Positions 1 through 64,000 of a stretch of DNA of 64,000 nt are shown in pieces. The stretch is taken from positions 64,229 to 128,228 of the forward strand of contig CAWGFA010000012.1 in assembly GCA_963821725.1 (NCBI GenBank), written 5' to 3'. Within the stretch, counting starts at the first letter, position 1; each line of letters starts with the position of its first letter. The notes below the pieces were generated by a model. It was not told the origin of the DNA. It searched no databases and saw nothing but the letters and a program-made list of their open reading frames with translations. The position numbers and the translations under genes were made by a program. The stretch is from an uncultured Acidimicrobiia bacterium (GTDB lineage Bacteria; Actinomycetota; Acidimicrobiia; Acidimicrobiales; JACDCH01).

Positions 1-115
1 CTTCGCGCATCGCTTGCTTGATGACGTCGAGGTCGGCACCGTCCGTCCGGCTGAAGTGGGTGTACCACTGGTACTTCGCCAGGTTGGTGAGGATCGCGTG
101 CTGAGGATTCGGCAT
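1..115 (-). CDS. hypothetical protein, N-terminal 38 codons only (gene runs off the left edge)
   Basis: ATG at 115-113 on the minus strand reads MPNPQHAILTNLAKYQWYTHFSRTDGADLDVIKQAMRE. Third codon positions are mostly G/C. Too short for the ORF track. No family recognised. Confidence 0.35.
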   Translation of the reverse strand, partial: MPNPQHAILTNLAKYQWYTHFSRTDGADLDVIKQAMRE

Positions 116-182
116 GTCGGTCTTGGCTCCCGTCCGCTCGATGTAGGTCGTCTTCCTAGCGCGTTCTGACCTCCTCGTCGCA

Positions 183-229
183 ACGCCCGGGCGTTCCACC
201 ACACGAGATGTGGTCAGACGCCCGGGCGT
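183..229 (-). repeat. nested GC-rich hairpin, divergent member of hairpin family H (copy 0)
   Basis: Two copies of the self-complementary 12-mer ACGCCCGGGCGT (183-194, 218-229) flank an inner hairpin ACCACA-cgaga-TGTGGT (198-214). The inner hairpin and the GGGCGTTC/GACGCCC outer stem resemble the elements at 31838, 52405 and 58637. It lies 17 nt after the amidohydrolase stop and about 70 nt upstream of the ATG at 115. Confidence 0.5.
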
Positions 230-245
230 CGCAACCGAGCCACCG

Positions 246-1461
246 TCAGGCGGGGACAGGGATGCGGTCGATGACCGGGCCCATCAGGTCCTCGAAGTTG
301 GCGCGGTAGAACGCGTCACGCACGCCCTCGGGCGCGTCGCCCAGTGACGTCTCGAATCGCTCGAGTGGCTTGCGGCCCCCTTCGACGTGCGGGTAGTCGG
401 ACGAGAACATGCACACGTCACGGCCGGCCTGCTCGATGATCCAGCCGACGTCCTCGGTCGGATAGGGCGTGGCCCGTACCTGCCGTTGCACGTACTCACT
501 CGGTCGCAGCGACAACGCCTGCAGTCGCTCCTCGTGGCGAACGAACGCATCGAACGCGGACTCCATCTGCCGCATCCACGACGGCATCCAGATCGCGCCT
601 TGCTCGATGACACCGATGCGCAACTCCGGGAACCGCTCGAGCACGCCGTCGAAGATCATCGTCGCCAGCGTCTGCATCGGTGGATGGGGAATGCCCATGT
701 AGTCGACCGACCGGAAGTTCTCCTCGCCACCGTGGAAGTCGGGTGGGATCGGCAAGCCGTTGTGGAAGTACGCGCTCGTCGATCAGATCGCCCGTGCCAC
801 CGACGTGGAACACGACAGGAATGTGCGCCTCTTGCGCGCGCGCCCACACAGGATCGAGGCCGATGTGACTCGGCGAGTGATCGCGCGGGCAACCGGACGC
901 GACGAGGATCGCGGCGGTTCCGGCGTCGAGCACTTCGTCGGTCATCGCTGCGGCGCGCTCGAGGTCGGCAAGCGGGACGTAACACGTCGCCAGCAGACGT
1001 GGGTCGACCGAGCAGAACTCGATCATCCCGCGGTTGTGGGCGCGCGCGACGCCGTAGGCGAAATCGACATCGTCGCCGTGTTCCCAGTCGTGCAGCCGCC
1101 GATTGTGGAACGTGTTGAAGACCAACTGGCTGGCGACGCCGATCAGGTCGAGTGCGCGCGGCCGGTCGTCCGCGATGAACGACCCGGTTGCAGCGAAGTT
1201 CTTTCGCAACATGATCTCGTCGGCTTCGACGGCGCGGTACTCGTCGGACGCATGTTTCGCGGCCAGCCTGCGGAACGCGGCGTCGAGGTCGCGAAGCTGC
1301 TCGTCGGGATCACCCGTCTGGCGCAACTCGTTGCCGCTTTCGAGGCGCAACGGCTGGATGCGGCCGCGGATGTCCGGGTCGGCATGGTCGCGCAGCCACG
1401 TGGGGGTCTCCATGATGTGCGCGTCGGCGTCGTGGACGATCCGGCCTTCGACGTACGGCAT
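246..1461 (-). pseudogene. amidohydrolase-2 family metal-dependent hydrolase, one frame disruption near 757-760
   Basis: The N-terminal part (MPYVEGRIVHDADAHIMETP...VFHVGGTGDLIDE) is the tail of ORF 496..3498(-). The C-terminal part is ORF 246..755(-), ending ...SSDYPHVEGG.... The two join at GAGCGCG/TACTTCCAC with a 1-nt shift. Confidence 0.8.
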
Positions 1462-1548
1462 TGCGCTGCTCCTTCGACTCGCTCCGGTGCATCCTGCACC
1501 TTCGCTCGTTGTCGCCTGCACCCGCGTCCAAAACTTCCCCTCGCCAGG

Positions 1549-1562
1549 CGAACACGTGTTCG
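1549..1562 (+). promoter_or_regulatory. LexA (SOS/Cheo) box upstream of dnaE2
   Basis: CGAACACGTGTTCG is a perfect CGAAC-N4-GTTCG palindrome. With flanks (GCGAACACGTGTTCGA) it nearly matches the mycobacterial TCGAAC-N4-GTTCGA consensus. It ends 13 nt before the dnaE2 GTG start at 1576. Confidence 0.65.
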
Positions 1563-1575
1563 ATAGGCTCAGGTC

Positions 1576-4500
1576 GTGGGTTTCAACAACCCGGCGATGC
1601 CGTGGTCCGAGCTCGAACGACGTCTCTCCGACAACCGCGTTGCCGGGCGCCCGAGCAACGTACCGCCTTCCGCCAACGGGGGCGACAGCCCCGCCTGGTC
1701 CCGCAAGCGCCAGCCGTTCGAGCCACGGGTGCAGCGGCGGCGAGGCTCGGTGCCCTACGCCGAGCTGCACTGTCATTCCAACTTCAGCTTCCTCGACGGC
1801 GCGTCGCATCCCGAAGAGCTCGTCGAAGAAGCAGCGAACCTCGGCCTCGAGGCGCTCGCGCTCACCGATCACGACGGCTTCTACGGCGTGGTCCGCTTCG
1901 CGGAGGCCGCTCGCGAGATCGGGATGCCCACGGTGTTCGGCTCGGAGCTGAGCCTCGAGCTGCGCAAGCCGCAGAACGGCGAGGCCGATCCCGAAGGGCA
2001 CCACCTCGTCGTGCTCGCCCGCGACCCCCAGGGCTATGCCCGCTTGGCCCGCACGCTGAGCGCGGCACACCTGCGCGGCCGTGAGAAGGGCAAACCCGTC
2101 TATTCGCTGTCCGAGCTGGCGCAGGTGCACGCCGGGCACTGGCTCGTGCTCACCGGTTGCCGCAAGGGGACGGTGCCCCTTGCGCTCGTGCGCGACGGTC
2201 CGGCAGCAGCTGCGCGTGCGTTGGCCGATCTCGTCGCAGTGTTCGGCAAGGACAACGTGGCCGTCGAGCTGTGGGATCACAGTGATCCGCTCGACTCTGC
2301 CCGCAACGACGCGCTCGCTCGCGTCGCCGGCCGCGCCGGTGTCGAATGCATCGCCACCAACAACGTGCACTACGCGCAGCAGTCGCGCCGCCAACTCGCC
2401 ACCGCGCTCGCCGCGGTGCGAGCACGCCGCAGTCTCGACGAGCTCGACGGTTGGTTGCCCGCCGCCTCGACCGCTCATTTGCGCGCCGGCTTCGAGCAGC
2501 AGCACGTGTTCCGCCGCTATCCCGGCGTCGTCGAGCGAGCAGGAGCACTCGGCCTCGAGTGTGCGTTCGACCTCCATCTCGTCGCGCCCGACCTGCCGCC
2601 GTACCCGTGTCCCGACGATCTCGACGAGATGCAGTTCCTCCGCAAGCTGGCCGACGAGGGTGCAGCGCGCCGCTACGGGCCGAGGGGCGATCCCACGACC
2701 GGCAAGGCCTACGCGCAGATCGACCACGAGCTCGACCTCATCGAGTCGCTGGGCTTCCCGGGCTACTTCCTCGTCGTGTGGGACATCGTCGAGTTCTGCC
2801 GCCGGTCGAACATCTACTGCCAGGGGCGCGGCTCGGCGGCCAACAGTGCGGTCTGTTACGCGCTCGGCATCACGAACGCGGACGCAGTGACGCTCGGGCT
2901 GCTGTTCGAACGGTTCCTCTCGCCCGAGCGCGACGGCCCACCCGACATCGACATCGACATCGAGAGCACGCGGCGCGAAGAGGCGATCCAGTACGTGTAC
3001 GAGCGCTACGACCGCGAGCACGCGCGCGCAGGTCGCGAACGTCATCACGTATCGAGCGAAGTCGTCGATCCGCGACATGGCGAAGGCGCTCGGGTACTCC
3101 ACCGGCCAGCAGGACGCATGGTCGAAGCAGGCCGACCCATGGGGCCCGCTCGACACGACCATCAAGCAACAGCAGCACGAGCACCAGATCCCACTGCCGG
3201 TCTTGAAGCTGGCGAAGCAGGTCGAGCACTTCCCGCGCCATCTCGGTATCCACTCGGGCGGCATGGTGATCTGCGATCGGCCCATCGTCGAGGTGTGCCC
3301 CATCGAATGGGGCCGCTTCACCGGTCGCAACGGCACCGGCGACGAGCCGATCCGGTCGGTGCTGCAGTGGGACAAGGACGATTGCGCGGCAGCCGGGCTC
3401 GTGAAGTTCGACTTGCTCGGTCTCGGGATGCTGAGCGTGCTGCACCACACGCTCGACTTCGTGCACGAGCACCACCACGACTCCGTCGAGCTCGCCACCG
3501 TCCCGCAGGACGACGCGGTCTACGACATGTTGTGTCGCGCCGACTCCGTCGGTGTGTTCCAGGTCGAGTCACGGGCACAGATGGCGACGTTGCCGCGCCT
3601 CGAGCCCCGATGCTTCTACGACCTCGTCGTCGAGGTCGCGCTCATCCGTCCCGGTCCGATCCAAGGCGGCTCGGTGCACCCGTACATCCGGCGACGCAAC
3701 GGCTCCGAGCCGGTGACGTACCTGCACCCCTTGCTCGAACCGGTGTTGGAGAAGACGCTCGGCGTGCCGCTGTTCCAAGAGCAGCTCATGCAGATCGCCA
3801 TCGAGATCGGCGGGTTCACACCCGGAGAGGCCGACCAGCTCCGTCAGGCAATGGCTTCGAAGCGGAGCCGCGAGCGCATGGAGCGCATCCGCCAGCGCTT
3901 GTACGACGGCATGGCCGAGCGCGGTGTCGTCGGCGACGTCGCCGATCAGATGTGGGACAAGCTCTCGGCCTTCGCCAACTACGGCTTCCCCGAGAGCCAC
4001 TCCGTCAGCTTCGCCTACCTCGTGTACGCCAGCTCGTGGCTCAAGCGGTTCTATCCCGCTGCGTTCTGCGCCGGATTGCTCAACGCGCAACCGATGGGGT
4101 TCTACTCACCGCACTCGCTCGTGCAAGACGCCCGCCGTCACGGCGTCGAGATCCGCACCCCCGATCTCAACGCCTCGGGAGCCAAGGCGACGCTCGAGAT
4201 CGAGCCCGACATGCAGCTGGCACGTGCGCCCCACGACGCACCGCCGGCGGTGTGGGGCAAGGCCGGTCCTGTCGTGCGGCTCGGCATCGGCTCGGTGCGC
4301 GGCATCGGTGAGGAACTGGCCGACGAGATCGCGGCCGGGCGGCCGTACGAGTCCATGGAAGACCTGGCGCGGCGGGTTCCGTCGCTCGCGCTGCCCCAGC
4401 TCGAGGCCATGGCCACAGCCGGTGCGTTCGGCTGCTTCGCGCACGAACGCCGTGAAGCGCTGTGGTCGGCGGGCGCGGTCGCGCAGACCCGGCCCGACCG

Positions 4501-4960
4501 GCTCGCCGGGATCGTGACGGGAGTCGAGGCGCCGGCGCTGCCGGGGATGTCCGACCGTGAGGAATCGAACGCCGACCTGTGGGCGACCGGTGTGGCGCCC
4601 GAAGGTCATCCCACTCGCTTCGAACGACCGCAGCTCGACGCCATGGGCGTCACGCCTGCGACCGGTCTCGCCGCCGTCGACAACGGCGAGAAGGTTCTCG
4701 TCGCCGGCGTCGTGACGCATCGCCAACGTCCCGCGACCGCGGCCGGCATCACGTTCGTCAATCTCGAGGACGAGACCGGCCTCATCAACGTCGTGTGCTC
4801 GAGAGGATGTTGGGTGCGTTACCGCCGCGTGGTCGGTTCGTGTCCCGCGCTGCTCATCCGCGGTCGGTTGGAGAAGCAAGACGGCGTGATCAACGTGAAC
4901 GCCGAACGCATCGACCCCCTACCTCTTCACGCGCCCATCCGGAGCCGCGACTTCCGCTGA
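1576..4960 (+). pseudogene. dnaE2: error-prone DNA polymerase DnaE2 (ImuC, Pol III alpha family), one frame disruption near 3020-3030
   Basis: ORF 1576..4311 starts with the PHP-domain signature YAELHCHSNFSFLDGASHPEELVEEA and stays plausible to ...QYVYERYDREHA. ORF 3077..4960 continues with ...VITYRAKSSIRDMAKALGYS... to the C-terminal OB-fold region. The shift lies inside a GCGCGCGC run. Confidence 0.9.
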
Positions 4961-4969
4961 CCCCCCTGT

Positions 4970-5010
4970 CGAATGTTGGGGGGGCAGCACGGCGACCCGG
5001 AGTTCGGAAG
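4970..5010 (+). repeat. REP-like hairpin element family R, degenerate copy a
   Basis: CGAATGTTGGGGGGGGCAGCACGGCGACCCGGAG keeps both conserved flanks (CGAATGTTGG and CGACCCGGAG), but the left stem arm is replaced by a G run. It starts 9 nt after the dnaE2 stop at 4960. Confidence 0.5.
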
Positions 5011-5020
5011 GATTCGACGT

Positions 5021-5407
5021 TCAGCTGTCCAGGGGTGCGAGCTTCGAAAAGTCGACGAAGGCCCGTTGTGATGTGATGCGGCCGTCGTCGTCGAAGGTCA
5101 TCACGTCGATGGCGTTCATCCCGAGCTTCGCGTCACCGACCGTGGCCACGATCTCGAGCAGGAACGCGGCTTGCTGATCGCAGACCACCGGATCTGCGCC
5201 CAGCCGCAGTTCGACGTTGTCCGCCGATCCCGTGCTCTGGTCGTAGAAGCCGGCGATCTCGTCGCGACCGTGCTTCACCGGCGTCCCCACGGGATCCTCC
5301 ATCGTCGCGTCGGACGTGAAGCACTCCAGCCAGGCAGCGCGATCCCCGGCCGTGAACGTCGAGACATAGCGGTTGATCGTGTCGAGGATCGTGGTCGGGT
5401 CGGGCAT
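5021..5407 (-). CDS. SnoaL-like / NTF2-fold (ketosteroid-isomerase-like) protein
   Basis: ORF 5021..5473(-). The likely start is MPDPTTILDTINRYVSTFTAGDRAAWLECF... (ATG at 5407). The N-terminal pattern is typical of SnoaL polyketide-cyclase-like proteins. Confidence 0.7.
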   Translation of the reverse strand: MPDPTTILDTINRYVSTFTAGDRAAWLECFTSDATMEDPVGTPVKHGRDEIAGFYDQSTGSADNVELRLGADPVVCDQQAAFLLEIVATVGDAKLGMNAIDVMTFDDDGRITSQRAFVDFSKLAPLDS

Positions 5408-5445
5408 GGCGGCACAGTACTGGCAGGTCCGTAGGCTCCTGCGCC

Positions 5446-6531
5446 GTGGCCGAACTCGGACGACTCGCGGCATTCATCGCCGGTTCTGCGCTGGTGCTCG
5501 TCGTCCTCCTCTCCGCCATCCGCACGGTGATCCTTCCGCGTGGCGAGCCGGTTCTGTTGACGAGGGCGGTGTTCGTCTCGATCCGGTCGATCTTCAACAT
5601 CTGGGTCCGCCGGGCCAAGACCTACGAGCAGCGGGACCGGTCGTACGCGATGTTCTCGCCGATCGCGCTCGTGATCCTTCCCGGCGTCTGGGTCGCGCTC
5701 GTCATCACCGGCTTCACCGCCATCCACTGGGCACTCGGCGTCGATCCGCTGCGCGCCGCCTTCTACCTCTCCGGGTCGTCGCTCCTCACGCTCGGTTTCG
5801 AACCGGCGCCGTCGCTCGCGACACACATCGCCGCGTTCGTCGAAGCGACACTCGGGCTCGGCCTCATCGCCCTCCTCATCAGCTACCTCCCGTCGATCTA
5901 CAGCGCATTCCAGCGTCGGGAGCTGCAGGTCGCGCGCCTGACCACTCGGGCGGGCGAGCCGTACAGCACGATGAAGATGATCCGCCGCCATCAGGAGCTG
6001 AACCGTCTCGAAGCGCTCGACGATCTGTGGGACGAATGGGAGAGCTGGTTCGCCGACGTCGAAGAGACGCACACCTCGCAGCCGTCGCTCGTCTTCTTCC
6101 GTTCGATCAGCCACCGGCGATCGTGGGTGAGTGCAGCCGGTGTCGTCCTCGACACCGCCGCCTTGCGCGCTTCGACCCTCGACCTGCCGCCGAACGCGCA
6201 GGCGCAGCTGTGCATCCGCGCCGGCTACCTGGCCCTTCGCCGCATCGCCGACTACTTCGGGATCCCGAACGATCACGATCCAGGACCGGACGACCCGATC
6301 AGTATCGACCGCAGCGAGTTCGAAGCCCTGTACGACGAACTGGCGTCGTACGGGGTGCCCCTGCGCCCGGACCGTGACCAGTGCTGGCGCGACTACCACG
6401 GCTGGCGAGTCAACTACGACACGGTTCTGCTCGCGCTCGCCGGCTTGACGATGGCGCCGTACGCGCCGTGGGTCAGCGACCGTTCGCTGCCGTATCGCCG
6501 CCCGCCCCTCAGGCGGAGCAACCCCGGCTGA
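5446..6531 (+). CDS. membrane protein with a 2-TM ion-channel-like pore region and a soluble C-terminal domain
   Basis: Intact 361-aa ORF. It has hydrophobic helices followed by a pore-helix/filter-like stretch (AAFYLSGSSLLTLGFEPAP) and then an inner helix (AAFVEATLGLGLIALLISYL). The filter is degenerate: TLGFE instead of TxGYG. Confidence 0.5.
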   Translation: MAELGRLAAFIAGSALVLVVLLSAIRTVILPRGEPVLLTRAVFVSIRSIFNIWVRRAKTYEQRDRSYAMFSPIALVILPGVWVALVITGFTAIHWALGVDPLRAAFYLSGSSLLTLGFEPAPSLATHIAAFVEATLGLGLIALLISYLPSIYSAFQRRELQVARLTTRAGEPYSTMKMIRRHQELNRLEALDDLWDEWESWFADVEETHTSQPSLVFFRSISHRRSWVSAAGVVLDTAALRASTLDLPPNAQAQLCIRAGYLALRRIADYFGIPNDHDPGPDDPISIDRSEFEALYDELASYGVPLRPDRDQCWRDYHGWRVNYDTVLLALAGLTMAPYAPWVSDRSLPYRRPPLRRSNPG

Positions 6532-6533
6532 CG

Positions 6534-7754
6534 TCAGTCCGCGGCGGCGACGCTCGGCTTCTGCGATACGCCCTCGGGGATCGACTCCCTGATCCGGAAC
6601 AGTCGCTTCCGACCGGACGCCACCGCGGCCGGGTCCGCGGGCGGGAGCGAGAAACCCGAGTAGATCACGCGGCGCTCACGGTCGACGGGGGGCTGAGACA
6701 TGTGCGTCGTGCACGACAGGTGGACGGTCACGTCGCCGGTCTTCGTCGGTAGATCGATCTCGGGGAGGTCCATGCCCTTGCGTGAGAACGCCGGCCATAC
6801 CAGTCCGCGGTGCGACCCGGCGATCACCCGCAACTGTCCCGAGGTCGCGTCTGCTCCGGTCACGGAGATCCCGACCGTCATGCCGCAGCAGTCGTAGCTG
6901 TGCCGGCCGAGCCCGCAGTCCTTGTGCCAAGGCACGTCGGAGATGCCCGACACGACGCCGAGAGGCTTGGTCAGGGCCTGGCACGTCTTGGCCGATTCGT
7001 GGCCGTCGCCGGTGATCTGCCCGATGCGGAGGAAGCGATCGTCTTCGAGCAGCGCCTTCGCGTGCTCTGAGTGTTGGTCGAAACCGTATTGCCGGACCAG
7101 CCGCTCGGAACCGTCTCCGGTCTTCGCCCACCACGACTTGCCGTCGTCGGGTGCGTACGCACTCGCGTGGCGATCGATGTCCGTTTCCAGTTCGAGCATC
7201 TCGTCGTCGCGGAACACGCCCTCGATGTGGAGGAAACCTGCCTCCTCCAAGAACGCGCGCTGCAGTGCCGGATCGTCGTCAGGACGGAACGACTGGTGCA
7301 GGTCGAGCACACGTCCGTCGGTGGCCGTGAAGGCAATCGACCCGGGTGTGTAGATCTCGCGGCCGTCGAGCGCGCCGCGCAGGACGAGCCACCAGTCGAG
7401 AAGCTGCTCGAGGCGTCCGGCGCGCTGGTCGAGCGTGCCCCACGTGAAGAAGCCCATGAAGCTCGCCTGGTCCGCGGCGAGATCGGCGATCTGCTCTGCA
7501 GTCATGCACACCGTCGCGCCTTCGGACGCTGCGCCCCGCTCGACCGTGACACTGCCGTTCGCCGACAGCGTCCACGCCTCGCCGCTGTCCTCGACGAGGA
7601 CCGTCAGCGGGACCAGGTGCAGCCACTCGAGCGCGTCGGCCATCGTCGGCGCTGCCGCGTCGAGCGCGGACGGCAGGTCGTGTTCGAAGAACGACGCCGG
7701 ATCGCGCGGCACGGACTCGGCACCGTCCACGCGGAAGCGCACGTCAACCGTCAT
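6534..7754 (-). CDS. phytanoyl-CoA dioxygenase (PhyH) family Fe(II)/2OG oxygenase with an N-terminal extension (possibly SCP2-like)
   Basis: This is the 3' part of ORF 6534..8201(-), with its start at MTVDVRFRV (7754). A PWHKD motif and a later VHLSCTTH fit the PhyH H-x-D...H facial triad. Confidence 0.7.
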   Translation of the reverse strand: MTVDVRFRVDGAESVPRDPASFFEHDLPSALDAAAPTMADALEWLHLVPLTVLVEDSGEAWTLSANGSVTVERGAASEGATVCMTAEQIADLAADQASFMGFFTWGTLDQRAGRLEQLLDWWLVLRGALDGREIYTPGSIAFTATDGRVLDLHQSFRPDDDPALQRAFLEEAGFLHIEGVFRDDEMLELETDIDRHASAYAPDDGKSWWAKTGDGSERLVRQYGFDQHSEHAKALLEDDRFLRIGQITGDGHESAKTCQALTKPLGVVSGISDVPWHKDCGLGRHSYDCCGMTVGISVTGADATSGQLRVIAGSHRGLVWPAFSRKGMDLPEIDLPTKTGDVTVHLSCTTHMSQPPVDRERRVIYSGFSLPPADPAAVASGRKRLFRIRESIPEGVSQKPSVAAAD

Positions 7755-7814
7755 GCAACCCACCTCCCCGACGGCACTGTATTCGGGAACCGTTACCCGG
7801 GTACACCTCGCGGT

Positions 7815-8939
7815 GTGCAGGCGACCACGTCCGTCCTCGGTGATCGCTACGCGCTCGGTCCCCTGGTCGGACGAGGTGGCGTCGCCGATGTCTACAGGGC
7901 CGAGGATCTCCAACGGGGCGTGCCGGTGGCGGTCAAGGTCCTGCGCAACGCCGCCGCGGCCGACATCCGCCGATTCGCGCGAGAGGCTCGCACACTCGAG
8001 CGCCTCGACCATCCCGCGATCGTGCGTCTGCGCGACGAGGGCGCGTGCGACGGCGTCCCGTACCTCGTCCTCGATCTCGTCGACGGTGAACCACTGTCCC
8101 GAGTCATCGAACGCGGACCGATGGAGGAGGACGAGGTGCAGCGCATGGGCACGGCCCTCGCGGGAGCGCTGGCCCACGCCCACGGCCTCGGCATCGTGCA
8201 CCGCGACGTGAAGCCCGGCAACGTGCTCGTCGACCGCGACGGCAACGTCCGTCTCACCGACTTCGGCATCGCCCGTCTGCTGGACAGCGCGGCGGTCGCG
8301 GCCATCACGGAGACCGGCTTCGTCATCGGGACCGCCGCCTACCTCGCGCCCGAACAGGTACGTGGAGAGACCGTCGGCCCTGAGGCCGACGTGTACGCGC
8401 TCGGACTCGTCCTGCTCGAAGCGCTCACCGGCGAGCGGGCGTACGCGGGACCGCCGACCGAGGCGGCCATGGCTCGCCTCCAGCGCTCACCCGAGATCCC
8501 TGTGCAGACACCGTGGCTCGCGTCGCTCCTCGCTGCGATGACCGCCATCGACCCGGCGCGACGGCCGCGCGCGAAAGCGGTCGAGGACGCGTTCGACAAC
8601 CGCAGCGCCACGAGCGAGCACACCGCTGTGATGCCCGTGCCGCCACCGGCGTCGCGCGCGCCGATGGTCCTGAAGAAGCGAGGACCGCTGCTCGCCGCAC
8701 TCGCCGCTGTCGTCGTCGCGCTCGCACTGATCTTGGTCCTCGTCGGAGGGAAGACCTCGGGCGGACCTGCGCCCGCGGCCACGTCGACGACAACGGCGAC
8801 GACTGTTCCGCCGACCACGGCCGCCGCGGTGACGACACCGCCGACCACGGTCCCGCCCGCCACGCCGTCGCAACGTGGCGACGGCAAGGGCAAGCACGGC
8901 CCCGGAGGCGACAACAAGGGCGGCAACGAGGGCGGCTGA
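7815..8939 (+). CDS. Ser/Thr protein kinase with one TM helix and a Thr/Pro-rich extracytoplasmic tail
   Basis: Real part of ORF 7071..8939, GTG start at 7815. Motifs seen: glycine loop LVGRGGVADVY, VAVK, catalytic loop HRDVKPGNVLV, DFG, APE. These are followed by the TM segment LLAALAAVVVALALILVLV and a TTTATTVPPTTAAAVTTPPTTVPP tail. Confidence 0.85.
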   Translation: MQATTSVLGDRYALGPLVGRGGVADVYRAEDLQRGVPVAVKVLRNAAAADIRRFAREARTLERLDHPAIVRLRDEGACDGVPYLVLDLVDGEPLSRVIERGPMEEDEVQRMGTALAGALAHAHGLGIVHRDVKPGNVLVDRDGNVRLTDFGIARLLDSAAVAAITETGFVIGTAAYLAPEQVRGETVGPEADVYALGLVLLEALTGERAYAGPPTEAAMARLQRSPEIPVQTPWLASLLAAMTAIDPARRPRAKAVEDAFDNRSATSEHTAVMPVPPPASRAPMVLKKRGPLLAALAAVVVALALILVLVGGKTSGGPAPAATSTTTATTVPPTTAAAVTTPPTTVPPATPSQRGDGKGKHGPGGDNKGGNEGG

Positions 8940-8953
8940 CCTTGGGTGGGCGC

Positions 8954-9592
8954 TCAGGTGGGGAAGAGCAGCACGACGGCAAGGACGATCACCACGACTG
9001 TCAAGTTGTATGCGAGGTGCGCACGCGTGCTCTCGAACGTCGCCGCGACACTGCTCCCGGTGTGTCGGAATGCCCACAAGTACCACCACGTGAAGTACCA
9101 GCCGCCGATGCTCAGGGCGAGCGCGGCGCCGATGGGGATGCCGATGAGCGCGTGCATGAGACCGAACTGGATGCCCTTGATGAAGCGTTGCCACTGCGAA
9201 CGGGTCTCGGAGCCGAGCCGGAACATCCGCTCCTCTGCCTCGGCGAAGAGCGGCAGCGCCGGGACGAGCAGGACGATGAAGCACAGGGGAACGATCCACT
9301 CGAGCGCGGTCCCGGCGGTGCGCTCCGTGTTGCCCGTGACGGGGTTGCCGACGCCGCCGAGCGCCGACCACCACCCGAAGTCGAGCAGGGGGACCTGCAA
9401 GAGCACGATCACCGCCAGCACGACGAGGCAGAGGACCGGGACCGGCGGAATGAAATGGCGGACCCGCAGACCGCGCACGATGAGCGCCACGCGACCGCGG
9501 CCCGCGCCCGTGAGCGCGAACCGGGTTCCGCTGGCGATGCGGACGCCGACGAACGCGAGCACCGCGACGGTCAGGACGTCGGTGACGGACAC
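8954..9592 (-). CDS. CPBP family intramembrane glutamic endopeptidase (CAAX protease-like)
   Basis: Intact 212-aa polytopic ORF. It has the EExxxR motif (AEAEERMFR) and a His motif (FGLMHAL). Confidence 0.75.
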   Translation of the reverse strand: MSVTDVLTVAVLAFVGVRIASGTRFALTGAGRGRVALIVRGLRVRHFIPPVPVLCLVVLAVIVLLQVPLLDFGWWSALGGVGNPVTGNTERTAGTALEWIVPLCFIVLLVPALPLFAEAEERMFRLGSETRSQWQRFIKGIQFGLMHALIGIPIGAALALSIGGWYFTWWYLWAFRHTGSSVAATFESTRAHLAYNLTVVVIVLAVVLLFPT

Positions 9593-9623
9593 ACCGCTAG
9601 GTTCGCAGGCCTTGGCCGAAGTC

Positions 9624-9887
9624 GTGCGGCGTCGGATCGTGGTCGAAGGTCGCGTTCAGGGCGTGTGGTTCCGCGCCAGTGCCGAGCGGGAGGCGGCGAG
9701 GCTCGGCATCGCCGGGTCGGCGGCCAACCGGTACGACGGTTCGGTCGAGCTCGCTGCAGAGGGCGACGCCGATGCGGTCGCACGCTTCGTGGACTGGGCG
9801 CGTATCGGCCCGCCGCGCGCGGTGGTGACGAACGTGCATGTCACGGACGAGGAACCGAGAGGCGTGCGCGGGTTCGACGTCCGATGA
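9624..9887 (+). CDS. acyP: acylphosphatase
   Basis: Tail of ORF 8946..9887: VRRRIVVEGRVQGVWFRASAEREAARLGIAGSAANRYDGSVELAAEGDADAVARFVDW. The VQGVxFR signature is present. The start is GTG 9624 or TTG 9612. Confidence 0.8.
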   Translation: MRRRIVVEGRVQGVWFRASAEREAARLGIAGSAANRYDGSVELAAEGDADAVARFVDWARIGPPRAVVTNVHVTDEEPRGVRGFDVR

Positions 9888-9907
9888 CCCCAGCCGGGCG
9901 GCTGCGG

Positions 9908-10522
9908 TCACCCGGCTCGTTGGTAGGTACCGACCAGGGTCGTCGTTGCGGCTTTGCGTTGCATGAGCATCGACACGGCGCTCTTTCCGGAGACGCCGTC
10001 GGTCAGTCCACTCGGCTCGGTCAATGCGTACAGCGTGAACACGTAGTGGTGCGGTGACCCCTTCGGCGGGCACGGCCCCGTCCATCCGACCTTGTTCGTG
10101 CTGTTCGTGCCTTGGACCACACCATCGGGCACCGTGCCTTCGGCGATCGCCTGCACGCTCGGATCGATCTTCGCCATGACCCAGTGGATGTAGTTGTTGG
10201 CGTCTGGATCCGTGAGGGTCAGCGCGAGCTCGACGGTACCGGTCGGAACGGATCCCCATGCGAGCGGGGGCGACACGTTGTCGCCGTCACACGTGTGCAC
10301 GACGGGGATCGGAGCTCCCGCTGCGAATGCGGGACTGGTCAGCTCGAATCCGGTCGTGTTCCCCGTAACGGCGCCAGCGACTTCGCCTGGCGCCGTCGTC
10401 GACGACCTCGGCACGGGCGGCGCGCTCGCTCCCGACGCCGGCGCCCGCAACGTTCGTCCGTCGCTTCCACACCCGGCCACGACGACGCAGGCGCACAGCA
10501 GCGCCCACCACAGGCGCTTCAT
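9908..10522 (-). CDS. YbhB/YbcL (PEBP, Raf-kinase-inhibitor-like) family lipoprotein
   Basis: Intact ORF with a signal peptide and lipobox (VVVAGC). The C-terminal part reads GPCPPKGSPHHYVFTLYAL, typical of bacterial PEBP. Its ATG overlaps the DUF885 stop (ATGA). Confidence 0.85.
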   Translation of the reverse strand: MKRLWWALLCACVVVAGCGSDGRTLRAPASGASAPPVPRSSTTAPGEVAGAVTGNTTGFELTSPAFAAGAPIPVVHTCDGDNVSPPLAWGSVPTGTVELALTLTDPDANNYIHWVMAKIDPSVQAIAEGTVPDGVVQGTNSTNKVGWTGPCPPKGSPHHYVFTLYALTEPSGLTDGVSGKSAVSMLMQRKAATTTLVGTYQRAG

Positions 10523-12130
10523 CCGAACAATGCGCGCTCGGCCAGCGCGATCGGCATGCCACCGGAGCCCGCGACCCGGTCGTGGAACTCACGCAAGCTG
10601 TTCTCCTGGGCGAGCCAACGCTCGCGCAAGCGCTCGATTTCGAGTGAGCCGGTGAGGTACGAGGCCGCCTGCGTCGGCCACGCGCAGTAGCGCGTGACCT
10701 CGACGCGAGCCACTGCCTCGGTCAGCGGCGAGTTCGTGTGCATGTAGTCGACGGCCTCGTCGAACGTCATGTCGCCACAGTGCAGGCTCGTGTCGGCCAC
10801 GATGCGCGCGGCGCGGAAGATGCGGGCGGCGAGATGACACAGGTCCTGCGAGGGATCGGTGAAGAAGCCCTGCTCCCGCATCATGCGCTCGGCATAGAGA
10901 GCCCAACCTTCGACGAAATACGGCGTGGTCACGAGGCGGCGGATCGGCGTCGCGTCGGCCTGCAGCCACGCGAAGTGCCAGTGATGTCCCGGGTACGCCT
11001 CGTGGACACTGGTGGTCGCCATGTTCGCGTAGCTGTTGTCCGCGAGCCGCTCGGCGAGATCCTGTTCGGAGGTTCCGTCAGGCGGGTACGGAACGTTGAA
11101 GCGTCCCTTGAGGCTCGGGCGCATGGCCGGAGGTTGGAAGTACGAGGCCACCGCGAGCACTGGCCGCTGGAACGGAGGCGATGGCTCGACGCTGCATTCT
11201 TCCCCGTCGGGGAACGACACCAGGTCGTGCTCGTGCAGGAAGGTTCGGGCCGCCTCGGTCCAGTGCTCGTACCCCTCGCGCATCTCGCCGGGCGTCATCG
11301 GACGGTCCTCGTTGACGGTGTCGAGCCGGGCGCGCCAGTCCTCGTCTCCCCACGCGTCGCGGCACAGCGCCGCGCAGCTCGGTGTCCAGCGATTGGTGTT
11401 GCGCGCGACCGCGCTCGCGCAACGACGCGGCGTCGTCAGCGAGCAGTTCCTTGTCGCGGAGCAGCGCGGAGTAACGCTGCTCGCCGAGGGCCCAGTCGCC
11501 GGTGGCCTTGTCGGCCAGGTCGGTGAGGAACGCGGCGAAGGACTCGTACGCTGCGGCCGCGGCCGCGCCCGCCTCGGCGATCTCGGCTCGACCCTTCTCG
11601 TCGGACACCTCCGGCGGCAGCAGGTCGCGGCAGTACACGATCGCGGCCCGGCACTGTCCCAACGCGCGGTTGCACGAGCAACTGGCTGGCGAGTGCCGGG
11701 GTCGAGGTTGGCACGCCCCTGGTCGAGCACGCTCGCGACCTTGGCCGAGACGGGACACGGCATCGCGCACGAGGTCGGGTTCGGGATGCAACCGCCGCAC
11801 GAACAACGAGAACACGCCCATGAGACCGGCAGACACGTACGAGTCCGGATCGCGGCGCCACCGTTGCCACTCGCGGGTGATCGTCGATCCCCGCAGGCTG
11901 CTGAGGACCAGGTCACGGTCGATGCGTTGGTCGGGGTCGAGGCCGTCGTCGCCGAGCGCCTCGAATCGCTGGATCCAGTCGTCCTCGGCTGCCTCCCGCC
12001 GCGCCCAGCCTTCGGCAGACAGGTCCGGCAGTCGGTCGTCGCGCCCGTCGGCGCCGTGGAAGCTCGCGCCGGTGGGGGACTCGTCGAACATCCACTCGAT
12101 GTATTCGTTCGTCAGTTGCTCGATCGTCAT
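10519..12130 (-). pseudogene. DUF885 family protein, at least four frame disruptions (about 11746, 11698, 11668, 11374)
   Basis: The N-terminus comes from ORF 11078..12130(-) (MTIEQLTNEYIEWMFDESPTGASFHG...). The middle pieces fall in two other frames (AKVASVLDQGRANLDP, then ALASQLL). The C-terminal 300 aa come from ORF 10519..11916(-) and include HEAYPGHHWHF, the DUF885 zinc-site-like motif. Confidence 0.8.
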
Positions 12131-12133
12131 GGC

Positions 12134-13359
12134 CTAGATGTACCCCCGGAGACGGCTTGCTTGTGCAACGCGTTGGATGCCGATCGCGAACGCTGCCTGG
12201 CGCATCGTGCAGCCCCGCTCTCGTGCGAATGCCGACGTGGCGAGATAGGCCCGGGTCATGTAGTCGTGGAGCGCCTCGTCGAAGCGCGCCTCGGTCCAGG
12301 GCATCTGCTGGATGTTGCGTGTCCACTCGAAGTACGAGCCGGTGACACCGCCGGCGTTGGCGAGGATGTCGGGGACGACGTCGACCCCGCGGTCGTGCAG
12401 GATCTTGTCGGCGTTCGGAGTGGTCGGGTAGTTCGCAGCCTCGACGACGATGCGGGCGCGCACGTGGTCGGCATTGTCCTGATGGAGCTGCTCGTCGAGC
12501 GCCGCCGGGATCAACACGTCGCACTCGCAGGTCGAGCAGTTCCTCGTTGGTGATCTCGTCGCCTTCGCTGAGGCCGGTGAGGCCGGTGAGGTTGCCCGCC
12601 GACCGGACGTGCTCGACGAGCTTGTCGACGTCGAGACCGGTCTCGTCGATGGATGCCTCCGGACCGGTCCGACACGGCCACGACCCGACAACCGAGGTTC
12701 GCAGCTTCGATCGCGGCCCACGAGCCGACGTTGCCGAAGCCTTGGATGGCGACGCGGAGGCCGTTCATGTCGAGCCCGTGTTCCTGCGCGTACGCGGCGA
12801 GCACGGAGATGACGCCGCGCCCGGTCGCCGCCTCCCGCCCGGGCTGGCCCCCGATCGACAGCGGCTTCCCGGTGACGATCGCGGGGCTGTAGCCGTGCGA
12901 GGCCGAGAACGCGTCCATCATCCACGCCATCGTCTGCGCGTTGGTGTTCACGTCGGGCGCGGGGATGTCGCGGTAGACGCCGATGACATGGCTGATCCCG
13001 TTGGTGAACCGGCGGGTCATGCGTTGCAGCTCGGTCGGGCTCATGTCCGTCGGGTCGACGGCGATGCCGCCCTTCGCGCCGCCGAACGGGACGTCGAGCA
13101 GCGCCGTCTTCCACGTCATCAGCGACGCCAGCGCTCGTACCTCTTCGAGGTCGGCCGTCGGGTGATACCGGACGCCACCCTTGTACGGCCCGCGTGCGCC
13201 GTTGTGCTGCACGCGGTAGCCCTGCACCACCATGAGCTCGCCGTTGTCGAGGCGCACCGGAACCTGGACCGCGATCTCGCGATACGTCGACGTGAGGATC
13301 GAGTGCATCTCGTCGTCGAGATCGACGAGGCGTGCCGCTTCCTCGAAGTAGCGGTTCAC
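12134..13359 (-). pseudogene. Glu/Leu/Phe/Val dehydrogenase family (glutamate dehydrogenase-like), two frame disruptions (about 12655 and 12527)
   Basis: ORF 12511..13359(-) contains GPYKGGVRYHP and VPFGGAKGG. A short third-frame piece reads SIDETGLDVDKLVEHVRSAGNLTGL. ORF 12134..13393(-) supplies CDVLIPAALDEQL...ANAGGVTGSYFEW.... Confidence 0.85.
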
Positions 13360-13485
13360 GGCTTGGAACGCGGTCAGCCCTTCTCGTGGCCACGACCCGA
13401 TCCTGTCAGTTCCCGGTGCGCCGATCGGTCACCGTGTCGGTAGCGTCTGGGGGCCAGTTCCGCGGTATCGGACGAAGCGATTCTC

Positions 13486-14394
13486 ATGACACCAACTGAC
13501 CAACTCCGTCTGCTCACCGTGCACGCCCACCCCGACGACGAGTCGTCGAAGGGCGCCGGCTCGGTCGCCCGGTACCACGACGAGGGCGCGCGGTGCGTGC
13601 TCGTGTGCTGCACCGGTGGCGAGGCCGGCTCGATCCTCAATCCCGGCGATGGACACGTCCCGAGGTCCGGGCCGACCTCGCCGGCGGTGCGCCGCCGCGA
13701 GCTGGCGACCGCGGCGGAGATCATCGGCTACGACGAGGTCGTCTGGCTCGGCTACCGCGACTCGGGCATGCCCGACACACCCGAGAACGAAGACCCTCGT
13801 TGCTTCGCCCGGGCCGACCTCGACGAGGCCGTCGGACGGCTCGTCGAGATCATCCGGCGTGAGCGGCCCCAGGTGATCGTCACGTATCCCGACCGCCAGG
13901 AGGGCTACCCGCACCCCGATCATCTGCGGGTGCACGACATCTCGGTCGTCGCCTTCGACGCCGCCGGCGATCCCGATCGTTATCCCGACGCGGGCGACCC
14001 GTGGCAGCCGCTGAAGCTCTACTACTCGATGTGGTCGGGCAAGCGGATCAAGGCGATGCACGAGAAGATGCTCGAGCTCGGCATCGAGTCGCCCTTCGAC
14101 GAGCGGTGGCTCAGCCGTCCGTCGCAGGACGATCGCATCACGACGACGCGTCGAGATCAGCGCGTACTACGGGCGCCGCAAGGAAGCACTGCTCGCGCAC
14201 GCCACGCAGATCGATCCGAACTCGCCGTTCTGGTTCGCGCTGCCCGACGAGGTCGCGGCCAGCGTGCACCCGTACGACGACTACATGCTCGCTCGAAGCC
14301 TCGTCGACAGCTCGGTCCCCGAGGACGATCTCTTCGCCGGGGTGCGAGCGCACCTCGGCGAGCCGGTTGTCTACGATCCCGGCGCCCGCCAGTA
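13486..14394 (+). pseudogene. mca: mycothiol S-conjugate amidase Mca (PIG-L/LmbE family); three compensating 1-nt insertions at 13642-13686 and a frameshift near 14148
   Basis: The N-terminus LRLLTVHAHPDDESSKGAGSVARYHDEG matches the Mca N-terminus as I recall it. The frame-corrected text reads ILNPAMDTSEVRADLAGVRRREL. After 14148 the true frame gives ...VEISAYYGRRKEALLAHATQIDPNSPFWF...DDLFAGV... and stops at TAG 14392-14394. Confidence 0.8.
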
Positions 14395-14420
14395 GCAGAC
14401 GTTCGGATCGGGGGAGCGGC

Positions 14421-14808
14421 ATGGCCAAGTTCCTCACGCAGGAGTGGCTCGATCTTCAGAAGGATCTCGCGCAGGAGCTTCCCGGAGCGACCCGGTGCGA
14501 GCGCGCGCATGCAGTACAAGGTCACCGGCGCGCCGGACGGCGACGTCGACGTTCCACACCGTGATCGAGAACGGCAAGATCCTCGAGAACGCCTGGGGGA
14601 GGACGAGCAGGCCGAGTTCACGATGACCGTCGGCTACGACGACTTCGTCAAGGTGAGCAAGGGCGAGCTCGATGCGAACGCGGCGTTCATGCAGGGCAAG
14701 ATCAAGGTCACCGGCAACATGGGCAAGGTCATGTCGCTGATGCCCTTCACGCAGAGCGCCGAGTACAAGGCCGTCGCCGAGAAGGTCAACGAGTCCACCG
14801 AGTACTGA
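14421..14808 (+). pseudogene. SCP2 sterol-binding domain protein, three frame disruptions (about 14484, 14553, 14596)
   Basis: The gene is assembled from four pieces in different frames. They are MAKFLTQEWLDLQKDLAQELP, then ERPGASARMQYKVTGAPDGDVDV, then FHTVIENGKILENAWG, then EDEQAEFTMTVGYDDFVKVSKGELDANAAFMQGKIKVTGNMGKVMSL. The last piece carries the classic SCP2 C-terminal motif. Confidence 0.7.
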
Positions 14809-14810
14809 CG

Positions 14811-15196
14811 CTACGAGCCCTTTGGCGACGACCTCGATGTCGAGCCGTCGATCGGGGTGGTCGCGGTCGTACGCGTCGATCCGGCCGGCTGGTCGGTGAG
14901 GAACACGAGCGTCGACTCGCCGGGGTGCAGCGTGCCGGTATCGATGGACGTGCTCGTCAGGCCGTGGTCGCCCGTGCCCTTGTTGACGACCGTGATCGCG
15001 TCGCCGACCTGCACGCCGCACCGAGCCCGGCGTGATCCCGTTGTCGTCGACGGTCACGGTCGCCCGGCTCGTGAAGTCGAGGCTGGCGCCGTCGTTCGGA
15101 CCGGGGACCGCGGCGCCTTCGTGGTGACACCCCGCACCGAGACCGACGGTCGCCATCAGGAGCGCGATGACCGCGAGACGACGGACCCGACTCATG
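14811..15196 (-). pseudogene. small secreted lipoprotein, function unknown (weakly cupredoxin-like), frame-disrupted
   Basis: It starts MSRVRRLAVIALLMATVGLGAGC (lipobox) in ORF 14434..15462(-). It continues in ORF 14811..15014(-) as VQVGDAITVVNKGTGDHGLTSTSIDTGTLHPGESTLVFL. The 3' end is unresolved. Confidence 0.4.
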
Positions 15197-15666
15197 CCAA
15201 GGCGACGGTAGTGGACGTGTGGGCGCGCGAACGTGCTGCTCAGCTGTTCGCGATCGTCGAGCGCGCACTGCCGGACGAGGGACTCTTCGAGGAGGAGCTC
15301 GCGTTCTGTTGCTGGAGCGATGACGGTGTGGTGCTCGGACTCGCGTCCGGTGACGGCGCGGTCGCGGTGAACGTCGCCGACGAGGGACCGCGTTCGAGCT
15401 CGGGACCTGTTTCGCCGCGCTGGCCGAAGCCGACCCGACGGTCGCGCTCGGCTACGCCTCACACTCCGTCAACCGTCGTGGTTGGATCGGGCCGATGGCC
15501 ACCGATTCGACCCGGCAGCACGGCGGCGTCGGCTCGGCGTCGCTTGCCTGCCTGTGCGAAGACATGCAGGCGTCGGGGACGAGCGAGGCCGAGATCGCCT
15601 GGGTCGGCCCGGTGCGGTTCTACGCGAAGGCGGCGAGTGCTCGCGTGTCGCGGGTGTTCCGCTCGC

Positions 15667-16519
15667 TCACGCTGCCTCGGCCCGCTGCAGCTCGCGGAGC
15701 TGGCGGTAGCCGATGAGGCGGGCCCCGCTGCGTTCGAGCAGCGGTGCGCAGGCCACCGTCGTGCACCACGAGGTCGTGGTCGTCGACCCGCGCCGCCCAG
15801 TCGGGCGCGAGCGCGCGCAGCTCTGCGGTGTCGACCGCGGGGTGCACGTAGATCTCGGTGACGCCGGGTCGCAGGTCGCGCACGATCCGCTCGACCGTGC
15901 GCCGGCTGCCGACTCCTCGGACGTGCACGAAGTGGTCGGGGAACACGACGCCTGCCTCGCTGCGCCAGCTGGCGGAACGGAAAGCCGATCAGGCGCTCTG
16001 TCGACTCGCCGGACAAGCGCAACGGAAGCCCGAACTCGACCGCGAGGTCGAGGTAGACGTCGAAGAACTCGGGCCGCAGCTGCAACGCACCCATGTGCGA
16101 GTCGAGATGGCTGACGTCGAACCCCCACAGGATCGCCCGCTCGACCTGCGCGCGCAGCTCGCGGCGCACCTCGTCGAGGTCGGCGTGATCCCACACGTCG
16201 TCGATCGTGCGCGGAAAGCCACCGTCGCCATCGAGCAGCGAGGGCGCGTGGGTGATCGGTCCCCAGCGGTAGAGGTCGTACTCCGCGTTGAGCGTCAGGT
16301 GTACGCCGACGTCCTCGCCCAGGTAGCGGGACGCCGCCTCGCGGGCCCACGGGCACGGCACCATCGAGCGTCGAGCTCGTGGCGAGGCCGTCGCGGAGCG
16401 CCTCGAAGCAGCCGACGTTGGCGGCGTAGCTCGAACCGAGGTCGTCGCAGTTGATGATCAGCAGCCGATCGTCGGGGCCGTGGCCCAGCCGTTCCGCGAG
16501 CGTCGTCACGGCGAAGCAC
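15667..16519 (-). pseudogene. ChbG/YdjC family carbohydrate deacetylase, three frame disruptions (about 16375, 15950, 15735)
   Basis: Pieces: VTTLAERLGHGPDDRLLIINCDDLGSS, then MVPCPWAREAA...HLDSHMGALQLRPEFF, then VFPDHFVHVRG...EIYVHPAVD, then LLERSGARLIGYRQL. The DDxG and HxDxH motifs of YdjC are present. Confidence 0.7.
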
Positions 16520-17044
16520 GCTATCCGCCTCCCGGCGACGTGGAATCCGCCGCACGCGCCCCACAAGCCCGATCGAGCGGCCCGGGCGGCGCGCTGCCGC
16601 GCCGTCGATCTCGACACGGTGCGCGGTGTTGGGCGCGATCGCAAGCGGGCCGGCGAACCCGTCCGTGCACCATCGCCAGGTCGACGAACAACCCGTCGCT
16701 CGCGGTACACGTAGGCGAGCAGCCGGCCGTAGACGTCGCGCGACTCGCGGTCGCGCTCGAGCCGCACGGCTCGTGCCCGGTGGGATCAACTCAGCAAGAC
16801 GGGCCGACGCCTCTGGCCCGAAGCACTCCACCGGGTGCCGGGTTTGTGGGTCTCGGGGGTGTCGATGCCGATGAGGCGCACGTGTTCTTCGCGAGTCGCC
16901 GACCTTGGCCACGATGGTGTCGCCGTCGATGACGCGCACGACCGTCGCCCGTCCGTCGGAACCGGCCGCGGCGCTGTGTCCGTCACCGTGGGCGCAACCG
17001 CATGCGAGGAAGGCGGCGACAACAGCGGCGAACCATCGGTACAT
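16520..17044 (-). pseudogene. thermonuclease (SNase-like) family lipoprotein, at least three frame disruptions; 3' end unresolved
   Basis: It starts MYRWFAAVVAAFLACGC (lipobox). SNase motifs are spread over three frames: VIDGDTIVAKV, EEHVRLIGIDTPE, DVYGRLLAYVY, GLWGAC. As sequenced, the last frame reads straight into the ChbG start with no stop codon. Confidence 0.6.
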
Positions 17045-17193
17045 GAGCGTCGTCCTCTCGTCAGGTGCGGAGGAAGACCGTTCACCGCCGGTCGACGAGC
17101 GTGTCCCGATGGTACGGGAGGGGTGTGACATCGAGCGGGCCCGGCCCGGTCTGCACGCGTGCGGAGGGGAGGGACGGCAGGATCGTCGGGGAA

Positions 17194-17242
17194 CCTCGGG
17201 TCGATCCCGGGGCTGTGACCCCGCAATCGCACCAACATTCCG
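17194..17242 (-). repeat. REP-like hairpin element family R, copy b
   Basis: The minus strand reads CGGAATGTTGGTGCGATTGCGGGGTCACAGCCCCGGGATCGACCCGAGG. It lies in the divergent spacer between the nuclease start and the cupin start (32 nt from ATG 17274). Confidence 0.7.
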
Positions 17243-17273
17243 GAGGGGTTCGTCGCGCCGCCATCATTGAGCG

Positions 17274-17639
17274 ATGGACGCGCCTCCCGTTCGCAACATC
17301 CACGGCATCTTGGCGTCGCTCACCGACCTCTGGTCACCGAGGACGGTCGCCGTCGTCAACGACTACGACGTGCGGGTCGTCAAGGTGCAAGGGGAGTTCA
17401 CCCGACACAGCCATCCGGAGACAGACGAGTTCTTCCTCGTCCTGTCAGGACGGTTGACGATTCGGATGGACGCCGGAGACATCGTCCTCGAAGCAGGCGA
17501 TTGTTCCGTCGTGCCCCGAGGCCGGATGCACCAGCCGTACGCGGACGCCGAGACGACGGTGCTGTTGTTCGAACCGAGTGCAACCGTCAACACGGGTGAT
17601 ACGCCGAGCACGCTGACGGCGGAGCGGCGCGTGGTCTGA
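17274..17639 (+). CDS. cupin domain protein
   Basis: Intact 121-aa ORF. Cupin motifs: FTRHSHPETDEFFLVLSG...GDCSVVPRGRMHQP. Confidence 0.8.
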   Translation: MDAPPVRNIHGILASLTDLWSPRTVAVVNDYDVRVVKVQGEFTRHSHPETDEFFLVLSGRLTIRMDAGDIVLEAGDCSVVPRGRMHQPYADAETTVLLFEPSATVNTGDTPSTLTAERRVV

Positions 17640-17668
17640 CTGTGCGGCCGACTGGTCGGGCCGTCCCC

Positions 17669-18856
17669 TCAGACGCGTTGGAGGATGGTCCCCGTCCCGA
17701 GGCCACCGCCGCAGCACATGGTGACGAGCGCGTTGGTGCCGTCGATGCGCTCGAGCTCGTGCAACGCCTTCGTGACGAGCACTGCACCCGTCGAACCGAG
17801 CGCGTGGCCGAGGGCGATGGCGCCGCCGTTCGGGTTCACCTTCTCGTGGTCCGGGCTCAGCTCTCGTTCCCACGCAAGGACGACGGATGCGAATGCTTCG
17901 TTGATCTCGGTGAGGTCCATGTCGTTCATCGACATTCCGGTTCGCTCGAGCAAACGATGCGTGGCGTCGATCGGGCCGGTGAGCATGAGAACCGGATCGC
18001 TGCCCACGAGGCAGGTGTCGATCACACGCGCTCGAGGCTTCAGACCGAGCGCATCGGCCTTGGCCCGCGTCATCAGGAGGACGGCGGCCGCGGCGTCGGA
18101 GATCTGCGACGACGACGCGGCGGTGTGGACGCCGTCGGGCCGCGCGACCGGCTTGAGGTCCTTGATTGCTTCGAGCGTCGTCTCGCGCAAGCCCTCGTCG
18201 CGCTCGACGCGGTGCGTCGTGCCGGTGGGTTTGCCGTCCTCGCCGAGATCGGGCGCGTCCATGGGGACGACCTGCGTGTCGAACCGGCCCTCGGCCCATG
18301 CTCGGGCGGCACGCGCCTGCGACTCGACGCCGAGCCGATCGGTGTCGTCGCGCGTGATGCCCCACTTCTCGGCGATGCGCTCCGCGCCTTCGAATTGCGT
18401 GGTCCACTCGTACCGCGAGAAGTAGGACTTCGGGACGGCCTTGCCGACGTCTTTGCCCAAGCTCGAACCCATCGGCACCCGGCTCATCAACTCGACGCCG
18501 CAGGCCACCGCGACATCGACGACGCCGGACGCGACGAGGCTCGTCGCCATGTTCGTGGCCTGTTGGGACGAACCACATTGACTGTCGACGGTGGTCGCCG
18601 CGGTCGAGATCGGAAGACCGGCCGTGAGCCACGCCGTGCGGGTGATGTTGAAGCCCTGCATGCCGACCTGGCTCACGCAGCCGCCGACGACCTGGCTCAC
18701 TTCAGCAGGATCGATGCCCGAACGGTCGATCAGCTCCTTCTGCACGATCGACAGCGCATCCGCCGAGTGAAAGGTCGACATGCCGCCACCTCGGCGACCG
18801 ATCGGAGAGCGGACCGCCTCGACGATGACGACTTCGTTGCCGTTGAGCTCAGACAT
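17669..18856 (-). CDS. acetyl-CoA C-acyltransferase (thiolase)
   Basis: Intact. Start at MSELNGNEVVIVEAVRSPIGRRGG. Active-site regions: VDSQCGSSQQA (Cys), NPNGGAIALGHALG (His), CCGGGLGTG (Cys). Confidence 0.9.
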   Translation of the reverse strand: MSELNGNEVVIVEAVRSPIGRRGGGMSTFHSADALSIVQKELIDRSGIDPAEVSQVVGGCVSQVGMQGFNITRTAWLTAGLPISTAATTVDSQCGSSQQATNMATSLVASGVVDVAVACGVELMSRVPMGSSLGKDVGKAVPKSYFSRYEWTTQFEGAERIAEKWGITRDDTDRLGVESQARAARAWAEGRFDTQVVPMDAPDLGEDGKPTGTTHRVERDEGLRETTLEAIKDLKPVARPDGVHTAASSSQISDAAAAVLLMTRAKADALGLKPRARVIDTCLVGSDPVLMLTGPIDATHRLLERTGMSMNDMDLTEINEAFASVVLAWERELSPDHEKVNPNGGAIALGHALGSTGAVLVTKALHELERIDGTNALVTMCCGGGLGTGTILQRV

Positions 18857-18882
18857 GCTTGGCAGCCTACGGCCGAGGCGTT

Positions 18883-18930
18883 CTTCGGGTCGATTGCGGG
18901 GCCATGACCCCACGATCGCACCAACATTCG
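18883..18930 (-). repeat. REP-like hairpin element family R, copy c
   Basis: The minus strand reads CGAATGTTGGTGCGATCGTGGGGTCATGGCCCCGCAATCGACCCGAAG. It begins 10 nt after the YeaQ-family stop (18941) and ends 27 nt before the thiolase start. Confidence 0.75.
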
Positions 18931-18940
18931 CAGTCGACGC

Positions 18941-19210
18941 TCAGTAGCGGCGGCGGCCTCGTTGGTTGAGGCCGAGAGCCTGCATGCCGAACAGCAGCAC
19001 GCAGGCGCCGACGAAGGCGACGAGGATCGACCACAGCCCGAAGTCGGTGATGCCGTGATCACCGATCAGGTTGAAGAGCGCGCCGCCCAGGATCCCGCCG
19101 AGGATGCCGATGGCCATCGTGCCGAGGCAGCCGTAGCGCTCGGAGCCCGTCGCCCGCCGAGCGAGCCCACCGGCGAGCAGGCCGACGACGATCCATCCGA
19201 TGACGCCCAT
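18941..19210 (-). CDS. GlsB/YeaQ/YmgE family stress-response membrane protein
   Basis: Intact 89-aa ORF with the characteristic glycine-rich TM helices: GWIVVGLLAGGLA...IGILGGILGGALF. Confidence 0.85.
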   Translation of the reverse strand: MGVIGWIVVGLLAGGLARRATGSERYGCLGTMAIGILGGILGGALFNLIGDHGITDFGLWSILVAFVGACVLLFGMQALGLNQRGRRRY

Positions 19211-19221
19211 TCGGCGTGACG

Positions 19222-19415
19222 CTAGTAGCGCGGTTGCTCAGGCCGGCGGCGCGACGTCGGGCTGCCTCTTCCCGGCGCTGGTCGGCCGTCGTCTTGCGCG
19301 CCCGCTGCAATGCCTGACGCGCCTCGGCCACGCCTTTGCGCCCGATCAGTTTCGTGGCCTCGTCGAGATGCCAATCGGGCTCCGGCGGCTCGAGCAGGTG
19401 CAGCTGTCGTTCCAT
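19222..19415 (-). CDS. small hypothetical protein, 3' end unresolved
   Basis: ATG at 19415 gives MERQLHLLEPPEPDWHLDEATKLIGRKGVAEARQALQRARKTTADQRREEAARRR. As sequenced, this frame runs on across the YeaQ gene, so a stop is probably hidden by an indel. No family recognised. Confidence 0.25.
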
Positions 19416-19517
19416 GACTCCATCTTCCCCAGGGGGTGTGACAGTCAAGCCAGGGAGCCGGCGTGCTATTCCCGAGCACCTGCGGCACGCCGGAGGCGCA
19501 GTTCGTGCTGCCGTAGG

Positions 19518-20405
19518 GTGACATCGGTGGACGCACGGCAGTTCATCGGCCTGGAGCCGACCCACAACCCGCACCGATGGGTGCTCGCCGTCACGCCCGC
19601 GGTGTGCACCGGCGGCGGCTTCCTGTTCGGCGGCTGCGGGCTCGCCGCCGCGATCGCGGCGCTCGAAGGGACGACCGGTCGTCCGGCGGTGTGGGCCGCC
19701 TCGCAGTACCTGTCCTACGCCAGGCCGCCCGACATGATGGACGTCGACGTGACCATCGCGGCAGAGGGCCGCCAAGTGACGCAAGCCCGCGCCGTTGCGC
19801 ACGTCGTCGACCGCGAGATCCTGACAGTGAACGCAGCCCTCGGTTCTCGGCCGCTCGACGCCAGTGGGCAGTGGGAGGAGATGCCGAACGTCCCGCCGCC
19901 CGACGACTGCGCGCCCCGCGGCTATCGACACCCCAGCGAGGACTCGATCATGCAGCGGCTCGACATGCGCCTCGCCGACGGCCGCGACTTCGCGGACTTC
20001 GACGGCACGCCGGGCTCGGGTCACTCCGCGATGTGGGCACGGTTGCCGGACGTGCTCGACATGTCGGCCGCCGCGCTGGCCGTGCTCGGCGACTACGTGC
20101 CGTTCGGCGTCGGGCAGGCACTCGGCCAGATGGCGGGCGGGACGAGCATCGACAACACATTGCGGGTGGCTCGCCTCGTGCCGACCGAGTGGGTGCTGCT
20201 CGACATCCAGGTGCACACGATCCAGAACGGGTTCGGTCACGGGCTCGTCCATCTCTGGTCGGAGGACGGCACGCTGCTCGCGATCGCGAGCCAGTCGTGC
20301 ATCGTGCGCTTCTGGTCACCGGAGGTCGAGGCCTCCATCCGCTCGGAGATGGGCGGCAAGGACGACCGGCTCGCAACCGAGCTGGCGGACGAGGGAGGAC
20401 GATGA
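19518..20405 (+). CDS. acyl-CoA thioesterase II-like (double hot-dog) protein
   Basis: Real part of ORF 19200..20405, GTG start at 19518. The pattern ...GGFLFGGCGLAAAIAALE... together with the C-terminal half ...NGFGHGLVHLWSEDGTLLAIASQS is typical of TesB-like thioesterases. Confidence 0.75.
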   Translation: MTSVDARQFIGLEPTHNPHRWVLAVTPAVCTGGGFLFGGCGLAAAIAALEGTTGRPAVWAASQYLSYARPPDMMDVDVTIAAEGRQVTQARAVAHVVDREILTVNAALGSRPLDASGQWEEMPNVPPPDDCAPRGYRHPSEDSIMQRLDMRLADGRDFADFDGTPGSGHSAMWARLPDVLDMSAAALAVLGDYVPFGVGQALGQMAGGTSIDNTLRVARLVPTEWVLLDIQVHTIQNGFGHGLVHLWSEDGTLLAIASQSCIVRFWSPEVEASIRSEMGGKDDRLATELADEGGR

Positions 20406-21373
20406 CACAGCGCTACGGCATGACGATCCCGTTCGACGGTGCACCGCTCGGGGAACAGCGCGACATGATCGTCGAGCTCGCTGACCTCGGCTACACCGAT
20501 GTGTGGTCGGCCGAGTCCGACGGCGCCGACGGGTTCACCCCGCTCATCCTCGCCTCGCAGTGGGCGCCGTCGTTGCGATTGGGAACAGCGATCATCCCCG
20601 CGTTCACGCGAGGCCCCGCCTGTCTCGCGCAGTCGACCGGTTCGCTCGCGCAGGCTGCACCGGGTCGCTTCGTGCTCGGCATCGGAACGTCGTCCAACGT
20701 GATCGTCGAAGGTTGGAACGGGATCGGGTTCGAGCGTCCGTACGAGCGCACGCGCGACATGGTGCGCTTCTTGCGTGCCGCGATGACGGGCGAGAAGGTG
20801 ACACAGCACTACGACACGTTCAGCGTGCGGGGCTTCAAGCTGCGGGTGTTGCCCTCCGAGCCGGTCCCGATCCTCGTCGCGGCGCTTCGTGAGGGAATGT
20901 TGCGACTCGCCGGACGCGAAGGCGACGGCGCCATCATCAATTGGTTGTCCGCGGACGACGTCACCACGGTGGCGCCGATCGTGCAGAAGGCTTCGCCGGA
21001 CGGATCGAAGCGTGAAGTCGTCGCTCGCATCTTCGTGGCGCCCACGTCGGACGCCGAGGCTGTGCGAGCCGCGGGCAAGTTCGCGGTTGCGGCGTACCTC
21101 AACGTGCCGGTGTATGCGGCCTTCCACGACTGGCTCGGGCGAGGCGACGTCCTCGCGCCGATGTGGCAGAAGTGGAAGGACGGCGATCGGAAGGGGGCGG
21201 TCGAGGTCATCCCGGACTCGCTCGTCGACGAACTCATCGTGCACGGTCCGCCCGAAGCGTGCCGCGAGCACATCCAGCGTTACATCGACAACGGCGTCGA
21301 CACGCCGGCTCTCGCGCTGCTGCCGTTCGGCGTCGACACCCGACAGGCGATCCGCGATCTCGCACCGACGTGA
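20402..21373 (+). CDS. LLM class F420-dependent oxidoreductase
   Basis: Start MTQRYGMTIPFDG, with the ATG overlapping the upstream stop (ATGA). Luciferase-like fold hallmarks: ...LGYTDVWSAES...RFVLGIGTSS.... Intact. Confidence 0.85.
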   Translation: MTQRYGMTIPFDGAPLGEQRDMIVELADLGYTDVWSAESDGADGFTPLILASQWAPSLRLGTAIIPAFTRGPACLAQSTGSLAQAAPGRFVLGIGTSSNVIVEGWNGIGFERPYERTRDMVRFLRAAMTGEKVTQHYDTFSVRGFKLRVLPSEPVPILVAALREGMLRLAGREGDGAIINWLSADDVTTVAPIVQKASPDGSKREVVARIFVAPTSDAEAVRAAGKFAVAAYLNVPVYAAFHDWLGRGDVLAPMWQKWKDGDRKGAVEVIPDSLVDELIVHGPPEACREHIQRYIDNGVDTPALALLPFGVDTRQAIRDLAPT

Positions 21374-21445
21374 TGCTGACGGACACCGAGCGTCGTGCCG
21401 AGCGTCGAGCGCGAGCATCGTGGACGACGAGCGCGAGGTAGGGAC

Positions 21446-21841
21446 ATGCCGCAGTCGAAGGGTCTGAACCACATCGCGATGAGCGTGCCGCGGGGCACGC
21501 TGACGGACGAGCACGTCGCTGCGATCTGTGACTTCTACGGACATCACCTCGGATGGCAGCTGCTCGAGGCCTACCGGCAAGCCGACCGGCTGACTCTCGC
21601 CGTCGGCCGACGGACCTACATCAACCTTCGAGAACGCGATGACGTCATGGTCTGCCACGACTACGAGCACTTCGGCATCACGCTCGAGTCCGCGGACGAC
21701 ATCGAGCAGCTGTGGGACGACCTGCGGGCTGACGGCCGCGACGTCGAGGTGGGCGAGCTCGAGGCATCGGAGGACGGCTTTCGCGTTTTCCGGTTCCGCT
21801 ACCTGCTGCCGCTGACCGTCGAGGTGCAGTACCTCCCCTAG
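21446..21841 (+). CDS. VOC (glyoxalase/bleomycin-resistance/dioxygenase) family protein
   Basis: MPQSKGLNHIAMSVPRG...YEHFGITLES.... GAGGTAGGGA lies upstream of ATG 21446. Confidence 0.7.
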   Translation: MPQSKGLNHIAMSVPRGTLTDEHVAAICDFYGHHLGWQLLEAYRQADRLTLAVGRRTYINLRERDDVMVCHDYEHFGITLESADDIEQLWDDLRADGRDVEVGELEASEDGFRVFRFRYLLPLTVEVQYLP

Positions 21842-21863
21842 AGCGCTCGGCGTGTCCCTCAGC

Positions 21864-21897
21864 CCAGTGTGGACGAACGTCTGTTCGTCTACACTGG
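21864..21897 (+). promoter_or_regulatory. 34-bp inverted repeat containing a LexA (SOS/Cheo) box, immediately upstream of alkB
   Basis: CCAGTGTGGACGAACG-TC-TGTTCGTCTACACTGG, with 14 of 16 arm positions complementary. The core CGAACGTCTGTTCG (21874-21887) is a perfect CGAAC-N4-GTTCG box and ends 12 nt before ATG 21900. Confidence 0.55.
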
Positions 21898-21899
21898 CA

Positions 21900-22503
21900 A
21901 TGGTGCAGTACAGCCTCCAAGGGACGCTGCTCGGCAGCCTCGACCCGTCGGTCGACGACTCCTTCGCCGGCCTCGAACGAACGCATCTCGACGGCGATGC
22001 GTGGATCGACCATGCGCCGGGTTGGGTGACCGGGGCGGATGCGCTGTTCGACCACGTGCTCGAGCAACTCGCGTGGGAGGGTCGTCGGGTGCACATGTAC
22101 GACAAGGTGCTCGACGAGCCCCGGCTGCACGGGAGCTTCGACGAGGGCACCCGTCCCGCGATCGTCGATCGGATGCGAACCGTGCTCAGCGATCGCTACG
22201 GCGTCGATTTCACGTCGGTTCGGGCGAACCTCTATCGCAACGGGTCCGACAGCGTCGCATGGCACGGCGACCGGGTGGCGCGTGAGCTTCCCGAAGCGTT
22301 CGTCGCCATCGTCTCGCTCGGTGGCCAGCGGCGGTTCCTGCTGCGGCCGAAGGGCGGCGGGAGATCCGTTCGGTTCGATCCCGGACCAGGAGACCTGCTC
22401 GTCATGGGCGGCGCGTGCCAGCGCTTGTGGCAGCACACCGTGCCGAAGGTCGCACACGCCGAGCGCCCGCATCTCGCTCACGTTCCGCCACGCATACGAG
22501 TGA
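21900..22503 (+). pseudogene. alkB: alpha-ketoglutarate-dependent dioxygenase AlkB, one frame disruption near 22468
   Basis: MVQYSLQGTLL.... The HxD motif (VAWHGD) and QRLWQHTVPKV are in ORF 21852..22586. The conserved C-terminus RISLTFRHAYE* is in ORF 22039..22503. Confidence 0.8.
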
Positions 22504-22521
22504 GCGCCGGACCGGCCGCGG

Positions 22522-23769
22522 TCACGGCGTCGGACAGTTCGACGGCGCCGGCTTGCCGGCGAAGCGATCGTCGATCCACCGCTTGACATCCGGAAACGCG
22601 GTGGGCACCACGCTGGTGTGGGTCTGACCGTCGTACACCGTCCGCGTGACGACCTGTCCGAGCTTGCACAACCGGTCGAACAACAGCTGGCTGGCACCTG
22701 CAGGGATCGTCGTGTCGTTGCTGCCGTGGATGATGAGCAGCGGCGAGTCCATGCGCGTGTGACCGGGATCGTTCTGGACGATGAGATCCGACCACGGCGG
22801 CGTCTTGGCCGGGTCGGACTTGATGAGGTCCGCGTAGCTCTGGCCGTTGAAGACCTTGAAGTCGTCACAACTGTTGGTCACGTTCGGCATCAGCGAGATG
22901 GCCTTGTCGGTGAGGATCGCATGGAGGTCGGCATCGGGGTACGCCGCGTGGAAGCCGTCGACGACCATCATCAAGAGCGACTGATCCGGCGCTCCCTGGA
23001 ACAGCGCGCCGAGCAGCGGTAACTCGGTGGCCGGGGCCCCGGCCTCGGTGCCCAGGAGGTGAAGTTCGGGAGCCCATGTCGGCGCGATCTGGTTGGCGAA
23101 CAACGCCGCATGTCCGCCCTGGCTGTGACCCCACACCACGAACCGATCGCTCGCGTGTGCGAAGGACAGGTGCCGCGCCGCACGGACGATGTCGACGACG
23201 CCCCGGCCCTCGCTCTCACCGACGATGTACGGGTGGACGCCCGGTGTGCCGAGGCCCTCGTAGTCGGTCGCCGTCACGATGATCCCTTCGTCGAGGAACG
23301 GCATCGCGAAGGCGCCCATCGAGAACGGGTCCGGCTGCTTCGACGGCGCGCAGTCGTCGCCCAGGCCGGTGGTGCCGTGCGCCCAACTGAGGACGTTGCG
23401 GCCGTCCGGCGGCGCAGGACTGTCGGGAACGGTGATCAGTCCGGTCACCGCGATATCGGCGTTCTGGAGGGATCGGGAGTGGTACATCACGCGGTAGAGC
23501 GTGCCGTCGGTGAGACCCGACTCGGGCACCTCCTGCACTCTGATCAGGTCGCCGGGATTGCCCGCCGGGAGGGGAGTGGGTACGGCATAGAAGTCGGCGG
23601 CAGTGCCGGTGAAGAGGCTGCCGTCCTGGGCATCGGTCGGCGAGGACGAAGCCGACGCGGAGGATGCACTCGACGCGTCCGGCTTTGCGTCACTCGAGCA
23701 CGCGGCGACGAAGAAGACGATTGCAATGAGCGCCAGGAGCGGACGAAATCGGTTGATCCGGCGGAGCAC
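22522..23769 (-). CDS. secretory lipase (LIP family) lipoprotein
   Basis: Real part of ORF 22522..24336(-), GTG start at 23769. Signal peptide plus lipobox (FFVAAC), nucleophile elbow GHSQGG, and overall LIP-family layout. Intact. Confidence 0.8.
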   Translation of the reverse strand: MLRRINRFRPLLALIAIVFFVAACSSDAKPDASSASSASASSSPTDAQDGSLFTGTAADFYAVPTPLPAGNPGDLIRVQEVPESGLTDGTLYRVMYHSRSLQNADIAVTGLITVPDSPAPPDGRNVLSWAHGTTGLGDDCAPSKQPDPFSMGAFAMPFLDEGIIVTATDYEGLGTPGVHPYIVGESEGRGVVDIVRAARHLSFAHASDRFVVWGHSQGGHAALFANQIAPTWAPELHLLGTEAGAPATELPLLGALFQGAPDQSLLMMVVDGFHAAYPDADLHAILTDKAISLMPNVTNSCDDFKVFNGQSYADLIKSDPAKTPPWSDLIVQNDPGHTRMDSPLLIIHGSNDTTIPAGASQLLFDRLCKLGQVVTRTVYDGQTHTSVVPTAFPDVKRWIDDRFAGKPAPSNCPTP

Positions 23770-23821
23770 GGCGGAAGGGTACGGGTTGCCGGCACGGGAT
23801 CGCGCGCGAGAGTGAGGGGTC

Positions 23822-24984
23822 GTGCGCCCGGTTCGAGCGTCGTTCTTCACGTTTGGATTCTTCTGGGGTACGTGGGCCGTCGTGGCGCTCGATGTGCAAC
23901 GGTTCCTCGGCTTCAGCGACGCCGGCCTCGGCCTGCTTCTGGCGGCGACGGTCGTCGGCGGCGTTCTCGCCAACGGTGCCGGCGGCATCCTCGCCGAACG
24001 GCTCGGCACGCGCACGCTGCTCAGCGGTGCGCTGGTCTTGTGGGGTGCGTTGCTGCTGGGCGTCGCCATGACGACGAACGAATGGGCGTTCTGTCTGCTG
24101 TTCCTGGCGACGGTGGCGGGCGGAGGGCTCGTCGACGTCGTCATGAACGTCGCCGGCACGGCCGCGCTCGGCAGCGACTCGGCGCGTCTGCTGCGACTGC
24201 ACGCGCTGTTCAACGCCGGCGCGCTTGCCGGTGCCGCGACGGCTGGCATCCTGCTCGAACGTGGCATCGGCTTCCGTGCCGTCTGGGCCGGCGTGGCGGT
24301 CGCCGCTTTCGTTCTCGCTTTGTGGTGCCGCGTCACGGACCTGCCGGCCGGCGAGCGCGGTGAGCACTACACGGTGCGCGAAGGCCTTGCCTCGTTGCGC
24401 GCTACCGGGCTCGCGACCGTCGCTGTCGTGTTCGCCATCGGCGCAGTGGTCGAGGGCGGTATCGGGACATGGGGTGTGCTCTTCCTGCGCCGCGAACCTC
24501 GGCCTGGCGGCAGTCGCCGGAGCGGCGGCCTACGTCGCGGGGCAGGGCCTGGCGACCGCGGCGCGGTGCAGTCTCGGGTGGACGACGTCGCATCTCGGTG
24601 ACCGGCGGGGCGCACAATGGGGTCTCGCCCTGGCAGGCGCCGGGTTGTTGGTCGAGGCGACAGCGAACAACGACGCGCTCGCCGCGATCGGTCTCGGTGC
24701 GGCTGCGGTCGGCGTGTCGATCTACTGGCCATTGCTGCTCGCGTTCGCCAGCCGCGGCAGCACCCGGCCCGGGCTCGTGGTCGGCGGTCTCAGCGCGTGC
24801 GGCTATGTCGGCTTCCTCGCCGGCCCTCCCGTCGTGGGATGGATCGCGCAGGCGACCGACCTGCGGTGGGGGATCGGCGTGCTCGCCGCCGCCGCGTTCG
24901 CGGGCGCGGTGGTCAGGATCCGCCGCGCCACGGGTGTCGCCGATCGCGGTCGAGTCTCAGCCAGGGAGCAGGATCGCGAGCTGA
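23822..24984 (+). pseudogene. MFS transporter, frame disruption near 24490; 3' end uncertain
   Basis: ORF 23822..24601 gives six hydrophobic helices. ORF 24225..25577 continues from ...NLGLAAVAGAAAYVAGQG... with about six more helices. No in-frame stop follows the last helix, so a second indel near 24930 is likely. Confidence 0.7.
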
Positions 24985-25761
24985 CGGCTGTTGGCGACGA
25001 GCGCACCGTCCGGGGCCCACAGCTGTCCGTCCTCTTCGACGAACCCGTCCACGGCGGTGCGGCTCGCAAACCGGGTGAGGACGAATTCCTCCTGGCCCAA
25101 CCCGGCATACGGGAGCGCGACGCGAAAGTGGATGGTGAGATCGACGGTCGGCACCGGCGCGTCGACGATGGCGAAGGCGGCCGGGAACCACGCGTCGGCC
25201 ATCGCGGCCACGACGACGGCGTCGATCGGCTCCGGCTCGGCGAGACGGATCCAGCCGCCGGTCTCCGCGGTCGGCGACTTGGCACCGGGCGGCGTTCCGA
25301 ACGCGTAGCGGAGATCCCAATAGCTCGAGAACGGCAGGGGCGGGCGGTCGCGCACCGGGAGCCCGACCGTGTCGGGACCGGGAACGACGGGTGGCGGATC
25401 GTGCTGCCAGTGCGGGCCAGTCCAGGCGGGCGAGAACACGGCCAGCGCGGCGAGTGCGGGCTTGCCGAACTGGTCCAGGCGAGCGGAGCACGTCACCAGC
25501 GAGCGGCCCACGCGCACCAGCTCGGTGGTGACGGTGGCAGGGCCCGCGACCGGTGCTCCGCGCGTAGTGCACGGTGAGCGATCGGGGCGGACGAATCGGA
25601 TCGTCGCCCGTGTCAGCCACGCGCATCGACATCGCGCGAAGCAGCACCGCCGCGAGGTATCCGCCGTTCGGTCCGCGCACGATGAACGACGACGGCTCGA
25701 CGTCGAGCTCGAAGGTGTCAGTCGACGTTCGTTCGACTGCGGTCAGCTCGGAGAAGTTCAC
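24957..25761 (-). pseudogene. thioesterase-like superfamily (TesB-like acyl-CoA thioesterase) protein, one frame disruption near 25565
   Basis: VNFSELTAVERTSTDTFELDVEPSSFIVRGPNGGYLAAVLLRAM... is followed by ORF 24957..25517(-), ...VRVGRSLVTCSARLDQFGKPAL.... The GTG at 25761 would overlap the corrected GlxA stop (GTGA). Confidence 0.6.
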
Positions 25762-26784
25762 GAGCGCGCGTTCGTGGAAGGTTCGTCGGTAGCTCATCGG
25801 CGAGGTGTCGACGAGGCGGCGGAAGTGCGTCCGCAGCACGGTGGCGGACCCGAAGCCGCATCGTTCGGCGATCACCTCGACCGGCAGGTCGGTTGTCTCG
25901 AGCAGACGTTGCGCGTGCAGGATCCGTTGCCGTAGCAACCACTGCAGCGGCGTCGTGCCCGTCGCGGTCGCGGAATCGGCGGGCGAACGTTCGGGGGCTC
26001 ATCAAGGCGCGGCGTGCGAGCAGCTCGACGGTCAACGGCTCGTCGAGATGCTCGACCGCCCAATCGAGGGTCGCGGCCAGCTGATCGCTCTCGCACTCGG
26101 TGACGACCGCCTCGCGAACGAACTGCGCTTGTCCGCCATCGCGATGCGGCGGCACGACCATGCGGCGAGCGACAGCGTTCGCGACCTCCGCGCCGTGATC
26201 GAGCGGACGATGTGCAGGCAGAGATCGATTCCCGCAGCGGTGCCCGCCGACGTGAGGATCTGACCGTCGTCGACGTAGAGCACGTTTGGATCGACCTTGA
26301 CCGCCGGGAAGGCCTTGTGCGAGTTGATCGGTGTACATCCAATGCGTCGTGGCGCGCCGGCCGTCGAGCAGCCCGGCGTGTGCGAGCGCGAACGCTCCCG
26401 GAGCACACGCTCAGCAGGCGAGCCCCACGGCGGTACGCCCGTTGCAACTTCGAGACCATCTCGTCGGGCGGTCGATCCCAGTGCATCGGATACCCGAGGC
26501 CGGCACGACGATGGTGTCCGCAGTCGTTCGCCGCCGACATGCGGACGTAGACCATCGAGGACGAAACCCAGCGACGTCCGTACCGGTCGGCCGTCGACGG
26601 AGCACAGCACGAGCTCGTAGGGCCAAGGGTCGAGGATCTCGGGACGAGCCAACCCGAAGACCTCGCACACGACTGCAAACTCGAACGGCGATGCGCCATC
26701 GGCGAGCAGCGCCGCAACTCGGTGGCGTTTTCTGTCAACAGATCTCACACTGGTGGGCCGCCGCGTCGTTTTCTTCGCAGACAC
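25758..26784 (-). pseudogene. GlxA family (DJ-1/PfpI domain + AraC-type HTH) transcriptional regulator, at least six frame disruptions
   Basis: Recognisable pieces are spread over all three minus frames. They include RVAALLADGASPFEFAVVCEVFG; ARLLSVCSG; KAFPAVKVDPNVLYVDDGQILTSAGTAAGIDLCLHIV; DHGAEVANAVARRMVVPPHRDGGQAQF; LMSPRTFARRFR; and LLRQRILHAQRLLETTDLPVEVIAERCGFGSATVLRTHFRRLVDTSPMSYRRTF. Confidence 0.75.
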
Positions 26785-26865
26785 GCTGTCAGTATGGCAG
26801 AAATCATTCGACCATGTACATCTCTGCCACTAGCGTCTGTGACCGACGAGATGGAGGATCAGGCC

Positions 26866-27036
26866 ATGTTCACGGTGCACTGTCCCGAGCACGGGCGTGA
26901 AGTGTTGTTGTCCGAGCGCCGCATCGAGTCACTGCACAACACGATGAACGGCATCGAGGTCCGGTGGGTCTGCTGGTGCGGTACCCGGGGCAGCATGCTG
27001 ACCGGACGTCTCCGCGGGTCGAACGCCCTCGTCTGA
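26866..27036 (+). CDS. small Cys/His-containing hypothetical protein (56 aa)
   Basis: MFTVHCPEHGREVLLSERRIESLHNTMNGIEVRWVCWCGTRGSMLTGRLRGSNALV. GGAGGA lies 9 nt upstream of ATG 26866, in a visibly lower-GC spacer. HCPEH...CWCG suggests a zinc-ribbon-like site. Confidence 0.45.
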   Translation: MFTVHCPEHGREVLLSERRIESLHNTMNGIEVRWVCWCGTRGSMLTGRLRGSNALV

Positions 27037-27059
27037 GCGCCTCCCGACGACGACAGCTC

Positions 27060-28130
27060 TCAGCCCGAGATGGCGGCAGCCGCTCGCAGGTGGTCGATCA
27101 GTTCGGCGAGCGGCACGCGGGCGTTGAGGCCGCTCGTGGACGGCATCACGTACGCAGGACGGCCGCCGATGCCATCGGGTTGCCGGCCCGGTTTGGCACG
27201 CGGATCCACCGCTGCTCTCCATCCCGCCAGGCCGACGAACACGACCACCCCGGGCTGCAGCCACTGCACCAGCCGCTCGACACGGGCGTAGCCGGCGCGG
27301 TACTCGTCCCTCGTGAGCTCGCTCGCAGCGACCGTCGCTCGCTTCACGAGATCGGTGAATCCGACGCTGTGCGCGGCGGAACGCATGCCATGGATCGCGG
27401 TCGCGTGACGCGATGCCGGCCGCGAGCGCCGCGGGCCAGAACCGGTTACCCGGCCGGGCGAACCCGATCCCGGCGTCGGCTGCATAGAGGCTCGGGTTGA
27501 GCCCGCACGACCAGCAGCCGCAGGTCCGGACGCACGAGGTCGGCCAGCGTCCGTGCTCGAGTGAGCCGAACGTGGACCTCGTACTCGGTCTCGCCGTGGA
27601 CGTCGTAGCCGTCGACGTCGAATCCGGCACCGACGACGACGTCGAGCAACTGATCGAGGTCCCACTGTGAGAAGAAGCGATCGGGGAAGTCGTTGCGCCT
27701 GAAGATGTTGCGTCCCTCGCGGTCGCCGAGCAGCACCAGCACCATCGCCTGAGCACCGACAGCGAGGGCGCGATGAAGGTCCGCGAGCGCGCCGGGCACG
27801 TTCGCGCGCGGCAGGTGGACATAGCTGTTGCGGGCCCATGCCGTCGTGAGGGCCTCACGGCGGAAGGGGAGCGCCTCGAGGTCCGCTTGAACGGGGAGCG
27901 CGGCCGGCGTGTTCTCGCGAGACGAGTCGCAACATCGCCAGCGCGCCGTCGAGTGCGACGACCGGCTTCGGCAGCAGGCCGGAGTGCCAACCGGGCCCGC
28001 AGCCGAGATCGACGCTCGGTCCGGACGAACGCGCAGCCAGCGCTCGAGTGAGCTCAGTGCGATTGGGCTTACGGACGTTCGCCCACTCGAGGGCGTTCGC
28101 TTCGTAGATGCGGAGGGTCTTCTGGTCCAC
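27060..28130 (-). pseudogene. mug: fusion protein: class I SAM-dependent methyltransferase domain + G/U mismatch-specific DNA glycosylase (Mug, UDG family 2) domain; three frame disruptions (about 27893, 27505, 27410)
   Basis: The N-terminal half carries SAM motif I (VDLGCGPGW) and continues to ...NSYVHLPRANVPGALADLHR.... It runs without a stop through HVRLTRARTLADLVRPDLRLLVV into GLNPSLYAADAGIGFARPGNRFWP. Later comes ...GFTDLVKRAT...YVMPSTSGLNA. These match the E. coli Mug motifs GINPG...ANRFW...NPSGL as I recall them. Confidence 0.75.
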
Positions 28131-28142
28131 TGCGTCCAGAAG

Positions 28143-28935
28143 TCACGCGAGGGATTCGTTGATCTGGCGTTGGAGGCGCCGCATCCCCGACAGCCACCGG
28201 TCCGGATCCTCGACCTTGCGGCGCAGGTAGTCGGTGACTTCGGGGTGGGGCAGGATCAGGAACCGCTCGGCGTGCAGTCCCTCGACCACTGCGTCAGCGA
28301 CATCCTCGGGTTCGATGGCTCCTTGCGCGAGCACGACCTCCGTCGAGGGGTCGCCGGGCATGCCGAGGAGCATGTTCGTGCGAACACCTTGCGGGCAGAG
28401 GCATGACACCTTGATGCCCTGGTCGCCGTACGCGACGGCGAGCCATTCGGCGAACCCGACGGCAGCGTGCTTGGTGGCCGTGTACGCACGCGTTGCCGAT
28501 GTTCATCAGCAGTCCCGCGGCTGATGCCGTATTGAGCAGGTAGCCCTCACCGCGCGCCAGCATCGACGGCAGCACCGCTCTCGCCGCGAACACGTGCGCC
28601 ATCACGTTGATCTCCCACACCGACTGCCATCGCTCGTCGGGTGCCTCGATCCCACCGCCGCCCCCGATGCCGGCATTCGAACAGAACAGATCGATCGGGC
28701 CGAAGTGCTCTTCGGTGTGCTCGACGACGTTGACGATGTCGGCTTCGACGGCGACGTCGGCGGTCAGACCGAGTGCGATGTCACCGAGCTCAGCGGCAAG
28801 GGTCTGGACGCCGTCGCCGTCCCGGTCGACGACCACGACCCCACGTGCGCCCTCAGCAACGAACCGACGGCACAATGCTCGACCGATGCCGTTGGCACCG
28901 CCGGTGACGACGACGACCTTGTCGGACAAGTCCAC
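28143..28935 (-). pseudogene. SDR family oxidoreductase, one frame disruption near 28480
   Basis: [21 protein letters not shown]...NAGIGG...LLNTASAAG is in ORF 28294..28935(-). The catalytic [11 protein letters not shown] segment and the C-terminus are in the frame of ORF 28143..28409(-). Confidence 0.8.
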
Positions 28936-28959
28936 GTCGTGAACGTAGTCCTCGCGCCG

Positions 28960-29981
28960 TCAAGCACTGATCGCGGCACGCATCGTGTCGTCGATGACCT
29001 GCCAACGGTCCGGGTCCCCACGGCAACGGCATCAGGATCGGTACGTCGACGCCGGCGTCGACATACGCCTGCATGCTCGCGTGCACGTGGTCCGCGTCAC
29101 CCATGATGTCGATCGCATCGACGAAGTCGTCACCGACTGCCGCAGTGCACCTTCGCGATCGCCGGCCCGATGTCGTTCTCGGACGGCAGCGACGTCTTCC
29201 GCGAAACCGGCCCGTTCGAAGTTGCGGGCGTACGCGTCGACGACCGCGTACGAGAACAGATCGCGCCGCGCAGGGTCGATTCCGTCGGGCTCGCGCCGCG
29301 ACGGCGAGATGGACGTACGCGTAGATCGTGGTCGATCCCGGCGCGCGGCCCGCCGCCGCTTCCCCGGCGCGCACCTGCTCGACCGACCATTCGACATGCG
29401 TTGACGGGAGGTAGTTGAGCAGCACGCCGTCGGCCACCTCACCGGCGAGTCGCAGCATCCTCGGGTTCAGCGCGCCGACGACGATCTTGGGACGACGGTC
29501 GCCGAGGCGTACGCCGAGCCGGAACCGGCTGCACTCGTAGTAGTCGCCTTCGAACGTGACGGACTCGCCGGTGAGACACTCCCGCAGCAGCGTGACGTAC
29601 TCGCGGGTCCGCGCCAGCGGGCGGTCGCCGTACGGGACGCCGTGCCATCGCTCGGTGACCACGGGCGACGAGATGCCGACACCGAGGACGATGTCCGAGT
29701 CCGGATGCAGGGACTGCAGGGTGGCGCCGCCCATCGCGACCAACATCGGCGTCCGCAGTTGCAACGCGAGAACACCGGTGCCGAGGCTGAGCTCGCGGCG
29801 CGACGGCCCCGCCTGCGGCCAGGATCGCGAACGCCTCCGGTCCGGTGGTCTCGGCCGTCCAGAAGTGGCGGTAGCCCAGCTCGGTCGCCCGCGCCGCCAC
29901 CTTCGGAGCGAGGGAAGGACCGAGGCCCATCAGGCTGGCATAGGTGACGCCGTAGGCGTCCGGACGAGTACCGGGGCTCAT
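28960..29981 (-). pseudogene. LLM class F420-dependent oxidoreductase, at least five frame disruptions
   Basis: Pieces: MSPGTRPDAYGVTYASLMGLGP...LGYRHFWTAETTGPEAFAIL; LQLRTPMLVAMGGATLQSL...LGVGISSPVVTERWHG; DPARRDLFSYAVVDAYARNFERAGF; FVDAIDIMGDADHVHASMQAYVDAGVDVPILMP. The corrected end is DRWQVIDDTMRAAISA*. Confidence 0.75.
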
Positions 29982-30018
29982 GGGGCCGAGACGCTAACGC
30001 CGGCGACGGCCCGACCGT

Positions 30019-30062
30019 CCTGCGTGGCCGGGGAACGCCGAGAGCGCTGGCCGGGGAACGCC
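30019..30062. repeat. partial copies of tandem-repeat family T (GGCCGGGGAACGCC core, twice)
   Basis: CCTGCGTGGCCGGGGAACGCC-gagagcg-CTGGCCGGGGAACGCC. The same core occurs in the arrays at 36403-36600 and 40502-40619. Confidence 0.6.
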
Positions 30063-30191
30063 GGAACACTGCATCATGACGCTTCGTCGTCACTCTTGAT
30101 GGGTAGGGTGGATCGAACGAAGAGAACCGCTCTGCCATCATGTGACCTTCGACCGGGAAGCATGAGCGGCCGGAGTGGTTGGAGAGAGGGC

Positions 30192-30359
30192 ATGACCGAG
30201 ACCCGAGAACTCGACGTGATCACGGAAGCGCTGGCGATCATTGATCGCGGCTTGGGCGAGATGCTCCATCGTGACCTGGTGTCCACGGACGAGGTCGCGG
30301 ATCTCCTTCTCGACGTGCGCACCCTGCTGAGCGCTCCACGCGAGCCCGCCGCCAACTGA
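30192..30359 (+). CDS. small hypothetical protein (55 aa)
   Basis: MTETRELDVITEALAIIDRGLGEMLHRDLVSTDEVADLLLDVRTLLSAPREPAAN. It is preceded by GGAGAGAGGG. No family recognised. Confidence 0.4.
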   Translation: MTETRELDVITEALAIIDRGLGEMLHRDLVSTDEVADLLLDVRTLLSAPREPAAN

Positions 30360-30374
30360 GCGGCCGCGCCGGGT

Positions 30375-31791
30375 TCACGAACCGGCAGCGAGCAGCTCCG
30401 CGTACGAATCCTCGAGGCTCGGTGCGTAGCAGTTCGGGATCGTCGACGGCGGCGACGTCGATGTTCAGTCCCATGTCGAGCGACCCGCCTGACGACAGCA
30501 AGGTCAGGTTGAACGCGGTGCCGCCGGTCGGACCCATCGGATAGTTGGCGACGATCTTGGCGCCGGCGACGTAGAGGTCGAACGGCGCACCTCGCACGTT
30601 GGATGTTGCGAAGTCGACGGTTTCGATCTGCTGGCGCGCGAACCGCACGAGGACCGAGGTCGGCAAGCACGTTCGCGACACCCGCGAACGATTCCGGCCA
30701 TCGCCAGCGATCGTTCCGTCTTCGTCACGTTCAACCGGTCGCGCACTGGCGGCGAAGCGTTCGACCGGGTCGGTGATGCCGACGGGCACGAGGACTCTTG
30801 CCGGTGTGAAGGCGTTGCCACCCATCGAGCGGTCCGTACGAGTGGACACCGGCATCGAGATCCGAAGCTCATCGACGTCGATTCCATTGGCTCGGTGATA
30901 CGCGCCCGCAGCCCCCGCCGCGCCGGCAACGAACAGGTCGTTGATGCTTCCTCCCAGTGCCTTCGCGGCGCGCTTCGTGTCGTCGAGCGGTACGCGCAGG
31001 ACTTCGAACCGTCTGCGCAACGAGCGTTCTGTCCACAGCGGCGAATGAGCCCGATCGGTGACTGCGATTTGACGCGCCAGCTGACTGCATGGATGCAGCC
31101 ACCTCGATGCCGACGGCCGGGATGCGCTCTGGATGGCGTAGCAAGTCGGCGGTTCCGACAGCAGCACGGCGTCCGAGCCCCACTCCGCGGCGGATGTTGT
31201 GCGCCGCAGTCTCGGTCGCGGTGGCGACGAAGCTCGCCGGCGGCTCCGATTCGTCGCTGCGGCTTCGGTCGGCGCCGGCGGATCGTCGGGCGTGCCCTCC
31301 CGGCTGAAGTCGATGAACTCGGCGGACATGCGCACGCCGCCTTCGCCGTCGGTCACGGTGTGATGGATCTTCTGGAACAACGCCGCGCCGCCACTGCCGA
31401 CACCGTCGATGATCGTGAACTCCCACAACGGCCGGGTGCGGTCGAGAGGCGCCGCTTCGAGCACGACCGCGAGGTCGAAGAGCGTCCGCTCGGTACGGGG
31501 CTCGGGCAGCGCGATGTGGCGGATGTGGTAGTCGAGGTCGAAGTTGGGATCGTCCTGCCACTCCGGTGGCGCGAGCCGGCCCAGCGCCGGGACCACACGC
31601 TGGCGCAGTCGAGGCACGACGCTCACGGCATGCGCCAGGCGGGCCCGCAGGCGGGCTGGGTCCGGTGGCTGGTCGAGCAGCGTGACGTTCGCGAACGACG
31701 AGGCGAGATATGGGTCCTTCTCGAGGTTCCACATCAGGGCCTCGACGTCGCTCATCCGGTGCTCGCCGAGCACCGGCCTGGTGGCGGCCAT
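30375..31791 (-). pseudogene. wax ester synthase/diacylglycerol acyltransferase (WS/DGAT) family protein, at least five frame disruptions
   Basis: ORF 30238..31791(-) reads ...EHRMSDVEALMWNLEKDP...LFQKIHHTVTDGEGG, which contains the HHxxxDG catalytic motif. The later parts alternate between frames (RLNVTKTERSLAMAGIV, ...VDFATSNVRGAPFDLYVAGAK...). The corrected C-terminus is SLEDSYAELLAAGS*. Confidence 0.8.
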
Positions 31792-31837
31792 CAGCTCAGG
31801 CTAGTGGGAGGGCGCAGCGCCCAGATCTGCCTGAACC

Positions 31838-31883
31838 GGCGTTCGTCGCCCACACGGCATGTGGGTGATGAACGCCGAAACGG
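31838..31883 (-). repeat. nested hairpin element family H, copy 1 (between the DsbA-like stop and the WS/DGAT start)
   Basis: The minus strand reads CCGTTTC-GGCGTTC-atca-CCCACA-tgccg-TGTGGG-cgac-GAACGCC. The outer stem is 7 bp and the inner stem 6 bp. Confidence 0.7.
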
Positions 31884-31885
31884 GG

Positions 31886-32494
31886 TCAGCGCTTGATCGA
31901 GGTGTGCTTGAACTCGTTGAGGTTGGGCCACGAATCGAGGACGTTCACGAGGCGCTCGATCGTGTCGCGCGACAGGTTCTGATCCGTCCCCTCCGGCGCC
32001 CGATCCATGATGCGGACGAACACGGCCTCGTCGCCCGAGATGAATGTCGGCACCCCCCAGACGCTGTGGCCGGCGACTGCCGCCTCGTGCTCGGTCCGCA
32101 CCTGCTTGAGGGCAGTGCCGTCGTCGATCGCAGAGAAGACCTCGTCGACGTCGACGTCGTTCGTGGCGAGCACGTTGCGCACGACGTCGCGGTCCTGGAG
32201 CTTGAGTCCTTCGTCGTGCCGAGCGGCGAACAGGGCCCGATGGACCTGCTGAAACCGGTCCGGGAACCGATCCCGGACGACGACGCCGGCCTGCAACGCC
32301 ACGATGCCGGTGTCCTTGTCGGGCTCGTCCCACACGTCGGTCTCGCCTTCGGCCACGTGGGCCTGCCCCAACGAGAAGGGCACGTACCGCAGATCCCAGT
32401 CGGCTCCGCCGGCCTGAGCGTTCAGCAGGTGCTCGTGGATGTTGCGGGCGAACGGGCAGCGGTAATCCCAGGTGACGGCGAAAGAAAGGGTCAT
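31886..32494 (-). CDS. DsbA family (thioredoxin-fold) protein
   Basis: Intact 202-aa ORF. MTLSFAVTWDYRCPFARN... resembles the N-terminal active-site region of DsbA/HCCA-isomerase-like proteins. ...VWGVPTFI... lies near the C-terminus. Confidence 0.75.
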   Translation of the reverse strand: MTLSFAVTWDYRCPFARNIHEHLLNAQAGGADWDLRYVPFSLGQAHVAEGETDVWDEPDKDTGIVALQAGVVVRDRFPDRFQQVHRALFAARHDEGLKLQDRDVVRNVLATNDVDVDEVFSAIDDGTALKQVRTEHEAAVAGHSVWGVPTFISGDEAVFVRIMDRAPEGTDQNLSRDTIERLVNVLDSWPNLNEFKHTSIKR

Positions 32495-32510
32495 GTGACG
32501 TCCAACACAT

Positions 32511-33134
32511 CTAGGCCCGGGACATTCCGGGTTTCGGCCACGCTCGCCGGGCGATCCGGCCGATGACCAGGCCCGTGGCGATCCCGGCGACGACGTCGGA
32601 GGCGTGGTGGATCTTGACGTATGTCCGGCTCGAGGCCACGACTGCGGCGGCCGCGTAGTACAGCGGCCACAGGGGATCGCCTTCGCTCAGGACCGTGGCC
32701 GCCGTGAACGCGGCGCTGGCGTGGCCGCTGGGGAAGCTGCTGCTGCGCGGCCGGCGGATGCGGAATGCGCGCGGTTGATCCCAGACCGGCCGTGTCCGGC
32801 GGAAGAACGACTTGATCACGCCGTTCACGAGCAGGGACTCGCCCGCGAGGATGACCGACAGGCGGATGGCCTCGTCGGCTCGCTGGTCGGAGGTCAGCCC
32901 ACGGGCCATTCCCACCATGTGCCAGAGCAGCGAGAAGTCACCGAGCTCGGACGCGCCGTACATGAGGCGGTCGATCGTCGGATGGCCGCGTGTCTGGTCG
33001 AAGATGGCGTCGACACGGTCGTCGAACGCGCGGACGCGACCTTTGAAGTCAGTCGGCGAGAGCGACTTGGGCAAGGTCGGGGAGCGTACCGGCGCGCGTG
33101 GCGGCCGCGACGCGAGTGGCTTCGTCGGGATCAC
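32511..33134 (-). CDS. phosphatase PAP2 family protein (start uncertain)
   Basis: PAP2 motifs: KSFFRRTRP, PSGH, SRTYVKIHHASD. The annotated start overlaps the upstream nuclease gene by 86 nt, so the true start is probably internal. Confidence 0.8.
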   Translation of the reverse strand: MIPTKPLASRPPRAPVRSPTLPKSLSPTDFKGRVRAFDDRVDAIFDQTRGHPTIDRLMYGASELGDFSLLWHMVGMARGLTSDQRADEAIRLSVILAGESLLVNGVIKSFFRRTRPVWDQPRAFRIRRPRSSSFPSGHASAAFTAATVLSEGDPLWPLYYAAAAVVASSRTYVKIHHASDVVAGIATGLVIGRIARRAWPKPGMSRA

Positions 33135-33891
33135 CGCCGAAGGAGGGGCAGTACGTGCGGAACGCGCAGTACTCGCACAGCCGCGATGGCCTCGGGCGGA
33201 AGTCGTCGCGCGCGCACGCCCGCTCGACCGCCGTCCAGATGGCGCCGACCTTGCGCTCGGCTGCCTTCGTCGACTGATCGCTCGGGCTCGTGCTGATCTC
33301 GAGGGGATCGCCGAGATAGAGCAGTCGGACCCGGGCCGGGCGGCGACCGAAGTTGCGCTCGCACAACAGCGAGTAGAGCTGCACGCCGTCGAGACGGCCT
33401 CGTTCGTAGCGCTCGGCGGGTGCCTTGCCGGACTTGTAGTCGGTGACGACCAGCTCGCCGTTGTGGTCGAGTTCGAGCCGGTCGATGATCCCGCGTACGC
33501 GGGCGCCGCCGATGTCGGCGTCGAGCATCAACTCGACGCCGATCGGGCGCACCAGCGTCGGGTCCTCGAGGCGGAAGTAGTTGCGGACGAGCCGACGGGC
33601 GTCGTCGAGGAAGGCGGCTTCTTCGGCCGGGCTCAAGTGCAGGTCGACGAACTCGGCGTCGAGGGAGAGGGAGGAGAACGCTTGGTCGAGCGCGACGAAC
33701 GCAGCGTCGATCGTGCGATCGCCGGGGGCGAGCAGGAAGAGCCGTTCGAGCGCGGCGTGGACAAGCGTGCCCTTGGTGCTCCACGGTGACGGCGGCTCGG
33801 GCAGGCGGTCGATCGCCGAGAACCGGAACGCGAGCGCGCAGTCGGTGAAGGCTGCAACCTTCGACGGCGACAGCGTTCGAGGTGGGTCCAT
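33049..33891 (-). CDS. PD-(D/E)XK nuclease, RecB-family exonuclease with a C-terminal Cys cluster
   Basis: Real part of ORF 33049..34317(-), starting at MDPPRTLSPSKVAAFTDCALAFRF. Nuclease core: GIIDRLELDHNGELVVTDYKSGK. The C-terminal CEYCAFRTYC together with the N-terminal Cys fits an AddB/Cas4-like Fe-S site. Intact. Confidence 0.8.
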   Translation of the reverse strand: MDPPRTLSPSKVAAFTDCALAFRFSAIDRLPEPPSPWSTKGTLVHAALERLFLLAPGDRTIDAAFVALDQAFSSLSLDAEFVDLHLSPAEEAAFLDDARRLVRNYFRLEDPTLVRPIGVELMLDADIGGARVRGIIDRLELDHNGELVVTDYKSGKAPAERYERGRLDGVQLYSLLCERNFGRRPARVRLLYLGDPLEISTSPSDQSTKAAERKVGAIWTAVERACARDDFRPRPSRLCEYCAFRTYCPSFGGDPDEATRVAAATRAGTLPDLAQVALAD

Positions 33892-33906
33892 CGGCACCTG
33901 CCCATC

Positions 33907-34341
33907 TTGACCGACGGGTGTGACACTGACGGGGATCCCTGCGCACCCGGTACGGTGCGCCGCATCGACGCCGAAGCGGATGTGCTCGCCGCCAACCGCG
34001 CCTTCTACGAAGCATTCGAGGGCCGCGACATCGACGCCATGTCGGACTCGTGGGAGCACTCTGACCGGGTCGTGTGCACCCATCCGGGCTGGCAGACGTT
34101 GCGGGGGTGGGCGTCGGTGTCGGGGTCGTGGTTCGCCCTGTTCAGCAACGCCACGCCACTGCAGTTCATCCTGACCAACGAAGCGGTCGCGATCGAGGGC
34201 GATGTCGCTTGGGTGACGGTGGACGAGAACCTGATCAGCGAGACGATCAGCGGCACCGTGGCGGCGGTGAACATGTTCGTGTTCGACGGACAGCACTGGC
34301 GCCTCGTCGTCCACCACGGCGCGCCCGTCGCGGCGCAGTAG
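33907..34341 (+). CDS. NTF2-fold (SnoaL/DUF4440-like) protein
   Basis: Intact 144-aa ORF. ...VLAANRAFYEAFEGRDIDAMSDSWEHSDRVVCTHPGW... is typical of this family. Confidence 0.7.
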   Translation: MTDGCDTDGDPCAPGTVRRIDAEADVLAANRAFYEAFEGRDIDAMSDSWEHSDRVVCTHPGWQTLRGWASVSGSWFALFSNATPLQFILTNEAVAIEGDVAWVTVDENLISETISGTVAAVNMFVFDGQHWRLVVHHGAPVAAQ

Positions 34342-34354
34342 GACCGACCTGTCG

Positions 34355-34388
34355 CCGGACCGCGACCGAGCAGTGGTCGCGCGTCCGG
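34355..34388. terminator. GC-rich hairpin between convergent genes (putative bidirectional terminator)
   Basis: CCGGACCGCGACC-gagcagt-GGTCGCGCGTCCGG forms 13 bp with one bulged C. It lies between the NTF2-like stop (34341) and the FKBP stop (34429). There is no U tract. Confidence 0.45.
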
Positions 34389-34428
34389 TCGGAGCCGAGA
34401 CGCACGCGAACGTCGTGCCGTCGGTGTC

Positions 34429-35121
34429 CTAGCTCGACACGGGCGGGGGCGCGGATGTCGGCGCTGCCGGGACCGACTCGCCTGGTGCCGTTGTCGACGA
34501 ATGGGCGTCGATGCTCATCAGTTCGACGACGAACCACAGCGTTGCGTTCGGTTCGATGCCGGGACGTCCTGCTGCGCCGTATGCGAGATTCGGCGGTATG
34601 CCGAGCAGCCGCTGCTCACCGACCCTCATGCCGGGGATGCCCTGTTGCCAGCCGGGGATCACGTCACCGAGCTGGAACGAGACGGGGTGCCCCTGGCTCC
34701 AGGACGAGTCGAAGATCTTGCCGTCGCGGCAGTTGACGCCCACGTAGTTCACGGTCACGGAGTCGCCGGGCTGCACGGGGTCCGTTCCCGTACCGGCGCG
34801 CAGCTCCTCGGTCACGAGCTGGGTGGGCGCGGGACCGACATGGACGGGCACGTACGGGGCGCCCTCGGGGGGCGTGTCGGTCATCGCGACGCACTGTTGT
34901 CCGGACGCGGATCCGGCGGCCGCGGTCTTGGAGGAGCCGCCGCGATTGGACACGAATGCGCCCAGCACGATCGCGATGAGCAACACGGCCACACCGCCGA
35001 ACGCGATCCACCACCGCCGCCGGTCCGACCGCCGGGAGGCCGCGGCTGCGGCCGCGACTCGCGCTCGCCGCACGGCCTGCTGGCGAGCACCCTTTCCCTT
35101 CGTCTTCGTCTTGGTCGGCAT
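34429..35121 (-). CDS. membrane-anchored FKBP-type peptidyl-prolyl cis-trans isomerase
   Basis: Intact. It has a basic N-terminus, the TM helix WWIAFGGVAVLLIAIVLGAF, and an FKBP domain: ...VNYVGVNCRDGKIFDSSW...FQLGDVIPGWQQGIPGMRVGEQRLLGIPPNLAYG.... Confidence 0.85.
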   Translation of the reverse strand: MPTKTKTKGKGARQQAVRRARVAAAAAASRRSDRRRWWIAFGGVAVLLIAIVLGAFVSNRGGSSKTAAAGSASGQQCVAMTDTPPEGAPYVPVHVGPAPTQLVTEELRAGTGTDPVQPGDSVTVNYVGVNCRDGKIFDSSWSQGHPVSFQLGDVIPGWQQGIPGMRVGEQRLLGIPPNLAYGAAGRPGIEPNATLWFVVELMSIDAHSSTTAPGESVPAAPTSAPPPVSS

Positions 35122-36385
35122 TCAGGCCTCTGCTTGCCGGAGTGACTCGGCCTCGGCCCACGAGAACACGCCTTTGGCCATCAGCGACGGCTCGGCCTCC
35201 CGTCGCCGGGCGAACACCTCCGCTCGTGCCCGGTGCGCAGCGGCCGAGTCCGGCGCCGCCATGGCCGCGTATTCCCGCGAGATGGCCCGCGAGGCGGAGA
35301 TCGGCGTCCTCGCCGGACGCCGAGAGCTCGACGGCTCGGCGGGCGAGCACGTCGGCGCCGCCGGCGAGGCCCGCGAGCTCGGCCGCCAGCGCCTGCTCGC
35401 GGGCAGGCTTCAGATGAGCGGGATTGCCGTCGTACCAGCCGCCGTAGAGGCGCCAGAGGTTGCGCACGATGAACTCCGGGTCGTCGTAGATCGGACGAAG
35501 GTAGGGCCTCGTGAGCAGCTCTGGGGGCGCGGCCACCGTGTGGATGATGTCTTCGAGCCGCGCACCCTCGTTCATGAGAGCGAGGGTCTGGGCCGCGAGC
35601 GACTCGAGCAGTGTGGCCGTGTCGACCAGCACGGACCGGATCCGATCCGCTCCGGAGATCGGCAACCCGTGGCCGGGCAGCAACAGCTCCGGCGCCGGTT
35701 CGAGCGCCGCCATCTCCCGCAGCGCGGCCGCCCAGTCCTCGGCATACCGCTGCACCTTCTGGGGATTGCCGGCGTTGGGCGTGCACCAGATGATGAGGTC
35801 GCCGGTGCACAGGGTTCGCCGTTCGGGGACCCACACCCACGTGTGGTCGTCTGTCTCGCCGCGGGCGTGGTGCAGCTCGGCGGCGACGCCACCGAGGTCG
35901 AGGTCGAGGCGGTCGGTGTACGTCACATCCGGCCGGCGGTACTCGACCGGCCATTGCAGCCCGGGCGCGCGGAACTGCCGTTGGTTGATCACGGCGTTGT
36001 AGCCGGCGGTCTTCACGTACCGGTCGAAGCGGGGCTCGATCCCGGCATGGCCGATCACGCGCATGGGCCCTTCGGCTTCGAAGGCCGCGGTACCGAAGAC
36101 GTGGTCGATGTGGCCGTGCGTGTACACCGCGGTTGACGCTCGATCCGTGGACCAGGACCGCACCGCCTCGTGCACGGCCGCTGCGACGAGTGCGCTGCCC
36201 GTGTCGACGAGGCACAAGCCGTCCGGGGTCGAGACCGCGGTGACGTTGGCGAACGACTCCACGAACGCCACGCCGTCGCCGACCTCCTCGAGCCGGTTCG
36301 AGGGCCGGAACGGATGGTGGTCCGTGATCTCCTCGGTGCCGTCGAGGATGCGAGAGGAGAGCTCGAGCAGGGACACGTCAGCCAT
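35122..36385 (-). pseudogene. MBL-fold metallo-hydrolase, alkyl/aryl-sulfatase-like, one frame disruption near 35265
   Basis: Start MADVSLLELSS.... Zinc motif YTHGHIDH. ...NAGNPQKVQRYAEDW... and a dimerisation-domain-like region follow. The corrected tail is EYAAMAAPDSAAAHRARAEVFARRREAEPSLMAKGVFSWAEAESLRQAEA*. Confidence 0.7.
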
Positions 36386-36402
36386 GCCGAACCTTAGGTG
36401 CG

Positions 36403-36600
36403 GCACCAGCGCCAGCGGCCGGGGAGCGACGCACGAGCGGCGCAGCGGCTGCGTGGCCGGGGCCGGGGTGCGCCAGCCAGCGACGGAGCGCCGCGGGACG
36501 GCGCAACGGCCTGCGTGGCCGGGGCCGGGGTTTGCGCCATGCAAGCGACGGAGCGCCAGCGGACGGAGCGGCGCAACGGCCTGCGTGGCCGGGGAACGCC
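36403..36600. repeat. tandem-repeat family T array, about three degenerate 55-65 bp units filling a divergent promoter spacer
   Basis: Units start at about 36426, 36480 and 36545. Each begins GCGACGSAGCG and ends CTGCGTGGCCGGGG(CCGGGG/AACGCC). The array occupies nearly the whole spacer between the sulfatase-like start (36385, minus) and the TetR start (36616, plus). Confidence 0.75.
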
Positions 36601-36615
36601 AATAGCATTGTGGGG

Positions 36616-37215
36616 ATGACGGCAATCGACGGGCGGACGGCCCGGGCGGTGCGGACCCGGGAAGCGATCGTCGATGCTTGCATCGCCCTCGTGGACGAGG
36701 GTGACGTTCGTCCGACTGCATTGAAAGTGGCCGAGCGCGCCGGTGTCTCCGTGCGCTCGGTGTTCCAGCACTTCGACGATCTCGAAGGCCTGTACGCGGC
36801 GATCGCCAGTCGCCTCGTCGACCGGCTCGGTGGGGTGAAGGTCGTGGTCGACGCGGAGCTGCCGATCGGCGCGCGCATCACGGAGATGGTCCGCAGCCGC
36901 TCACGCGCCCTGGAGATCCTCACGCCGGTCCGGCAGGCGGCGGCGGTGCATGCCCCGTTCTCGCCGGAGATTCGGGCGCGACTCCAGGCCGGCCACGCCA
37001 TGCTGCGGGCTGAGCTCGCGCGGGTGTTCGCGGACGAGTTGGAAAAGCGTGACGAGCCGGCGCGCACGAGGTTGCTCGACGCGCTCGACACGGTGCTGTC
37101 GTGGCCGAGCTGGGACAACCTCCGCACGCTGAACGGGCGGTCCAAGGAGGAGGCGCAGGCGACCGTCGAGCAGATGGTCTCCGCCATGCTCCTGCCTGCA
37201 CACTTCGAGTCGTAG
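36616..37215 (+). CDS. TetR/AcrR family transcriptional regulator
   Basis: MTAIDGRTARAVRTREAIVDACIALVDEGDVRPTALKVAERAGVSVRSVFQHF is a canonical TetR HTH. Intact. Confidence 0.85.
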   Translation: MTAIDGRTARAVRTREAIVDACIALVDEGDVRPTALKVAERAGVSVRSVFQHFDDLEGLYAAIASRLVDRLGGVKVVVDAELPIGARITEMVRSRSRALEILTPVRQAAAVHAPFSPEIRARLQAGHAMLRAELARVFADELEKRDEPARTRLLDALDTVLSWPSWDNLRTLNGRSKEEAQATVEQMVSAMLLPAHFES

Positions 37216-37269
37216 CGTCATCGCCTTCGGCGGCGCCTCGGCCATCCCGAAGCACCTAACCTCCCGCGC

Positions 37270-38161
37270 GTGGCAGACGTCGATGTGGATGGTGCCCGAG
37301 ACTTCGTCTGGCGCAACGCGCCGGTTGATCGATCGGCTTCTGTTCGAACACCGTTTCGGGCGCGGCGCCGCGGAAGACGTCGTGCACGCACTACGTCCGT
37401 TCCAGAACGAGGACGGAGGATTCGGCAACGCGCTCGAACCAGATCTGCGCGGTCCGGTCAGTCAGCCGATCCACGTCGACATGGCCTTCCGCTACCTGCA
37501 CGAGGTCGGGCTCGCGCCCCCCGAGCTCGTGGCTCGTGCGTGCACGTACCTGGGCTCGGTTTCGGGCGACGAGGGTGGTGTACCGGCGATCCTGCCGACG
37601 GTCGTGCGCTATCCCCGTGCCGAGCACTGGCAGCCGCACGCATGGATCGCTGATGCGCTCAACCCGACCGCGATGCTCGCCGGCCTCCTGCACGCGATGC
37701 ACTTTCCGCACTCGTGGCTCGATCGAGCCGACGCCTTCTGCTGGAAGAGACTCGGTGAGACCAAGCCAGGTGACGGCCCCGAGCTGGCCGCGGTCTACTG
37801 CTTCTTGAACAACGCACCCGACCGCCGGCGCGCCGTGCAGGCCGCCGAAGACGTCGCGGACGCCATTCCGACTGCGGGCTTCTTCGCACTCGATCCCGAG
37901 GATCACACGGGCGAGTACGCACTCACGCCGTTGCACCTCGCACCGACGCGCGATGCAATGGCGGCCGCACTGTTCGCACCCGAGCTGCTCGATGCTCATC
38001 TCGATCATCTCGTCTCGCAACAGCAAGAAGACGGTGGCTGGCCGGTGACATGGGAGCCGCCGAGTGAGTGTGCGCTGCTCGAATGGCGCGGCCGGCAGAC
38101 AGTCGACGCGCTGATGACGCTGCAGAACTACGAAAGGCTGCCCGGTGTCCGCAACCACTGA
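37270..38161 (+). pseudogene. prenyltransferase/squalene-oxidase-repeat (alpha/alpha-toroid) protein, one frame disruption near 37320
   Basis: VADVDVDGARDFVWRNA (frame of ORF 37270) joins RLIDRLLFEH... (ORF 37283..38161). Two QW-like motifs are present: FQNEDGGFG and QQQEDGGWP. Confidence 0.55.
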
Positions 38162-39590
38162 TGTCGGCGACGCGCTTCGGGTGCTGCTCGACCCGGCGCT
38201 CGAGCCCATCGTCGAAGTCGTCCTCGTGCGCGACGGCGACGCGCTCGAGGCGCACGCTGCCGATGGATCTGTGCGGTTCGATCGGGACGGCGCGGTGCTG
38301 TCGGAGCAAGGCCGGAACCCTCTGGCCGACCAGGCGACCGATCGGTTCGCCGGGCTGGCGAACGAGTGTGCCTCCTTGCAGCCCGACCGCAGCGCGAACA
38401 GCTATCCGTTCGCGTACGAGCAGGCGGCGCAGTTGTTCGACCATCCGTGTGCGCCGGATCTGTGCGTGATCCACACCGCCGCGCACAACTGGGAGGACCA
38501 GGGCGGCCATCGCGGCGAGCACGGGTCGATCGACGTGGTGCAGGCACGGGCGCCCTTCATCATCGCCGGCGCCGGCGTCCGGTCGGCGGGCATGGTGGCG
38601 CGAGCGGCGAAGCTCGTCGACGTGGTTCCGACCCTTCTGCGGCTGATGGGCGCTGCGCCCCCGTTGCAGACCGACGGATCCGTGCTCGACGACGTGCTGC
38701 TGGCCGACGGCAGCCCGCCCGAGCACGTCATCGGGTTCCTGTGGGACGGCTGCAACCCGAACGTGCTGTACGACGCGGTCGCCAACGGTGACGCGCCGAA
38801 CGTCGGACGTCTGATGGCGATGGGCACGACGTACGAGCACGGTGCGATGGCATCGCTGCCGACGGTCACCCTCGCCAACCACACCTCTGTGCTCACCGGC
38901 TTGCACCCGGGTCACCACGGGATCCTGCACAACGCCTGGTGGGACAGCAACGATCTCCGCCAGGTCATCACCAACTCACCCGCGACGTGGCACGAGGCGT
39001 CGAGCTGGCTGTTTCCCGGCGTCGAGACGATGCATGACGCGGTGCACCGCACGTGGCCCGACGCGTGCACGGTGTCCATCAACGAGCCGACAGATGCGGG
39101 CGCCGACTTCTCGACGTTCGACTTCGTGCGCCGGGGCGTGGCGCTCGAACGACCGCCGGCGCCGGACGAGTTGCCGTACGCCGACCAACGGTTCGTGCGC
39201 CCGGTCAAGGAGTACCGGTGGTCGAGCCGGGTCGACCACACGACCGTGCAGCAGTTCAAGGGCGTGTGGTCGGGTCACTACCTGGGCTCGGATTGGGCGC
39301 GCCCCAAGTTCACGTGGTGCAACTTCTCGTTGACGGACGCCGCGTTCCACGAAGGTGGGCCCCATTCGGACATCGCCCTCGCGTCCATACGTGACAGCGA
39401 CGCGCGGCTGGGTCAGATCCTCGACGTCGTCGAGCAGTCGGGTGCGTGGGATCGGACCGCGTTCTTCCTCGTCGCCGACCACGGCATGGAGGAAACGGAC
39501 CCGGCGGTCACCGGCGACTGGAGCCCCGCGCTGACCGACGCCGGCATCTCCCACCGCGACGAAGCCTTCGGGTTCATCTACCTCACGTAG
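38145..39590 (+). CDS. alkaline-phosphatase superfamily protein (nucleotide pyrophosphatase/phosphodiesterase-like)
   Basis: Intact 481-aa ORF that overlaps the upstream gene by 17 nt. The NPP-type nucleophile region is LPTVTLANHTSVLTGLHPGHHGI and the distal metal site is FFLVADHGM. The first 170 aa resemble the C-terminal part of an NPP domain (HTAAHNWEDQGGHRGEHG). Confidence 0.7.
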   Translation: MSATTDVGDALRVLLDPALEPIVEVVLVRDGDALEAHAADGSVRFDRDGAVLSEQGRNPLADQATDRFAGLANECASLQPDRSANSYPFAYEQAAQLFDHPCAPDLCVIHTAAHNWEDQGGHRGEHGSIDVVQARAPFIIAGAGVRSAGMVARAAKLVDVVPTLLRLMGAAPPLQTDGSVLDDVLLADGSPPEHVIGFLWDGCNPNVLYDAVANGDAPNVGRLMAMGTTYEHGAMASLPTVTLANHTSVLTGLHPGHHGILHNAWWDSNDLRQVITNSPATWHEASSWLFPGVETMHDAVHRTWPDACTVSINEPTDAGADFSTFDFVRRGVALERPPAPDELPYADQRFVRPVKEYRWSSRVDHTTVQQFKGVWSGHYLGSDWARPKFTWCNFSLTDAAFHEGGPHSDIALASIRDSDARLGQILDVVEQSGAWDRTAFFLVADHGMEETDPAVTGDWSPALTDAGISHRDEAFGFIYLT

Positions 39591-39598
39591 GTCGGTTG

Positions 39599-39646
39599 CG
39601 AATGTTGGTGCGCCGTGGTCGCTATGGCGACCACGGCGACCCGGAG
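39599..39646 (+). repeat. REP-like hairpin element family R, copy d (swapped stem)
   Basis: CGAATGTTGGTG-CGCCGTGGTCGC-tatg-GCGACCACGGCG-ACCCGGAG. The flanks match the family, but the perfect 12-bp stem has a different sequence. It starts 8 nt after the stop at 39590. Confidence 0.75.
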
Positions 39647-40472
39647 ATCACGGGGGGAGTGAGGATCAACTCGTCCGGGAGGTCGAACGGCGCCGGCTGT
39701 GAGCCGTCGATGTCGGTGACGCCGTAGTCGCGAGCGAGCTCGCCGACGCGATAGCCGCCACCGGATCGGCGCGCGACCTCCGGGTCCGATAGGAGGGCGG
39801 CGACGCAGCGACCCGTGTACTCGGGTGACTCGAGTCCTGTCGCGCCCGCCATCTGCACCCGCTCGGTCGTGGTGAAGCCCGGGAACACGGCGACGACGTT
39901 CACGCCGTGAGGACGCAGCTCGTGGGCGAGAGTCGCGGTGGCGCGCACGATCGCCGACTTCGCCGTGTCGTACATGACCGCGCCCAGGTAGCGGCCGCGG
40001 TCCCACGCCGCGATGTTCACGATGAGGCCGCGGGAGCCGAGAAGCATCGGGATCGCGGCGTGCGACGTCGCCAGCGTGGGCTGCAGGCCGGCGACGAACA
40101 TGCCGTTCCACTTCGCGACGAAGTCCTGCTCCCAGAACGGCGCGGAGAACCCTGCGTGGTCGTACACCTCGTAGCCGCCCCACGCGTTGTTCACGAGCAC
40201 GTCGAGGTTGCCGTCGCAGTCGTCGGCGACGCGCTGCATCAACGCCTCGATGTCGGCGTAGTCGGTGTGGTCGCAACGGACCGCGACGCCGCGGCCGCCC
40301 CGCTCGGTGACGAGTGCCGCGGTCTCGTCCACGGTGCCGGGTGCGTCGTCGAGCGGTTTCGTCCCACCCGTGGTGCGACCGGTCACGTACACGACTGCGC
40401 CCATGTCGCCGAGGGACAACGCGATGCCACGACCGATGCCACGACTCGCTCCGGTGACGATCGCGACAGTCA
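39622..40472 (-). CDS. SDR family oxidoreductase
   Basis: Real part of ORF 39622..40794(-), GTG start at 40472. VTVAIVTGASRGIGRGIA...NNAWGG...YDTAKSA.... The last 8 codons lie inside repeat copy d, so the exact 3' end is uncertain. Confidence 0.8.
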
Positions 40473-40501
40473 CGGCTGCACCGTACGAATCCGAGTGCGA
40501 G

Positions 40502-40619
40502 CGACGGAGCGCCAGCGGAGGAGCGGCCATGACCGGCCTGCGTGGCCGGGGAACGCCGACAGCACGACGGAGCGCCAGCGGAGGAGCGGCCATGACCGGC
40601 CTGCGTGGCCGGGGAACGC
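40502..40619. repeat. tandem-repeat family T, two perfect 55-bp copies with a 63-bp period
   Basis: CGACGGAGCGCCAGCGGAGGAGCGGCCATGACCGGCCTGCGTGGCCGGGGAACGC occurs at 40502-40556 and again at 40565-40619. On the minus strand the array begins 11 nt after the acyl-CoA dehydrogenase stop (40631) and ends 30 nt before the SDR start (40472). Confidence 0.85.
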
Positions 40620-40630
40620 AGGTGGCATCG

Positions 40631-41738
40631 TCATTGCTTCGGCAGGCCCAAGATGCGCTCGCCGATGATGTTCTTCTGCACCTGAGTCGTTCCTCCCGCG
40701 ATGCGTCCGCCGGGCGCGGCCGTCGCACCGAGCGACGCGTCGTTGGCCAGCATGGCGTCTGCTCCGCCGATCGACGTGCGCAGCATCGCGGCATCGAACA
40801 GCAACTCGGTCACGCCCAGCTTCAGCAACGAGCCCGCGACCGACGCCATCGGTCCCTGTCGTTGCGCGAGCGCGAGATAGGCGCGCCCGCGTGCGACGAG
40901 GTGCGCGAGCTCGTCGCGCTCGACAGGGCCGACGCCACGGTCGGAGCTGTCGGCCATCGACGCCATCCCGTCGAGGCGGCGCTGCAGCGAGATGGCCGAC
41001 GCGCCGATGTGGCCGCGCTCGTTCGTGAGCGTCGCCATCCCGACGTTCCAACCGTCGTTCTCGGCACCCAGGAGACAGGTCGCAGGTACGCGCACAGTGT
41101 CGAGGAAGACCTCGTCGAACTCGGATCCGCCCGTCATCTGCCGCAGCGGCCGCACGTCGACACCCGGCGAGTGCATGTCGACCAGGAAGAACGAGATGCC
41201 GCGGTGCGGTTTGGCCGTCGGGTCGGTCCGGGCCATGCAGATGCCCCAGTCGCTGATCCGGCCGTTGGAGCACCAGACCTTCTGCCCGGTCAGGACGATA
41301 CTCGTCCCCGTCACGGTCCGCTCGTGTGGTGAGGGAGGCGAGGTCGGATCCCGCGCCCGGCTCGCTGAACAACTGGCACCAAACGCGCTCGCCGGTGATG
41401 ATCGGTCGCAGGTGCTCTCGCTGCTGCTCCTCGGTGCCGAACAGGAGCAACGATCCGCCCGCGAGGACGACGCCGACCATGTTGATGAAGGGCGGGACAC
41501 CGGCGAGCGCGCACTGCTCGATCCAGGCCGCCGTGTGCTCGGGCGTGAGGCCGCGCCCGCCGTGTTCCTCGGGCCAGTGGATGCCGGCGAAGCCGGCGTC
41601 GAAGAGTCGTCGTTGCCACGCGGTTCCTTCGTCGCGCAGATCGGGCGGCAGGATCGCGCCGTAGTCCCGCGGCGCGTCCGACTTGTTCGCCGCCAGCCAC
41701 GCCGCCGCCTCGTCCCGGAACGCCTCGACGTCGATCAC
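40631..41738 (-). pseudogene. acyl-CoA dehydrogenase family protein, one frame disruption near 41300
   Basis: ORF 40470..41738(-) gives MIDVEAFRDEAAAWL...WCQLFSEPGAGSDLASLTTRADRDGDEY. ORF 40631..41500(-) continues with ...IVLTGQKVWCSNG...GGTTQVQKNIIGERILGLPKQ. Confidence 0.85.
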
Positions 41739-41761
41739 CTGCGCTCGTCCCTCCTGGCGAA

Positions 41762-41809
41762 CTCCGGGTCGATTGTGGGGCTATAACCCCACAATCGAAC
41801 CAACATTCG
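41762..41809 (-). repeat. REP-like hairpin element family R, copy e (best copy)
   Basis: The minus strand reads CGAATGTTGGT-TCGATTGTGGGG-ttatag-CCCCACAATCGA-CCCGGAG. It begins 10 nt after the SDR stop (41820) and ends 24 nt before the acyl-CoA dehydrogenase start (41738). Confidence 0.8.
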
Positions 41810-41819
41810 GAAGCGAGGA

Positions 41820-42713
41820 TCAGGACAGGGCCTTGAGGGCGAGGCCCAGTTCCTCGTTGAGGTTGGTGGGCACCGAGTAGCCGGACTCCTCGCGGATCTC
41901 GTCGAAGTGATCGCGGACCGACTCGGGCGACAGTTCGTGATCGACGAAGCCCGGCGTCACGCCGACGAAGACGCGGGCGACGCGTCCGCCGCCGACGGAG
42001 TAGACCTCGCCGCTGACCGGACAGCTGTCGTGGGCGAGGTACGTGACGAGCGGCGTCACGAACTCGGGCGCGAGCTTGTCGGCGATCGGACCGAGCAGCT
42101 CCTCGGTCATGCGTGTCTTCGCCACCGGCGCGATCGCGTTGGCCTTGATGTTGCTCTTCGCACCCTCGACCGCGAGCACGCGGGTGAGGCCGACGAGTCC
42201 CATCTTGGCCGCGCCGTAGTTGCCCTGGCCGAAGTTGCCGAACACGCCGGCGCCCGACGACGTGTTCACGATGCGCCCGTACCCCTGCTCACGCATGATC
42301 GACCATGCCGGTTGGGTCACGTAGAACGCCCCCCGCAGGTGCACGTCGAGCACCGGGTTGAGCTGGTCGGGCGTCATGTTCTTGAACGACGCGTCGCGCA
42401 GGATGCCGGCGTTGTTGATGATGATGTCGACTCGGCCGAACGCGTCGGTCGCGGTCTTGACGATGTTGGCGCCGCCTTCGGGTGTGGCGACCGAGTCGTA
42501 GTTGGGCACCGCCTCGCCGCCCGCTGCCTTGATCTCGTCGACCACCTTCTGTGCGGCCGTCTCCGACCCGCCGGTGCCGTCGACCGAGCCGCCGAGGTCG
42601 TTCACCACGACCAGTGCGCCGCGCTTCGCGAGCTCGAGCGCATGTGACCGTCCCAATCCGCCTCCGGCACCGGTGATGATCGCAACCTTGCCGTCGAATC
42701 CCAGATCTGCCAT
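41820..42713 (-). CDS. SDR family oxidoreductase (NDLGG-type, like the dehydrogenase domain of multifunctional hydroxyacyl-CoA dehydrogenases)
   Basis: Intact 297-aa ORF. GKVAIITGAGGGLGRSHAL...VVVNDLGG...NNAGILRD...YGAAKMG.... Confidence 0.85.
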   Translation of the reverse strand: MADLGFDGKVAIITGAGGGLGRSHALELAKRGALVVVNDLGGSVDGTGGSETAAQKVVDEIKAAGGEAVPNYDSVATPEGGANIVKTATDAFGRVDIIINNAGILRDASFKNMTPDQLNPVLDVHLRGAFYVTQPAWSIMREQGYGRIVNTSSGAGVFGNFGQGNYGAAKMGLVGLTRVLAVEGAKSNIKANAIAPVAKTRMTEELLGPIADKLAPEFVTPLVTYLAHDSCPVSGEVYSVGGGRVARVFVGVTPGFVDHELSPESVRDHFDEIREESGYSVPTNLNEELGLALKALS

Positions 42714-42726
42714 GGCGGCAAGCTAA

Positions 42727-44337
42727 TCAGGAGATGCCGAGCGCCTCCAATGCGCGCGCCCGAACGCCCTTGTAGTCGACCTTGCCGTTCGGGGCGCGCT
42801 GGATCGACTCGACGACGACCACACGCTTCGGGGCCTTGTAGGCGGCGAGCTTGCCCTTCACGTGCGCGATCACGTCGCCTTCGTCCACCTCGGCGTCGGG
42901 GAACGGCTCCACGACGGCCGTGATCGCCTCGCCGAACTTGTCGTCCGGCACGCCGACGGCGACGGCGTCGCGAACCGACGGATGCAGCTTGAGCACCTCT
43001 TCGACTTCCTCGGGGAAGACCTTCTCGCCGCCGGTGTTGATGCACACCGACCCGCGCCCGAGCAGCGTGATCGAGCCGTCCGCTTCGATCGTCGCGTAGT
43101 CGCCCGGTACCGAGTAGCGCTTGCCGTCGATCGTGAGGAACGTCGCCGCGCTCTTGTCGGGGTCCTTGTAGTAGCCGACCGGCTGGCGGCCGGTGACGGC
43201 GACGCGGCCGACCTCGCCCGACCCGGCGACGACGTCGCGGCCGTCGTCGGTGATCACCCGGGCGTTGGGACCGAGCGCGAACTTGGCCGTCTTCGTCTCG
43301 CCGCCCGCCGTCGTGAGTGATGTGCCCATGCCAAGCGCTTCGGACGACGAGAACCCGTCGCTCAGGAGCATGCCACCGTGATGACGGAGCAGACCCTGCT
43401 TGGTCTCCTCGCTCCACATGACACCTGACGACACGATCAGGATGAGGCTCGACAGGTCCCACTTGCCGGGCTGATCGTCGAGCGCGCGCAGCACCGGCTT
43501 CGCGAACGCGTCACCGACCCACGCGATCGCGTTGACGCCTTCACGTTCGATCGTGTCGAGCAGTTCGACGGCATCGAACGATCGGCCCTCGAGCGTGACG
43601 ACACATCCGCCCGACGTCATCGCCGACAACGCGGTGAACATCCCCGTGCCGTGCATCAACGGTGCCGCGGGGACGATCACCCGCCCTGGCGCGACGCACA
43701 GCTCGCGGACCTTGTCGAGGTTCGCCTCGACGCCGAAGTCGACGCCGCTCGGCGGGTTCAGGTAGACGAACAGGTCGTCCAGCTGCCACATGACGCCCTT
43801 CGGCATGCCCGTGGTACCGCCGGTGTAGAGGAGCAGAAGATCTTCGCCGCCGCGTCCGTGCGCCGGCACCGTCCGTTCGGCGGCTGAGGTTGCCGCGTCC
43901 TCGTAGGGGATGGCCCACTCGGGACACGGGCCGCTCCCGTCGTCGACCCACAGCCAGGTTCGGACGCTCGGGACGCGATCGCGGACCCGCTCGCAGCGCT
44001 CGACGAAGCAGCCGTGGAACACGACCGCGACTGCGTCAGCGTTGTCCCACAGATAGACGAGCTCGTCGTCGGCGTACCGGTAGTTCGTGTTCACCGGAGC
44101 CAGGCCGGCCTTGAAGACGGCGAACATCGACTCCATGTACTCAGGGCAGTTGTAGAGGTAGTGCGCGACCTTGTCCTGGCGTGTCGCGCCGGCGTCGAGC
44201 AGGACCTTGGCGACGCCGTCGGCCCGGCGGTCCATCTCCCCCCACGTGACGCGACGGTTGCCCTGCACCTGCGCAGGTGCGTCCGGGAGGGTCTCGGCGA
44301 CCACCTCCCAGACGTCCGCGAAGTTCCAGCCGGACAT
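42727..44337 (-). CDS. acyl-CoA synthetase (AMP-binding, ANL superfamily)
   Basis: Start MSGWNFADVWE (ATG 44337, AAGGGGAA upstream). AMP-binding motif LLYTGGTTGMPKGV, later ...GDYATIEADGSITLLGRGS... and a C-terminal PNGKVDYK. Intact. Confidence 0.85.
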   Translation of the reverse strand: MSGWNFADVWEVVAETLPDAPAQVQGNRRVTWGEMDRRADGVAKVLLDAGATRQDKVAHYLYNCPEYMESMFAVFKAGLAPVNTNYRYADDELVYLWDNADAVAVVFHGCFVERCERVRDRVPSVRTWLWVDDGSGPCPEWAIPYEDAATSAAERTVPAHGRGGEDLLLLYTGGTTGMPKGVMWQLDDLFVYLNPPSGVDFGVEANLDKVRELCVAPGRVIVPAAPLMHGTGMFTALSAMTSGGCVVTLEGRSFDAVELLDTIEREGVNAIAWVGDAFAKPVLRALDDQPGKWDLSSLILIVSSGVMWSEETKQGLLRHHGGMLLSDGFSSSEALGMGTSLTTAGGETKTAKFALGPNARVITDDGRDVVAGSGEVGRVAVTGRQPVGYYKDPDKSAATFLTIDGKRYSVPGDYATIEADGSITLLGRGSVCINTGGEKVFPEEVEEVLKLHPSVRDAVAVGVPDDKFGEAITAVVEPFPDAEVDEGDVIAHVKGKLAAYKAPKRVVVVESIQRAPNGKVDYKGVRARALEALGIS

Positions 44338-44416
44338 CTGTTCCCCTTTGTGCTGCGATCTGGTGGCCGCGGATCGTACCGGTCGCTGTGACACGATCGG
44401 GCCTTCCGGGGCTTTC

Positions 44417-44941
44417 ATGGACGTGGAGGTCGTATCGGTGGGGACTGCGCTTCCGGAGCGGACGGACTTCGACGACTTCGTCGCGGACGTCGAGCCCCGG
44501 TTGCGACGGGCCCTCGTCGCCGCCTACGGGCCCGAGGCGGGACGGGAAGCGGTCGCTGATGCACTGGCGTGGGCCTGGCAGAACTGGGACCGGCTACGCG
44601 GAATGGACAACCCGTCCGGCTACCTGTGGCGGGTCGGCCAGAGCGCCGTTCGCAGCGCCGCTCGCCGCTCGCGTCGCGAGCTCACCGCAGTCGTCGAGGT
44701 CGAGCTTCAGCCGCTCGACGCCCATCGCGAGCCGCGGGTCGAGCCCGCGCTCGACGGCGCGCTCGCCGAGCTCTCGCCGCAGCAACGAGCGGCCGTCGTC
44801 CTCGTGCACGGCTACGGCTACTCCCTGAGCGAAGCCGCCGCGGTCCTGTCCTGCTCCGTCTCGACGGTGCGCAACCACGTGCAACGCGCGCTGCGCCGTC
44901 TGCATGCAGCCCTGGAGGTGTCCGAGGTGTCCGATGAGTGA
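44417..44941 (+). CDS. ECF-type RNA polymerase sigma-70 family factor
   Basis: MDVEVVSVG.... Region 2 reads ...ADALAWAWQNWDRLRGMDNPSGYLWRVG. Region 4 reads LSPQQRAAVVLVHGYGYSLSEAAAVLSCSVSTVRNHVQRALRRL. Confidence 0.85.
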   Translation: MDVEVVSVGTALPERTDFDDFVADVEPRLRRALVAAYGPEAGREAVADALAWAWQNWDRLRGMDNPSGYLWRVGQSAVRSAARRSRRELTAVVEVELQPLDAHREPRVEPALDGALAELSPQQRAAVVLVHGYGYSLSEAAAVLSCSVSTVRNHVQRALRRLHAALEVSEVSDE

Positions 44942-46371
44942 GCGTCCGCCGCGTCCTGAGGTCAGTGCGTTCCTGCACGATCGAGCGACCTCACTCGATC
45001 GGGAAGCGGCGCCGGTGACGGCGGACGAAGCAGCGCGCCGGACGATCGTCGACGCCGGCAAACCAGGTCGGCAGTGGCCGGCAGCGTTGCGTCCCGCTCA
45101 GATGCGGACGAGTCCTCGGTCGGTGCTCGCCGCGGCCGCGGTCGTCGCGCTCGTCGTCGGTGCGCTCGGCGGCTTCGCGGTCGGCCGGTCCAGCGCGCCG
45201 AAGCACTCGACGGTCGCAACGGCCGCTGCGAACGCACCGAAGCCAGAGTCGGTCGACGGGTCGACGACGCTTCCGGGGCTCGTCGCCAATGGCTCCACCG
45301 GCATGGCCATCGCTTCTGGTGTCAACCAAGGGTCACCGATGACGCGGCTGTTCGATCGCACGACGTCGGACGGAATCGCGATTCACGCCTTCAAGCAGGA
45401 CCAGAGCGCGGCCGTCGTTCCCTCCCGAGGTTGCGTGCGCGGTCACCAACGTGCCGGACGGTGTCACGACGACGGTCACGGCGCCTGCAGGAACAAATCA
45501 GCCGTCGTGCCCCGCGAACGCCTGGTCCCCGCCGCCCGAGTGCTACGGCAACAGCCTCGTCGTCGAGGCTGGGAATCAAGGTGCCGTCGGGCAGACGGGG
45601 TCGCCCGGATATCCGCTGCACGACGTCGCGGCGGTGACGTCGCCGCTCAGGTTCGGCGACGCAGAAGGCAGTCCCGCGTCCGGATGGATCGTGAACACGA
45701 GCGACCAGGTGGCCAAGGTCGAGGCACGGTGGACCGATGGTTTCGTCGATTCCATGGCGCCGACCAACGGCTGGGCTGTCGTCGCGCACAACGGAGCGAA
45801 CTTCAACGCGACGATCGTCGTGTTCAGCAACACGGGCGCAGCGCTGAAGACGTTCACGACAGGCGGCGGGACCAGCTACCAACAGCCGCCTGCGGAGTGC
45901 ATGCCACCGCCGCCGGCGCCCCCGCCGCTGCCGCCGGCCGGCGCTGAACAACCGGACGACCCGTCTGCGGCGCGCCAAGCGGTCACCAATGCGTACCAGA
46001 CCGTGTTCACGCACGGCAGCGATCCGACGACGAACGCCGCGCTCATCGAGGATCCCGACAGCCTCAAGCAAGCGCAGGAGACGGTTCGTTCCAACTTCCC
46101 ACAGGCGCTCGACACGGTGACCGTGACGGTCGGCGAAATGGTGTTCACGTCGAAGACGGAGGCCGCGCTCTACTTCGAGCTCAACTACCAAGGTGGTGCG
46201 CTGTTCGGTCAGCAGATCGGCCACGCGAAGCTGATCGACGGTACGTGGAAGATCGCGCACGACACGATGTGCATGGTGCTCGGCTGGGGTGGCGGCCAGT
46301 GCGACGGTGGGTCGGGGTCGAGCCCTGGCGCCCCGCCCGCGACACCCTTGACGACGATCCCCAACAACTAG
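44934..46371 (+). pseudogene. putative anti-sigma factor / single-pass membrane protein with a large extracytoplasmic domain, one frame disruption near 45425
   Basis: The ATG overlaps the sigma-factor stop (ATGAGTGA). The TM helix is VLAAAAVVALVVGALGGFAV. The extracytoplasmic part continues in ORF 45451..46371. The shift falls in TCCCGAG, the same context as one of the Mca indels. Confidence 0.5.
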
Positions 46372-46403
46372 TCCCGCGAGGCGGTGGCTACCATCGCTGC
46401 GCC

Positions 46404-47528
46404 ATGGAGTTCGACCTTCCAGCAGCGGACGATCCCCGTCGCGCCGAGGTGCGACGGTGGCTGGCCGAGCATCCCCGTCCGTCCGCACGCGCGCTCGCGG
46501 AGGCGGGCTATGTGGCGCCCCACTGGCCGAAGCCGTACGGCCTCGACGCCGATCCGGTGCACCAGCTCGTCATCGACGACGAGCTGCGTCGAGCGGGCGT
46601 GCCGCGGCCGAGCAACCAGATCGGCATCGGCTGGGCCGGGCCGACGATCTTGCACGCCGGCACGGAAGCGCAGAAGGAGCGCTACCTCGTTCCGTTGCTC
46701 GCAGCCGAGGAGATCTGGTGCCAGCTGTTCAGCGAGCCCGAGGCGGGGAGCGACCTCGCGTCGCTGCGGACCCGTGCGGTGCGCGACGGCGACGAGTACG
46801 TCATCAACGGCTCGAAGATCTGGACCTCGGCCGCGCACGTGGCGAAGTTCGGCATCCTCATCGCGCGCACCGACCCCGACGCGCCGAAGCACAAGGGCAT
46901 CTCGTACTTCATCTGTCCGATGAAGACGACCGGCATCGAGATCCGGCCGATCGTGGAGATGACCGGCGCCCACATGTTCAACCAGGTGTTCTTCACCGAC
47001 GCACGCATCCCGGCCGCCAACCTCGTCGGTGACGAGAACGAGGGTTGGACGCTCGCCAAGGTGACGCTCGGCAACGAGCGCGTCTCGTTGTCGAGCGGCG
47101 GCGCGCTGTGGGGGATGGGGCCGACGGCAGACGACCTGCTCGACGTCGTGCGCAAGGCCGGCGGCGTGGACGATCCGATCGCCCGCCAGCGGCTCGCGCA
47201 GCTCCACATCGAGGCGAAGGTGCTCGACCTCATCCGTTTGCGGACCGTGAGTGCCCGCATCCGCGGTGAGCAACCCGGTCCCGAAGCGTCCATCCGCAAG
47301 GTGCTCGCTGACGAGCACGGCCAGCACATCATGCGCGTCGCTCGCGATCTGGCCGGTTCCGGCGGGATGCTCGCGTCGGGTGGCCCGCTCGGCACAGCGG
47401 CGGAGCCCTGGTACTACGGCTTCCTGTTCAGCCCGGCGCTCACGATCGGTGGCGGCACGGGCGAGGTGCAGCGTTCGATCATCGGCGAACGCGTTCTCGG
47501 CCTTCCGCACGAGCCTGCGCTGAACTGA
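46404..47528 (+). CDS. acyl-CoA dehydrogenase family protein
   Basis: Start MEFDLPAADDPRRAEVRRWL. ...WCQLFSEPEAGSDLASLRTRAVRDGDEYVINGSKIWTS...GGTGEVQRSIIGERVLGLP. Intact. It is a paralog of 40631-41738. Confidence 0.9.
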   Translation: MEFDLPAADDPRRAEVRRWLAEHPRPSARALAEAGYVAPHWPKPYGLDADPVHQLVIDDELRRAGVPRPSNQIGIGWAGPTILHAGTEAQKERYLVPLLAAEEIWCQLFSEPEAGSDLASLRTRAVRDGDEYVINGSKIWTSAAHVAKFGILIARTDPDAPKHKGISYFICPMKTTGIEIRPIVEMTGAHMFNQVFFTDARIPAANLVGDENEGWTLAKVTLGNERVSLSSGGALWGMGPTADDLLDVVRKAGGVDDPIARQRLAQLHIEAKVLDLIRLRTVSARIRGEQPGPEASIRKVLADEHGQHIMRVARDLAGSGGMLASGGPLGTAAEPWYYGFLFSPALTIGGGTGEVQRSIIGERVLGLPHEPALN

Positions 47529-47579
47529 CCACAGGGGGTTGGGGCCGGCGCAGGGCGCACCGCTACTCTGCGCCGCGTA

Positions 47580-47978
47580 ATGGCGCGAAAGGAAGGCAAG
47601 GGCGAGCACCTCGCGATGAAGGAACGCGTGGTCGTCACCACCGACATGCCCGGCGTGCCCGAGGGCACGACCGGCAGGGTCATCGTGGTCGAGGGGCTGA
47701 CGTGGATCCGCTACTGGGTCCGGTTCGACAACGGCGTCGTCCGGGGTTCGCTCAACCGCAAGGTCCTCGCGCGACCGAGTGAGTGGACCGAGATCGTCCG
47801 CCGCCGAGAGGCGGGTGAGGACCTGTCCGTCGACGACGATGGTGCTGCCGTCGCCGCGGCCGACGGTGCCGATGCGGCTGCCGTGGGACAGGGCGATTCG
47901 GTGATGGTCAACGGTGTCGCCGTTCCCGCGCATCTCCTCGAACGCAGCAAGAACCGTCGACAAACCTTGGGGGTGTGA
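47580..47978 (+). CDS. hypothetical protein
   Basis: 132-aa ORF with coding-like composition. The start may instead be MKERVVV at 47616. No family recognised. Confidence 0.45.
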   Translation: MARKEGKGEHLAMKERVVVTTDMPGVPEGTTGRVIVVEGLTWIRYWVRFDNGVVRGSLNRKVLARPSEWTEIVRRREAGEDLSVDDDGAAVAAADGADAAAVGQGDSVMVNGVAVPAHLLERSKNRRQTLGV

Positions 47979-47982
47979 ACTG

Positions 47983-49026
47983 ATGAAGGTCTCGATGCCA
48001 CTGAACTACGCGGGTGGGTTCGAAGCGTCGGCCCGGCAGGTCGTCGAGCTCGAGCACGCGGGTCTCGACCTCGTGTGGGTGGCCGAGGCCTACGGCTTCG
48101 ACGCCGTCAGCTTCATGGGCTACCTCGTCGCGAAGACCGAGCGGGTGCACATCGGATCGGGCATCGTGCCGCTGTACACGCGCACGCCGACCTTGCTCGC
48201 CATGACGGCTGCCGGACTCGACGCGCTCTCGGGCGGTCGCGCCGTGCTCGGTCTCGGCGCGTCGGGCCCGCAGGTCATCGAGGGATGGCACGGCATCCCG
48301 TACGACAAGCCCCTCGCTCGCACACGCGAGATCGTCGACATCTGCCGCAAGGTGTGGAAGCGCGAGGCACCCCTCACCAACGACGGTCCGATGTATCCGT
48401 TGCCGCTGCCGGAGGGGCAGGGCACCGGGCTGGGCAAGCCGCTCAAGATCATCGGCCATCCCGTGCGCGATCGCATCCCGATCTACGTCGCCTCGCTCGG
48501 CGAGAAGAACGTGGCCCTGACCGCCGAGATCGCCGACGGCTGGCTTCCGGTGTTCTTCGTGCCCGAGAAGGCGAAGGACGTGTTCGGCCCTTCGCTCGCG
48601 GCAGGCGCGGCGAAACGTGACCCTGCGCTCGGTCCACTCGACATCTGTGCCGGCGGCTTGGTGTGCATCACCGACGACAAGGCCGAGGCGGAGTCGGTGC
48701 GCGACCTCGGTCGGGCGATGGCCGCGCTGTACATCGGCGGCATGGGCGCGAAGGGCCAGAACTTCTACAACGCGCTCGCCCGTCGTTACGGCTACGACCA
48801 GGAGGCAGAGGAGATCCAGGACCTGTACCTCGCAGGCCACAAGCAGGAAGCGGCCGCGAAGGTCCCGGCGGACTTGCTCGAGCTCACCTCGCTGTGCGGA
48901 TCCGAGGGCTTCATCAAGGATCGCATCGCCGCCCACAAGGAAGCCGGCGTCACCGTCTTGCAGATCACGCCCTTCGGGGAGCGACCGGCGGAGATCGTCG
49001 AGAAGCTGAAGTCCTGGAGCGAGTAG
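47983..49026 (+). CDS. LLM class F420-dependent oxidoreductase
   Basis: MKVSMPLNYAGGF...LDLVWVAEAYGFDAVS...RAVLGLGASGPQVIEGWHG.... Intact 347 aa. Confidence 0.85.
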   Translation: MKVSMPLNYAGGFEASARQVVELEHAGLDLVWVAEAYGFDAVSFMGYLVAKTERVHIGSGIVPLYTRTPTLLAMTAAGLDALSGGRAVLGLGASGPQVIEGWHGIPYDKPLARTREIVDICRKVWKREAPLTNDGPMYPLPLPEGQGTGLGKPLKIIGHPVRDRIPIYVASLGEKNVALTAEIADGWLPVFFVPEKAKDVFGPSLAAGAAKRDPALGPLDICAGGLVCITDDKAEAESVRDLGRAMAALYIGGMGAKGQNFYNALARRYGYDQEAEEIQDLYLAGHKQEAAAKVPADLLELTSLCGSEGFIKDRIAAHKEAGVTVLQITPFGERPAEIVEKLKSWSE

Positions 49027-49043
49027 CGGCAGATGGGAAGGCT

Positions 49044-49071
49044 CCGCACCTCGGGGGGGACTGAGGTGCGG
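49044..49071. terminator. GC-rich hairpin between convergent genes (putative terminator)
   Basis: CCGCACCTC-gggggggact-GAGGTGCGG, a 9-bp stem, lies 18 nt after the LLM stop (49026). There is no U tract. Confidence 0.35.
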
Positions 49072-49153
49072 GCCTCCACCTGAGCAGCACCGCCGCGTGC
49101 CGCTCTCGTCACGATACGGAGCAAAGGTTTCGCGGAGATGAAGCGGGCGTGAA

Positions 49154-50402
49154 CTACGAGGAGGCGTAGGCGCCTGGTGTGGTGAACATGCCGTGGTGCC
49201 ACCGGCGGGGTGTGACGACGAGTGCTCGGGGATAACCCTCGAACAGCCAGCGACCGAAGCTCCTCGCGGTCCATGGAGTGAGCGACGCCAGACGGAGGCC
49301 GGCGCAGGCGCCCCGGCTGTGGCGGAGGGCGTGCACCAGGAGCCGAGACACGCGGTGGTCGGCGAACAGCGTGTCGCGGACGGTCGCTTCGTACGTGGCC
49401 ACCGTGCGAGACGGGTCGGACGGGCCCGCGTCGTTCATCGCCTGCCCGGCGAGCACCCCCGTGACGAGTGCTTGCGCGATGCCTTCACCCGTCATCGGAT
49501 CGGTCGCGCACGCGGCATCGCCGGCGAAGAGCACGCGACCGAACGTGAGCGGGGTCGAGTCGACGCGGGCGGGAATGGCCCATGCTCGGTGCGGTGCTTC
49601 GGGGCGCGCCGCTCGGGCCGAGCACCGATGCGATGTGGGGCCGCGCCAGCAGGTCGGGCCACGCCTCTTTCATGGCTCGCACGCGGTCGACGCGTCCCCC
49701 TCGGTGCTTGTCCGATCGTTGGATGCCGAAGCCGACGTTCGCTCGTCCGTCCGGGAGTGGGAACGACCATGCGTAACCGGGGAGGAGATCCGGTTCGAAC
49801 CACACCCACAACTCGCGAGCCTGCGGTCCGACGCCGGTGAAGTACTGCCGGAAGGCGTGCCACTCGCCGAGGTACCCGGGCGTCGCCGCGCCGACTGCCT
49901 TGCGGAGCGGCGACCACATGCCGTCCGCACCGACTGCGTAGTGCGCGTGCAACTCGCCGATGCCGTCGACGTCGACGACGACCCTGTCGTGTCGTTGGTG
50001 CGCGTTCGTGAGCGCGTGACCGTCGAGCACCTTCGCGCCCGCGGCACGCGCCAGGTCGATGAGCGCGCTGTCGAGATCGGCGCGGCGGACGACGGCCGCG
50101 AACTGTCCCTGCCCGCGGGGTAGCGGGAACGTCGAGATGCGACCCGACGGCGAGCGGACGACGACGTCGTCAACGGTCTGCCACGACGACAGCGCGGCAG
50201 GATCGAGTCCGAGTGCTTCGAGCAGGCGGAGCGCCTCTGCTGTCAAGCCGTCGCCACAGCACTTGTCGCGCGGGAACCGCGCCTTGTCGACCACGACGAC
50301 GTCCCGGCCAGCGCGGGCGAGCGTGATGGCAGCCGCCGCGCCGGCAGGGCCACCGCCGACGACAACGACGTCGGCGACGTCGGTTGCGGGCGCCCTCTGC
50401 AC
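49154..50402 (-). pseudogene. geranylgeranyl reductase family FAD-dependent oxidoreductase, one frame disruption near 49602 (CCCC run)
   Basis: ORF 49485..50402(-) gives DVVVVGGGPAGAAAAITLARAG...DKCCGDGL.... ORF 49154..49534(-) gives the FAD-binding C-terminal motif VLFAGDAACATDPMTGEGI.... Confidence 0.8.
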
Positions 50403-50412
50403 CCGAGCGACG

Positions 50413-50947
50413 TTACCTGCGACGCTCCGCGCCGACTAAGGCGACGAACAGCACCGCCGGCTCGGTGCCGGCGTTGCGCCATCGGTGTCGCGTGCCGTTC
50501 TGAACGAAGGTGTCGCCCTTCTTCAGCGTGACCTCCGCGCCGTCGTCGAGCTCGCAGATCACCTCGCCGGACAGCACGACTTCGAAGTCGACCGTGTCGG
50601 TGGTGTGCATGCCGGGATCGTCGGGCTCCATGTGCGCCGCCATGCCCGGCAGCTGTGTCTCCATCTCGGCGAGGGCCGCCCCGACGTCGAGGTCGGAGGG
50701 CAGGTCGACGCCCGCGGGCGCCACCGTGAAGAACCCGAACCGGTAACCGGTCGCCGGCGGGAAGTACGCCGGTGCCGCTGGTGGCTGCCCGTCTGTCGGA
50801 AGGGTGGACGCGACGTCAGAGCCCCACAGCCGGTGGAACTCGTAACCGGGCAACAGGTCGAGGGTGATCGGCGTCGACCTCTTCGTCGGACACGAACACC
50901 GACTTGCCGTCCGCGTTCTGCCCGGTCACCACGCGACGAACCTTCAT
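50413..50947 (-). pseudogene. cupin domain protein, one frame disruption near 50872
   Basis: MKVRRVVTGQNADGKSVFVSDEEVDA joins ITLDLLPGYEFHRLWG... (ORF 50413..50853). The ATG overlaps the WS/DGAT stop (TGATG). Confidence 0.65.
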
Positions 50948-52343
50948 CACGTCACCTTTCGTATCTCGTCGATCCCTTCGAGCAGGCACGCGTGGAACAC
51001 GTCCGGATCAGGGATCGCGGCTGGGTCGGTGTTGACTGCGATCTGCAACTCGTCCAGATAGCTGAGCAACGCGATGTTCGCTGCAGCGCCGGTCATGGGC
51101 GCGAACGCGAACTGCGCTTCCAGCCGCGCGCCCGCGAAGAACACCGGAACGGGAACGCCTGGCACGTTGGTGGCGACGAAGTCGACGCCTCTGAGCATCG
51201 CGCCGAACACGCCCGTCGACAGCGCGGTGGGGAGCCGGTACAGCACGCCGGCGAGCGGCTCGGTCAGCGCAAGTGCCGGCTCGGCGCGTTGCTCGAGCAC
51301 GAGTTCCCGGATCGCTCGCATGCGTTCGATGGGGTCTTCGATCGTCATCGGCACCGCGAACCGCGCCGGCGCGAACTGATTGCCGGCGAGGTCGGCGGTG
51401 TCGTCCGTCCGAACGTTGATGGGCATCGTCATCCGCAAGGCGTCGATGGCCACGCCGTGCCGGTCGTGGTAGCGGCGCAAGCCGCCGGCGACAGCGGCGA
51501 TGAACGCGTCGTTGAGCTTGCCGTCCACCGTGCGAGCCGCTGCTTTCAGCTCCGCGAGCGGCGCCACGATCGTGTCGAACCGGACGCTCAACGAGCGGTT
51601 GGTCATCACCGGGCTCAGCGGTGACGTTGCGGGCGCGAGCATCCGCGCCACGGAGGTCGCGGTGTCGCGCGTCCGGCCGACGACGCCAACGCCATCGCGT
51701 CGCAGCGCTGCCGCGCCCGACACCGCCGATCGGAACGACCGGCGTGCCCGGCCGAGCTGGCGACGGCGCTCGTGCTGCAGCGCGTCGCGCACCCGCTCGA
51801 ACTGGTTCATGACGTGGACCTCGGGTGCATCGGGCACCTCGCGATCGAGCGCGCTGTCGCGTTCGAGGTCGAACAGATGCATCGCGATCTTGATCGCGCC
51901 GACCCCGTCGGTGATGGCGTGGTGGATCTTGATGATCAACCCGGCGCGCCGTCGGCCAAGTCGTCCACGACGGTGAACTCCCACAGCGGTCGCGCCCGAT
52001 CGAAGCCCTGCATCGCGATCGGCTGCGCCATGTCGAGCAGGTCGCGCAGCGAGCCGTCGCCGCCCGCCCTCGTCCACCGCAGGTGGTAGTCGAGATCGAA
52101 GTTGGGATCGACCTCCCATCGCGGTGGCGCGATCGACAGCGGGTTGGACACGACCCGCTGACGCAATCGCAGGACCAGCCGCGTCGCGCGTTCGAGGCTG
52201 TCGGTCAGGCGCTCGCGGTCAGGCGACCGGTCGAGCACGGCGACCGCGGTGATCGTGGACCGCAGCTGCGGGTCCTTCTCGATGGTCCACATGAGCGCGT
52301 CGGCGTCGCTCATCCGGTGCTCGAAGCGCATGGACTCGGGCAT
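50947..52343 (-). pseudogene. WS/DGAT family protein (paralog of 30375-31791), one frame disruption near 51945
   Basis: ORF 51936..52343(-) gives ...FEHRMSDADALMWTIEKDP...RPLWEFTVVDDLADG. ORF 50947..52119(-) gives ...GLIIKIHHAITDGVG (HHxxxDG motif) and continues to the C-terminus. Confidence 0.8.
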
Positions 52344-52404
52344 CGCCCCATTGTCGTGCGCTCGCCGTGCGGACGCACGCCCGAGGCGTCGATCTGCTCG
52401 AACT

Positions 52405-52449
52405 GGCGTGCACAGCCCACACGGGATGTGGGTGATGCACGCCGAAACG
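52405..52449 (-). repeat. nested hairpin element family H, copy 2 (between the VanW stop and the second WS/DGAT start)
   Basis: The minus strand reads CGTTTC-GGCGTGC-atca-CCCACA-tcccg-TGTGGG-ctgt-GCACGCC. The inner hairpin matches copy 1. The outer stem differs at one base pair, changed on both arms. Confidence 0.7.
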
Positions 52450-52463
52450 CAGGACCAGGGGGG

Positions 52464-54181
52464 TCAGCAGCGCACGCCGTCGGCGGGCTGGTACAGCGCG
52501 GACACCGAGTCGTTGGCGACGTGGCCGTCGACGTACGTGCGCACCCGTGGCGTGGTGACCCGTGTGCACACGCCGCTCTTGGCGTCCTGTGTCGGCCCGG
52601 CGGCCACGTCGACGTAGTGCGTCGAGTACATGTGGACCGTCAGCGTCGTCGCGTCGTACGTCGGCCACAACAGGATCCCGTACGGCGTCGAGTTCTTGAC
52701 CTTCAGGTCGGGGCTCGGCCACGAGATGGTCGGCTTCGCGTCCTCGCGGGTAGCGGCTGAGGTACAGCGAGTGCGACTGGTACGACACGAGATCGAGGCC
52801 GGAGAAGAACGAGGCGTTGAACATGGTGGTCGCGAACTGCGACACGCCGCCACCGATGTCGTGATCTTCGGTGGCGTTGTAGATGACGGGCGCATCGACG
52901 AACCCACGCGCCGCGGTCCGCTGACCGACGAAGCCGTTCACGGAGAACGTCTCGCCCGGCTGGATCACGTGACCACGCACGATGTCGGCGATCAGGTGGA
53001 TGTTCGTGACGCGTGGCTGGCAGCACGCATGATGCGTCGTCGGCCCGAACATGTCCGGCTGCCCCACCTCCTCGACGATGCCGAGTTGTTGCGCGGCCTC
53101 GGTCGTGAACTTCGGACGTTGCGTGACGACCGACAGCGTGAGCCGCGGCGTGTTGGTCTGCAAGGCGGCGAAGACCTTCTGTGACGCTCCCGGTTCGCAG
53201 CATCCGGCACCGTCCTGGCTCGGATGGAGGACCGGCTTGCCGCCCTCGACGGTGAAGCTCGCGTCGACCGGACTCTGGGCCACGGTCCCGAACAGGGCAG
53301 AGATGCCGGCGACCGCGGCCGCGTCGTCGATACCGACCGTGAGCGCACCGTCCTTCGGCACTGCTCGGAGCCACGACGCCACCGCCGCCGGGTCGAGGGG
53401 CTTGGTCTGGGAGCCGATCGTCAGGGTCAAGGAGTGATGGGCGACCGTGTTGGCTTCGTCCGCGATCCGTTCCGCGTCGGCGTCGGTGAACTGTGGGGCG
53501 AGCGCGCCCTGGTCGACATGGACTTCGATCGGCTTCGTCGACGACGTGCCTGGAGCTGCGGCGACGAGCGCGTCCGCGAGCTGGTTCGGTTCGATCCCGA
53601 CCCCGGGCTTGCCGGGGACGACCTCGACGGCGCCTGCGGCCGAAGCCTTGATCGACGGCTCGGTGGGATCGACGTGCGCGTTGCCCTCGACGGCGCGGGC
53701 ACCGTCGGCGGTCACGAGACGATCGATCTGGAACGCCGGCGCGACCTTCCGCGTCGAGACGAGCGACGCGACCCAGCGGAACGGCCGCACGAGGACGTTG
53801 TCTTTGTGTCCCACCTTCATGACGGCGTCGACGGTGTTCGGCTGGTCGATGCTGAGACCGAGCGCTTCGGCCGTCGTGTCGTAGCTCGCGTGCGGCGTGA
53901 CGATGTGCACCGCCTTGTTGCGGGCGGCGTCCGCCTGCCGGCTGACTTCCGCGGCAAGGTCGTCGTGGGAGTCGCCCCCGACGCCGTGCCCCGCCAGCGC
54001 GACGTTGCGGGCCACACGTCCGCCCTGGCCCCGGACGTCGAGGCCCCACGCCGGCGACCAGCAGCACCACCACGGCCACGGGCGTCACCACCAGGAGCAC
54101 GCGTCCCCATCGGCGACGGCGGAACAGCACGCGACGGGGCACCCTCCACGATGGCACGGAGACTGGCGCCGACCCCGTCAT
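52464..54181 (-). pseudogene. VanW family protein with an N-terminal TM anchor, two frame disruptions (about 54033 in a GGGG run, and about 52737)
   Basis: MTGSAPVSVPSW...VLLVVTPVAVVVLLVAGVG is in the frame of ORF 52703..55042. The long central part is in ORF 52219..54015. The VanW core is GETFSVNGFVG...GGGVSQFATTMFNASFFSGL. The tail is in ORF 52464..52907. Confidence 0.75.
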
Positions 54182-54262
54182 CCTCCACAAGATGAGCCAC
54201 GGACCGGCGCGAGTGAGGCCGCCGGACAGGTGCCGAAGAAGGGGACAGGACACGTGGCAGGA

Positions 54263-55159
54263 ATGTGCGAGGGACGGATCTGCATCGTGACGGGCGCGGG
54301 TCGGGGAATCGGGAGGGAGCACGCGCTGATGCTCGCCTCCCATGGCGCGAAGGTCGTGGTCAACGACCTGGGCGGCGAGATGGACGGCTCCGGTCGCTCG
54401 ACCGGACCCGCCCAGGACGTGGTCGACGAGATCGTCGCGGCAGGGGGCGAAGGCGTCGCCAACACCGACGACGTGTCCGACTGGGAAGGGGCGCAGCGTC
54501 TCGTCAACACCGCGGTCGAGACGTTCGGCGGGCTCGACGTGCTCGTCAACAACGCCGGCATCCTGCGCGACCGGATGCTCGTGAACATGACCGAAGAGGA
54601 GTGGGACGCGGTCGTCAAGGTCCATCTCAAGGGAACGTTCGCGCCCACCCGTTGGGCGGCGTCGTACTGGCGAGACCGCATGAAGGCGGGCGAGGCCAAC
54701 GACGCCCGCGTCGTCAACACGACGTCGGTCTCGGGCATCTACGGCAATCCGGGCCAGACCAACTACGGCGCCGCCAAGATGGGCATCGGCGCGTTCACCA
54801 TCATCAGCTCGCTCGAGCTCGGTCGCTACGGCGTGACGGTCAACGCGATCGCTCCCGGCGCGTTGACACGCATGACCGCCAACCTCGGCATGGGTCAGGC
54901 GTCCGAGGAGGACAAGGAGATGATGTCGCCGCGCTGGATCGCCCCCGTTGCAACGTGGCTGGCATCGACGCAGTCCGCCGGCGTCACGGGGCGCGTGTTC
55001 GAGGCATCCGGTCGGGTGTTCGGCATCGCGGAGAGCTGGCACCGCGGCCCGACGTCGGACCCGGTCGACGATCCGACGAAGATCGACACGATCGCCCGCA
55101 AGCTGCTCGCGGAGGCCCGTCCGAACGCCGACATGGCCGGCCGGGACCGCAAGGAGTGA
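54263..55159 (+). CDS. SDR family oxidoreductase (NDLGG-type, paralog of 41820-42713)
   Basis: MCEGRICIVTGAGRGIGREHAL...VVVNDLGG...NNAGILRD...YGAAKMG.... Intact. Confidence 0.85.
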   Translation: MCEGRICIVTGAGRGIGREHALMLASHGAKVVVNDLGGEMDGSGRSTGPAQDVVDEIVAAGGEGVANTDDVSDWEGAQRLVNTAVETFGGLDVLVNNAGILRDRMLVNMTEEEWDAVVKVHLKGTFAPTRWAASYWRDRMKAGEANDARVVNTTSVSGIYGNPGQTNYGAAKMGIGAFTIISSLELGRYGVTVNAIAPGALTRMTANLGMGQASEEDKEMMSPRWIAPVATWLASTQSAGVTGRVFEASGRVFGIAESWHRGPTSDPVDDPTKIDTIARKLLAEARPNADMAGRDRKE

Positions 55160-56081
55160 TCCCGGCGCCGACCGGGACCGTCATCCTCGGCCGACGGTCG
55201 CCGGCTGTCGTACGACGACGTCGGCGACCCGTCGGGCGCACCGGTCGTGTACCTCCACGGCTGTCCCGGACTGCCGGCTCACCCGCCATCCCGACGACGG
55301 GGTCGCCACGCGCGCCGGTGTCAGGTTGATCGCGGTCGACCGGCCCGGCTACGGCGCGAGCGATCGCTGATGACGACGGCGACGAGAACAGCGCTCGCGG
55401 CTGACGTCGTCGCGCTCGCCGACGCGCTCGACATCGATCGCTTCGCGGTGCTCGGTTGGTCGTCGGGCGGTCCGGGAGCGCTCGCGCTGGCCGCTCGCCA
55501 CCCGTCGCGAGTCGCGGTCGCAGGCGTGGCGGCAGGACAGGTGCCGATCGAAGCCGATGCCGACCCTGAGGTGCGCGCCGCGCTCGACCCGGTGATCGCA
55601 GCCCGCACGGATGTCATCGACGAGATGACACCGGACGAGTTCGCAGTCTTCGGTTGCACCGCTCGTCGCCGCGCCCGGGACTGCACGATCGAGCTCGCCC
55701 GTGACCTGGTCGTCGACGGCAAGCCGGCCGAGTACCTCCACGACCTCGACTCGGTCGACGGCCTGCTCGACCAGCTCGCGCTCGGGACGATGGCAGCAGT
55801 CGAGCACGGCCTCGCCGGCGTCGAGCGCGACCTGCGCGCCATGGTCTCGCCGTGGCCGTTCGACGCTCTCGAGCATCACCACGCCGGTGGTCCTCTGGTA
55901 CGGATCCGACGACGCGATGTTCGGTCCGGCCGCCGGACGCTGGCTGGCCGAGCGGATCCCGACCGCTCGGCTCGAGGTCGTCGAGGCGTCGCACCTGCTG
56001 CCCCTCGTACGGTGGGAGTCGATCCTGACCGTGCTCTCGTCACATCTCGACCGAAGGGAAGAACATGCCACTCAACCATGA
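55156..56081 (+). pseudogene. alpha/beta hydrolase, at least four frame disruptions
   Basis: Pieces: VIPAPTGTVIL, DGRRLSYDDVGDPSGAPVVYLHGCP, GVRLIAVDRPGYGASD, ALDIDRFAVLGWSSGGPGALALAA (nucleophile elbow GWSSGG), and PVVLWYGSDDAMFGPAAGRWLAERIPTARLEVVEASHLLP (ORF 55701..56081). Confidence 0.65.
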
Positions 56082-56916
56082 CGCTGTCGGTGCTCGGGGC
56101 GAGCCGGGCGAGCGCAGCTGGAACTCGAAGGACGCCATCGTCTACGCCCTGGGCGTCGGGTGCGGTGTGGACGATCTGCCGTTCACGACCGAGAACACGC
56201 AAGGAGTGGAGCAGCAGGTGCTGCCGACGATGGGCGTCGTGCTGCCGGTCGGTGGTCGGGGCGCCTGGGACGAGCTCGGCGACGTCAACTGGACGATGCT
56301 CGTGCACGGCGAGCAGGCGATCGAGCTCCACCAACCGATCCCGGTCGAGGGAACGTGCCGGTCGACGACGACCGTGACCGGCATCTACGACAAGGGATCC
56401 GGCGCGGTCGTCGTGACCGAGACCGAATCGGTCGACGCGAAGTCCGGCGATCCGCTGTTCACGACCCGTTCGGCGGCGTTCATCCGCGGTGAAGGTGGTT
56501 GGGGAGGCGATCGCGGCCCGAGCGCCGAGCGACCGTCCCACGGCACCCGAGCGCGAGCCCGATCACGTCGTGAAGTACCAGACCGGCCGCGACCAAGCGT
56601 TGATCTACCGGCTGTCCGGTGATCGCAATCCGCTTGCACTCCGATCCGGCGTTCGCACAGCGCCGCCGGATTCGACACACCGATCCTGCACGGCCTGTGC
56701 ACATACGGCTTCACGGGCCGCGCGCTGCTCCACACGTTGTGCGGATCCGATCCGTCGAGGTTCAAGTCGATGGAGGGTCGCTTCAGCTCGCCCGTGTTCC
56801 CGGGTGACGAGCTGACGATCTTGATGTGGTTGACCGGCGACGGCGAGGCGATCTTCCAGACGCGCCGCCCGGGCGACGTCGTCGTGCTCGACAACGGGTT
56901 GTGCCGGTTCACGTGA
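56065..56916 (+). pseudogene. MaoC family (R)-specific enoyl-CoA hydratase (double hot-dog), at least three frame disruptions
   Basis: ORF 56065..56622 holds the N-terminal hot-dog half. The hydratase-2 motif [13 protein letters not shown](H)SDP is split over two frames. The corrected tail is ...[16 protein letters not shown]...[16 protein letters not shown].... Confidence 0.75.
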
Positions 56917-56941
56917 CGGGCTGAACCGCCATCGGTTTCGC

Positions 56942-57606
56942 TCAGAACAGGCGCAACGTGTTCGACTCCGAGGCCGCGCAAGCTCGTCGTAGTCGACCTC
57001 GACCCAGGTGATGCCACGGCTCTCGGCGAGCACGCGCGCCTGCGGTTTCACCACCTGCGCGACGAAGATGCCGCGCACCGGCCGCAACATCGGATCGAGG
57101 TTCATCCGCTCGAGGTAGCGCGTGAGCTGCTCGACGCCGTCGATCTCACCGCGCCGCTTCACCTCGATGGCCACGGCGACACCGTCTTGGTCGCGGCAGA
57201 GCAGGTCGACGGGACCGATGTCGGTCGGATGCTCGCGGCGCACGAGTCGTAGTCCGGCCGCGATCGCGGCGCAGTTCGCGGCCAGCAGCTCCTGCAGGTG
57301 TGCTTCGACGCCGTCCTTCTGCAGACCGGGATCGACTGCCGAGCTCGTAGCTGACGTCCGACATGATCTCGTCGATCGTGATGGTGAGCGTCTCGCCCTT
57401 GCTGTTGGTGACCGATCCACGGTCCCGGCTCTTCGACGAGCCGATTCGGAGCCGACCATCCAGTTGAGCGGCTTGTACGCGCCGCCGTCGGAGTGGATCG
57501 ACAGGCAACCGTCGGCCTTGATCATCAACAGCCGCGTCGCCATCGGCAGATGCGCGGTGAGGCGGCCGTCGTAGTCGACGGCGCACCGCGCGATGACCAG
57601 ACGCAC
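56942..57606 (-). pseudogene. nucS: endonuclease NucS (EndoMS, non-canonical mismatch repair), four frame disruptions (about 57440, 57345, 56990, 56975)
   Basis: [51 protein letters not shown] middle piece sits in another frame ([27 protein letters not shown]). Then comes [18 protein letters not shown]...GPVDLLCRD...[20 protein letters not shown].... The corrected end is [11 protein letters not shown]. Confidence 0.85.
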
Positions 57607-57633
57607 CGGCCGAGACTACGAGCCCCACCTCAG

Positions 57634-57685
57634 CGAATGTTGGTTCGATTGTGGGGCTATCGCCCCACAATCGACCCGAAGTTGG
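57634..57685 (+). repeat. REP-like hairpin element family R, copy f
   Basis: CGAATGTTGGT-TCGATTGTGGGGC-tatc-GCCCCACAATCGA-CCCGAAGTTGG. It lies between the nucS start (57606) and the aldo/keto reductase stop (57698), both on the minus strand. This copy is therefore antisense to the flanking genes. Confidence 0.8.
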
Positions 57686-57697
57686 AGCTGGTCGACG

Positions 57698-58598
57698 TCA
57701 TCTCGGGATCGGAAAGATCACGTCCTCGTCCGCCATGGCGTCGGCCGCTTCCGCGCGCTCGACGGCAGCCATGGGGGCGACCCCTTCGGCGGCCGCGAGC
57801 ACGCGGGGGAGCAGCCCGAGATCTCCCGGCGTGCAGAAGGCATGGACGCCCGGCGTCGACAGTGCGAACGACACGCCACGAGCGATCGCATCGTCGTCCT
57901 GTTGCGGCTCGTACCAGGACGTCGCCCAGCGCTCCGCAGTTGCGGGATCGCCGGCCATCACATCGGCCAGCGGCCGCCGATCGGGCCAGGGCCGGCGAGC
58001 GACGGCCTTGATGACCATGACACCGAGATCACGCTCGGTGCACAGCGCGAGCAGCTCCTCGGCCGCCTCTCGGTACATCGGGTCGGCCCACAGCCGTGGG
58101 TAGATCGGGAACATCACCGTGTCGAGGTCGTAGCGGCGAAGTGCCTCGAGGAACGTCGTCGGCACCGAGAGGTCGTGCCCGGTGATGCCGGCGAACCGAC
58201 ACCTGCCTTCGTCGCGGAGCCGGAGGATGCGCTCGATCCCCGGGGCTCGGTTGTCGAGCTCTTCGAGCGTGGTGACCCCGTGGGCCTGGTACAGGTCGAG
58301 GACGTCACAGCCGAGCAGCCGGCGGCTCTCGTCGAACTGGTCGACGACACCGTCGGGATTCGAGCGCAACGTCTTCGCGGCGACGAACAGCCGGTTACGC
58401 ACGGCGGGGATCGCCGGACCGACTGCTTTCTGTGCGTCTCCGTACTGCGGCGCGATGTCGAGGTGGTTGACCCCGCGCTCCATCGCGCAGCGCGAGGCCC
58501 CGCGCACCATCGTCTTCGGACGACGCCCAGAAGGCTGCGCCGCCGAGGATGGCGACGCTGCTCTCGTGCCCCGTCCGACCCAGTCGCCGACGCTCCAT
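57698..58598 (-). pseudogene. aldo/keto reductase, one frame disruption near 58530
   Basis: MERRRLGRTGHESSVAILGGAAF (ORF 58395..58673 frame, GGAGGGGG upstream of ATG 58598) joins ...AMERGVNHLDIAPQYGDAQ... in ORF 57698..58666. Confidence 0.75.
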
Positions 58599-58636
58599 CG
58601 CTGCCCCCTCCGACCGACCGCGCCCAGCTCGTTGCT

Positions 58637-58683
58637 TGCGTGCAGAACGGACCCTATAGGGCCCACCCCGCACGCCGAAACGG
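58637..58683 (-). repeat. nested hairpin element family H, copy 3 (between the ABC1-kinase stop and the aldo/keto reductase start)
   Basis: The minus strand reads CCGTTTC-GGCGTGC-ggggt-GGGCCC-tata-GGGTCC-gttct-GCACGCA. The leader and outer stem match copy 2, but the inner hairpin is different. Confidence 0.6.
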
Positions 58684-58691
58684 CTGCGCGG

Positions 58692-60287
58692 CTACCGGCG
58701 TCGGCGGCGCTGGGTCTCCAGACGTTGTCGGATGACGGCTCGGCGGTCCTGAAGCTCTCGGTACGTCAACTTCTCGACCGAGTCGTCGAGGCCGAAGCTG
58801 GCCTTCACGCCCGTCATGTCGAGCTGCCACGCGTCGGGATCCAGCCCGAGCTCGGCCGCGATCTGTTCGCCGTAGGTGTTCGCGAAGTGGATCGAGATGT
58901 TGGCGATCTCACCGAAGATGTCGAGGTCGGGTGCGAGGGTGGCGATCGCTCCGTCGAGGAACATCATGTTCTTCACGAACAGCATGAGCTCCTTCGGCAG
59001 GCGCGCGCCGATGCCGAGCAGCGCCTTGATCGTTCGTTGGATCTCCGACACGAGCTCGTCGCCCGTCATCGTCGTCGGGTCCACCGGCGGTCGATCGAGT
59101 CCGAGGTCGACGATGATCGCGTCGAGGTCGGTGTCGGCCGGTAGCGCCCCGAGGTCGCGCAACGCGCCGAGCTGGCCCGGCACGTCGTTCATCGAGCCCG
59201 CGATCAACAGTCGCAACAGCGCATGTCGCTTCGGTTCCGACAGCCGGCCGACGATGCCGAAGTCCATGAGCGCGGTGCGCCCGTCCGCCATGACGAACAA
59301 GTTGCCGCCATGCAGGTCGCCGTGGAAGATGCCGTGGATGAGGGCGCCCTCCATGCCACCGATCATGCCGGTGCGGACGACTTCGTGGGTGTCGACGCCG
59401 GCGTCCTTCATGCCCGCGACGTCCTCGAACGCAAAGCCCCGCAGGCGTTCCATCACGAGCACGCGCCGCGTGACGAGCGAGGGGTGCGGACGCGGGACGA
59501 CATAACCCCGCTGCCCGAGGAGCGCGAAGGCGTGCGCGATCTCGAGCATGTTGTCGGCCTCGAGCCGGAAGTCGAGCTCCTCGGCGATCGTCTCGGCGAA
59601 CAGCTCGACGAGTGCAGGCGGGTTCGCGAGAGCAGCGATCGGAATGCGCCCGACGAGATGCGGCGCCACCCACGACATGACACGAAGATCGCGGTGGACG
59701 AGCTCACTCACCTGCGGACGTTGCACCTTGACGACGACTTCCTCGCCGGACACGAGCGTGGCTGCATGCACCTGCGCGATCGACGCCGCCGCGAGCGGTT
59801 CTCGGTCGATCGTTCGGAAGACGGCATCGAGCGGTTGCAGGAGGTCCTCTTCGATGACGCGACGCACGACGCCGAAGGGCTCGGGCGGCACCTGGTCACG
59901 GCATTTGCGGAACTCGGCGACGAGCGGCTCCGGGAAGATGCCCTCGCCCGACGAGATGATCTGGCCGAGCTTGATGTACGTCGGACCCAACCGCTCGGCC
60001 GCGATGCGCAGCCGCCGGGAGATGCCGGCGACCGATGTCTCGGTGCCGCGCTCGCGCACCGCCCACACCGCGACCGGCAAGCCGAGGTCTCGCAGCGTCA
60101 CGAGCATGCGCCCACCCGGAGGCAATCGCCGGTAGCGCGTCAGGTCCGGAACTGAAGCCCGGACGGCGGCGCGAAGGCGTTCGACGTCCCGGCGCCATGT
60201 CAGCGCGTCGGGATCGACGACCCACGGGCCGTGATCGGTGAACGAGCCGTACTCGACGTCAGGCGATATCTCTGGTGCTGCTGTCAC
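58692..60287 (-). CDS. ABC1/UbiB (AarF) family atypical protein kinase
   Basis: ORF 58692..60344(-). Motifs: LGPTYIKLGQIISS, AAASIAQVHAATL, VVKVQRP, HGDLHGGNLFV. Starting at GTG 60287 leaves a 61-nt divergent spacer, whereas the ORF-track start would leave only 4 nt. Intact. Confidence 0.8.
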   Translation of the reverse strand: MTAAPEISPDVEYGSFTDHGPWVVDPDALTWRRDVERLRAAVRASVPDLTRYRRLPPGGRMLVTLRDLGLPVAVWAVRERGTETSVAGISRRLRIAAERLGPTYIKLGQIISSGEGIFPEPLVAEFRKCRDQVPPEPFGVVRRVIEEDLLQPLDAVFRTIDREPLAAASIAQVHAATLVSGEEVVVKVQRPQVSELVHRDLRVMSWVAPHLVGRIPIAALANPPALVELFAETIAEELDFRLEADNMLEIAHAFALLGQRGYVVPRPHPSLVTRRVLVMERLRGFAFEDVAGMKDAGVDTHEVVRTGMIGGMEGALIHGIFHGDLHGGNLFVMADGRTALMDFGIVGRLSEPKRHALLRLLIAGSMNDVPGQLGALRDLGALPADTDLDAIIVDLGLDRPPVDPTTMTGDELVSEIQRTIKALLGIGARLPKELMLFVKNMMFLDGAIATLAPDLDIFGEIANISIHFANTYGEQIAAELGLDPDAWQLDMTGVKASFGLDDSVEKLTYRELQDRRAVIRQRLETQRRRRR

Positions 60288-60348
60288 GCCCTGGTCACTC
60301 TGCCCGGTGCAGGTACCATCCGGCCACTCGATCAGAGGGGACACGCCA

Positions 60349-62005
60349 GTGATCGACCATTGGATCGTCGACTCGCAGCCGAGCAGGCGCTATCCGATCT
60401 TCACTCGGGGCAACGTCGGCGAGGTCTTTCCCGACCCCGTTGCGCCGCTGAGCGGCGACATCATCAAGTTGTACGCGGAGCACGGTTGGCGCGACGCCTT
60501 CGTACGTTTCGGTGCCTTCGATCTCGACGAGTTCGACACGAACAACTCCGAGGTCATCGGCATCTTCGGCGGTTACTGCTACCTCAACGTGTCGATCAGC
60601 CGGATTCTCGGCGTACGTACTCCCGGGTTGACAGCGGAGTCGATCGACTACCAGCTGTGGGGCGAGATGCCGGGCGTGCCCCCGTATGCGCCGCAACCCA
60701 CTGACGAGAGCGCTCGCCACACCGAGCGGATCCAGCAGACGCTCGGGTGGGTTCTCACGGCCGACTCGCTGCCCGAATTGGCCGAGGACGAGCGCCTGCT
60801 CGACCGGCTCCGAGAGGAACGGCCCGATCTCACGCAGATGAGCGACACCGCGCTGGTGGACCGCCTGCGCGATCTGACCGACTCGCACTTCCGACGGCTG
60901 TTCGGCCAGCACCTCTTCACGTCGTATTGCGCGACCGTTCCAGTCGGCATCATCCAACAGGTGTGCGCGGCGGTCGGTCGCCCTGACGACATGCTTCGGC
61001 TGATGGCCGGCGTCGGTGACGTCGAGTCGGCCGCGCCGAGCTACGCGATGTGGGAGTTGTCGCGCCTGCCCGCGGACAGTGACGAGTTCAAGGTTCGGTT
61101 CGCCGAGTTCCTCCACGAGTACGGCGCGAGGGGGCCCAACGAATGGGAGATGCGATCGCCCACGTGGGAGACGGATCCGGCCCTCGCGCTCGTCGCCATC
61201 GAGCAGATGCGCCGGACGCCGGAGCAGGGCGCGCCGTTGGGACACCAGTCAGCGCGCGCGGCGGAGCGTCAACGGGTGGGCGCCGAGATCGCAGCAATGG
61301 TCGAGGGCGATGCCGAGACCCACGGGCAGTTCCTCGCCGCGCTCGAGAGCAGCGCCGCTCTTCCTCGCCGGTCGCGAGCGCTCGAAGACCAACGCCATCC
61401 GTCTCACCCACGAGCTGCGCCTCGCGATGCACGAGCTCGGCCGTCGCTACGTCGAACATGGTGTGTTCGACCGGCAGAACAACTTCGGCATGGTGCGGTG
61501 GGACGAGCTCGATCGACTTGCAGCCGACCCCGGCTCGTTGACCGACGCGATCAGAGCGCGTGAAGCCGTATACGCGGAGCTCCTGACGCTCGAGCCGACC
61601 TTCGTGTTCGAAGGCGAGCCCCCATCACCGTCCTCGTGGCCGCGTCGCGACGCGCGTCCGGCTGCGGTTGCCGCCGTGGGCGACGTGCTCCACGGCATCC
61701 CCGGTTGTCCTGGCAAGGCGAGTGGCCGAGCCCGCGTGGTGCTCGATTCGCACGACCCGACCGCGCTCGAGCCCGGCGACGTCCTCGTCGCACCGATCAC
61801 CGATCCGTCGTGGACGCCGTTGTTCGTGCCCGCCGCAGCCGTGGTCGTCGACGTGGGTGCGCCGTTGAGTCACGCCATCATCGTGAGCCGCGAATTGGGC
61901 ATTCCCTGCGTGGTCTCGGTGACCGACGCGACACGAAGGATTCCGGATGGTGCGTGGGTGGAGGTCGACGGCGACACCGGAACGGTCACGGTGCTCGACG
62001 CCTGA
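60349..62005 (+). pseudogene. PEP-utilising enzyme family protein (C-terminal mobile/swivel His domain), one frame disruption near 61360
   Basis: VIDHWIVDSQPSRRYPIFTRGNVGEVFPDP... is in ORF 60238..61563. ORF 61016..62005 continues to ...GIPGCPGKASGRARVV...APITDPSWTPLF...GAPLSHAIIVSRELGIPCVVSV.... Confidence 0.75.
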
Positions 62006-62026
62006 CCCACGTGTCAGGCTGAGTCC

Positions 62027-63192
62027 ATGCTCGAGGGAATTCGTGTGGTCGAGCTCGGTGTGTGGGTGGCCGGGCCGGCAGCCGCTGGGATCATGGCGGA
62101 CTGGGGTGCAGACGTGATCAAGGTCGAGGCGCCGTCGGGTGATCCGATGCGGCGGATGCTCTCGGTGACGGCCGGAGGACGCGGCGACTTGCCGAGCCCG
62201 CCGTTCGACCTCGACAACCGCGGGAAGCGGTCGGTCGTCCTCGACCTCGAGACCGATGAAGGCCGCGCCTCGATGCAACGGCTGCTCGCCACCGCCGACG
62301 TGTTCATGACGAACCTCCGGCCCGAAGCAGTCGACCGCCTGGGCCTCGGACCGGAACAGGTGCGGGCCGCGCATCCGACGCTGATCTACGCGACGGTCAC
62401 CGGGTACGGACGCGACGGTCCCGAGACGTGGCGCGCCGGCTACGACGTCGGCGCGTTCTGGGCTCGCTCCGGCCTCGCGGCTCTGGCCGTGCCGCCCGAC
62501 GATCCGCAGCCGCAGTTCCGAGGTGGGGTCGGCGACCACGTCACCGCGATCACGACCCTGGCCGGCATCCTCGGCGCGCTCTGGCAGCGCGAACGCACCG
62601 GCGACGGGCAGGTCGTCGAGACGTCGTTGCTGCGCACCGGCATCTACTGCCTGGGTTGGGACCTCGGCATCCAGTTGCGGCTCGGCAAGCTGGCATCGAC
62701 GCTGCCCCGCACCGAGCAGTCCAACCCGATGATCAACGTGTATCGGACGGCCGACGACAAGTGGTTCTGGTTGCTCGGTGTCGAGGCGGATCGCATGTGG
62801 CCGAAGCTGCTCCGTGCCATCGACCGCGAGCGCTGGGCGGACGACGACCGCTACCGCACGGCTCGCGATCGACGGCACAACGCGAAGGAACTGGTCGCCG
62901 AGCTGGACGAGCTCTTCGCGGGCCGGGCACGTGCCGAGTGGACCGAGGTGTTCGACCGAGCACGACGTGTGGTGGGCACCCGTGAACACCGCCGAAGACG
63001 TCGTGGTCGATCCGCAGGCGATCGCCGCAGGCGCATTCGTGGAGGTTCCCGACGGACTCGGCTCCGGTGCGCATCGCGCGGTCGCGACGCCGGTGCGGTT
63101 CGCCGAATCCCGACGACGCTCGGCCCCGCGGTCCCGTGCCGGCGTTGGGTGAGCACACCGAAGAAGTGCTCCGCGAGCTGCATTCTCGGTGA
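62027..63192 (+). pseudogene. family III CoA-transferase (CaiB/BaiF), two frame disruptions (about 62960 and 63105)
   Basis: MLEGIRVVELGVWVAGPAAAGIMADWGADVIKVE...DLDNRGKRSV.... The piece HDVWWAPVNTAEDVVVDPQ sits in ORF 62778..63152. The corrected end is DDARPRGPVPALGEHTEEVLRELHSR*. Confidence 0.8.
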
Positions 63193-64000
63193 ATCCGGCT
63201 CCGGAGACACCGCTCGAGATCGCCGCTCGTGTCGGCGCAAAGGTCGCGCCGCGCAGCGCCGAGATCGAGGAGAACCGCACGCTGCCGCGCGATCTCGTCG
63301 ACGATCTCGCAGCCGCAGGTCTCTTCAAGTTGTTCGTTCCGGCGCGGTATGGCGGCGCCGAGGTCAGCGCGGCCGACGGGCTGGCGGTGATGGAGGAGCT
63401 CGCGTACCACGACGGCTCGACCGGCTGGTGCGTGATGATCGCGATGACGACCGGTCTGATCGCGGGGTTCCTTCCTCCGTCGCACGCTGCCGAGATCTAC
63501 GGACCGCCCGGCGCGGTCGCCGGCGGTTTCGCGGCACCGATGGGTCGTGGGAAGCGGGTCGAGGGCGGCATCTCGGTCAACGGTCGCTGGCAGTGGGGGT
63601 CGGGCATCGCGCATTGCACGTCCATCGGCGGCGGCTGCGTGGTCGACGGCCGAGGTGGGCGACGACGGCGATGGTCCGAGCGCGAAGTTCGTGCTGTTCG
63701 ACCTCGACGACGTCGAGATCCTCGACACGTGGTACGTCGCCGGACTGAAGGGGACGGGCAGCACCGACTACGAGGTGCACGACGTGTTCGTGCCCGAGGA
63801 ACGCTGGTTCGCGCTGGCGGGCGCGGTTCCACGTCGAGGACGGCCCGCTCTACCGGTTCTCGTTCTTCGGATTGCTCGCGCTCGGCGTCTCGGCGATCGC
63901 ACTCGGTTTGGCGCGCCGTTCCATCGAGGAGTTGATCGGGCTCGCTGCGACGAAGCGCCCGCAGGGCAGCTCACGGCCGCTCGCCGAACGCGGACCCGGT
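63189..64000 (+). pseudogene. acyl-CoA dehydrogenase-family (flavin-dependent monooxygenase-like) protein, partial at the window end, at least two frame disruptions
   Basis: The GTG overlaps the upstream stop (GTGA). MNPAPETPLEIAARVGAKVAPRSAEIEENRTLPRDLVDDLAAAGLFKLFVPARYGG.... Later pieces fall in other frames: KFVLFDLDDVEILDTWYVAGLKGTGSTDYEVHDVFVPEERWF, and GPLYRFSFFGLLALGVSAIALGLARRSIEELIG. Confidence 0.7.

Follow-up and report, generated by a model that had tools for sequence, protein, structure and literature searches.

Intergenic repeats of Actinobacteria include the MIRUs, which are units of 40-100 bp arranged in head-to-tail arrays between co-directional genes. The palindromic elements of Rickettsia (RPEs), treated by Ogata et al. 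in 2000, are reportedly inserted in-frame in conserved genes and also occur in intergenic DNA. In the running text of a survey of REP elements, the superfamilies are defined by an unpaired GTAG or CGTC at one end of the palindrome, and RPE-4 and RPE-6 are treated as equivalent to CGTC repeats (Di Nocera et al. 2013, PMC3733652). Neither Actinobacteria nor Acidimicrobiia is mentioned in that running text (the species-listing figures aside), or in the text matches of a literature search. Here we describe a family of nested hairpins that occurs three times in a 64-kb stretch of DNA from an uncultured Acidimicrobiia bacterium; this whole stretch is referred to as the window. We conclude that the three elements are probably solitary copies of a dispersed, multi-copy, REP-like palindromic DNA repeat of uncultured Acidimicrobiales.

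The 11-mer CGTTTCGGCGT has exactly three matches on the minus strand of the window, against 0.09 expected, and three or more matches were reached in none of 100 shuffles. Because three exact 11-mers compare with an expectation of 0.09, the similarity of the copies is not due to chance. Each 11-mer leads into a nested hairpin, in which GGCGTKC and GMACGC(C/A) enclose an inner stem-loop. The predicted folding energy of this hairpin is -30.4 kcal/mol in copy 1 (z = -3.7), -28.9 kcal/mol in copy 2 (z = -3.9) and -31.9 kcal/mol in copy 3 (z = -3.2). The 11-mer counts, the folds and the model scores given below agree with the preliminary description of three minus-strand elements of common nested-hairpin architecture. 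That description placed the copies correctly, with starts that were 1 nt too high, and it did not extend to the 3' tail, GCC-R-GTT-S-G, which is also similar. The positions of the copies and their parts are given in Table 1.

Table 1 Positions of the hairpin elements, their parts and their bounding codons in the window
Feature	Position	Strand	Description	Bounds
Copy 1	31834-31882	minus	CGTTTC head, 18-bp nested hairpin, GGTT tail	DsbA-like stop codon, 31886-31888; WS/DGAT-1 ATG, 31789-31791
Copy 1, 11-mer CGTTTCGGCGT	31872-31882	minus
Copy 1, unpaired GTTT head	31878-31881	minus	Immediately 5' of CGGCGTTC
Copy 1, basal-stem 5' arm CGGCGTTC	31870-31877	minus	Columns 8-15 of alignment A2, invariant except K (invariance partly imposed by search patterns)
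Copy 1, variable apical hairpin ATCACCCACAT-GCC-GTGTGGGCGAC	31845-31869	minus	'CCACA...TGTGG' subfamily
Copy 1, basal-stem 3' arm GAACGCCG	31837-31844	minus	Followed by the GTT tail
Copy 1, GTT tail	31834-31836	minus
Copy 2	52401-52449	minus	Apical subfamily as in copy 1	VanW-like ORF stop; WS/DGAT-2 ATG, 52341-52343
Copy 2, 11-mer CGTTTCGGCGT	52439-52449	minus
Copy 3	58633-58682	minus	Apical subfamily GGGCCCTATAGGGTCC, deviant tail GCACGCAAGCA	ABC1-kinase stop; aldo/keto-reductase ATG, 58595-58597
Copy 3, 11-mer CGTTTCGGCGT	58672-58682	minus
Hairpin claimed as a looser fourth copy	183-229	minus	Long near-perfect hairpin, two ACGCCCGGGCGT palindromes flanking

Each of the three copies has the orientation of the genes on either side and sits right behind a stop codon, an arrangement that would also suit a selected role as RNA at these sites. 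The CGTTTC heads begin 3, 14 and 9 nt past the stops of the DsbA-like, VanW-like and ABC1-kinase ORFs, within the 2-17 nt reported earlier across four claimed copies. The distances from the end of the GMACGCC arm to the next ATG are 46 nt (WS/DGAT-1), 61 nt (WS/DGAT-2) and 39 nt (aldo/keto reductase), again within the earlier range of 39-70 nt. Copies 1 and 2, both upstream of WS/DGAT genes, are about 87% identical and have six extra bases (CAGATC) in common 3' of the element tail. The G+C content of the window is 68.6%. Several of its ORFs appear frameshifted, with a split WS/DGAT-2 and truncated ORFs for VanW and the amidohydrolase, a pattern that would fit a long-read MAG assembly. The VanW assignment itself is weak, as the Pfam match is under the curated cut-off and the ORF is truncated.

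The family was characterized using an alignment (A2) of 43 sequences and 56 columns, and a covariance model (R1) built from 43 family members. The core of about 47 nt consists of an unpaired (C/G)GTTT head, an 8-bp basal stem, a 10-bp apical stem, a loop of 5-6 nt and a GTT(S)G tail. The GC-rich basal stem, CGGCGTKC/GMACGCCG, is conserved; the invariance of head and basal stem in the alignment is partly imposed by the search patterns, which left the apical part and the length free. Within the basal stem the K/M pair covaries (UA in 29 sequences, GC in 11). The sequence of the apical stem varies by subfamily and its pairing is kept. Across the 18-bp helix, 88.5% of alignment cells are paired, and both-sided, compensatory changes occur at 11 of the 18 pairs. 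The covariation score is 0.399 compared with 0.122 for shuffled alignments (the observed value was reached in 0 of 500), and controls with slid partners gave 0.07-0.14. Among the alignment cells, 27 are G·U or U·G and 29 are A·C or C·A. Given that G·U is about as frequent as A·C, there is no sign of strand-specific selection on RNA. The flanks are biased in composition, with 46% C in the 10 nt on the 5' side and 44% G in the 10 nt on the 3' side. An outer helix formed by the flanks was not significant: cognate duplexes had a mean of -12.2 kcal/mol versus -11.1 for non-cognate duplexes (p = 0.09).

Copies 1-3 are the sole members that the model detects in the window, with scores of 68 bits (E = 3e-20), 62.4 bits (2e-18) and 40.6 bits (4e-11), respectively. 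The hairpin at the start of the window, previously listed as a looser fourth copy, is real and very stable (-50.4 kcal/mol) and much longer than those of copies 1-3. It has only the apical CCACAT-N3-GTGTGG in common with the family, a motif with three exact matches in the window versus 0.01 expected. Since it scores just 6.9 bits (E about 7) against 68, 62.4 and 40.6 for copies 1-3, we place it outside the family.

The element is found well beyond the window. A scan of a genome collection with the pattern CGTTTCGGCGTKC-N18-34-GMACGC returned at least five real relatives (L007, L020, L028, L072 and L113), all of them Acidimicrobiia MAGs. These have the head and basal stem of the window copies, with an inner hairpin that is either similar or different. 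The listing of matches was dominated by 38-nt matches that correspond to a conserved coding stretch of gcvP (glycine dehydrogenase). In a scan of metagenomes, with TTTCGGCGTKC and GMACGCCRGTT fixed and the inner 20-32 nt free, 80 matches were retrieved in 79 stretches. About 40 of them are in soil contigs with a G+C of 0.66-0.77, and these have a near-constant length of 47 ± 1 nt and a clean inner hairpin. The remaining metagenome matches are low-GC chance or coding matches. As a negative control, the same kind of pattern gave 111 matches in viral contigs, none with the clean hairpin of the family, and the family is not phage-linked.

About 20 contigs from one metagenome sample carry the element. 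The Ga0070741 population is an Acidimicrobiales relative, and around dsbA and ABC1 its contig Ga0070741_10000470 shows synteny with the window. The closest homologues of the DsbA-like and ABC1 proteins of the window (86-100% identity) are from Acidimicrobiales/Acidimicrobiaceae MAGs, and one close relative is the Acidimicrobiia MAG MFD04850.bin.2.5 (contig_5619). The 'CCACA...TGTGG' apical subfamily comprises copies 1 and 2 together with L007, L028, L113, L200, L139, L140, L150, L165, L166, L178 and L180; the apical subfamily of copy 3 recurs in L020. A covariance-model search had been proposed as a check on the family, and model R1 gave about 67 distinct elements in 46 related loci (the loci being selected by pattern, and overlapping matches on opposite strands merged). 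Unbiased samples give a density of only about one copy per 20-50 kb, based on three copies in the 64-kb window and one in approximately 54 kb of loci anchored on dsbA, and this low density counts against a REP-like repeat. REPs in the broad sense number tens to hundreds of dispersed copies in a genome. The motif had not been recognized in the preliminary description. A scan of the window against Rfam 15 returned no matches at gathering thresholds. With lax E-values, the matches around copy 1 were only to generic hairpins of miRNA precursors, at no more than 19.6 bits versus cut-offs of at least 40.

As related genomes diverged, orthologous sites have gained or lost the element. The site of copy 1 lies between the dsbA stop and WS/DGAT. 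Here the element is present in MFD04850.bin.2.5 (L200, 50 bits), with two double changes relative to copy 1, both compensatory (GTTC/GAAC to GTGC/GCAC, and CCCACA/TGTGGG to GCCACA/TGTGGC). In L201, a relative at a similar distance, the site holds an unrelated hairpin; in L204, it holds a perfect palindrome of another family (family 2); and in L202/L203 there is an extra ORF and no hairpin. Three more syntenic contigs have dsbA-WS/DGAT spacers of only 26-34 nt, too short for the element. To the proposed check of whether orthologues of the WS/DGAT genes keep the element, the answer is yes for L200 and no for L201, for L202/L203 and for the three contigs with short spacers. The site of copy 3 is likewise occupied in MFD04850.bin.2.5 (L316, 41 bits) and empty in the Ga0070741 relative (L317). 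The relative that shares copies 1 and 3 has 88-95% protein identity to the window, and we found no evidence of recent mobility in the window lineage.

The genes beside the element are functionally unrelated from locus to locus. They include inositol-1-phosphate synthase (ino1)/DUF5318, PQQ propeller/STAS, ring hydroxylase/luciferase-like monooxygenase, thiolase-like, UppS, FlhB, metallophosphatase/LigD, PMT-type glycosyltransferase/glyoxalase and cytochrome b genes. Based on gene calls made by a crude, GC3-based method for those A2 elements with a called gene on both sides, 11 contexts are convergent, 10 are tandem with the element co-oriented, nine are tandem with it anti-oriented and four are divergent. 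With 10 co-oriented and nine anti-oriented copies, orientation relative to transcription is about random. The co-orientation seen in all three window copies does not characterize the family as a whole. Placement favors the 3' ends of genes, mostly in short intergenic spaces, and many copies outside the window are within 0-26 nt of a stop codon.

Arrays of two to four copies, spaced by about 70-71 nt, were found at 13 loci. Of the adjacent pairs, 13 are head-to-tail, three head-to-head and one tail-to-tail. Apical subfamilies are mixed within single arrays, for example in L176, an argument for repeated insertion beside resident copies as well as for local duplication. At least two loci in relatives, and none in the window, resemble RPEs in that elements lie in-frame within otherwise intact conserved genes. 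In L199, the gene that contains the element encodes an intact biotin carboxylase (acyl-CoA carboxylase alpha subunit) of 747 residues. Residues 163-190 of this protein (28 residues) correspond to four in the best PDB homologue, 9yx0_D; they are encoded by nucleotides 2628-2711, and the element, at 2653-2707, falls within this span. In net terms about 72 nt were inserted, near the array period. In L160, a tandem pair of elements lies within CobN, where a stretch of 105 residues compares with 41 in the Mycobacterium-type CobN (7c6o). Based on the array period and the one in-frame insertion, we take the inserted unit to be about 70 nt.

The preliminary description had offered a second REP-like family as one of its options, and this is the one that the data favor: the contexts are unrelated, both orientations occur, copies are clustered in tandem and found in-frame within genes, sites are occupied in some relatives and empty in others, and the window contains another REP-like family of equal architecture, with four copies.

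Another of its options was an I-shaped, that is U-tract-less, intrinsic terminator. If termination or 3'-end stabilization were the primary selected function, the family would be a terminator module shared among Acidimicrobiales, and several observations point that way. In the window, the coding strand carries every copy, each 3-14 nt past a stop and ahead of the next start, their hairpins are very stable, many other copies are 0-26 nt from a stop, convergent contexts number 11 against four divergent ones, and relatives without the element at the dsbA site often have another strong hairpin there (L201 and L204). However, no hairpin in the window is followed by a U-tract, so that copies 1-3 differ from canonical intrinsic terminators, in which the hairpin precedes such a tract; the sequences 3' of the three hairpins are GGTTCAGGCAG, AGTTCGAGCAG and AAGCAACGAGC, and a T-run lies 5' of the stem instead. 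The near-random orientation to the upstream gene and the equal representation of G·U and A·C, in which no signature of a transcribed strand is visible, also argue against a terminator, as do copies in divergent promoter regions (L007) and copies within the intact biotin carboxylase and CobN ORFs, where efficient termination would be harmful. Conserved flanks and subfamilies would be unexpected for terminators that evolved independently, and the copy 1 spacer of several syntenic relatives leaves no room for a hairpin. We consider it unlikely that the family exists primarily as terminators or stabilizers. The lack of a U-tract and the divergent and intragenic copies rule against a terminator-only reading; what survives of that option is at most a local by-product. 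The remaining option was that the elements act as 5' leaders or operators through which WS/DGAT-1, WS/DGAT-2 and the aldo/keto reductase are controlled together, for example as a lipid-storage regulon. Two of the three window copies do precede WS/DGAT paralogues, belong to one apical subfamily and share the CAGATC bases. Yet the same element is beside unrelated genes elsewhere, its orientation is not fixed, it matches no Rfam family, and it is absent from the syntenic dsbA-WS/DGAT loci L201 and L202/L203, with three other spacers too short to hold it. In addition, all relatives have a conserved -10-like motif, CCACTAGCCT, 6-9 nt ahead of the WS/DGAT-1 ATG; it contains TAGCCT, matching TANNNT. 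This motif suggests a leaderless WS/DGAT-1 mRNA and is a better candidate than the hairpin for the regulation of WS/DGAT-1. With unrelated neighbors, syntenic WS/DGAT loci that lack the element and a separate motif near the start codon, we find the leader/operator option unsupported and give it a very low probability.

The elements could also be bound by a DNA- or RNA-binding protein of the host (a nucleoid-associated protein, gyrase or an IHF-like protein, as at the BIMEs of E. coli, or an RNA chaperone or RNase) and be maintained through selection for the organization of the chromosome or of mRNA, and not by transposition. The conserved basal stem and flanks, combined with an apical part that is free in sequence but paired, would suit recognition of a structure plus its foot; copies 1 and 3 persist in a relative; and a low-power tblastn of the loci and the window gave no transposase match. 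Against this, the in-frame insertions, the mixed arrays and the replacement of the element by other palindrome families indicate insertional dynamics, and we know of no candidate protein. As the selected function of the family, binding of a host protein is in our judgment improbable, and it is compatible with a REP-like repeat as an added use by the host. If a single locus, comprising the element and a WS/DGAT gene, had recently been duplicated, this would account for the high identity of copies 1 and 2 and for their position before WS/DGAT genes. A duplication of this kind, if it explained the similarity in full, was one of the outcomes that the preliminary description held to be at odds with its family. 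It is excluded by the WS/DGAT-1 and WS/DGAT-2 proteins, which are just 31% identical, so that the resemblance of copies 1 and 2 reflects a common subfamily and not a duplicated locus. Copy 3, moreover, precedes a different gene, and the subfamily of copies 1 and 2 is found in other genomes beside unrelated genes. The chance that duplication lies behind the pattern is close to nil. Five other candidates were tried and rejected: a SigF or ECF promoter (the spacing does not match), a DosR box for copy 3 (no match in sequence), split parS half-sites (symmetric in L113 only), a CRISPR array (the repeats differ within one array) and an integron attC site (the ends GTTTC... and ...GGTT are not complementary, and the copies are dispersed among syntenic housekeeping genes).

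As a REP-like repeat, the element would be non-autonomous and would spread in trans as single-stranded DNA. By analogy with known systems, the foot of the hairpin and the flanking GTT motifs may be recognized by a trans-acting enzyme, most plausibly an HUH/Y1 transposase of the RAYT- or IS200/IS605-like type. Maintenance of pairing in the apical stem would then mean that the hairpin itself, and not a particular sequence, is read by that enzyme or by the DNA-repair machinery. A tblastn search of the fetched loci and the window with RAYT, IS200 and IS608 TnpA queries gave no matches, at very low power and over partial genomes. Where they are transcribed, the window copies would form a stable 3' hairpin without a U-tract on the dsbA, VanW-like and ABC1 mRNAs, which could protect the upstream mRNA or weakly attenuate read-through. 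Such a terminator-like or mRNA-stabilizing effect is plausibly a by-product and not the reason for conservation.

A broader grouping is possible, and we put it forward tentatively. The family and the AATGTTGG family may together form a previously undescribed superfamily of actinobacterial REP-like elements. Its features would be a conserved foot, made up of a GC-rich basal stem and unpaired flanks that contain GTT, an apical stem free in sequence but compensated, spread in units of about 70 nt, a preference for insertion beside existing copies that yields head-to-tail arrays, and in-frame tolerance in core enzymes. Its members might be moved by an enzyme other than the classical RAYT of GTAG REPs, or have their pairing maintained through hairpin-templated repair and not through selection.

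For annotation, these hairpins should be labeled as dispersed repeats, and not as regulators of WS/DGAT genes or as evidence for a lipid regulon. With the family, REP-like elements are extended to an uncultured class of Actinobacteria that has been little studied, and covariance model R1 can be used for masking or for a census. Three unusual traits of the family could help to identify the mobilizing enzyme: the conserved foot with its highly variable but compensated apical stem, the arrangement of arrays head-to-tail, and the insertions in-frame in biotin carboxylase and CobN. The value of the finding is moderate, as such elements are well known in kind and the family does not bear on any long-standing question.

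Among described systems, MIRUs are similar in being intergenic actinobacterial repeats in head-to-tail arrays. They differ in lacking a palindromic hairpin and in having small overlapping ORFs as their defining feature, and they have no sequence similarity to the family. Integron attC sites share the imperfect palindrome right after an ORF, the conserved outer parts with a variable center and the 3' GTT. In contrast, the family lacks the complementary pair RYYYAAC...GTTRRRY at its ends and is not part of a cassette array, its neighbors being housekeeping genes in conserved synteny. The U-tract-less terminators of high-GC Actinobacteria are also stable, GC-rich hairpins a few nucleotides past the stop with no U-run, but terminators are not sequence families with conserved flanks; copies of the family face either way and are also found in divergent regions and within ORFs. 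The tolerance of palindromic repeats in-frame inside conserved genes and in intergenic DNA is shared with RPEs. These are about 100-150 bp, AT-rich and from Rickettsia, while the unit described here is about 47-72 nt, GC-rich and actinobacterial, with two intragenic loci.

The closest likeness is to REP, BIME and REPIN elements, with the REPs of E. coli as a point of comparison. In the arrays of the family, head-to-tail copies with a period of about 70 nt predominate, in place of head-to-head dimers, of the inverted pairs of REPINs and of the regular alternation of BIMEs. In REPIN/RAYT systems the repeats flank a single-copy gene for a RAYT (a Y1/HUH transposase); no RAYT match was found beside family copies in the low-power tblastn noted above. 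As far as REPs are characterized in the text of the survey, the family differs in its tag, which is (C/G)GTTT(C) in all members and not GTAG or CGTC, and in its stem of 18 bp, versus 5-13 bp for GTAG repeats and 8-9 bp for CGTC repeats (PMC3733652). Only the basal 8 bp are conserved in sequence in the family, the apical 10 bp being highly variable and compensated. At about 47 nt, the element is somewhat longer than the usual 20-40 bp of REPs, and it is, as they are in the broad sense, a short imperfect palindrome that forms a stem-loop and is mainly extragenic beside unrelated genes, L199 and L160 being the intragenic exceptions. Based on the portions of the literature consulted (PMC3733652, PMC2817692), the likeness extends to an unpaired tag at one end with a short tail, a probably multi-copy and mostly extragenic distribution near the 3' ends of genes, single or clustered copies, subfamilies and occasional intragenic units. 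Thus, the family is a new one of an already known kind of element, the REP-like repeats.

A second REP-like family of palindromic repeats (family 2), with the same architecture as family 1, is present in the window in four copies and recurs at loci of other Acidimicrobiia genomes and soil metagenome contigs. Its members open with a head, (C)GAATGTTGGTKCGAT, continue into an apical hairpin that varies between copies (one version is TGTGGGGC-TATC-GCCCCACA), and finish with a tail, ATCGACCCGRAGTT. The preliminary description spoke of a possible "second REP-like family", and family 2 is probably the first such family implied by that wording.

Features of the window and of related loci; hairpin energies are from a 56-nt fold scan
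Feature	Locus	Position	Strand	Energy (kcal/mol)
Family 2 copy	window	57636-57683	+	
Family 2 copy	window	41760-41807	-	
Family 2 copy	window	18881-18928	-	
Family 2 copy	window	17192-17239	-	
Family 2 copy	L200	~3133-3180	-	
Family 2 copy	L204	3649-3696		
Family 2 copy	L020	from 1602	+	
Family 2 copy	L150	~771	-	
TAGCCT within CCACTAGCCT	window	31798-31803	-	
CCACTAGCCT motif	L200	~10690-10700		
CCACTAGCCT motif	L201	~10683-10692		
CCACTAGCCT motif	L202	~4053-4062		
Stand-alone strong hairpin	window	49029-49084		-36.5
Stand-alone strong hairpin	window	55185-55240		-39.4

In the Ga0070741 relative (L204), the family 2 copy lies directly past the dsbA stop codon, at the exact site occupied by family 1 copy 1 in the window. 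Only fragments of the WS/DGAT gene remain downstream of dsbA in this relative (3700-4130). Because their translations match the C-terminal WS/DGAT motif (...GAPFDLFIAGAKIEANYPMGPTGGTAFNITLLS), the gene appears from its sequence to be a decayed pseudogene beside the family 2 palindrome. The orthologous site of another relative, L201, carries a palindrome with an inner hairpin that is unrelated to family 1 (AAATCCCACTCA...TGAGTGGGATTT; 10628-10676, plus strand), and no further copies of it were found among the sequences compared in this analysis.

The window and all syntenic relatives, those with the family 1 element and those lacking it, keep CCACTAGCCT 6-9 nt before the start codon (ATG) of WS/DGAT-1. 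TAGCCT matches TANNNT, the actinobacterial -10 consensus, and the spacing between motif and ATG suggests that the WS/DGAT-1 mRNA is leaderless. Residues ~141-260 of WS/DGAT-1 have low GC3 and align poorly.

Several other ORFs of the window are irregular. WS/DGAT-2 (50947-52343, minus strand) is broken into two ORFs, 51936-52343 and 50947-52119, which overlap and are read in different frames, and the VanW-like (52464-52907) and amidohydrolase (246-755) ORFs, both on the minus strand, cover their Pfam domains in the C-terminal part only. These look like frameshifts, either long-read MAG assembly errors or pseudogenes.

The covariance model of family 1 also gave a marginal match at 19453-19497 of the window (minus strand, 12.4 bits, E ~0.1; CTCCGGCGTGC...GCACGCCGGCT), with the basal-stem arms present and the inner pairing absent; it may represent a degraded family 1 element or a chance match. 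The two stand-alone hairpins, located where a crude gene caller placed no gene, have no sequence relation to family 1 or family 2 and are probably ordinary terminator-like stems; the one at 49029-49084 begins right after the stop codon of a plus-strand ORF (47983-49026). In a divergent intergenic region of the MAG locus L007 (~2260-2560), a different direct repeat, ...GGCGTCGCTGCGCTCCT(A/G)(C/T)CTCCGC...GGCCCGACG..GGCGCTTCCC, occurs once on each side of a family 1 element. The direct repeat may be an additional family of its own, or the whole arrangement a composite unit.

Family 1 also occurs inside genes. An intact biotin carboxylase ORF (L199) holds two copies (1439-1478 and 2653-2707), and a tandem pair lies within an intact CobN ORF (L160, 3227-3350). 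All are translated in frame, giving extra loops, and in this they resemble the Rickettsia palindromic elements.

Follow-up and report, generated by a model that had tools for sequence, protein, structure and literature searches.

A REP-like family of dispersed 52-nt hairpins with a constant lower helix and exchangeable upper stems at gene ends in soil Acidimicrobiales

How can one copy of a hairpin family keep the flanks of its relatives and carry between them a different stem that is still perfectly paired? The question is posed by positions 39599-39646 of the 64-kb stretch of DNA analyzed here (the window), which belong to the element called copy d. The letters at these positions were checked and are identical to those quoted earlier. 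Their layout is CGAATGTTGGTG-CGCCGTGGTCGC-TATG-GCGACCACGGCG-ACCCGGAG, and the two arms (CGCCGTGGTCGC/GCGACCACGGCG) form a perfect helix of 12 bp closed by the 4-nt loop TATG, just as a sequence-only reading of this locus had described it.

The unit is 4 nt longer than quoted and ends at 39650; on the + strand it reads CGAATGTTGGT-GCG-CCGTGGTCGC-TATG-GCGACCACGG-CG-ACCCGGAG-ATCA (parts in Table 1). It starts 8 nt past the TAG stop of a phosphodiesterase gene on the + strand, and the CTA of its loop (39622-39624) is the stop codon of the convergent short-chain dehydrogenase (SDR) gene. Neither copy d nor its ortholog in the related genome MFD04850.bin.2.5 has a counterpart in SMAG_U6783 (L056), where the empty site leaves the two genes with overlapping stops (TCACGTGA). 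The C-terminal residues of the SDR encoded in the window differ from those of the SMAG_U6783 ortholog, which has the empty site. In addition, the 3′ end of copy d is ATCA, not the TTCG of the family, and the lower helix described below is not used in its minimum-energy fold on either strand.

A search of the window with a two-flank pattern at a fixed 27-nt spacer gave five matches at one mismatch or less, namely copy d and the four other matches listed in Table 1, and none in 100 dinucleotide-preserving shuffles of the window. Together with copy a, which is internally deleted, this makes 6 copies in 64 kb. Stems of the ATTGYGGGG/CCCCRCAAT type are found in 4/6 of them; copy d, with CCGTGGTCGC/GCGACCACGG, is the single copy of the TCGC class, and the remaining one is the deletion remnant. 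The surviving 3′ arm of copy a is class-1-like and the remnant lies 9 nt past the stop of the DNA polymerase III alpha gene; its ortholog in SMAG_U6783 (L044:3865-3916) is intact. The stem of copy b has two non-standard pairs (G.G and C.A) and one G.U wobble, and its outermost pair is flipped to G...C (GGAA...TTCC), a compensatory change. Copy c sits in an intercistronic gap, 10 nt past a stop codon and 22 nt ahead of a thiolase gene, and its ortholog (L041:266-317) has the same stem class with 5 point differences. Copy e occupies an 81-nt gap between co-directional SDR and acyl-CoA dehydrogenase genes and folds at -39.4 kcal/mol (z -6.1). Finally, the 3′ end of copy f is 12 nt from the stop of an aldo/keto reductase gene on the - strand, and its orientation is probably antisense.

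Table 1. Coordinates of the hairpin copies in the window and of the genes on either side of copy d.
Feature	Position	Strand	Flank-pattern match	Description
Copy a	4970..5006	+		Deletion remnant: flanks intact, 5′ arm and loop (15 nt) missing
Copy b	17190..17241	-	17194-17240(-)	ATTGCGGGG-class stem; 47.9 bits
Copy c	18879..18930	-	18883-18929(-)	Stem ATCGTGGGG/CCCCGCAAT; 3′ end AACG, not TTCG
Phosphodiesterase gene	38181..39590	+		Type I phosphodiesterase / nucleotide pyrophosphatase family; upstream of copy d; start codon uncertain
Copy d	39599..39650	+	39599-39646	52 nt; stem class 1b (TCGC); 75.5 bits
Copy d, 5′ side and loop		+		CGAATGTTGG lower-helix 5′ half; TGCG+CCGTGGTCGC upper 5′ arm; TATG loop
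Copy d, 3′ side		+		GCGACCACGG+CGA upper 3′ arm; CCCGGAGATCA lower-helix 3′ half
SDR gene	39622..40794	-		Short-chain dehydrogenase; convergent; last 9 codons and stop inside copy d
Copy e	41758..41809	-	41762-41808(-)	Perfect stem ATTGTGGGG/CCCCACAAT; sense orientation
Copy f	57634..57685	+	57635-57681(+)	Perfect stem ATTGTGGGG/CCCCACAAT; loop TATC

The family extends well beyond the window. When one genome per species was scanned with the flanks alone (CGAATGTTGGT N20-36 CGACCCGRAG), at least 67 loci were found, and all the matches listed are in Acidimicrobiales/Acidimicrobiia MAGs, mainly MFD04850.bin.2.5 (CAWDIH01) and SMAG_U6783 (DATAES01), with SMAG_U5409 and one other genome also present. 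Syntenic stretches of the window are ~90% identical to MFD04850.bin.2.5 and ~80-86% identical to SMAG_U6783, which places the window in a related genome of the Acidimicrobiales. Most of the listed matches have a stem of the copy-d type, CCGTGG[C/T]C[C/G]C, which is the majority type in related Acidimicrobiales MAGs. Copy d had been presented as the exception within its family, and its stem type turns out to be the commonest one in the closest relative. A soil-metagenome scan from which this stem type was deliberately excluded added 106 further loci with many other stems. The refuting condition set by the sequence-only reading, a unique chance similarity with no further swapped stems, is thus not borne out, and its check for several stem classes under one pair of flanks is positive. 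A chance resemblance, with copy d as a lone look-alike, has no point in its favor and is refuted by the five flank matches against none in the shuffles and by the dozens of copies in related genomes with the same stem type and flanks; the earlier observation is correct.

After exclusion of two poorly paired loci (L119 and L158), the pooled set contains 149 unique 52-nt elements with 50 distinct 5′ arms and with 20 distinct perfect Watson-Crick 12-bp stems, which fall into at least 7 clusters under the same flanks throughout. Two metagenome matches, L097 and L120, were rejected as chance, both coming from contigs of 55% GC and L097 lying within a gene. The distal stem of copy d does belong to a class of its own in the window, as had been noted; to call it unrelated to the other stems was a slight overstatement, since the stem classes have a GTGG core in common and intermediate and chimeric forms are present. 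The genome set holds 85 copies in 578 kb, at most 4/85 of them inside a called gene, and at the density of the window (6 per 64 kb) a genome of ~5 Mb would hold an estimated several hundred copies. All loci are singlets, the closest pairs being ~0.6-1 kb apart (L025, L109, L020). Viral contigs scanned with the flank pattern gave no match. Rfam 15 had no gathering-level match to any part of the window, and two copies searched at E<=10 returned only generic microRNA-like hairpin noise far below threshold. A full-text literature search for the flank sequences retrieved only unrelated primers and shRNAs, none in a bacterial context. The family, REP-like, from Acidimicrobiales and built of a constant lower helix and an exchangeable upper stem, is new to description.

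In a 69-copy alignment the unit is 52 nt long and runs from CGAATGTTGG to CCCGRAGTTCG. Its constant module consists of the flanks, CGAAUGUUGG and CCCGRAGUUCG, which pair with each other on one strand only, in a lower helix of 10 positions with three invariant U.G wobbles and a G.A mismatch (C1-G52, G2-C51, A3-U50, A4-U49, U5.G48, the G6xA47 mismatch, U7.G/A46, U8.G45, G9-C44 and G10-C43). The flanks had been taken to be single-stranded; they are complementary to each other and therefore probably form this lower helix. RNA folding of copies e and f uses the lower-helix pairs on the sense strand, and the folds of the opposite strand, where the wobbles become A.C, largely skip them; fold energies are -35 to -39 kcal/mol in 71-nt windows. 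The variable module is an upper helix of 12-13 bp with nearly any sequence, capped by a TATA-like tetraloop. Among the loops, TATA is the most frequent, and self-complementary tetranucleotides (TATA, CATG, TCGA) make up half. The flank pair stands at a fixed 31-nt spacing in 177/190 pattern matches, 6 not being intact hairpin copies. The search patterns themselves account for part of the flank invariance, and copies retrieved with the covariance model R1 have limited flank variation (CCAATG, GCAATG, CGGATG, GGAATG). The functional strand is defined, and this strand-specific single-stranded form fits a sense RNA and the "top strand" of ssDNA transposition alike.

Pairing is kept while the stem sequence is free to vary, as had been proposed from copy d. 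In the 69-copy alignment 91% of cells are paired, double changes occur at 8 pairs, and 0/500 shuffles reached a covariation as high as that observed; sliding the partner registers by 1-3 columns brought the pairing down to 30-49%. Across the 149 unique elements, the upper-stem positions (13-24/29-40) are each 89-99% paired with 3-4 Watson-Crick pair types; for example, positions 16/37 have UA 58, CG 45 and AU 35 times in the pooled set. G.U pairs exceed A.C pairs in the unique upper stems (~93 vs 25, per-position pair counts summed by hand) and in the genome set (24 vs 11), counts that represent non-independent events, the class GGGAAC/GTTTCT having two inherited wobbles. Given the pairing and the constant flanks, [quoted passage not shown] was a fair description. 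As each stem class is multi-copy, the covariation mostly reflects the spread of a few master sequences and the upkeep of palindromes, not compensatory evolution locus by locus, and it cannot by itself prove selection on an RNA.

The elements are found at gene ends. With genes called by a simple codon-usage caller, the genome set has 32 copies in sense and 11 in antisense orientation in co-directional gaps, 30 between convergent genes and 7 between divergent genes; the respective numbers for the metagenome set are 23, 9, 37 and 6. Both sets together give 55 sense vs 20 antisense copies in co-directional gaps (~73%, about 3:1). The distance from the upstream same-strand stop to the element start is typically 0-20 nt (median ~9 nt), and between convergent genes a stop is equally near on the other side of the element. 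In ~10 cases, copy d included, a reading frame enters the element and ends at the TAG/CTA of the loop. Pfam annotation identifies the neighbors as ordinary chromosomal genes, such as those for DNA polymerase III alpha, thiolase, SDRs, acyl-CoA dehydrogenase and phosphodiesterase. Orientations alternate across the 64-kb window and track the genes rather than one replication direction. A correlation of stem class with the neighboring gene context, raised by the sequence-only reading, did not emerge: there is no clear link between the two.

Outside the element, base composition is skewed in every context, to C over 10 nt upstream and to G over 12 nt downstream, with 41-64% G per position at +4 to +12. 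This skew is compositional; specific pairing beyond the element was rejected as its source, the two flanks of one copy pairing no better than mismatched pairs of flanks. At positions -1 to -24 the commonest base never rises above 54%, so there is no conserved 5′ target. A U-tract is absent, and a canonical terminator scan detected no terminator-like site in 39300-42000. Clustering of the adjacent genes in search of a mobility gene returned only metabolic paralog families (SDR, acyl-CoA dehydrogenase, enoyl-CoA hydratase, luciferase-like). A DUF559/AbiEi_4 gene between two inverted copies (L020) is a single case and was treated as a coincidence.

Comparison of related genomes revealed both gain or loss of copies and exchange of their stems. 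Direct repeats of 2-6 nt are not in excess around 77 copies, whichever boundary offset is taken, and there is hence no target-site duplication. The copy-b site is empty in the ~90%-identical MFD04850.bin.2.5 (L041 ~1920-1968); here and at the copy-d site the boundaries of the empty-site comparison are unclean, with ~9-16 extra non-conserved bases on the 5′ side of the element. Stem classes are specific to genomes, and this concerted evolution is the main result of the analysis. In SMAG_U6783, 42/44 copies have CCGTGGCCCC, a stem with 0 copies in MFD04850.bin.2.5, where we found TCGC in 12, CCGC in 6, ATTGYGGGG in 5, ATGTGG in 3 and GGAAACGGG in 4 copies. Eleven orthologous pairs were collected (flanking identity 76-94%), and in 5/5 of the pairs between the two MAGs either site has the class of its own genome. 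The clearest case is the copy-e site, which could be followed in three genomes: the window has ATTGTGGGG there, MFD04850.bin.2.5 has GGAAACGGGCGC and SMAG_U6783 has CCGTGGCCCC. The flank cores GAATGTTGG and CCCGGAGTTCG are identical in 3/3 genomes and the adjacent few intergenic bases are unalignable, so the flanks are the constant part, as had been stated, even amid unalignable DNA. The pattern is beyond independent point mutation and requires replacement or conversion of the stems at the site itself. In MFD04850.bin.2.5 the ortholog of copy d (L022:4476-4527) joins two classes in an exact chimera, with a 5′ arm, CGATGTGGTGGC, from a class that is elsewhere a perfect palindrome, and with the loop and 3′ arm of copy d. 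This half-replaced element points to patch-wise replacement. Of 55 imperfect copies, however, it is one of only two in which each arm matches a known perfect class, and the evidence for a patch-wise process is therefore thin. The contrast with a mobile element that had been drawn from copy d does not hold for the family, which behaves as a dispersed, turning-over repeat: several hundred estimated copies, presence/absence differences, the copy-a remnant, stem subfamilies and replacement at orthologous sites all speak for this.

The reading that we favor, with moderate confidence, is that of a dispersed repeat, REP-like, in which a putative machinery reading the flanks and the hairpin shape overwrites the stems in situ. 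With similar assurance, we regard copy d as an ordinary member of such a family of ~52-nt hairpins in soil Acidimicrobiales. We infer a strand-specific machinery that would recognize the constant module together with the shape of the hairpin and ignore the sequence of the stem; the most plausible candidate would be an enzyme acting on ssDNA hairpins, as the RAYT/Y1 transposases do on REPs. It would copy elements into new gene-end sites without target duplication, and the same machinery would overwrite the variable module of resident elements. The expected outcome is that each genome converges on its own stem type or types and that orthologous sites differ in stem between genomes. Elements would be tolerated almost only within ~20 nt of stop codons, probably owing to consequences at the RNA level: sense transcripts would end in a very stable 3′ hairpin that may protect or terminate them, which would explain the 3:1 sense bias. 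Propagation and overwriting at the DNA level would then be the cause of the swapped-stem pattern, and the stable hairpin of the transcript is likely the reason for tolerance and orientation at gene ends, that is, a side benefit. Genome-wide homogeneity of stems, in-place replacement, self-complementary loops and presence/absence differences require copying at the DNA level. Against this overwriting model, the orientation bias and the alternation are explained by an RNA-level constraint no less well than by a replication-linked ssDNA transposition. A Y1/HUH motif scan and a phmmer search with E. coli RayT over 848 kb of contigs found nothing, a weak result as RAYTs are single-copy.

The same observations could reflect a new "hairpin-overwriting" system, which we rate as doubtful: an enzyme, not necessarily a RAYT, would dock on the lower helix and swap stem-loops between copies, with breakpoints possibly in the TATA-like loop, as the L022 chimera suggests. 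In a variant, the constant lower helix would serve the host as a common signal for RNA processing or termination. If true, such a system would mean concerted evolution, genome-wide, of hundreds of 3′-UTR hairpins.

Alternatively, the element may be a purely cis-acting structured RNA, a 3′-UTR or intercistronic hairpin whose spread and homogenization are secondary. It could serve as a terminator without U-tract, as a protector of mRNA 3′ ends or, with its ~22 bp, as a processing site of the RNase III type; the wobble-rich lower helix would be recognized by a factor, and the upper helix would be selected for pairing with its sequence left free. The 3:1 sense bias (~73%, 55 vs 20 in co-directional gaps) and orientations that alternate within the 64-kb window with the genes, not with one replication direction, favor a constraint at the RNA level. 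Moreover, a copy between convergent genes is always sense to one or the other, elements begin ~9 nt past stop codons, the sense strand prefers G.U over A.C pairs, the invariant U.G pairs restrict the lower helix to one strand, and the folds are very stable (-35 to -39 kcal/mol). However, RNA selection alone gives neither a stem shared by 42/44 copies nor a switch of orthologous sites to the genome's own stem, so that copying at the DNA level is still required. About a quarter of the co-directional copies run antisense, 13 others are placed between divergent genes, a U-tract and an Rfam family match are both absent, and half of the loops are self-complementary, a DNA-palindrome signature that an RNA loop does not need. 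On balance a cis-acting RNA alone appears unlikely.

Two further readings are both highly improbable. A MITE moved by a DDE transposase would have the flanks as imperfect terminal inverted repeats (CGAAYKYYGG) and the stems as interchangeable interior; the flanks do form such a repeat, the interior varies by subfamily, and presence/absence polymorphism exists. It was rejected because the termini are merely imperfect inverted repeats and no 2-6 bp target-site duplication is seen at any boundary offset. In addition, 52 nt is far under the usual MITE size, the three invariant T-vs-C differences between the "repeats" argue for strand-specific reading rather than equivalent transposase sites, and replacement at the same site with identical boundaries is unlike cut-and-paste insertion. 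A double-stranded DNA site that is bound by a nucleoid or topology protein or forms a cruciform, with constant half-sites around a palindromic spacer, would account for the constant 31-nt spacing of both flanks (177/190 pattern matches, 6 not intact hairpins), and E. coli REPs have been reported to bind proteins such as IHF. It provides no reason for the self-complementarity of the spacer across many sequence classes and leaves unexplained the strand asymmetry of the wobble pairs, the adjacency to stop codons and the orientation bias.

REP-type repeats are the best-known short non-coding DNA that evolves as a population inside bacterial genomes, and knowledge of them comes almost wholly from the GTAG-tagged, RAYT-linked families of Proteobacteria. 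The Acidimicrobiales family has uncultured soil hosts, is tagless, and has its constant recognition module set cleanly apart from the exchangeable stem. One chromosomal site with three unrelated perfect stems in three related genomes is an unusually clear case and makes the in-place overwriting of dispersed hairpin repeats a concrete, testable question. It also carries a caution, in that covariation in such repeats is not readable as evidence for a functional RNA. The covariance model can be used to annotate these elements in Acidimicrobiia MAGs, where they alter gene ends, supply stop codons and may confuse gene callers.

Several known systems resemble the element in part. The attC sites of integrons are imperfect palindromes read as a folded single strand, with the structure and not the stem sequence being recognized; they have conserved ends and a variable center and stand directly past the stop codon of a gene in fixed orientation. 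The Acidimicrobiales element resembles them in these traits. However, the core sites RYYYAAC / GTTRRRY are absent (GTTGGTG misfits GTTRRRY, and there is no AAC core opposite). Copies are scattered on both strands among housekeeping and metabolic genes that are syntenic orthologs across genomes, not in cassette arrays beside an integrase. The attC reading was rejected for the missing core sites and cassette arrays. PATEs, which derive from IS200/IS605 elements, have strand-specific hairpin ends, need no inverted repeats and make no target duplication. The strand-specific hairpin and the lack of duplication are found here too, but our element is a single hairpin of 52 nt, not a pair of separate left-end and right-end hairpins, and has no conserved 4-5 nt target on its 5′ side; for these two reasons a PATE was also rejected.

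Among actinobacterial repeats, MIRUs are intercistronic, oriented with the operon, and abut the stop and start codons of the flanking genes. They are likewise repeats oriented with genes, but consist of tandem units of 40-100 bp without a long hairpin, and no constant flanks around a swappable stem are reported for them. Intrinsic (Rho-independent) terminators share with the element a stable GC-rich hairpin right past stops and an enrichment between convergent genes. Ordinary terminators have neither constant flanks nor genome-specific stems, and the element lacks the U-tract, its downstream side being G-rich; the missing U-tract led us to reject this reading.

The closest comparison is with REPs and REPINs, from which the family also differs. 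Its consensus, CGAATGTTGG...CCCGRAGTTCG, has no GTAG or CGTC tag (tag criterion: PMC3733652), and Acidimicrobiales are not among the carriers of tagged REPs named in that paper, which does not mention "Actinobacteria". The element is constant on both sides of the hairpin, with the sides pairing mutually; copies are singlets only, with no REPIN doublets or BIMEs, and no RAYT homolog was found for the family in 848 kb. The absence of tags and doublets and of a RAYT in these contigs leaves membership in the REP/RAYT system unproven, although the family works like a REP. Both are short, GC-rich extragenic palindromes in high copy at gene 3′ ends, both lack target duplication, and both combine a conserved "head" outside the stem with stems specific to a family or strain. 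REP termini can supply stop codons (PMC3733652), as the loop TAG/CTA does here in ~10 cases. Finally, stem-type replacement as a general phenomenon has precedent: in Pseudomonas chlororaphis, REPINs at orthologous positions switch type to that of the predominant RAYT of the genome (bioRxiv 10.1101/2024.10.14.618302, REPORTH), and in the Acidimicrobiales family the type at an orthologous position likewise follows the predominant type of the genome, in 5/5 MAG pairs and at the copy-e locus.

The ortholog of copy d, the element between the phosphodiesterase gene and the convergent SDR gene, was found in the related Acidimicrobiales MAG MFD04850.bin.2.5 as an exact half-and-half element. Its 5′ arm is CGATGTGGTGGC, a class known elsewhere as a perfect palindrome, and its loop and 3′ arm are those of copy d (TATG, then GCGACCACGGCG); this combination of arms leaves two non-standard pairs and one wobble. 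The matching site in a second related MAG, SMAG_U6783, is empty. There, the stop codons of the phosphodiesterase and SDR genes overlap within the palindrome TCACGTGA, and the place of copy d therefore previously had zero intergenic space.

The sequence-only reading held the stem base (GCG...CGA) to be constant. This does not apply to the class [AG]TGG[AG]AACGGGYGC / GCRCCCGTTTCTC, in which the base is replaced as well and whose sense strand has two G.U wobbles that are inherited. This class was mapped to several loci in related genomes and metagenomes (see table).

Positions of the elements, related sites and look-alikes (L-numbers are loci matching the flank pattern in related MAGs or soil metagenome contigs)
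Feature	Position	Source
Chimeric ortholog of copy d	L022:4476-4527	MFD04850.bin.2.5
Empty site matching copy d	L056 ~4489-4542	SMAG_U6783
Stop codon in the loop of copy d	39622-39624	window
Class replacing the stem base	L040:3104, L038:3425, L028:3784, L022:2485	also many metagenome loci
Gene between inverted elements	L020:4040-5130	SMAG_U6783
Truncated and complete element	L145:1-90	soil contig Ga0066696_10172554
Weak model match	31187-31240 (+)	window
Inverted-repeat cluster	L121:~230-560	soil contig Ga0066903_100451530

On one soil contig, a complete element is preceded, at a distance of 6 nt, by the truncated 5′ part of another (CGAATGTTGGGGGGTGGGAAC) that belongs to its class; the truncated part may be the footprint of an insertion into a resident copy or of the partial duplication of such a copy. 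The covariance model also matches the window weakly at one further place (18.7 bits, E about 0.003), where the flanks are degenerate; this could be either the remains of a seventh copy that has decayed or a chance match. Another soil contig (62% GC) carries clustered inverted repeats containing CGAAGTTCG/CGAACTTCG that fit the flank pattern and have non-hairpin interiors; this looks like a separate repeat system of a different organism.

For all copies, in every gene context, positions -10 to -3 upstream of the element are C-rich (C 36-54%) and positions +4 to +12 downstream are G-rich (G 41-64%). Complementarity between these two stretches of one copy was no higher than with shuffled partners. 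Either the element prefers such targets, or it may extend into these stretches in degenerate form; both are candidate explanations.

In SMAG_U6783, a gene for a DUF559 + AbiEi_4 protein is located between two elements in inverted orientation, with its 3′ end extending through the second; no further gene of this kind was seen among those adjoining elements.

More generally, TAG/CTA in the loop is the termination point for genes reading into the element from either side, CTATAG being a stop on both strands. Such loop stops are used in copy d, at L053, L007, L022, L001 and L024, and at five metagenome loci. The element therefore alters the C-terminal residues of some proteins and provides their stop codon.

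Follow-up and report, generated by a model that had tools for sequence, protein, structure and literature searches.

Family R is confirmed as a real family of hairpin repeats of about 52 nt that matches no described family. The window, meaning the whole stretch of 64,000 nucleotides analysed here, holds exactly six copies according to both direct reading and an unfiltered covariance-model search, and these are the six that had been located by the first-pass annotation of this DNA. On balance, we lean towards interpreting the family as a lineage-specific, REP-like or TRIT-like 3'-end hairpin of soil Acidimicrobiales (Actinomycetota), which would form a barrier at mRNA tails and whose copies would be replaced by one another. 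The earlier failure to recognise the sequence as a described family is borne out by database and literature searches: the whole window gave 0 matches to Rfam 15 at the gathering threshold, only microRNA-like chance matches (E of at least 0.16) were obtained around the focal copy, and the literature yielded no relevant match for the motif.

Architecture of the element

The Family R unit is a nested hairpin of 52 nt, in which a pair of outer arms encloses a 2x2 internal loop, a variable and GC-rich inner stem of 12 bp, and a tetraloop. The length of 48 nt assigned previously was too short, as the element runs 4 nt further on its 3' side; these last positions (49-52, usually TTCG or TTGG) are conserved despite their absence from the search pattern. 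The outer arm on the 5' side, CGAAUGUUGG (positions 1-10 of the element), is invariant across the family, and its pairing with the 3' outer arm CCGRAGUUCG includes three U·G wobbles as well as a single G·A mismatch and is available in the CGAATG orientation only. The hairpin foot is CGAATGTTGG, and the 3' side of the hairpin reads GACCCGRAGUUSG. At least three sequence classes of inner stem are present and show near-perfect covariation; class 1 has the stem GCGCCGUGGUCGC, and the class 1 consensus, taken from the commonest class 1 row, is CGAATGTTGGTGCGCCGTGGCCCCTATAGGGGCCACGGCGACCCGGAGTTCG.

The arms (10-13 nt) are conserved far above the stem, which varies while they remain fixed. Within the stem, the G20-C33 pair is invariant in 52 of 52 distinct copies, and position 13 is an invariant C that the search pattern did not fix, its partner G40 having been fixed by the pattern. 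Such a combination of constant arms and interchangeable stems would fit a DNA-level binding or recombination site, either for a nucleoid or topology protein or as an attC-type folded single-strand site, where the arms would represent protein contacts and the stem a mere spacer. BIMEs are known to bind gyrase and IHF. A sequence-specific factor was likewise suggested by the authors who described the mycobacterial TRIT hairpins (PMC3152330). We nevertheless consider a DNA site improbable, as a double-stranded site needs neither the covariation of the stem nor the pairing of the arms on one strand that are described below, and does not predict a link to gene orientation.

The six copies in the window

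A search with the left half of the consensus (23 nt) gives 4 matches in the window at up to 3 mismatches, with 0 expected in shuffles. Beyond the six copies, the best covariance match reaches 16 bits (E = 0.019), within a WS/DGAT gene. Copy a (4970-5006, plus strand; 28.5 bits, E = 2.7e-6) begins 9 nt past the DnaE2 stop codon (4958-4960), and 14 nt separate its end from the stop of a convergent SnoaL-like gene (5021). It had been called degenerate, but both outer arms are intact; the loss concerns the inner hairpin, which is mostly deleted (13 nt versus 28) and of which a class 1 right-arm remnant, CACGGCG, is kept. Copy b (17190-17241, minus strand; 53 bits, stem class 2) occupies the divergent spacer between an SNase-like gene (minus strand, start at 17131 at the latest) and a cupin gene (plus strand, start at 17274). 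A compensatory change has altered the first pair of its outer stem (G1-C52 for C1-G52), and its inner stem contains two U·G pairs and one G·G mismatch. Family R copies coincide with synteny breaks, as in the case of copy b, which adjoins, just outside, the end of synteny with MFD04850.

Copy c (18879-18930, minus strand; 63 bits, stem class 2) has the 3' end AACG rather than TTCG, and its inner stem includes a U·G and a C·A. It begins 10 nt past the stop of a YeaQ/Transgly_assoc gene (18941), and the ATG of a thiolase gene (18856) follows 22-26 nt further on. Copy d (39599-39650, plus strand; 74 bits), which carries the class 1 stem given above and has an orthologous copy in locus L068, lies 8 nt past a phosphodiesterase stop codon (39588-39590). 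Its loop supplies the TAG (39622-39624) that ends a convergent SDR open reading frame, and the last ~8 SDR codons consist of element sequence; the description of all copies as intergenic does not quite hold for copy d. Copy f (57634-57685, plus strand; 71 bits, stem class 2) is antisense to both of its neighbours, which are on the minus strand; it lies 12 nt past the stop of an aldo-keto reductase gene (57698), and NucS starts 27 nt beyond it (57606).

The focal copy e (41758-41809, minus strand; 73 bits) has the full 52 nt and a class 2 stem, and begins 10 nt past the stop codon of an SDR gene (41820-41822); from its end to the GTG of the gene that follows (41738) there are 19 nt. On the minus strand, its 5' outer arm (41800-41809) pairs with positions 43-52 in the minimum free energy (MFE) fold. 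It is followed by the left arm of the inner stem, CGAUUGUGGGGU (41786-41797, positions 13-24), the tetraloop (41782-41785, positions 25-28), the right arm of the inner stem (41770-41781, positions 29-40) and the 3' outer arm CCGGAGUUCG (41758-41767, positions 43-52), which needs U·G wobbles and thus pairs only in this orientation. The predicted folding energy is -31.8 kcal/mol for the sense RNA (z = -7.3) and -26.0 kcal/mol for the antisense RNA.

The spacing of 8-10 nt after a stop codon that was first noted for four copies holds exactly (9, 10, 8 and 10 nt in copies a, c, d and e), and the names given to the four preceding genes agree with their Pfam domains (DnaE2 C-terminal part, Transgly_assoc/YeaQ, phosphodiesterase and SDR). 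The short gap to the next start codon in copies c and e is also real, measuring 26 and 23 nt from the end of the 48-nt unit.

Covariation and strand polarity

Standard pairs account for 92.9% of the pair cells in the Family R alignment. Compensatory changes occur at 9 of the 12 inner pairs, double-change cells number 196 versus 78 in shuffles, and the observed values were reached by none of 500 shuffles; when the register is slid, pairing drops to 30-52%. Among 59 copies, the MFE fold recovers the inner stem in 52 and the outer stem in 45. The fold is also polar, with sense RNA being more stable than antisense in 50 of 60 copies (-30.4 versus -28.1 kcal/mol, p = 2e-7).

The orientation signal sits in the outer arms, namely in three U·G pairs that are almost invariant. 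At position 46, A and G both occur, and either pairs with U7. In a relative, L148, the element is symmetric: one arm sequence occurs on either side and forms a perfect inverted repeat. The arms of the copy in L089 form a nearly perfect one. Compared with the L148 form, the Family R 3' arm shows three A-to-G changes, and U·G pairing is retained on the sense strand only. The first-pass annotation had instead drawn its strand argument from wobble pairs in the inner stems of copies b and c. Such U·G pairs are indeed present, but they are accompanied by G·G and C·A mismatches, and the excess of G·U-type over A·C-type mismatches in inner stems across the family (14 versus 9, p = 0.40) is non-significant and was rejected as proof of an RNA structure. 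Insertion of the element into a pre-existing hairpin loop was rejected as well, as the 25-nt flanks of one copy pair like the flanks of different copies (-15.7 versus -15.5 kcal/mol, with 61 of 200 shuffles at least equal).

A folded single-strand site of the attC type would share with Family R a folded imperfect palindrome located after an open reading frame, conserved ends around a variable middle, and strand-specific folding. Integron attC sites carry the R''/R' core sites RYYYAAC ... GTTRRRY. These are absent from Family R, in which GTTGGTK deviates at its sixth base and the other end has no RYYYAAC; in addition, no integrase or cassette array was found at Family R loci, and the flanks are syntenic housekeeping genes. 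The attC identity was rejected accordingly, together with CRISPR repeats, riboswitches or leaders and tRNA-like elements, for misfit of sequence or context and for lack of Rfam matches.

Placement relative to genes

In 45 of 57 calls (~80%) the coding region upstream of the element lies on the same strand. The distance past its stop codon has a median of 10 nt, and 39 of these 45 copies are within 1-22 nt. The spacers that contain Family R comprise 23 convergent, 28 tandem and 3 divergent cases, against background proportions of 18%, 66% and 15.5% (p = 9e-6). Within tandem spacers, 22 copies are sense and 6 antisense (p = 0.004), or 14:6 if both flanks are called. The bias in orientation is incomplete, as about one quarter of tandem copies are antisense (including copy f) and two or three copies are divergent (including copy b).

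In the 64-kb window the orientation of the copies follows the neighbouring gene (+,-,-,+,-,+), and since it alternates with the genes, it is not set by the replichore there. In both the window and L068 the orientations alternate within a few kb, tracking genes; on the 3.3-Mb contig of MFD04850, four copies at 0.7-1.3 Mb are on the plus strand and three at 2.3-2.5 Mb are on the minus strand. Family R copies are singletons, with the nearest pairs at the same locus being at least about 600 nt apart. Their neighbours are ordinary metabolic genes in synteny, and no gene family recurs beside them. The genes enclosed between inverted copies are SDR and ACAD genes in the window and L068, and a DUF559 gene in L062; the latter DUF559/AbiEi gene was set aside as a partner because it is not recurrent.

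Given their position at gene ends, the copies might be regarded as ordinary intrinsic terminators or as cis-regulatory leaders of the downstream genes, resembling each other by convergence. GC-rich stem-loops directly after genes are typical of canonical terminators, and copies c and e do lie near the next start codon. However, identical arms of 10 nt and 9-13 nt at dozens of unrelated genes are impossible by convergence, 23 of the 54 classified sites are convergent, where a leader would have nothing downstream to control, the downstream genes are mutually unrelated, and Rfam holds no match. There is also no U-tract after the Family R hairpin, and a terminator scan of positions 36000-46000 gave 3 sites versus 3.3 expected, none of them at copies d or e. 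The sequence data already contradict this explanation, which has a negligible chance of being correct. In vitro, purified mycobacterial RNA polymerase did not terminate at hairpins that lack a U-tract, with or without NusA or NusG (PMC3993855). In view of this result and of the missing U-tract, autonomous termination at the Family R hairpin is unlikely.

Taxonomic range, site persistence and class replacement

Further copies, which the first-pass annotation had suggested looking for, proved to be numerous in related genomes. A scan of public genomes found at least 50 additional 48-nt copies with exact arms in three or four Acidimicrobiales MAG species (MFD04850.bin.2.5, SMAG_U5409, SMAG_U6783 and MFD05841), and the covariance model produced 56 sense matches in 51 loci. 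Pattern matches in other phyla are chance-like, being of odd lengths and devoid of a hairpin, and Mycobacterium is absent among the 88 rows of the pattern scan. A phage origin was rejected, since 2.9 million viral contigs gave only three matches, also chance-like and of odd length.

The sites persist while their contents change. In 7 of 8 comparisons of orthologous sites between relatives of 76-97% identity, the element is present in both genomes; its stem class or orientation often differs and follows the dominant class of each genome, including in L141, which is 97% identical to the window. The dominant stem class is genome-specific (chi-square p = 4e-7). As the class differs per site and follows the genome's dominant class, Family R copies are replaced or homogenised at persisting sites. 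The junction bases beyond the element also differ between close relatives, which is not predicted by simple gene conversion. No clean empty site was recovered among the orthologous spacers in L031, L047, L089-L094, L098 and L140-L143, and each informative orthologous spacer contained a further element, an element remnant or sequence without any relation to it. In more distant relatives, the YeaQ-thiolase spacer contains an ordinary GC hairpin (L091). The hairpin-less forms of 24 nt in L142 and L143 were considered as primary "empty docking sites", an idea that was dropped in favour of the simpler explanation that slippage between the GG repeats deleted 28 nt from a class 1 copy.

Some of these features would be expected of a selfish, non-autonomous mobile element, MITE- or REPIN-like, that has no host function and is mobilised in trans, either by an HUH/Y1 RAYT-like nuclease whose substrate would be the hairpin in single-stranded form or by a DDE transposase recognising the inverted arms. 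Its placement at stop codons and its absence from promoters would then mark only the sites at which insertions are tolerated, and purifying selection on a selfish element could be the cause of both. Like the terminal inverted repeats of MITEs, the arms CGAATGTTGG and CCGRAGTTCG are inverted repeats of each other, imperfect in Family R and perfect in L148. Genome-specific dominant subfamilies are expected from bursts of master copies, and the opposite orientations of the elements in the orthologous spacer of L006 and L069 point to independent insertion. Copy a and the 24-nt forms may be viewed as deletion derivatives, and copies are found at synteny breaks (copy b) and beside indels (L023/L071). 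As G·T pairs stabilise single-stranded DNA hairpins too, the strand asymmetry needs no RNA.

On the other hand, neither a target-site duplication nor a conserved target sequence is visible in the flanks of the 52-nt unit, and no transposase and no IS with Family R ends was detected in the window or the examined loci. Approximate IS200 TnpA and E. coli RAYT queries gave nothing below E = 0.06 in tblastn searches of the window and ~0.8 Mb of loci, which is a weak test for a Y1/RAYT-like ORF. The sharing of 7 out of 8 sites is far above random insertion of roughly 10^2 copies, ~80% of copies are oriented with the upstream gene, the neighbours are ordinary metabolic genes, and viral contigs lack the family. 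In our view, Family R is rather unlikely to be purely selfish.

Comparison with known repeat families

To our knowledge, dispersed hairpin repeats of the REP type have been studied almost only in Proteobacteria. Actinobacteria are not mentioned in two REP surveys (PMC3733652, PMC6006769). REPs are found for the most part between unidirectional or convergent ORFs, on the downstream side of coding regions, and in some cases donate the stop codon (PMC3733652); they have a conserved GT[AG]G (or CGTC) tetranucleotide as a foot (PMC3733652, PMC6006769), and occur as several subfamilies per genome in genome-specific populations, with a "double-foot" type also mentioned (PMC6006769). Family R resembles REP and REPIN sequences as a short imperfect palindrome present in many intergenic copies. 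It likewise shares with REPs an enrichment in convergent spacers and depletion in divergent ones, a location downstream of coding regions, the capacity to supply a stop codon, and the existence of several subfamilies in genome-specific populations. In contrast, neither a GTAG or GTGG foot nor CGTC is present at the base of the Family R stem on either strand; instead, 10-13 nt are conserved on both sides of the stem, which recalls the "double-foot" type. The copies are single hairpins rather than doublets of the BIME or REPIN kind, the queries described above detected no RAYT, and the host phylum is Actinomycetota rather than Proteobacteria. The family is thus REP-like without being REP in the strict sense. 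The REP/BIME-type behaviour proposed at the outset gains support from the additional copies and from the strong enrichment after stop codons and in convergent spacers. Three findings would have spoken against the first-pass annotation, namely a lack of further copies, a lack of enrichment after stop codons, and a clear match to an Rfam family or to an IS or MITE parent, and none of them was observed.

A closer parallel by phylum is TRIT ("Tuberculosis Rho-independent terminator", Gardner et al. 2011), a set of 147 conserved palindromic hairpins located tightly at mycobacterial stop codons, which was reported only from Mycobacterium and for which its authors proposed a dedicated recognising factor (PMC3152330). 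Both TRIT and Family R are actinobacterial, lineage-restricted hairpins of about 10^2 copies, palindromic and hence usable in either direction, with conserved sequence and structure, narrow placement at stop codons and no canonical U-tract, the likeness being one of behaviour only. Family R is strand-asymmetric, and it lies at about +10, whereas TRIT centres at about -8 and overlaps the coding end. The two were compared by description.

MITEs such as the Correia elements of Neisseria and the enterobacterial ERIC sequences are, like Family R, small, non-coding and present in many copies with inverted-repeat ends, and they are co-transcribed with neighbouring genes, as we assume for Family R. 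At 52 nt, Family R is much smaller, the whole element is one hairpin, and neither a target-site duplication nor a parent IS was seen with it. Canonical intrinsic terminators have a U-tract that Family R lacks, and differ from it further in that the same Family R sequence recurs at many genes.

Possible role and implications

We infer that transcripts of the upstream gene carry Family R as their tail and that it functions at the RNA level. In the interpretation as a 3'-end hairpin, its stem-loop of about -30 kcal/mol would constitute a barrier at the 3' end that blocks 3'-to-5' exonucleases, and read-through would be stopped with a helper factor rather than by the hairpin alone. The barrier may insulate neighbouring or convergent genes, as has been reported for REP elements and proposed for the mycobacterial TRIT hairpins. 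Stalling of ribosomes is a further idea that has been put forward for REPs near stop codons. With regard to the mechanism of spread, the uniformity of the family within a genome would be maintained by repeated copy-to-copy replacement. Gene conversion or template switching could take place across the conserved arms, or a trans-acting enzyme could re-insert the element.

A bolder proposal, and a long shot in our estimation, is that Family R is a strand-polarised system of two parts, in which the outer hairpin provides a docking site by the stop codon and the inner stem-loop is exchangeable, being rewritten enzymatically to a master sequence. The rewriting would be carried out by a dedicated enzyme of single-stranded nucleic acids, such as an HUH nuclease, a reverse transcriptase or similar. 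Because the hairpin begins within the footprint of a ribosome positioned on the stop codon, a coupling to translation termination is conceivable. If true, such a system would represent a new homing micro-element or RNA-end control system in Actinomycetota.

In practical terms, the covariance model marks gene ends and their strand in Acidimicrobiales MAGs, and Family R repeats at synteny breaks may confuse assemblies. More generally, TRIT is the one actinobacterial analogue of REP-type repeats that we found, and it has gone unexplained; Family R provides a second, independent case, in a deep-branching and uncultured class of the phylum. The strand asymmetry, the symmetric relative, the discrete stem classes and the replaced orthologous sites at 3% divergence make the question accessible to testing. 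It bears on how mRNA 3' ends are defined in high-GC bacteria without U-tract terminators, and on how short repeats become uniform within each genome.

Copies in the window and anatomy of the element

By direct reading of the sequence, the Family R motif was present at each of the six sites claimed by the first-pass annotation, whose boundaries as redrawn here are 4970-5006 (+; copy a), 17190-17241 (-; b), 18879-18930 (-; c), 39599-39650 (+; d), 41758-41809 (-; e) and 57634-57685 (+; f). The left half of the consensus had four matches in the window at up to three mismatches versus none in 100 shuffles, and a covariance model derived from related sequences and used with filters off returned exactly these six sites (E from 2e-20 to 3e-6). 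The next-best match (31191-31236, +; 16 bits, E = 0.019) lies within a WS/DGAT wax-ester synthase gene and is most likely due to chance. The unit is longer than the 48 nt originally assigned, since four more conserved bases (TTCG or TTGG) extend it to 52 nt. Copy a, described as degenerate, has indeed lost most of its inner hairpin but retains both arms, and the description of all copies as intergenic holds except for copy d, where a convergent SDR gene stops at a TAG in the loop of the element. The reported distances from the stop codon to copies a, c, d and e (9, 10, 8 and 10 nt) were reproduced, and the names given to the neighboring genes were borne out by Pfam (the C-terminal part of DnaE2, YeaQ/Transgly_assoc, phosphodiesterase and SDR). 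Copy b lies within a divergent spacer, and copy f is antisense to both of its neighbors, which encode an aldo-keto reductase and NucS.

Several genes around these copies have unusual reading frames. The dnaE2 gene (1576-4960, +) is split between an ORF at 1576-4311 (+), carrying the PHP domain and the first half of DNA_pol3_alpha, and an ORF at 3077-4960 (+), carrying the second half together with the finger, HHH and OB domains; this division indicates a frameshift near 3050-3100, reflecting a pseudogene or else an indel in the assembly. At 39622-41738 (-) the SDR ORF shares ~320 nt with the acyl-CoA dehydrogenase ORF, which is read in another frame, and at 56605-58666 (-) the NucS ORF has 333 aa versus 219 aa in relatives and the aldo-keto reductase gives only a partial match to its Pfam model. 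These features are consistent with further indels in an error-prone, possibly long-read, MAG assembly. Directly after copy c, 7 nt upstream of the thiolase ATG, the hexamer TAGGCT (18864-18869, -) is kept in all relatives (loci L089-L097), unlike the remaining spacer; it resembles the -10 box (TANNNT) of a transcript that is leaderless or nearly so.

In the predicted fold, positions 1-10 (CGAAUGUUGG) lie opposite positions 43-52 (CCGRAGUUCG), forming in order the pairs C-G, G-C, A-U, A-U, U·G, a G·A mismatch, U·G or U-A, U·G, G-C and G-C. A 2x2 internal loop (positions 11-12 and 41-42) separates this outer stem from an inner stem (13-24 with 29-40), which is closed by a tetraloop (25-28), mostly YAUR. 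Among 52 distinct copies, 92.9% of pair cells contained standard pairs and nine inner pairs had changes on both sides; the observed covariation was reached by none of 500 shuffles, and pairing fell to 30-52% in shifted registers. The G20-C33 pair is invariant, even though it lies outside the fixed search pattern. Window copies have folding energies of -21 to -32 kcal/mol, with z-scores as low as -7. The inner stems fall into discrete classes, namely class 1 (CGCCGUGGNCSC), class 2 (CNAUUGYGGGGY) and class 3 (GGAAACGGGYGC), plus rarer ones. Just past GACCCGRAG, positions 49-50 (e.g. 18881-18882 in the window) are TT in ~80% of copies and AA in ~17%, in both stem classes, and AA removes the outermost pairs. 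The exact 3' boundary is uncertain, because the AACG of copy c aligns with native sequence of relatives. The flanks of 53 copies from the window and the fetched loci are C-rich in the 10 nt upstream and G-rich at +56 to +59 downstream, and pair no better than mismatched partners; this bias may reflect a general C-richness just past stop codons, read from both strands at convergent sites.

Strand polarity

With three of its pairs being U·G and position 46 being R, the outer stem exists only in the CGAATG (sense) orientation, and for this reason the sense RNA folds more stably than the antisense RNA in 50 of 60 copies. The earlier argument for polarity from wobble pairs in the inner stem fails family-wide (14 G·U-type versus 9 A·C-type mismatches). 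A symmetric element with CGAATGTTGGTGCG as both arms occurs in a related locus with 86% ABC1 protein identity (L148, 13020-13072 and 16507-16558), both copies being in divergent spacers; one is 33 nt upstream of nucS, near the place of window copy f. Relative to this symmetric arm, the 3' arm of Family R differs by three A-to-G changes, which keep wobble pairing on one strand and abolish it on the other. That the arms truly pair is supported by rare variants: the first pair of copy b is G1-C52 rather than C1-G52, and the arms of the L089 copy are wholly Watson-Crick. A protein site acting at the DNA level appears very unlikely.

Taxonomic range and copy number

The window belongs to an Acidimicrobiales genome, and its encoded proteins match mycothiol conjugate amidase and ABC1 proteins assigned to Acidimicrobiales by their sources. 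A scan of one genome per species with the pattern CGAATGTTGG-N25-45-GACCCGRAG matched at least 88 stretches. Among the matches listed, the hairpin-folding ones of exactly 48 nt (at least 53, including the window copies) were all from Acidimicrobiia MAGs, chiefly MFD04850.bin.2.5, SMAG_U5409 and SMAG_U6783, and those from other phyla had different lengths and no hairpin. The covariance model identified at least 56 sense copies in at least 51 of the scanned loci. In 295 kb of thiolase-linked metagenome contigs of more distant origin it found practically none, and in viral contigs none apart from three chance-like matches. DNA of the nearest species representative, MFD04850.bin.2.5 (88-90% DNA identity), fetched regardless of the element, contained one or two copies per ~40 kb; from this density and the six copies in 64 kb, we estimate ~10^2 copies per genome.

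Genomic context

A codon-usage test on 150 nt either side of each copy called same-strand coding sequence upstream in 45 of 57 cases, with a median distance from stop codon to element of 10 nt (1-22 nt in 39 of the 45). Copies occupy 23 convergent, 28 tandem and 3 divergent spacers, versus 18% convergent, 66% tandem and 15.5% divergent among background gene pairs of the same loci (p = 9e-6); in tandem spacers, 22 are sense or sense/uncalled and 6 antisense. Antisense copies also lie 1-34 nt past the stop codon of the preceding gene, so closeness to a stop codon is the main rule, and sense orientation a preference of ~3:1. In tandem spacers the element abuts the upstream stop codon even when several hundred bases lie beyond, and the loop TAG ends several ORFs on either strand. 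Orientation within the window alternates, tracking the genes, and the neighbors are mutually unrelated metabolic genes. In one locus (L062, 4040-5103), a 336-aa AbiEi_4 + DUF559 gene (Vsr-like endonuclease fold) lies between two inverted copies, an arrangement like that of a REPtron, and one of these copies, read in antisense, encodes the C-terminus of its product; no homologue was found recurring beside other copies.

Orthologous sites

Eight spacers were compared between genomes, and seven carry the element in both; the L005/L031 pair is the sole one with no recognisable element on one side. The copy d site has the same class in the window and L068, and at the copy e site class 2 in the window faces class 3 in L068, with different junctions. 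At the copy f site, a perfect class 2 copy in the window corresponds in place and orientation to class 1 in L142 and L143 and to a decayed class 1 in L141, which is 97.1% identical over 6.6 kb. The full class 2 copy c is matched by the right half of a class 3 element in L089 and by remnants in L090 and L093. The L056 and L060 copies differ by compensatory pairs, each matching the variant of its own genome; those of L006 and L069 share one convergent spacer in opposite orientations; and those of L023 and L071 follow the same gene with class 1 versus another stem (CGATGTGGGTGC). Class composition differs by genome (p = 4e-7): 17 class 1 and 1 class 2 in SMAG_U6783, 16 class 2 and 3 other in SMAG_U5409, mostly class 1 in MFD04850.bin.2.5 and mostly class 2 in the window. 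Taken together, these observations indicate that sites are retained but their content gives way to the dominant type of the genome, through concerted evolution or through repeated re-insertion at the same positions. The bases just outside the element are also scrambled between genomes, which plain gene conversion does not account for. A purely selfish element is a less likely reading.

Besides copy a, a deletion derivative, orthologous hairpin-less 24-nt forms (CGAAYGTTGG-CG-ACCMGAAGTTCG; L142 3860-3883 and L143 40-63) occur where an inositol-phosphatase gene and a serpin gene converge and probably arose from a class 1 copy by slippage deletion of 28 nt. Copy b coincides with the end of synteny; a few kb past this break, L140 (4769-8072; MFD04850 contig 3, ~366-369 kb) carries IS21-type genes (IstB, Mu-transposase C-terminal domain) and a Transposase_20 (IS110-family) fragment. 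The L023/L071 site coincides with a 2.7-kb indel: SMAG_U5409 has ~2.7 kb of extra DNA directly after the element (L071, 981-3675), without Pfam matches, and the orthologous MFD04850 spacer has ~80 nt (L023, 2139-2217).

Proposed function and relation to known repeats

We regard Family R as a REP-like or TRIT-like 3'-end hairpin, based on its position and orientation bias, its strand-specific stability, the ordinary GC hairpin found in the same spacer of more distant relatives (L091), and the published parallels of REP (PMC3733652) and TRIT (PMC3152330). The element would be transcribed together with the upstream gene and serve as a barrier against 3' exonucleases; with an added factor it could also bar read-through, thereby insulating tightly packed or convergent genes. 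Autonomous intrinsic termination is unlikely, as no U-tract was found on the 3' side of the element and mycobacterial RNA polymerase required one in vitro (PMC3993855). The mRNA footprint of a ribosome at the stop codon includes the start of the hairpin, which may therefore influence termination or release of the ribosome. This suggestion draws on E. coli, where REPs close to stop codons reportedly have such effects.

Family R acts like REP but has neither its GTAG/CGTC foot nor its doublet organisation, and its likeness to TRIT is one of behaviour, the only level compared. Family R is also distinct from attC sites, canonical terminators and all Rfam families. A literature search on the motif returned only unrelated primers and no description of Family R, and two REP surveys (PMC3733652, PMC6006769) do not mention Actinobacteria. 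A REP-like repeat would not in itself astonish a specialist; the notable points are the strand-polarised arms, the modular stems and the turnover of elements at conserved sites behind stop codons, in a lineage that has been little studied. They are relevant to the way transcripts are ended in high-GC bacteria.
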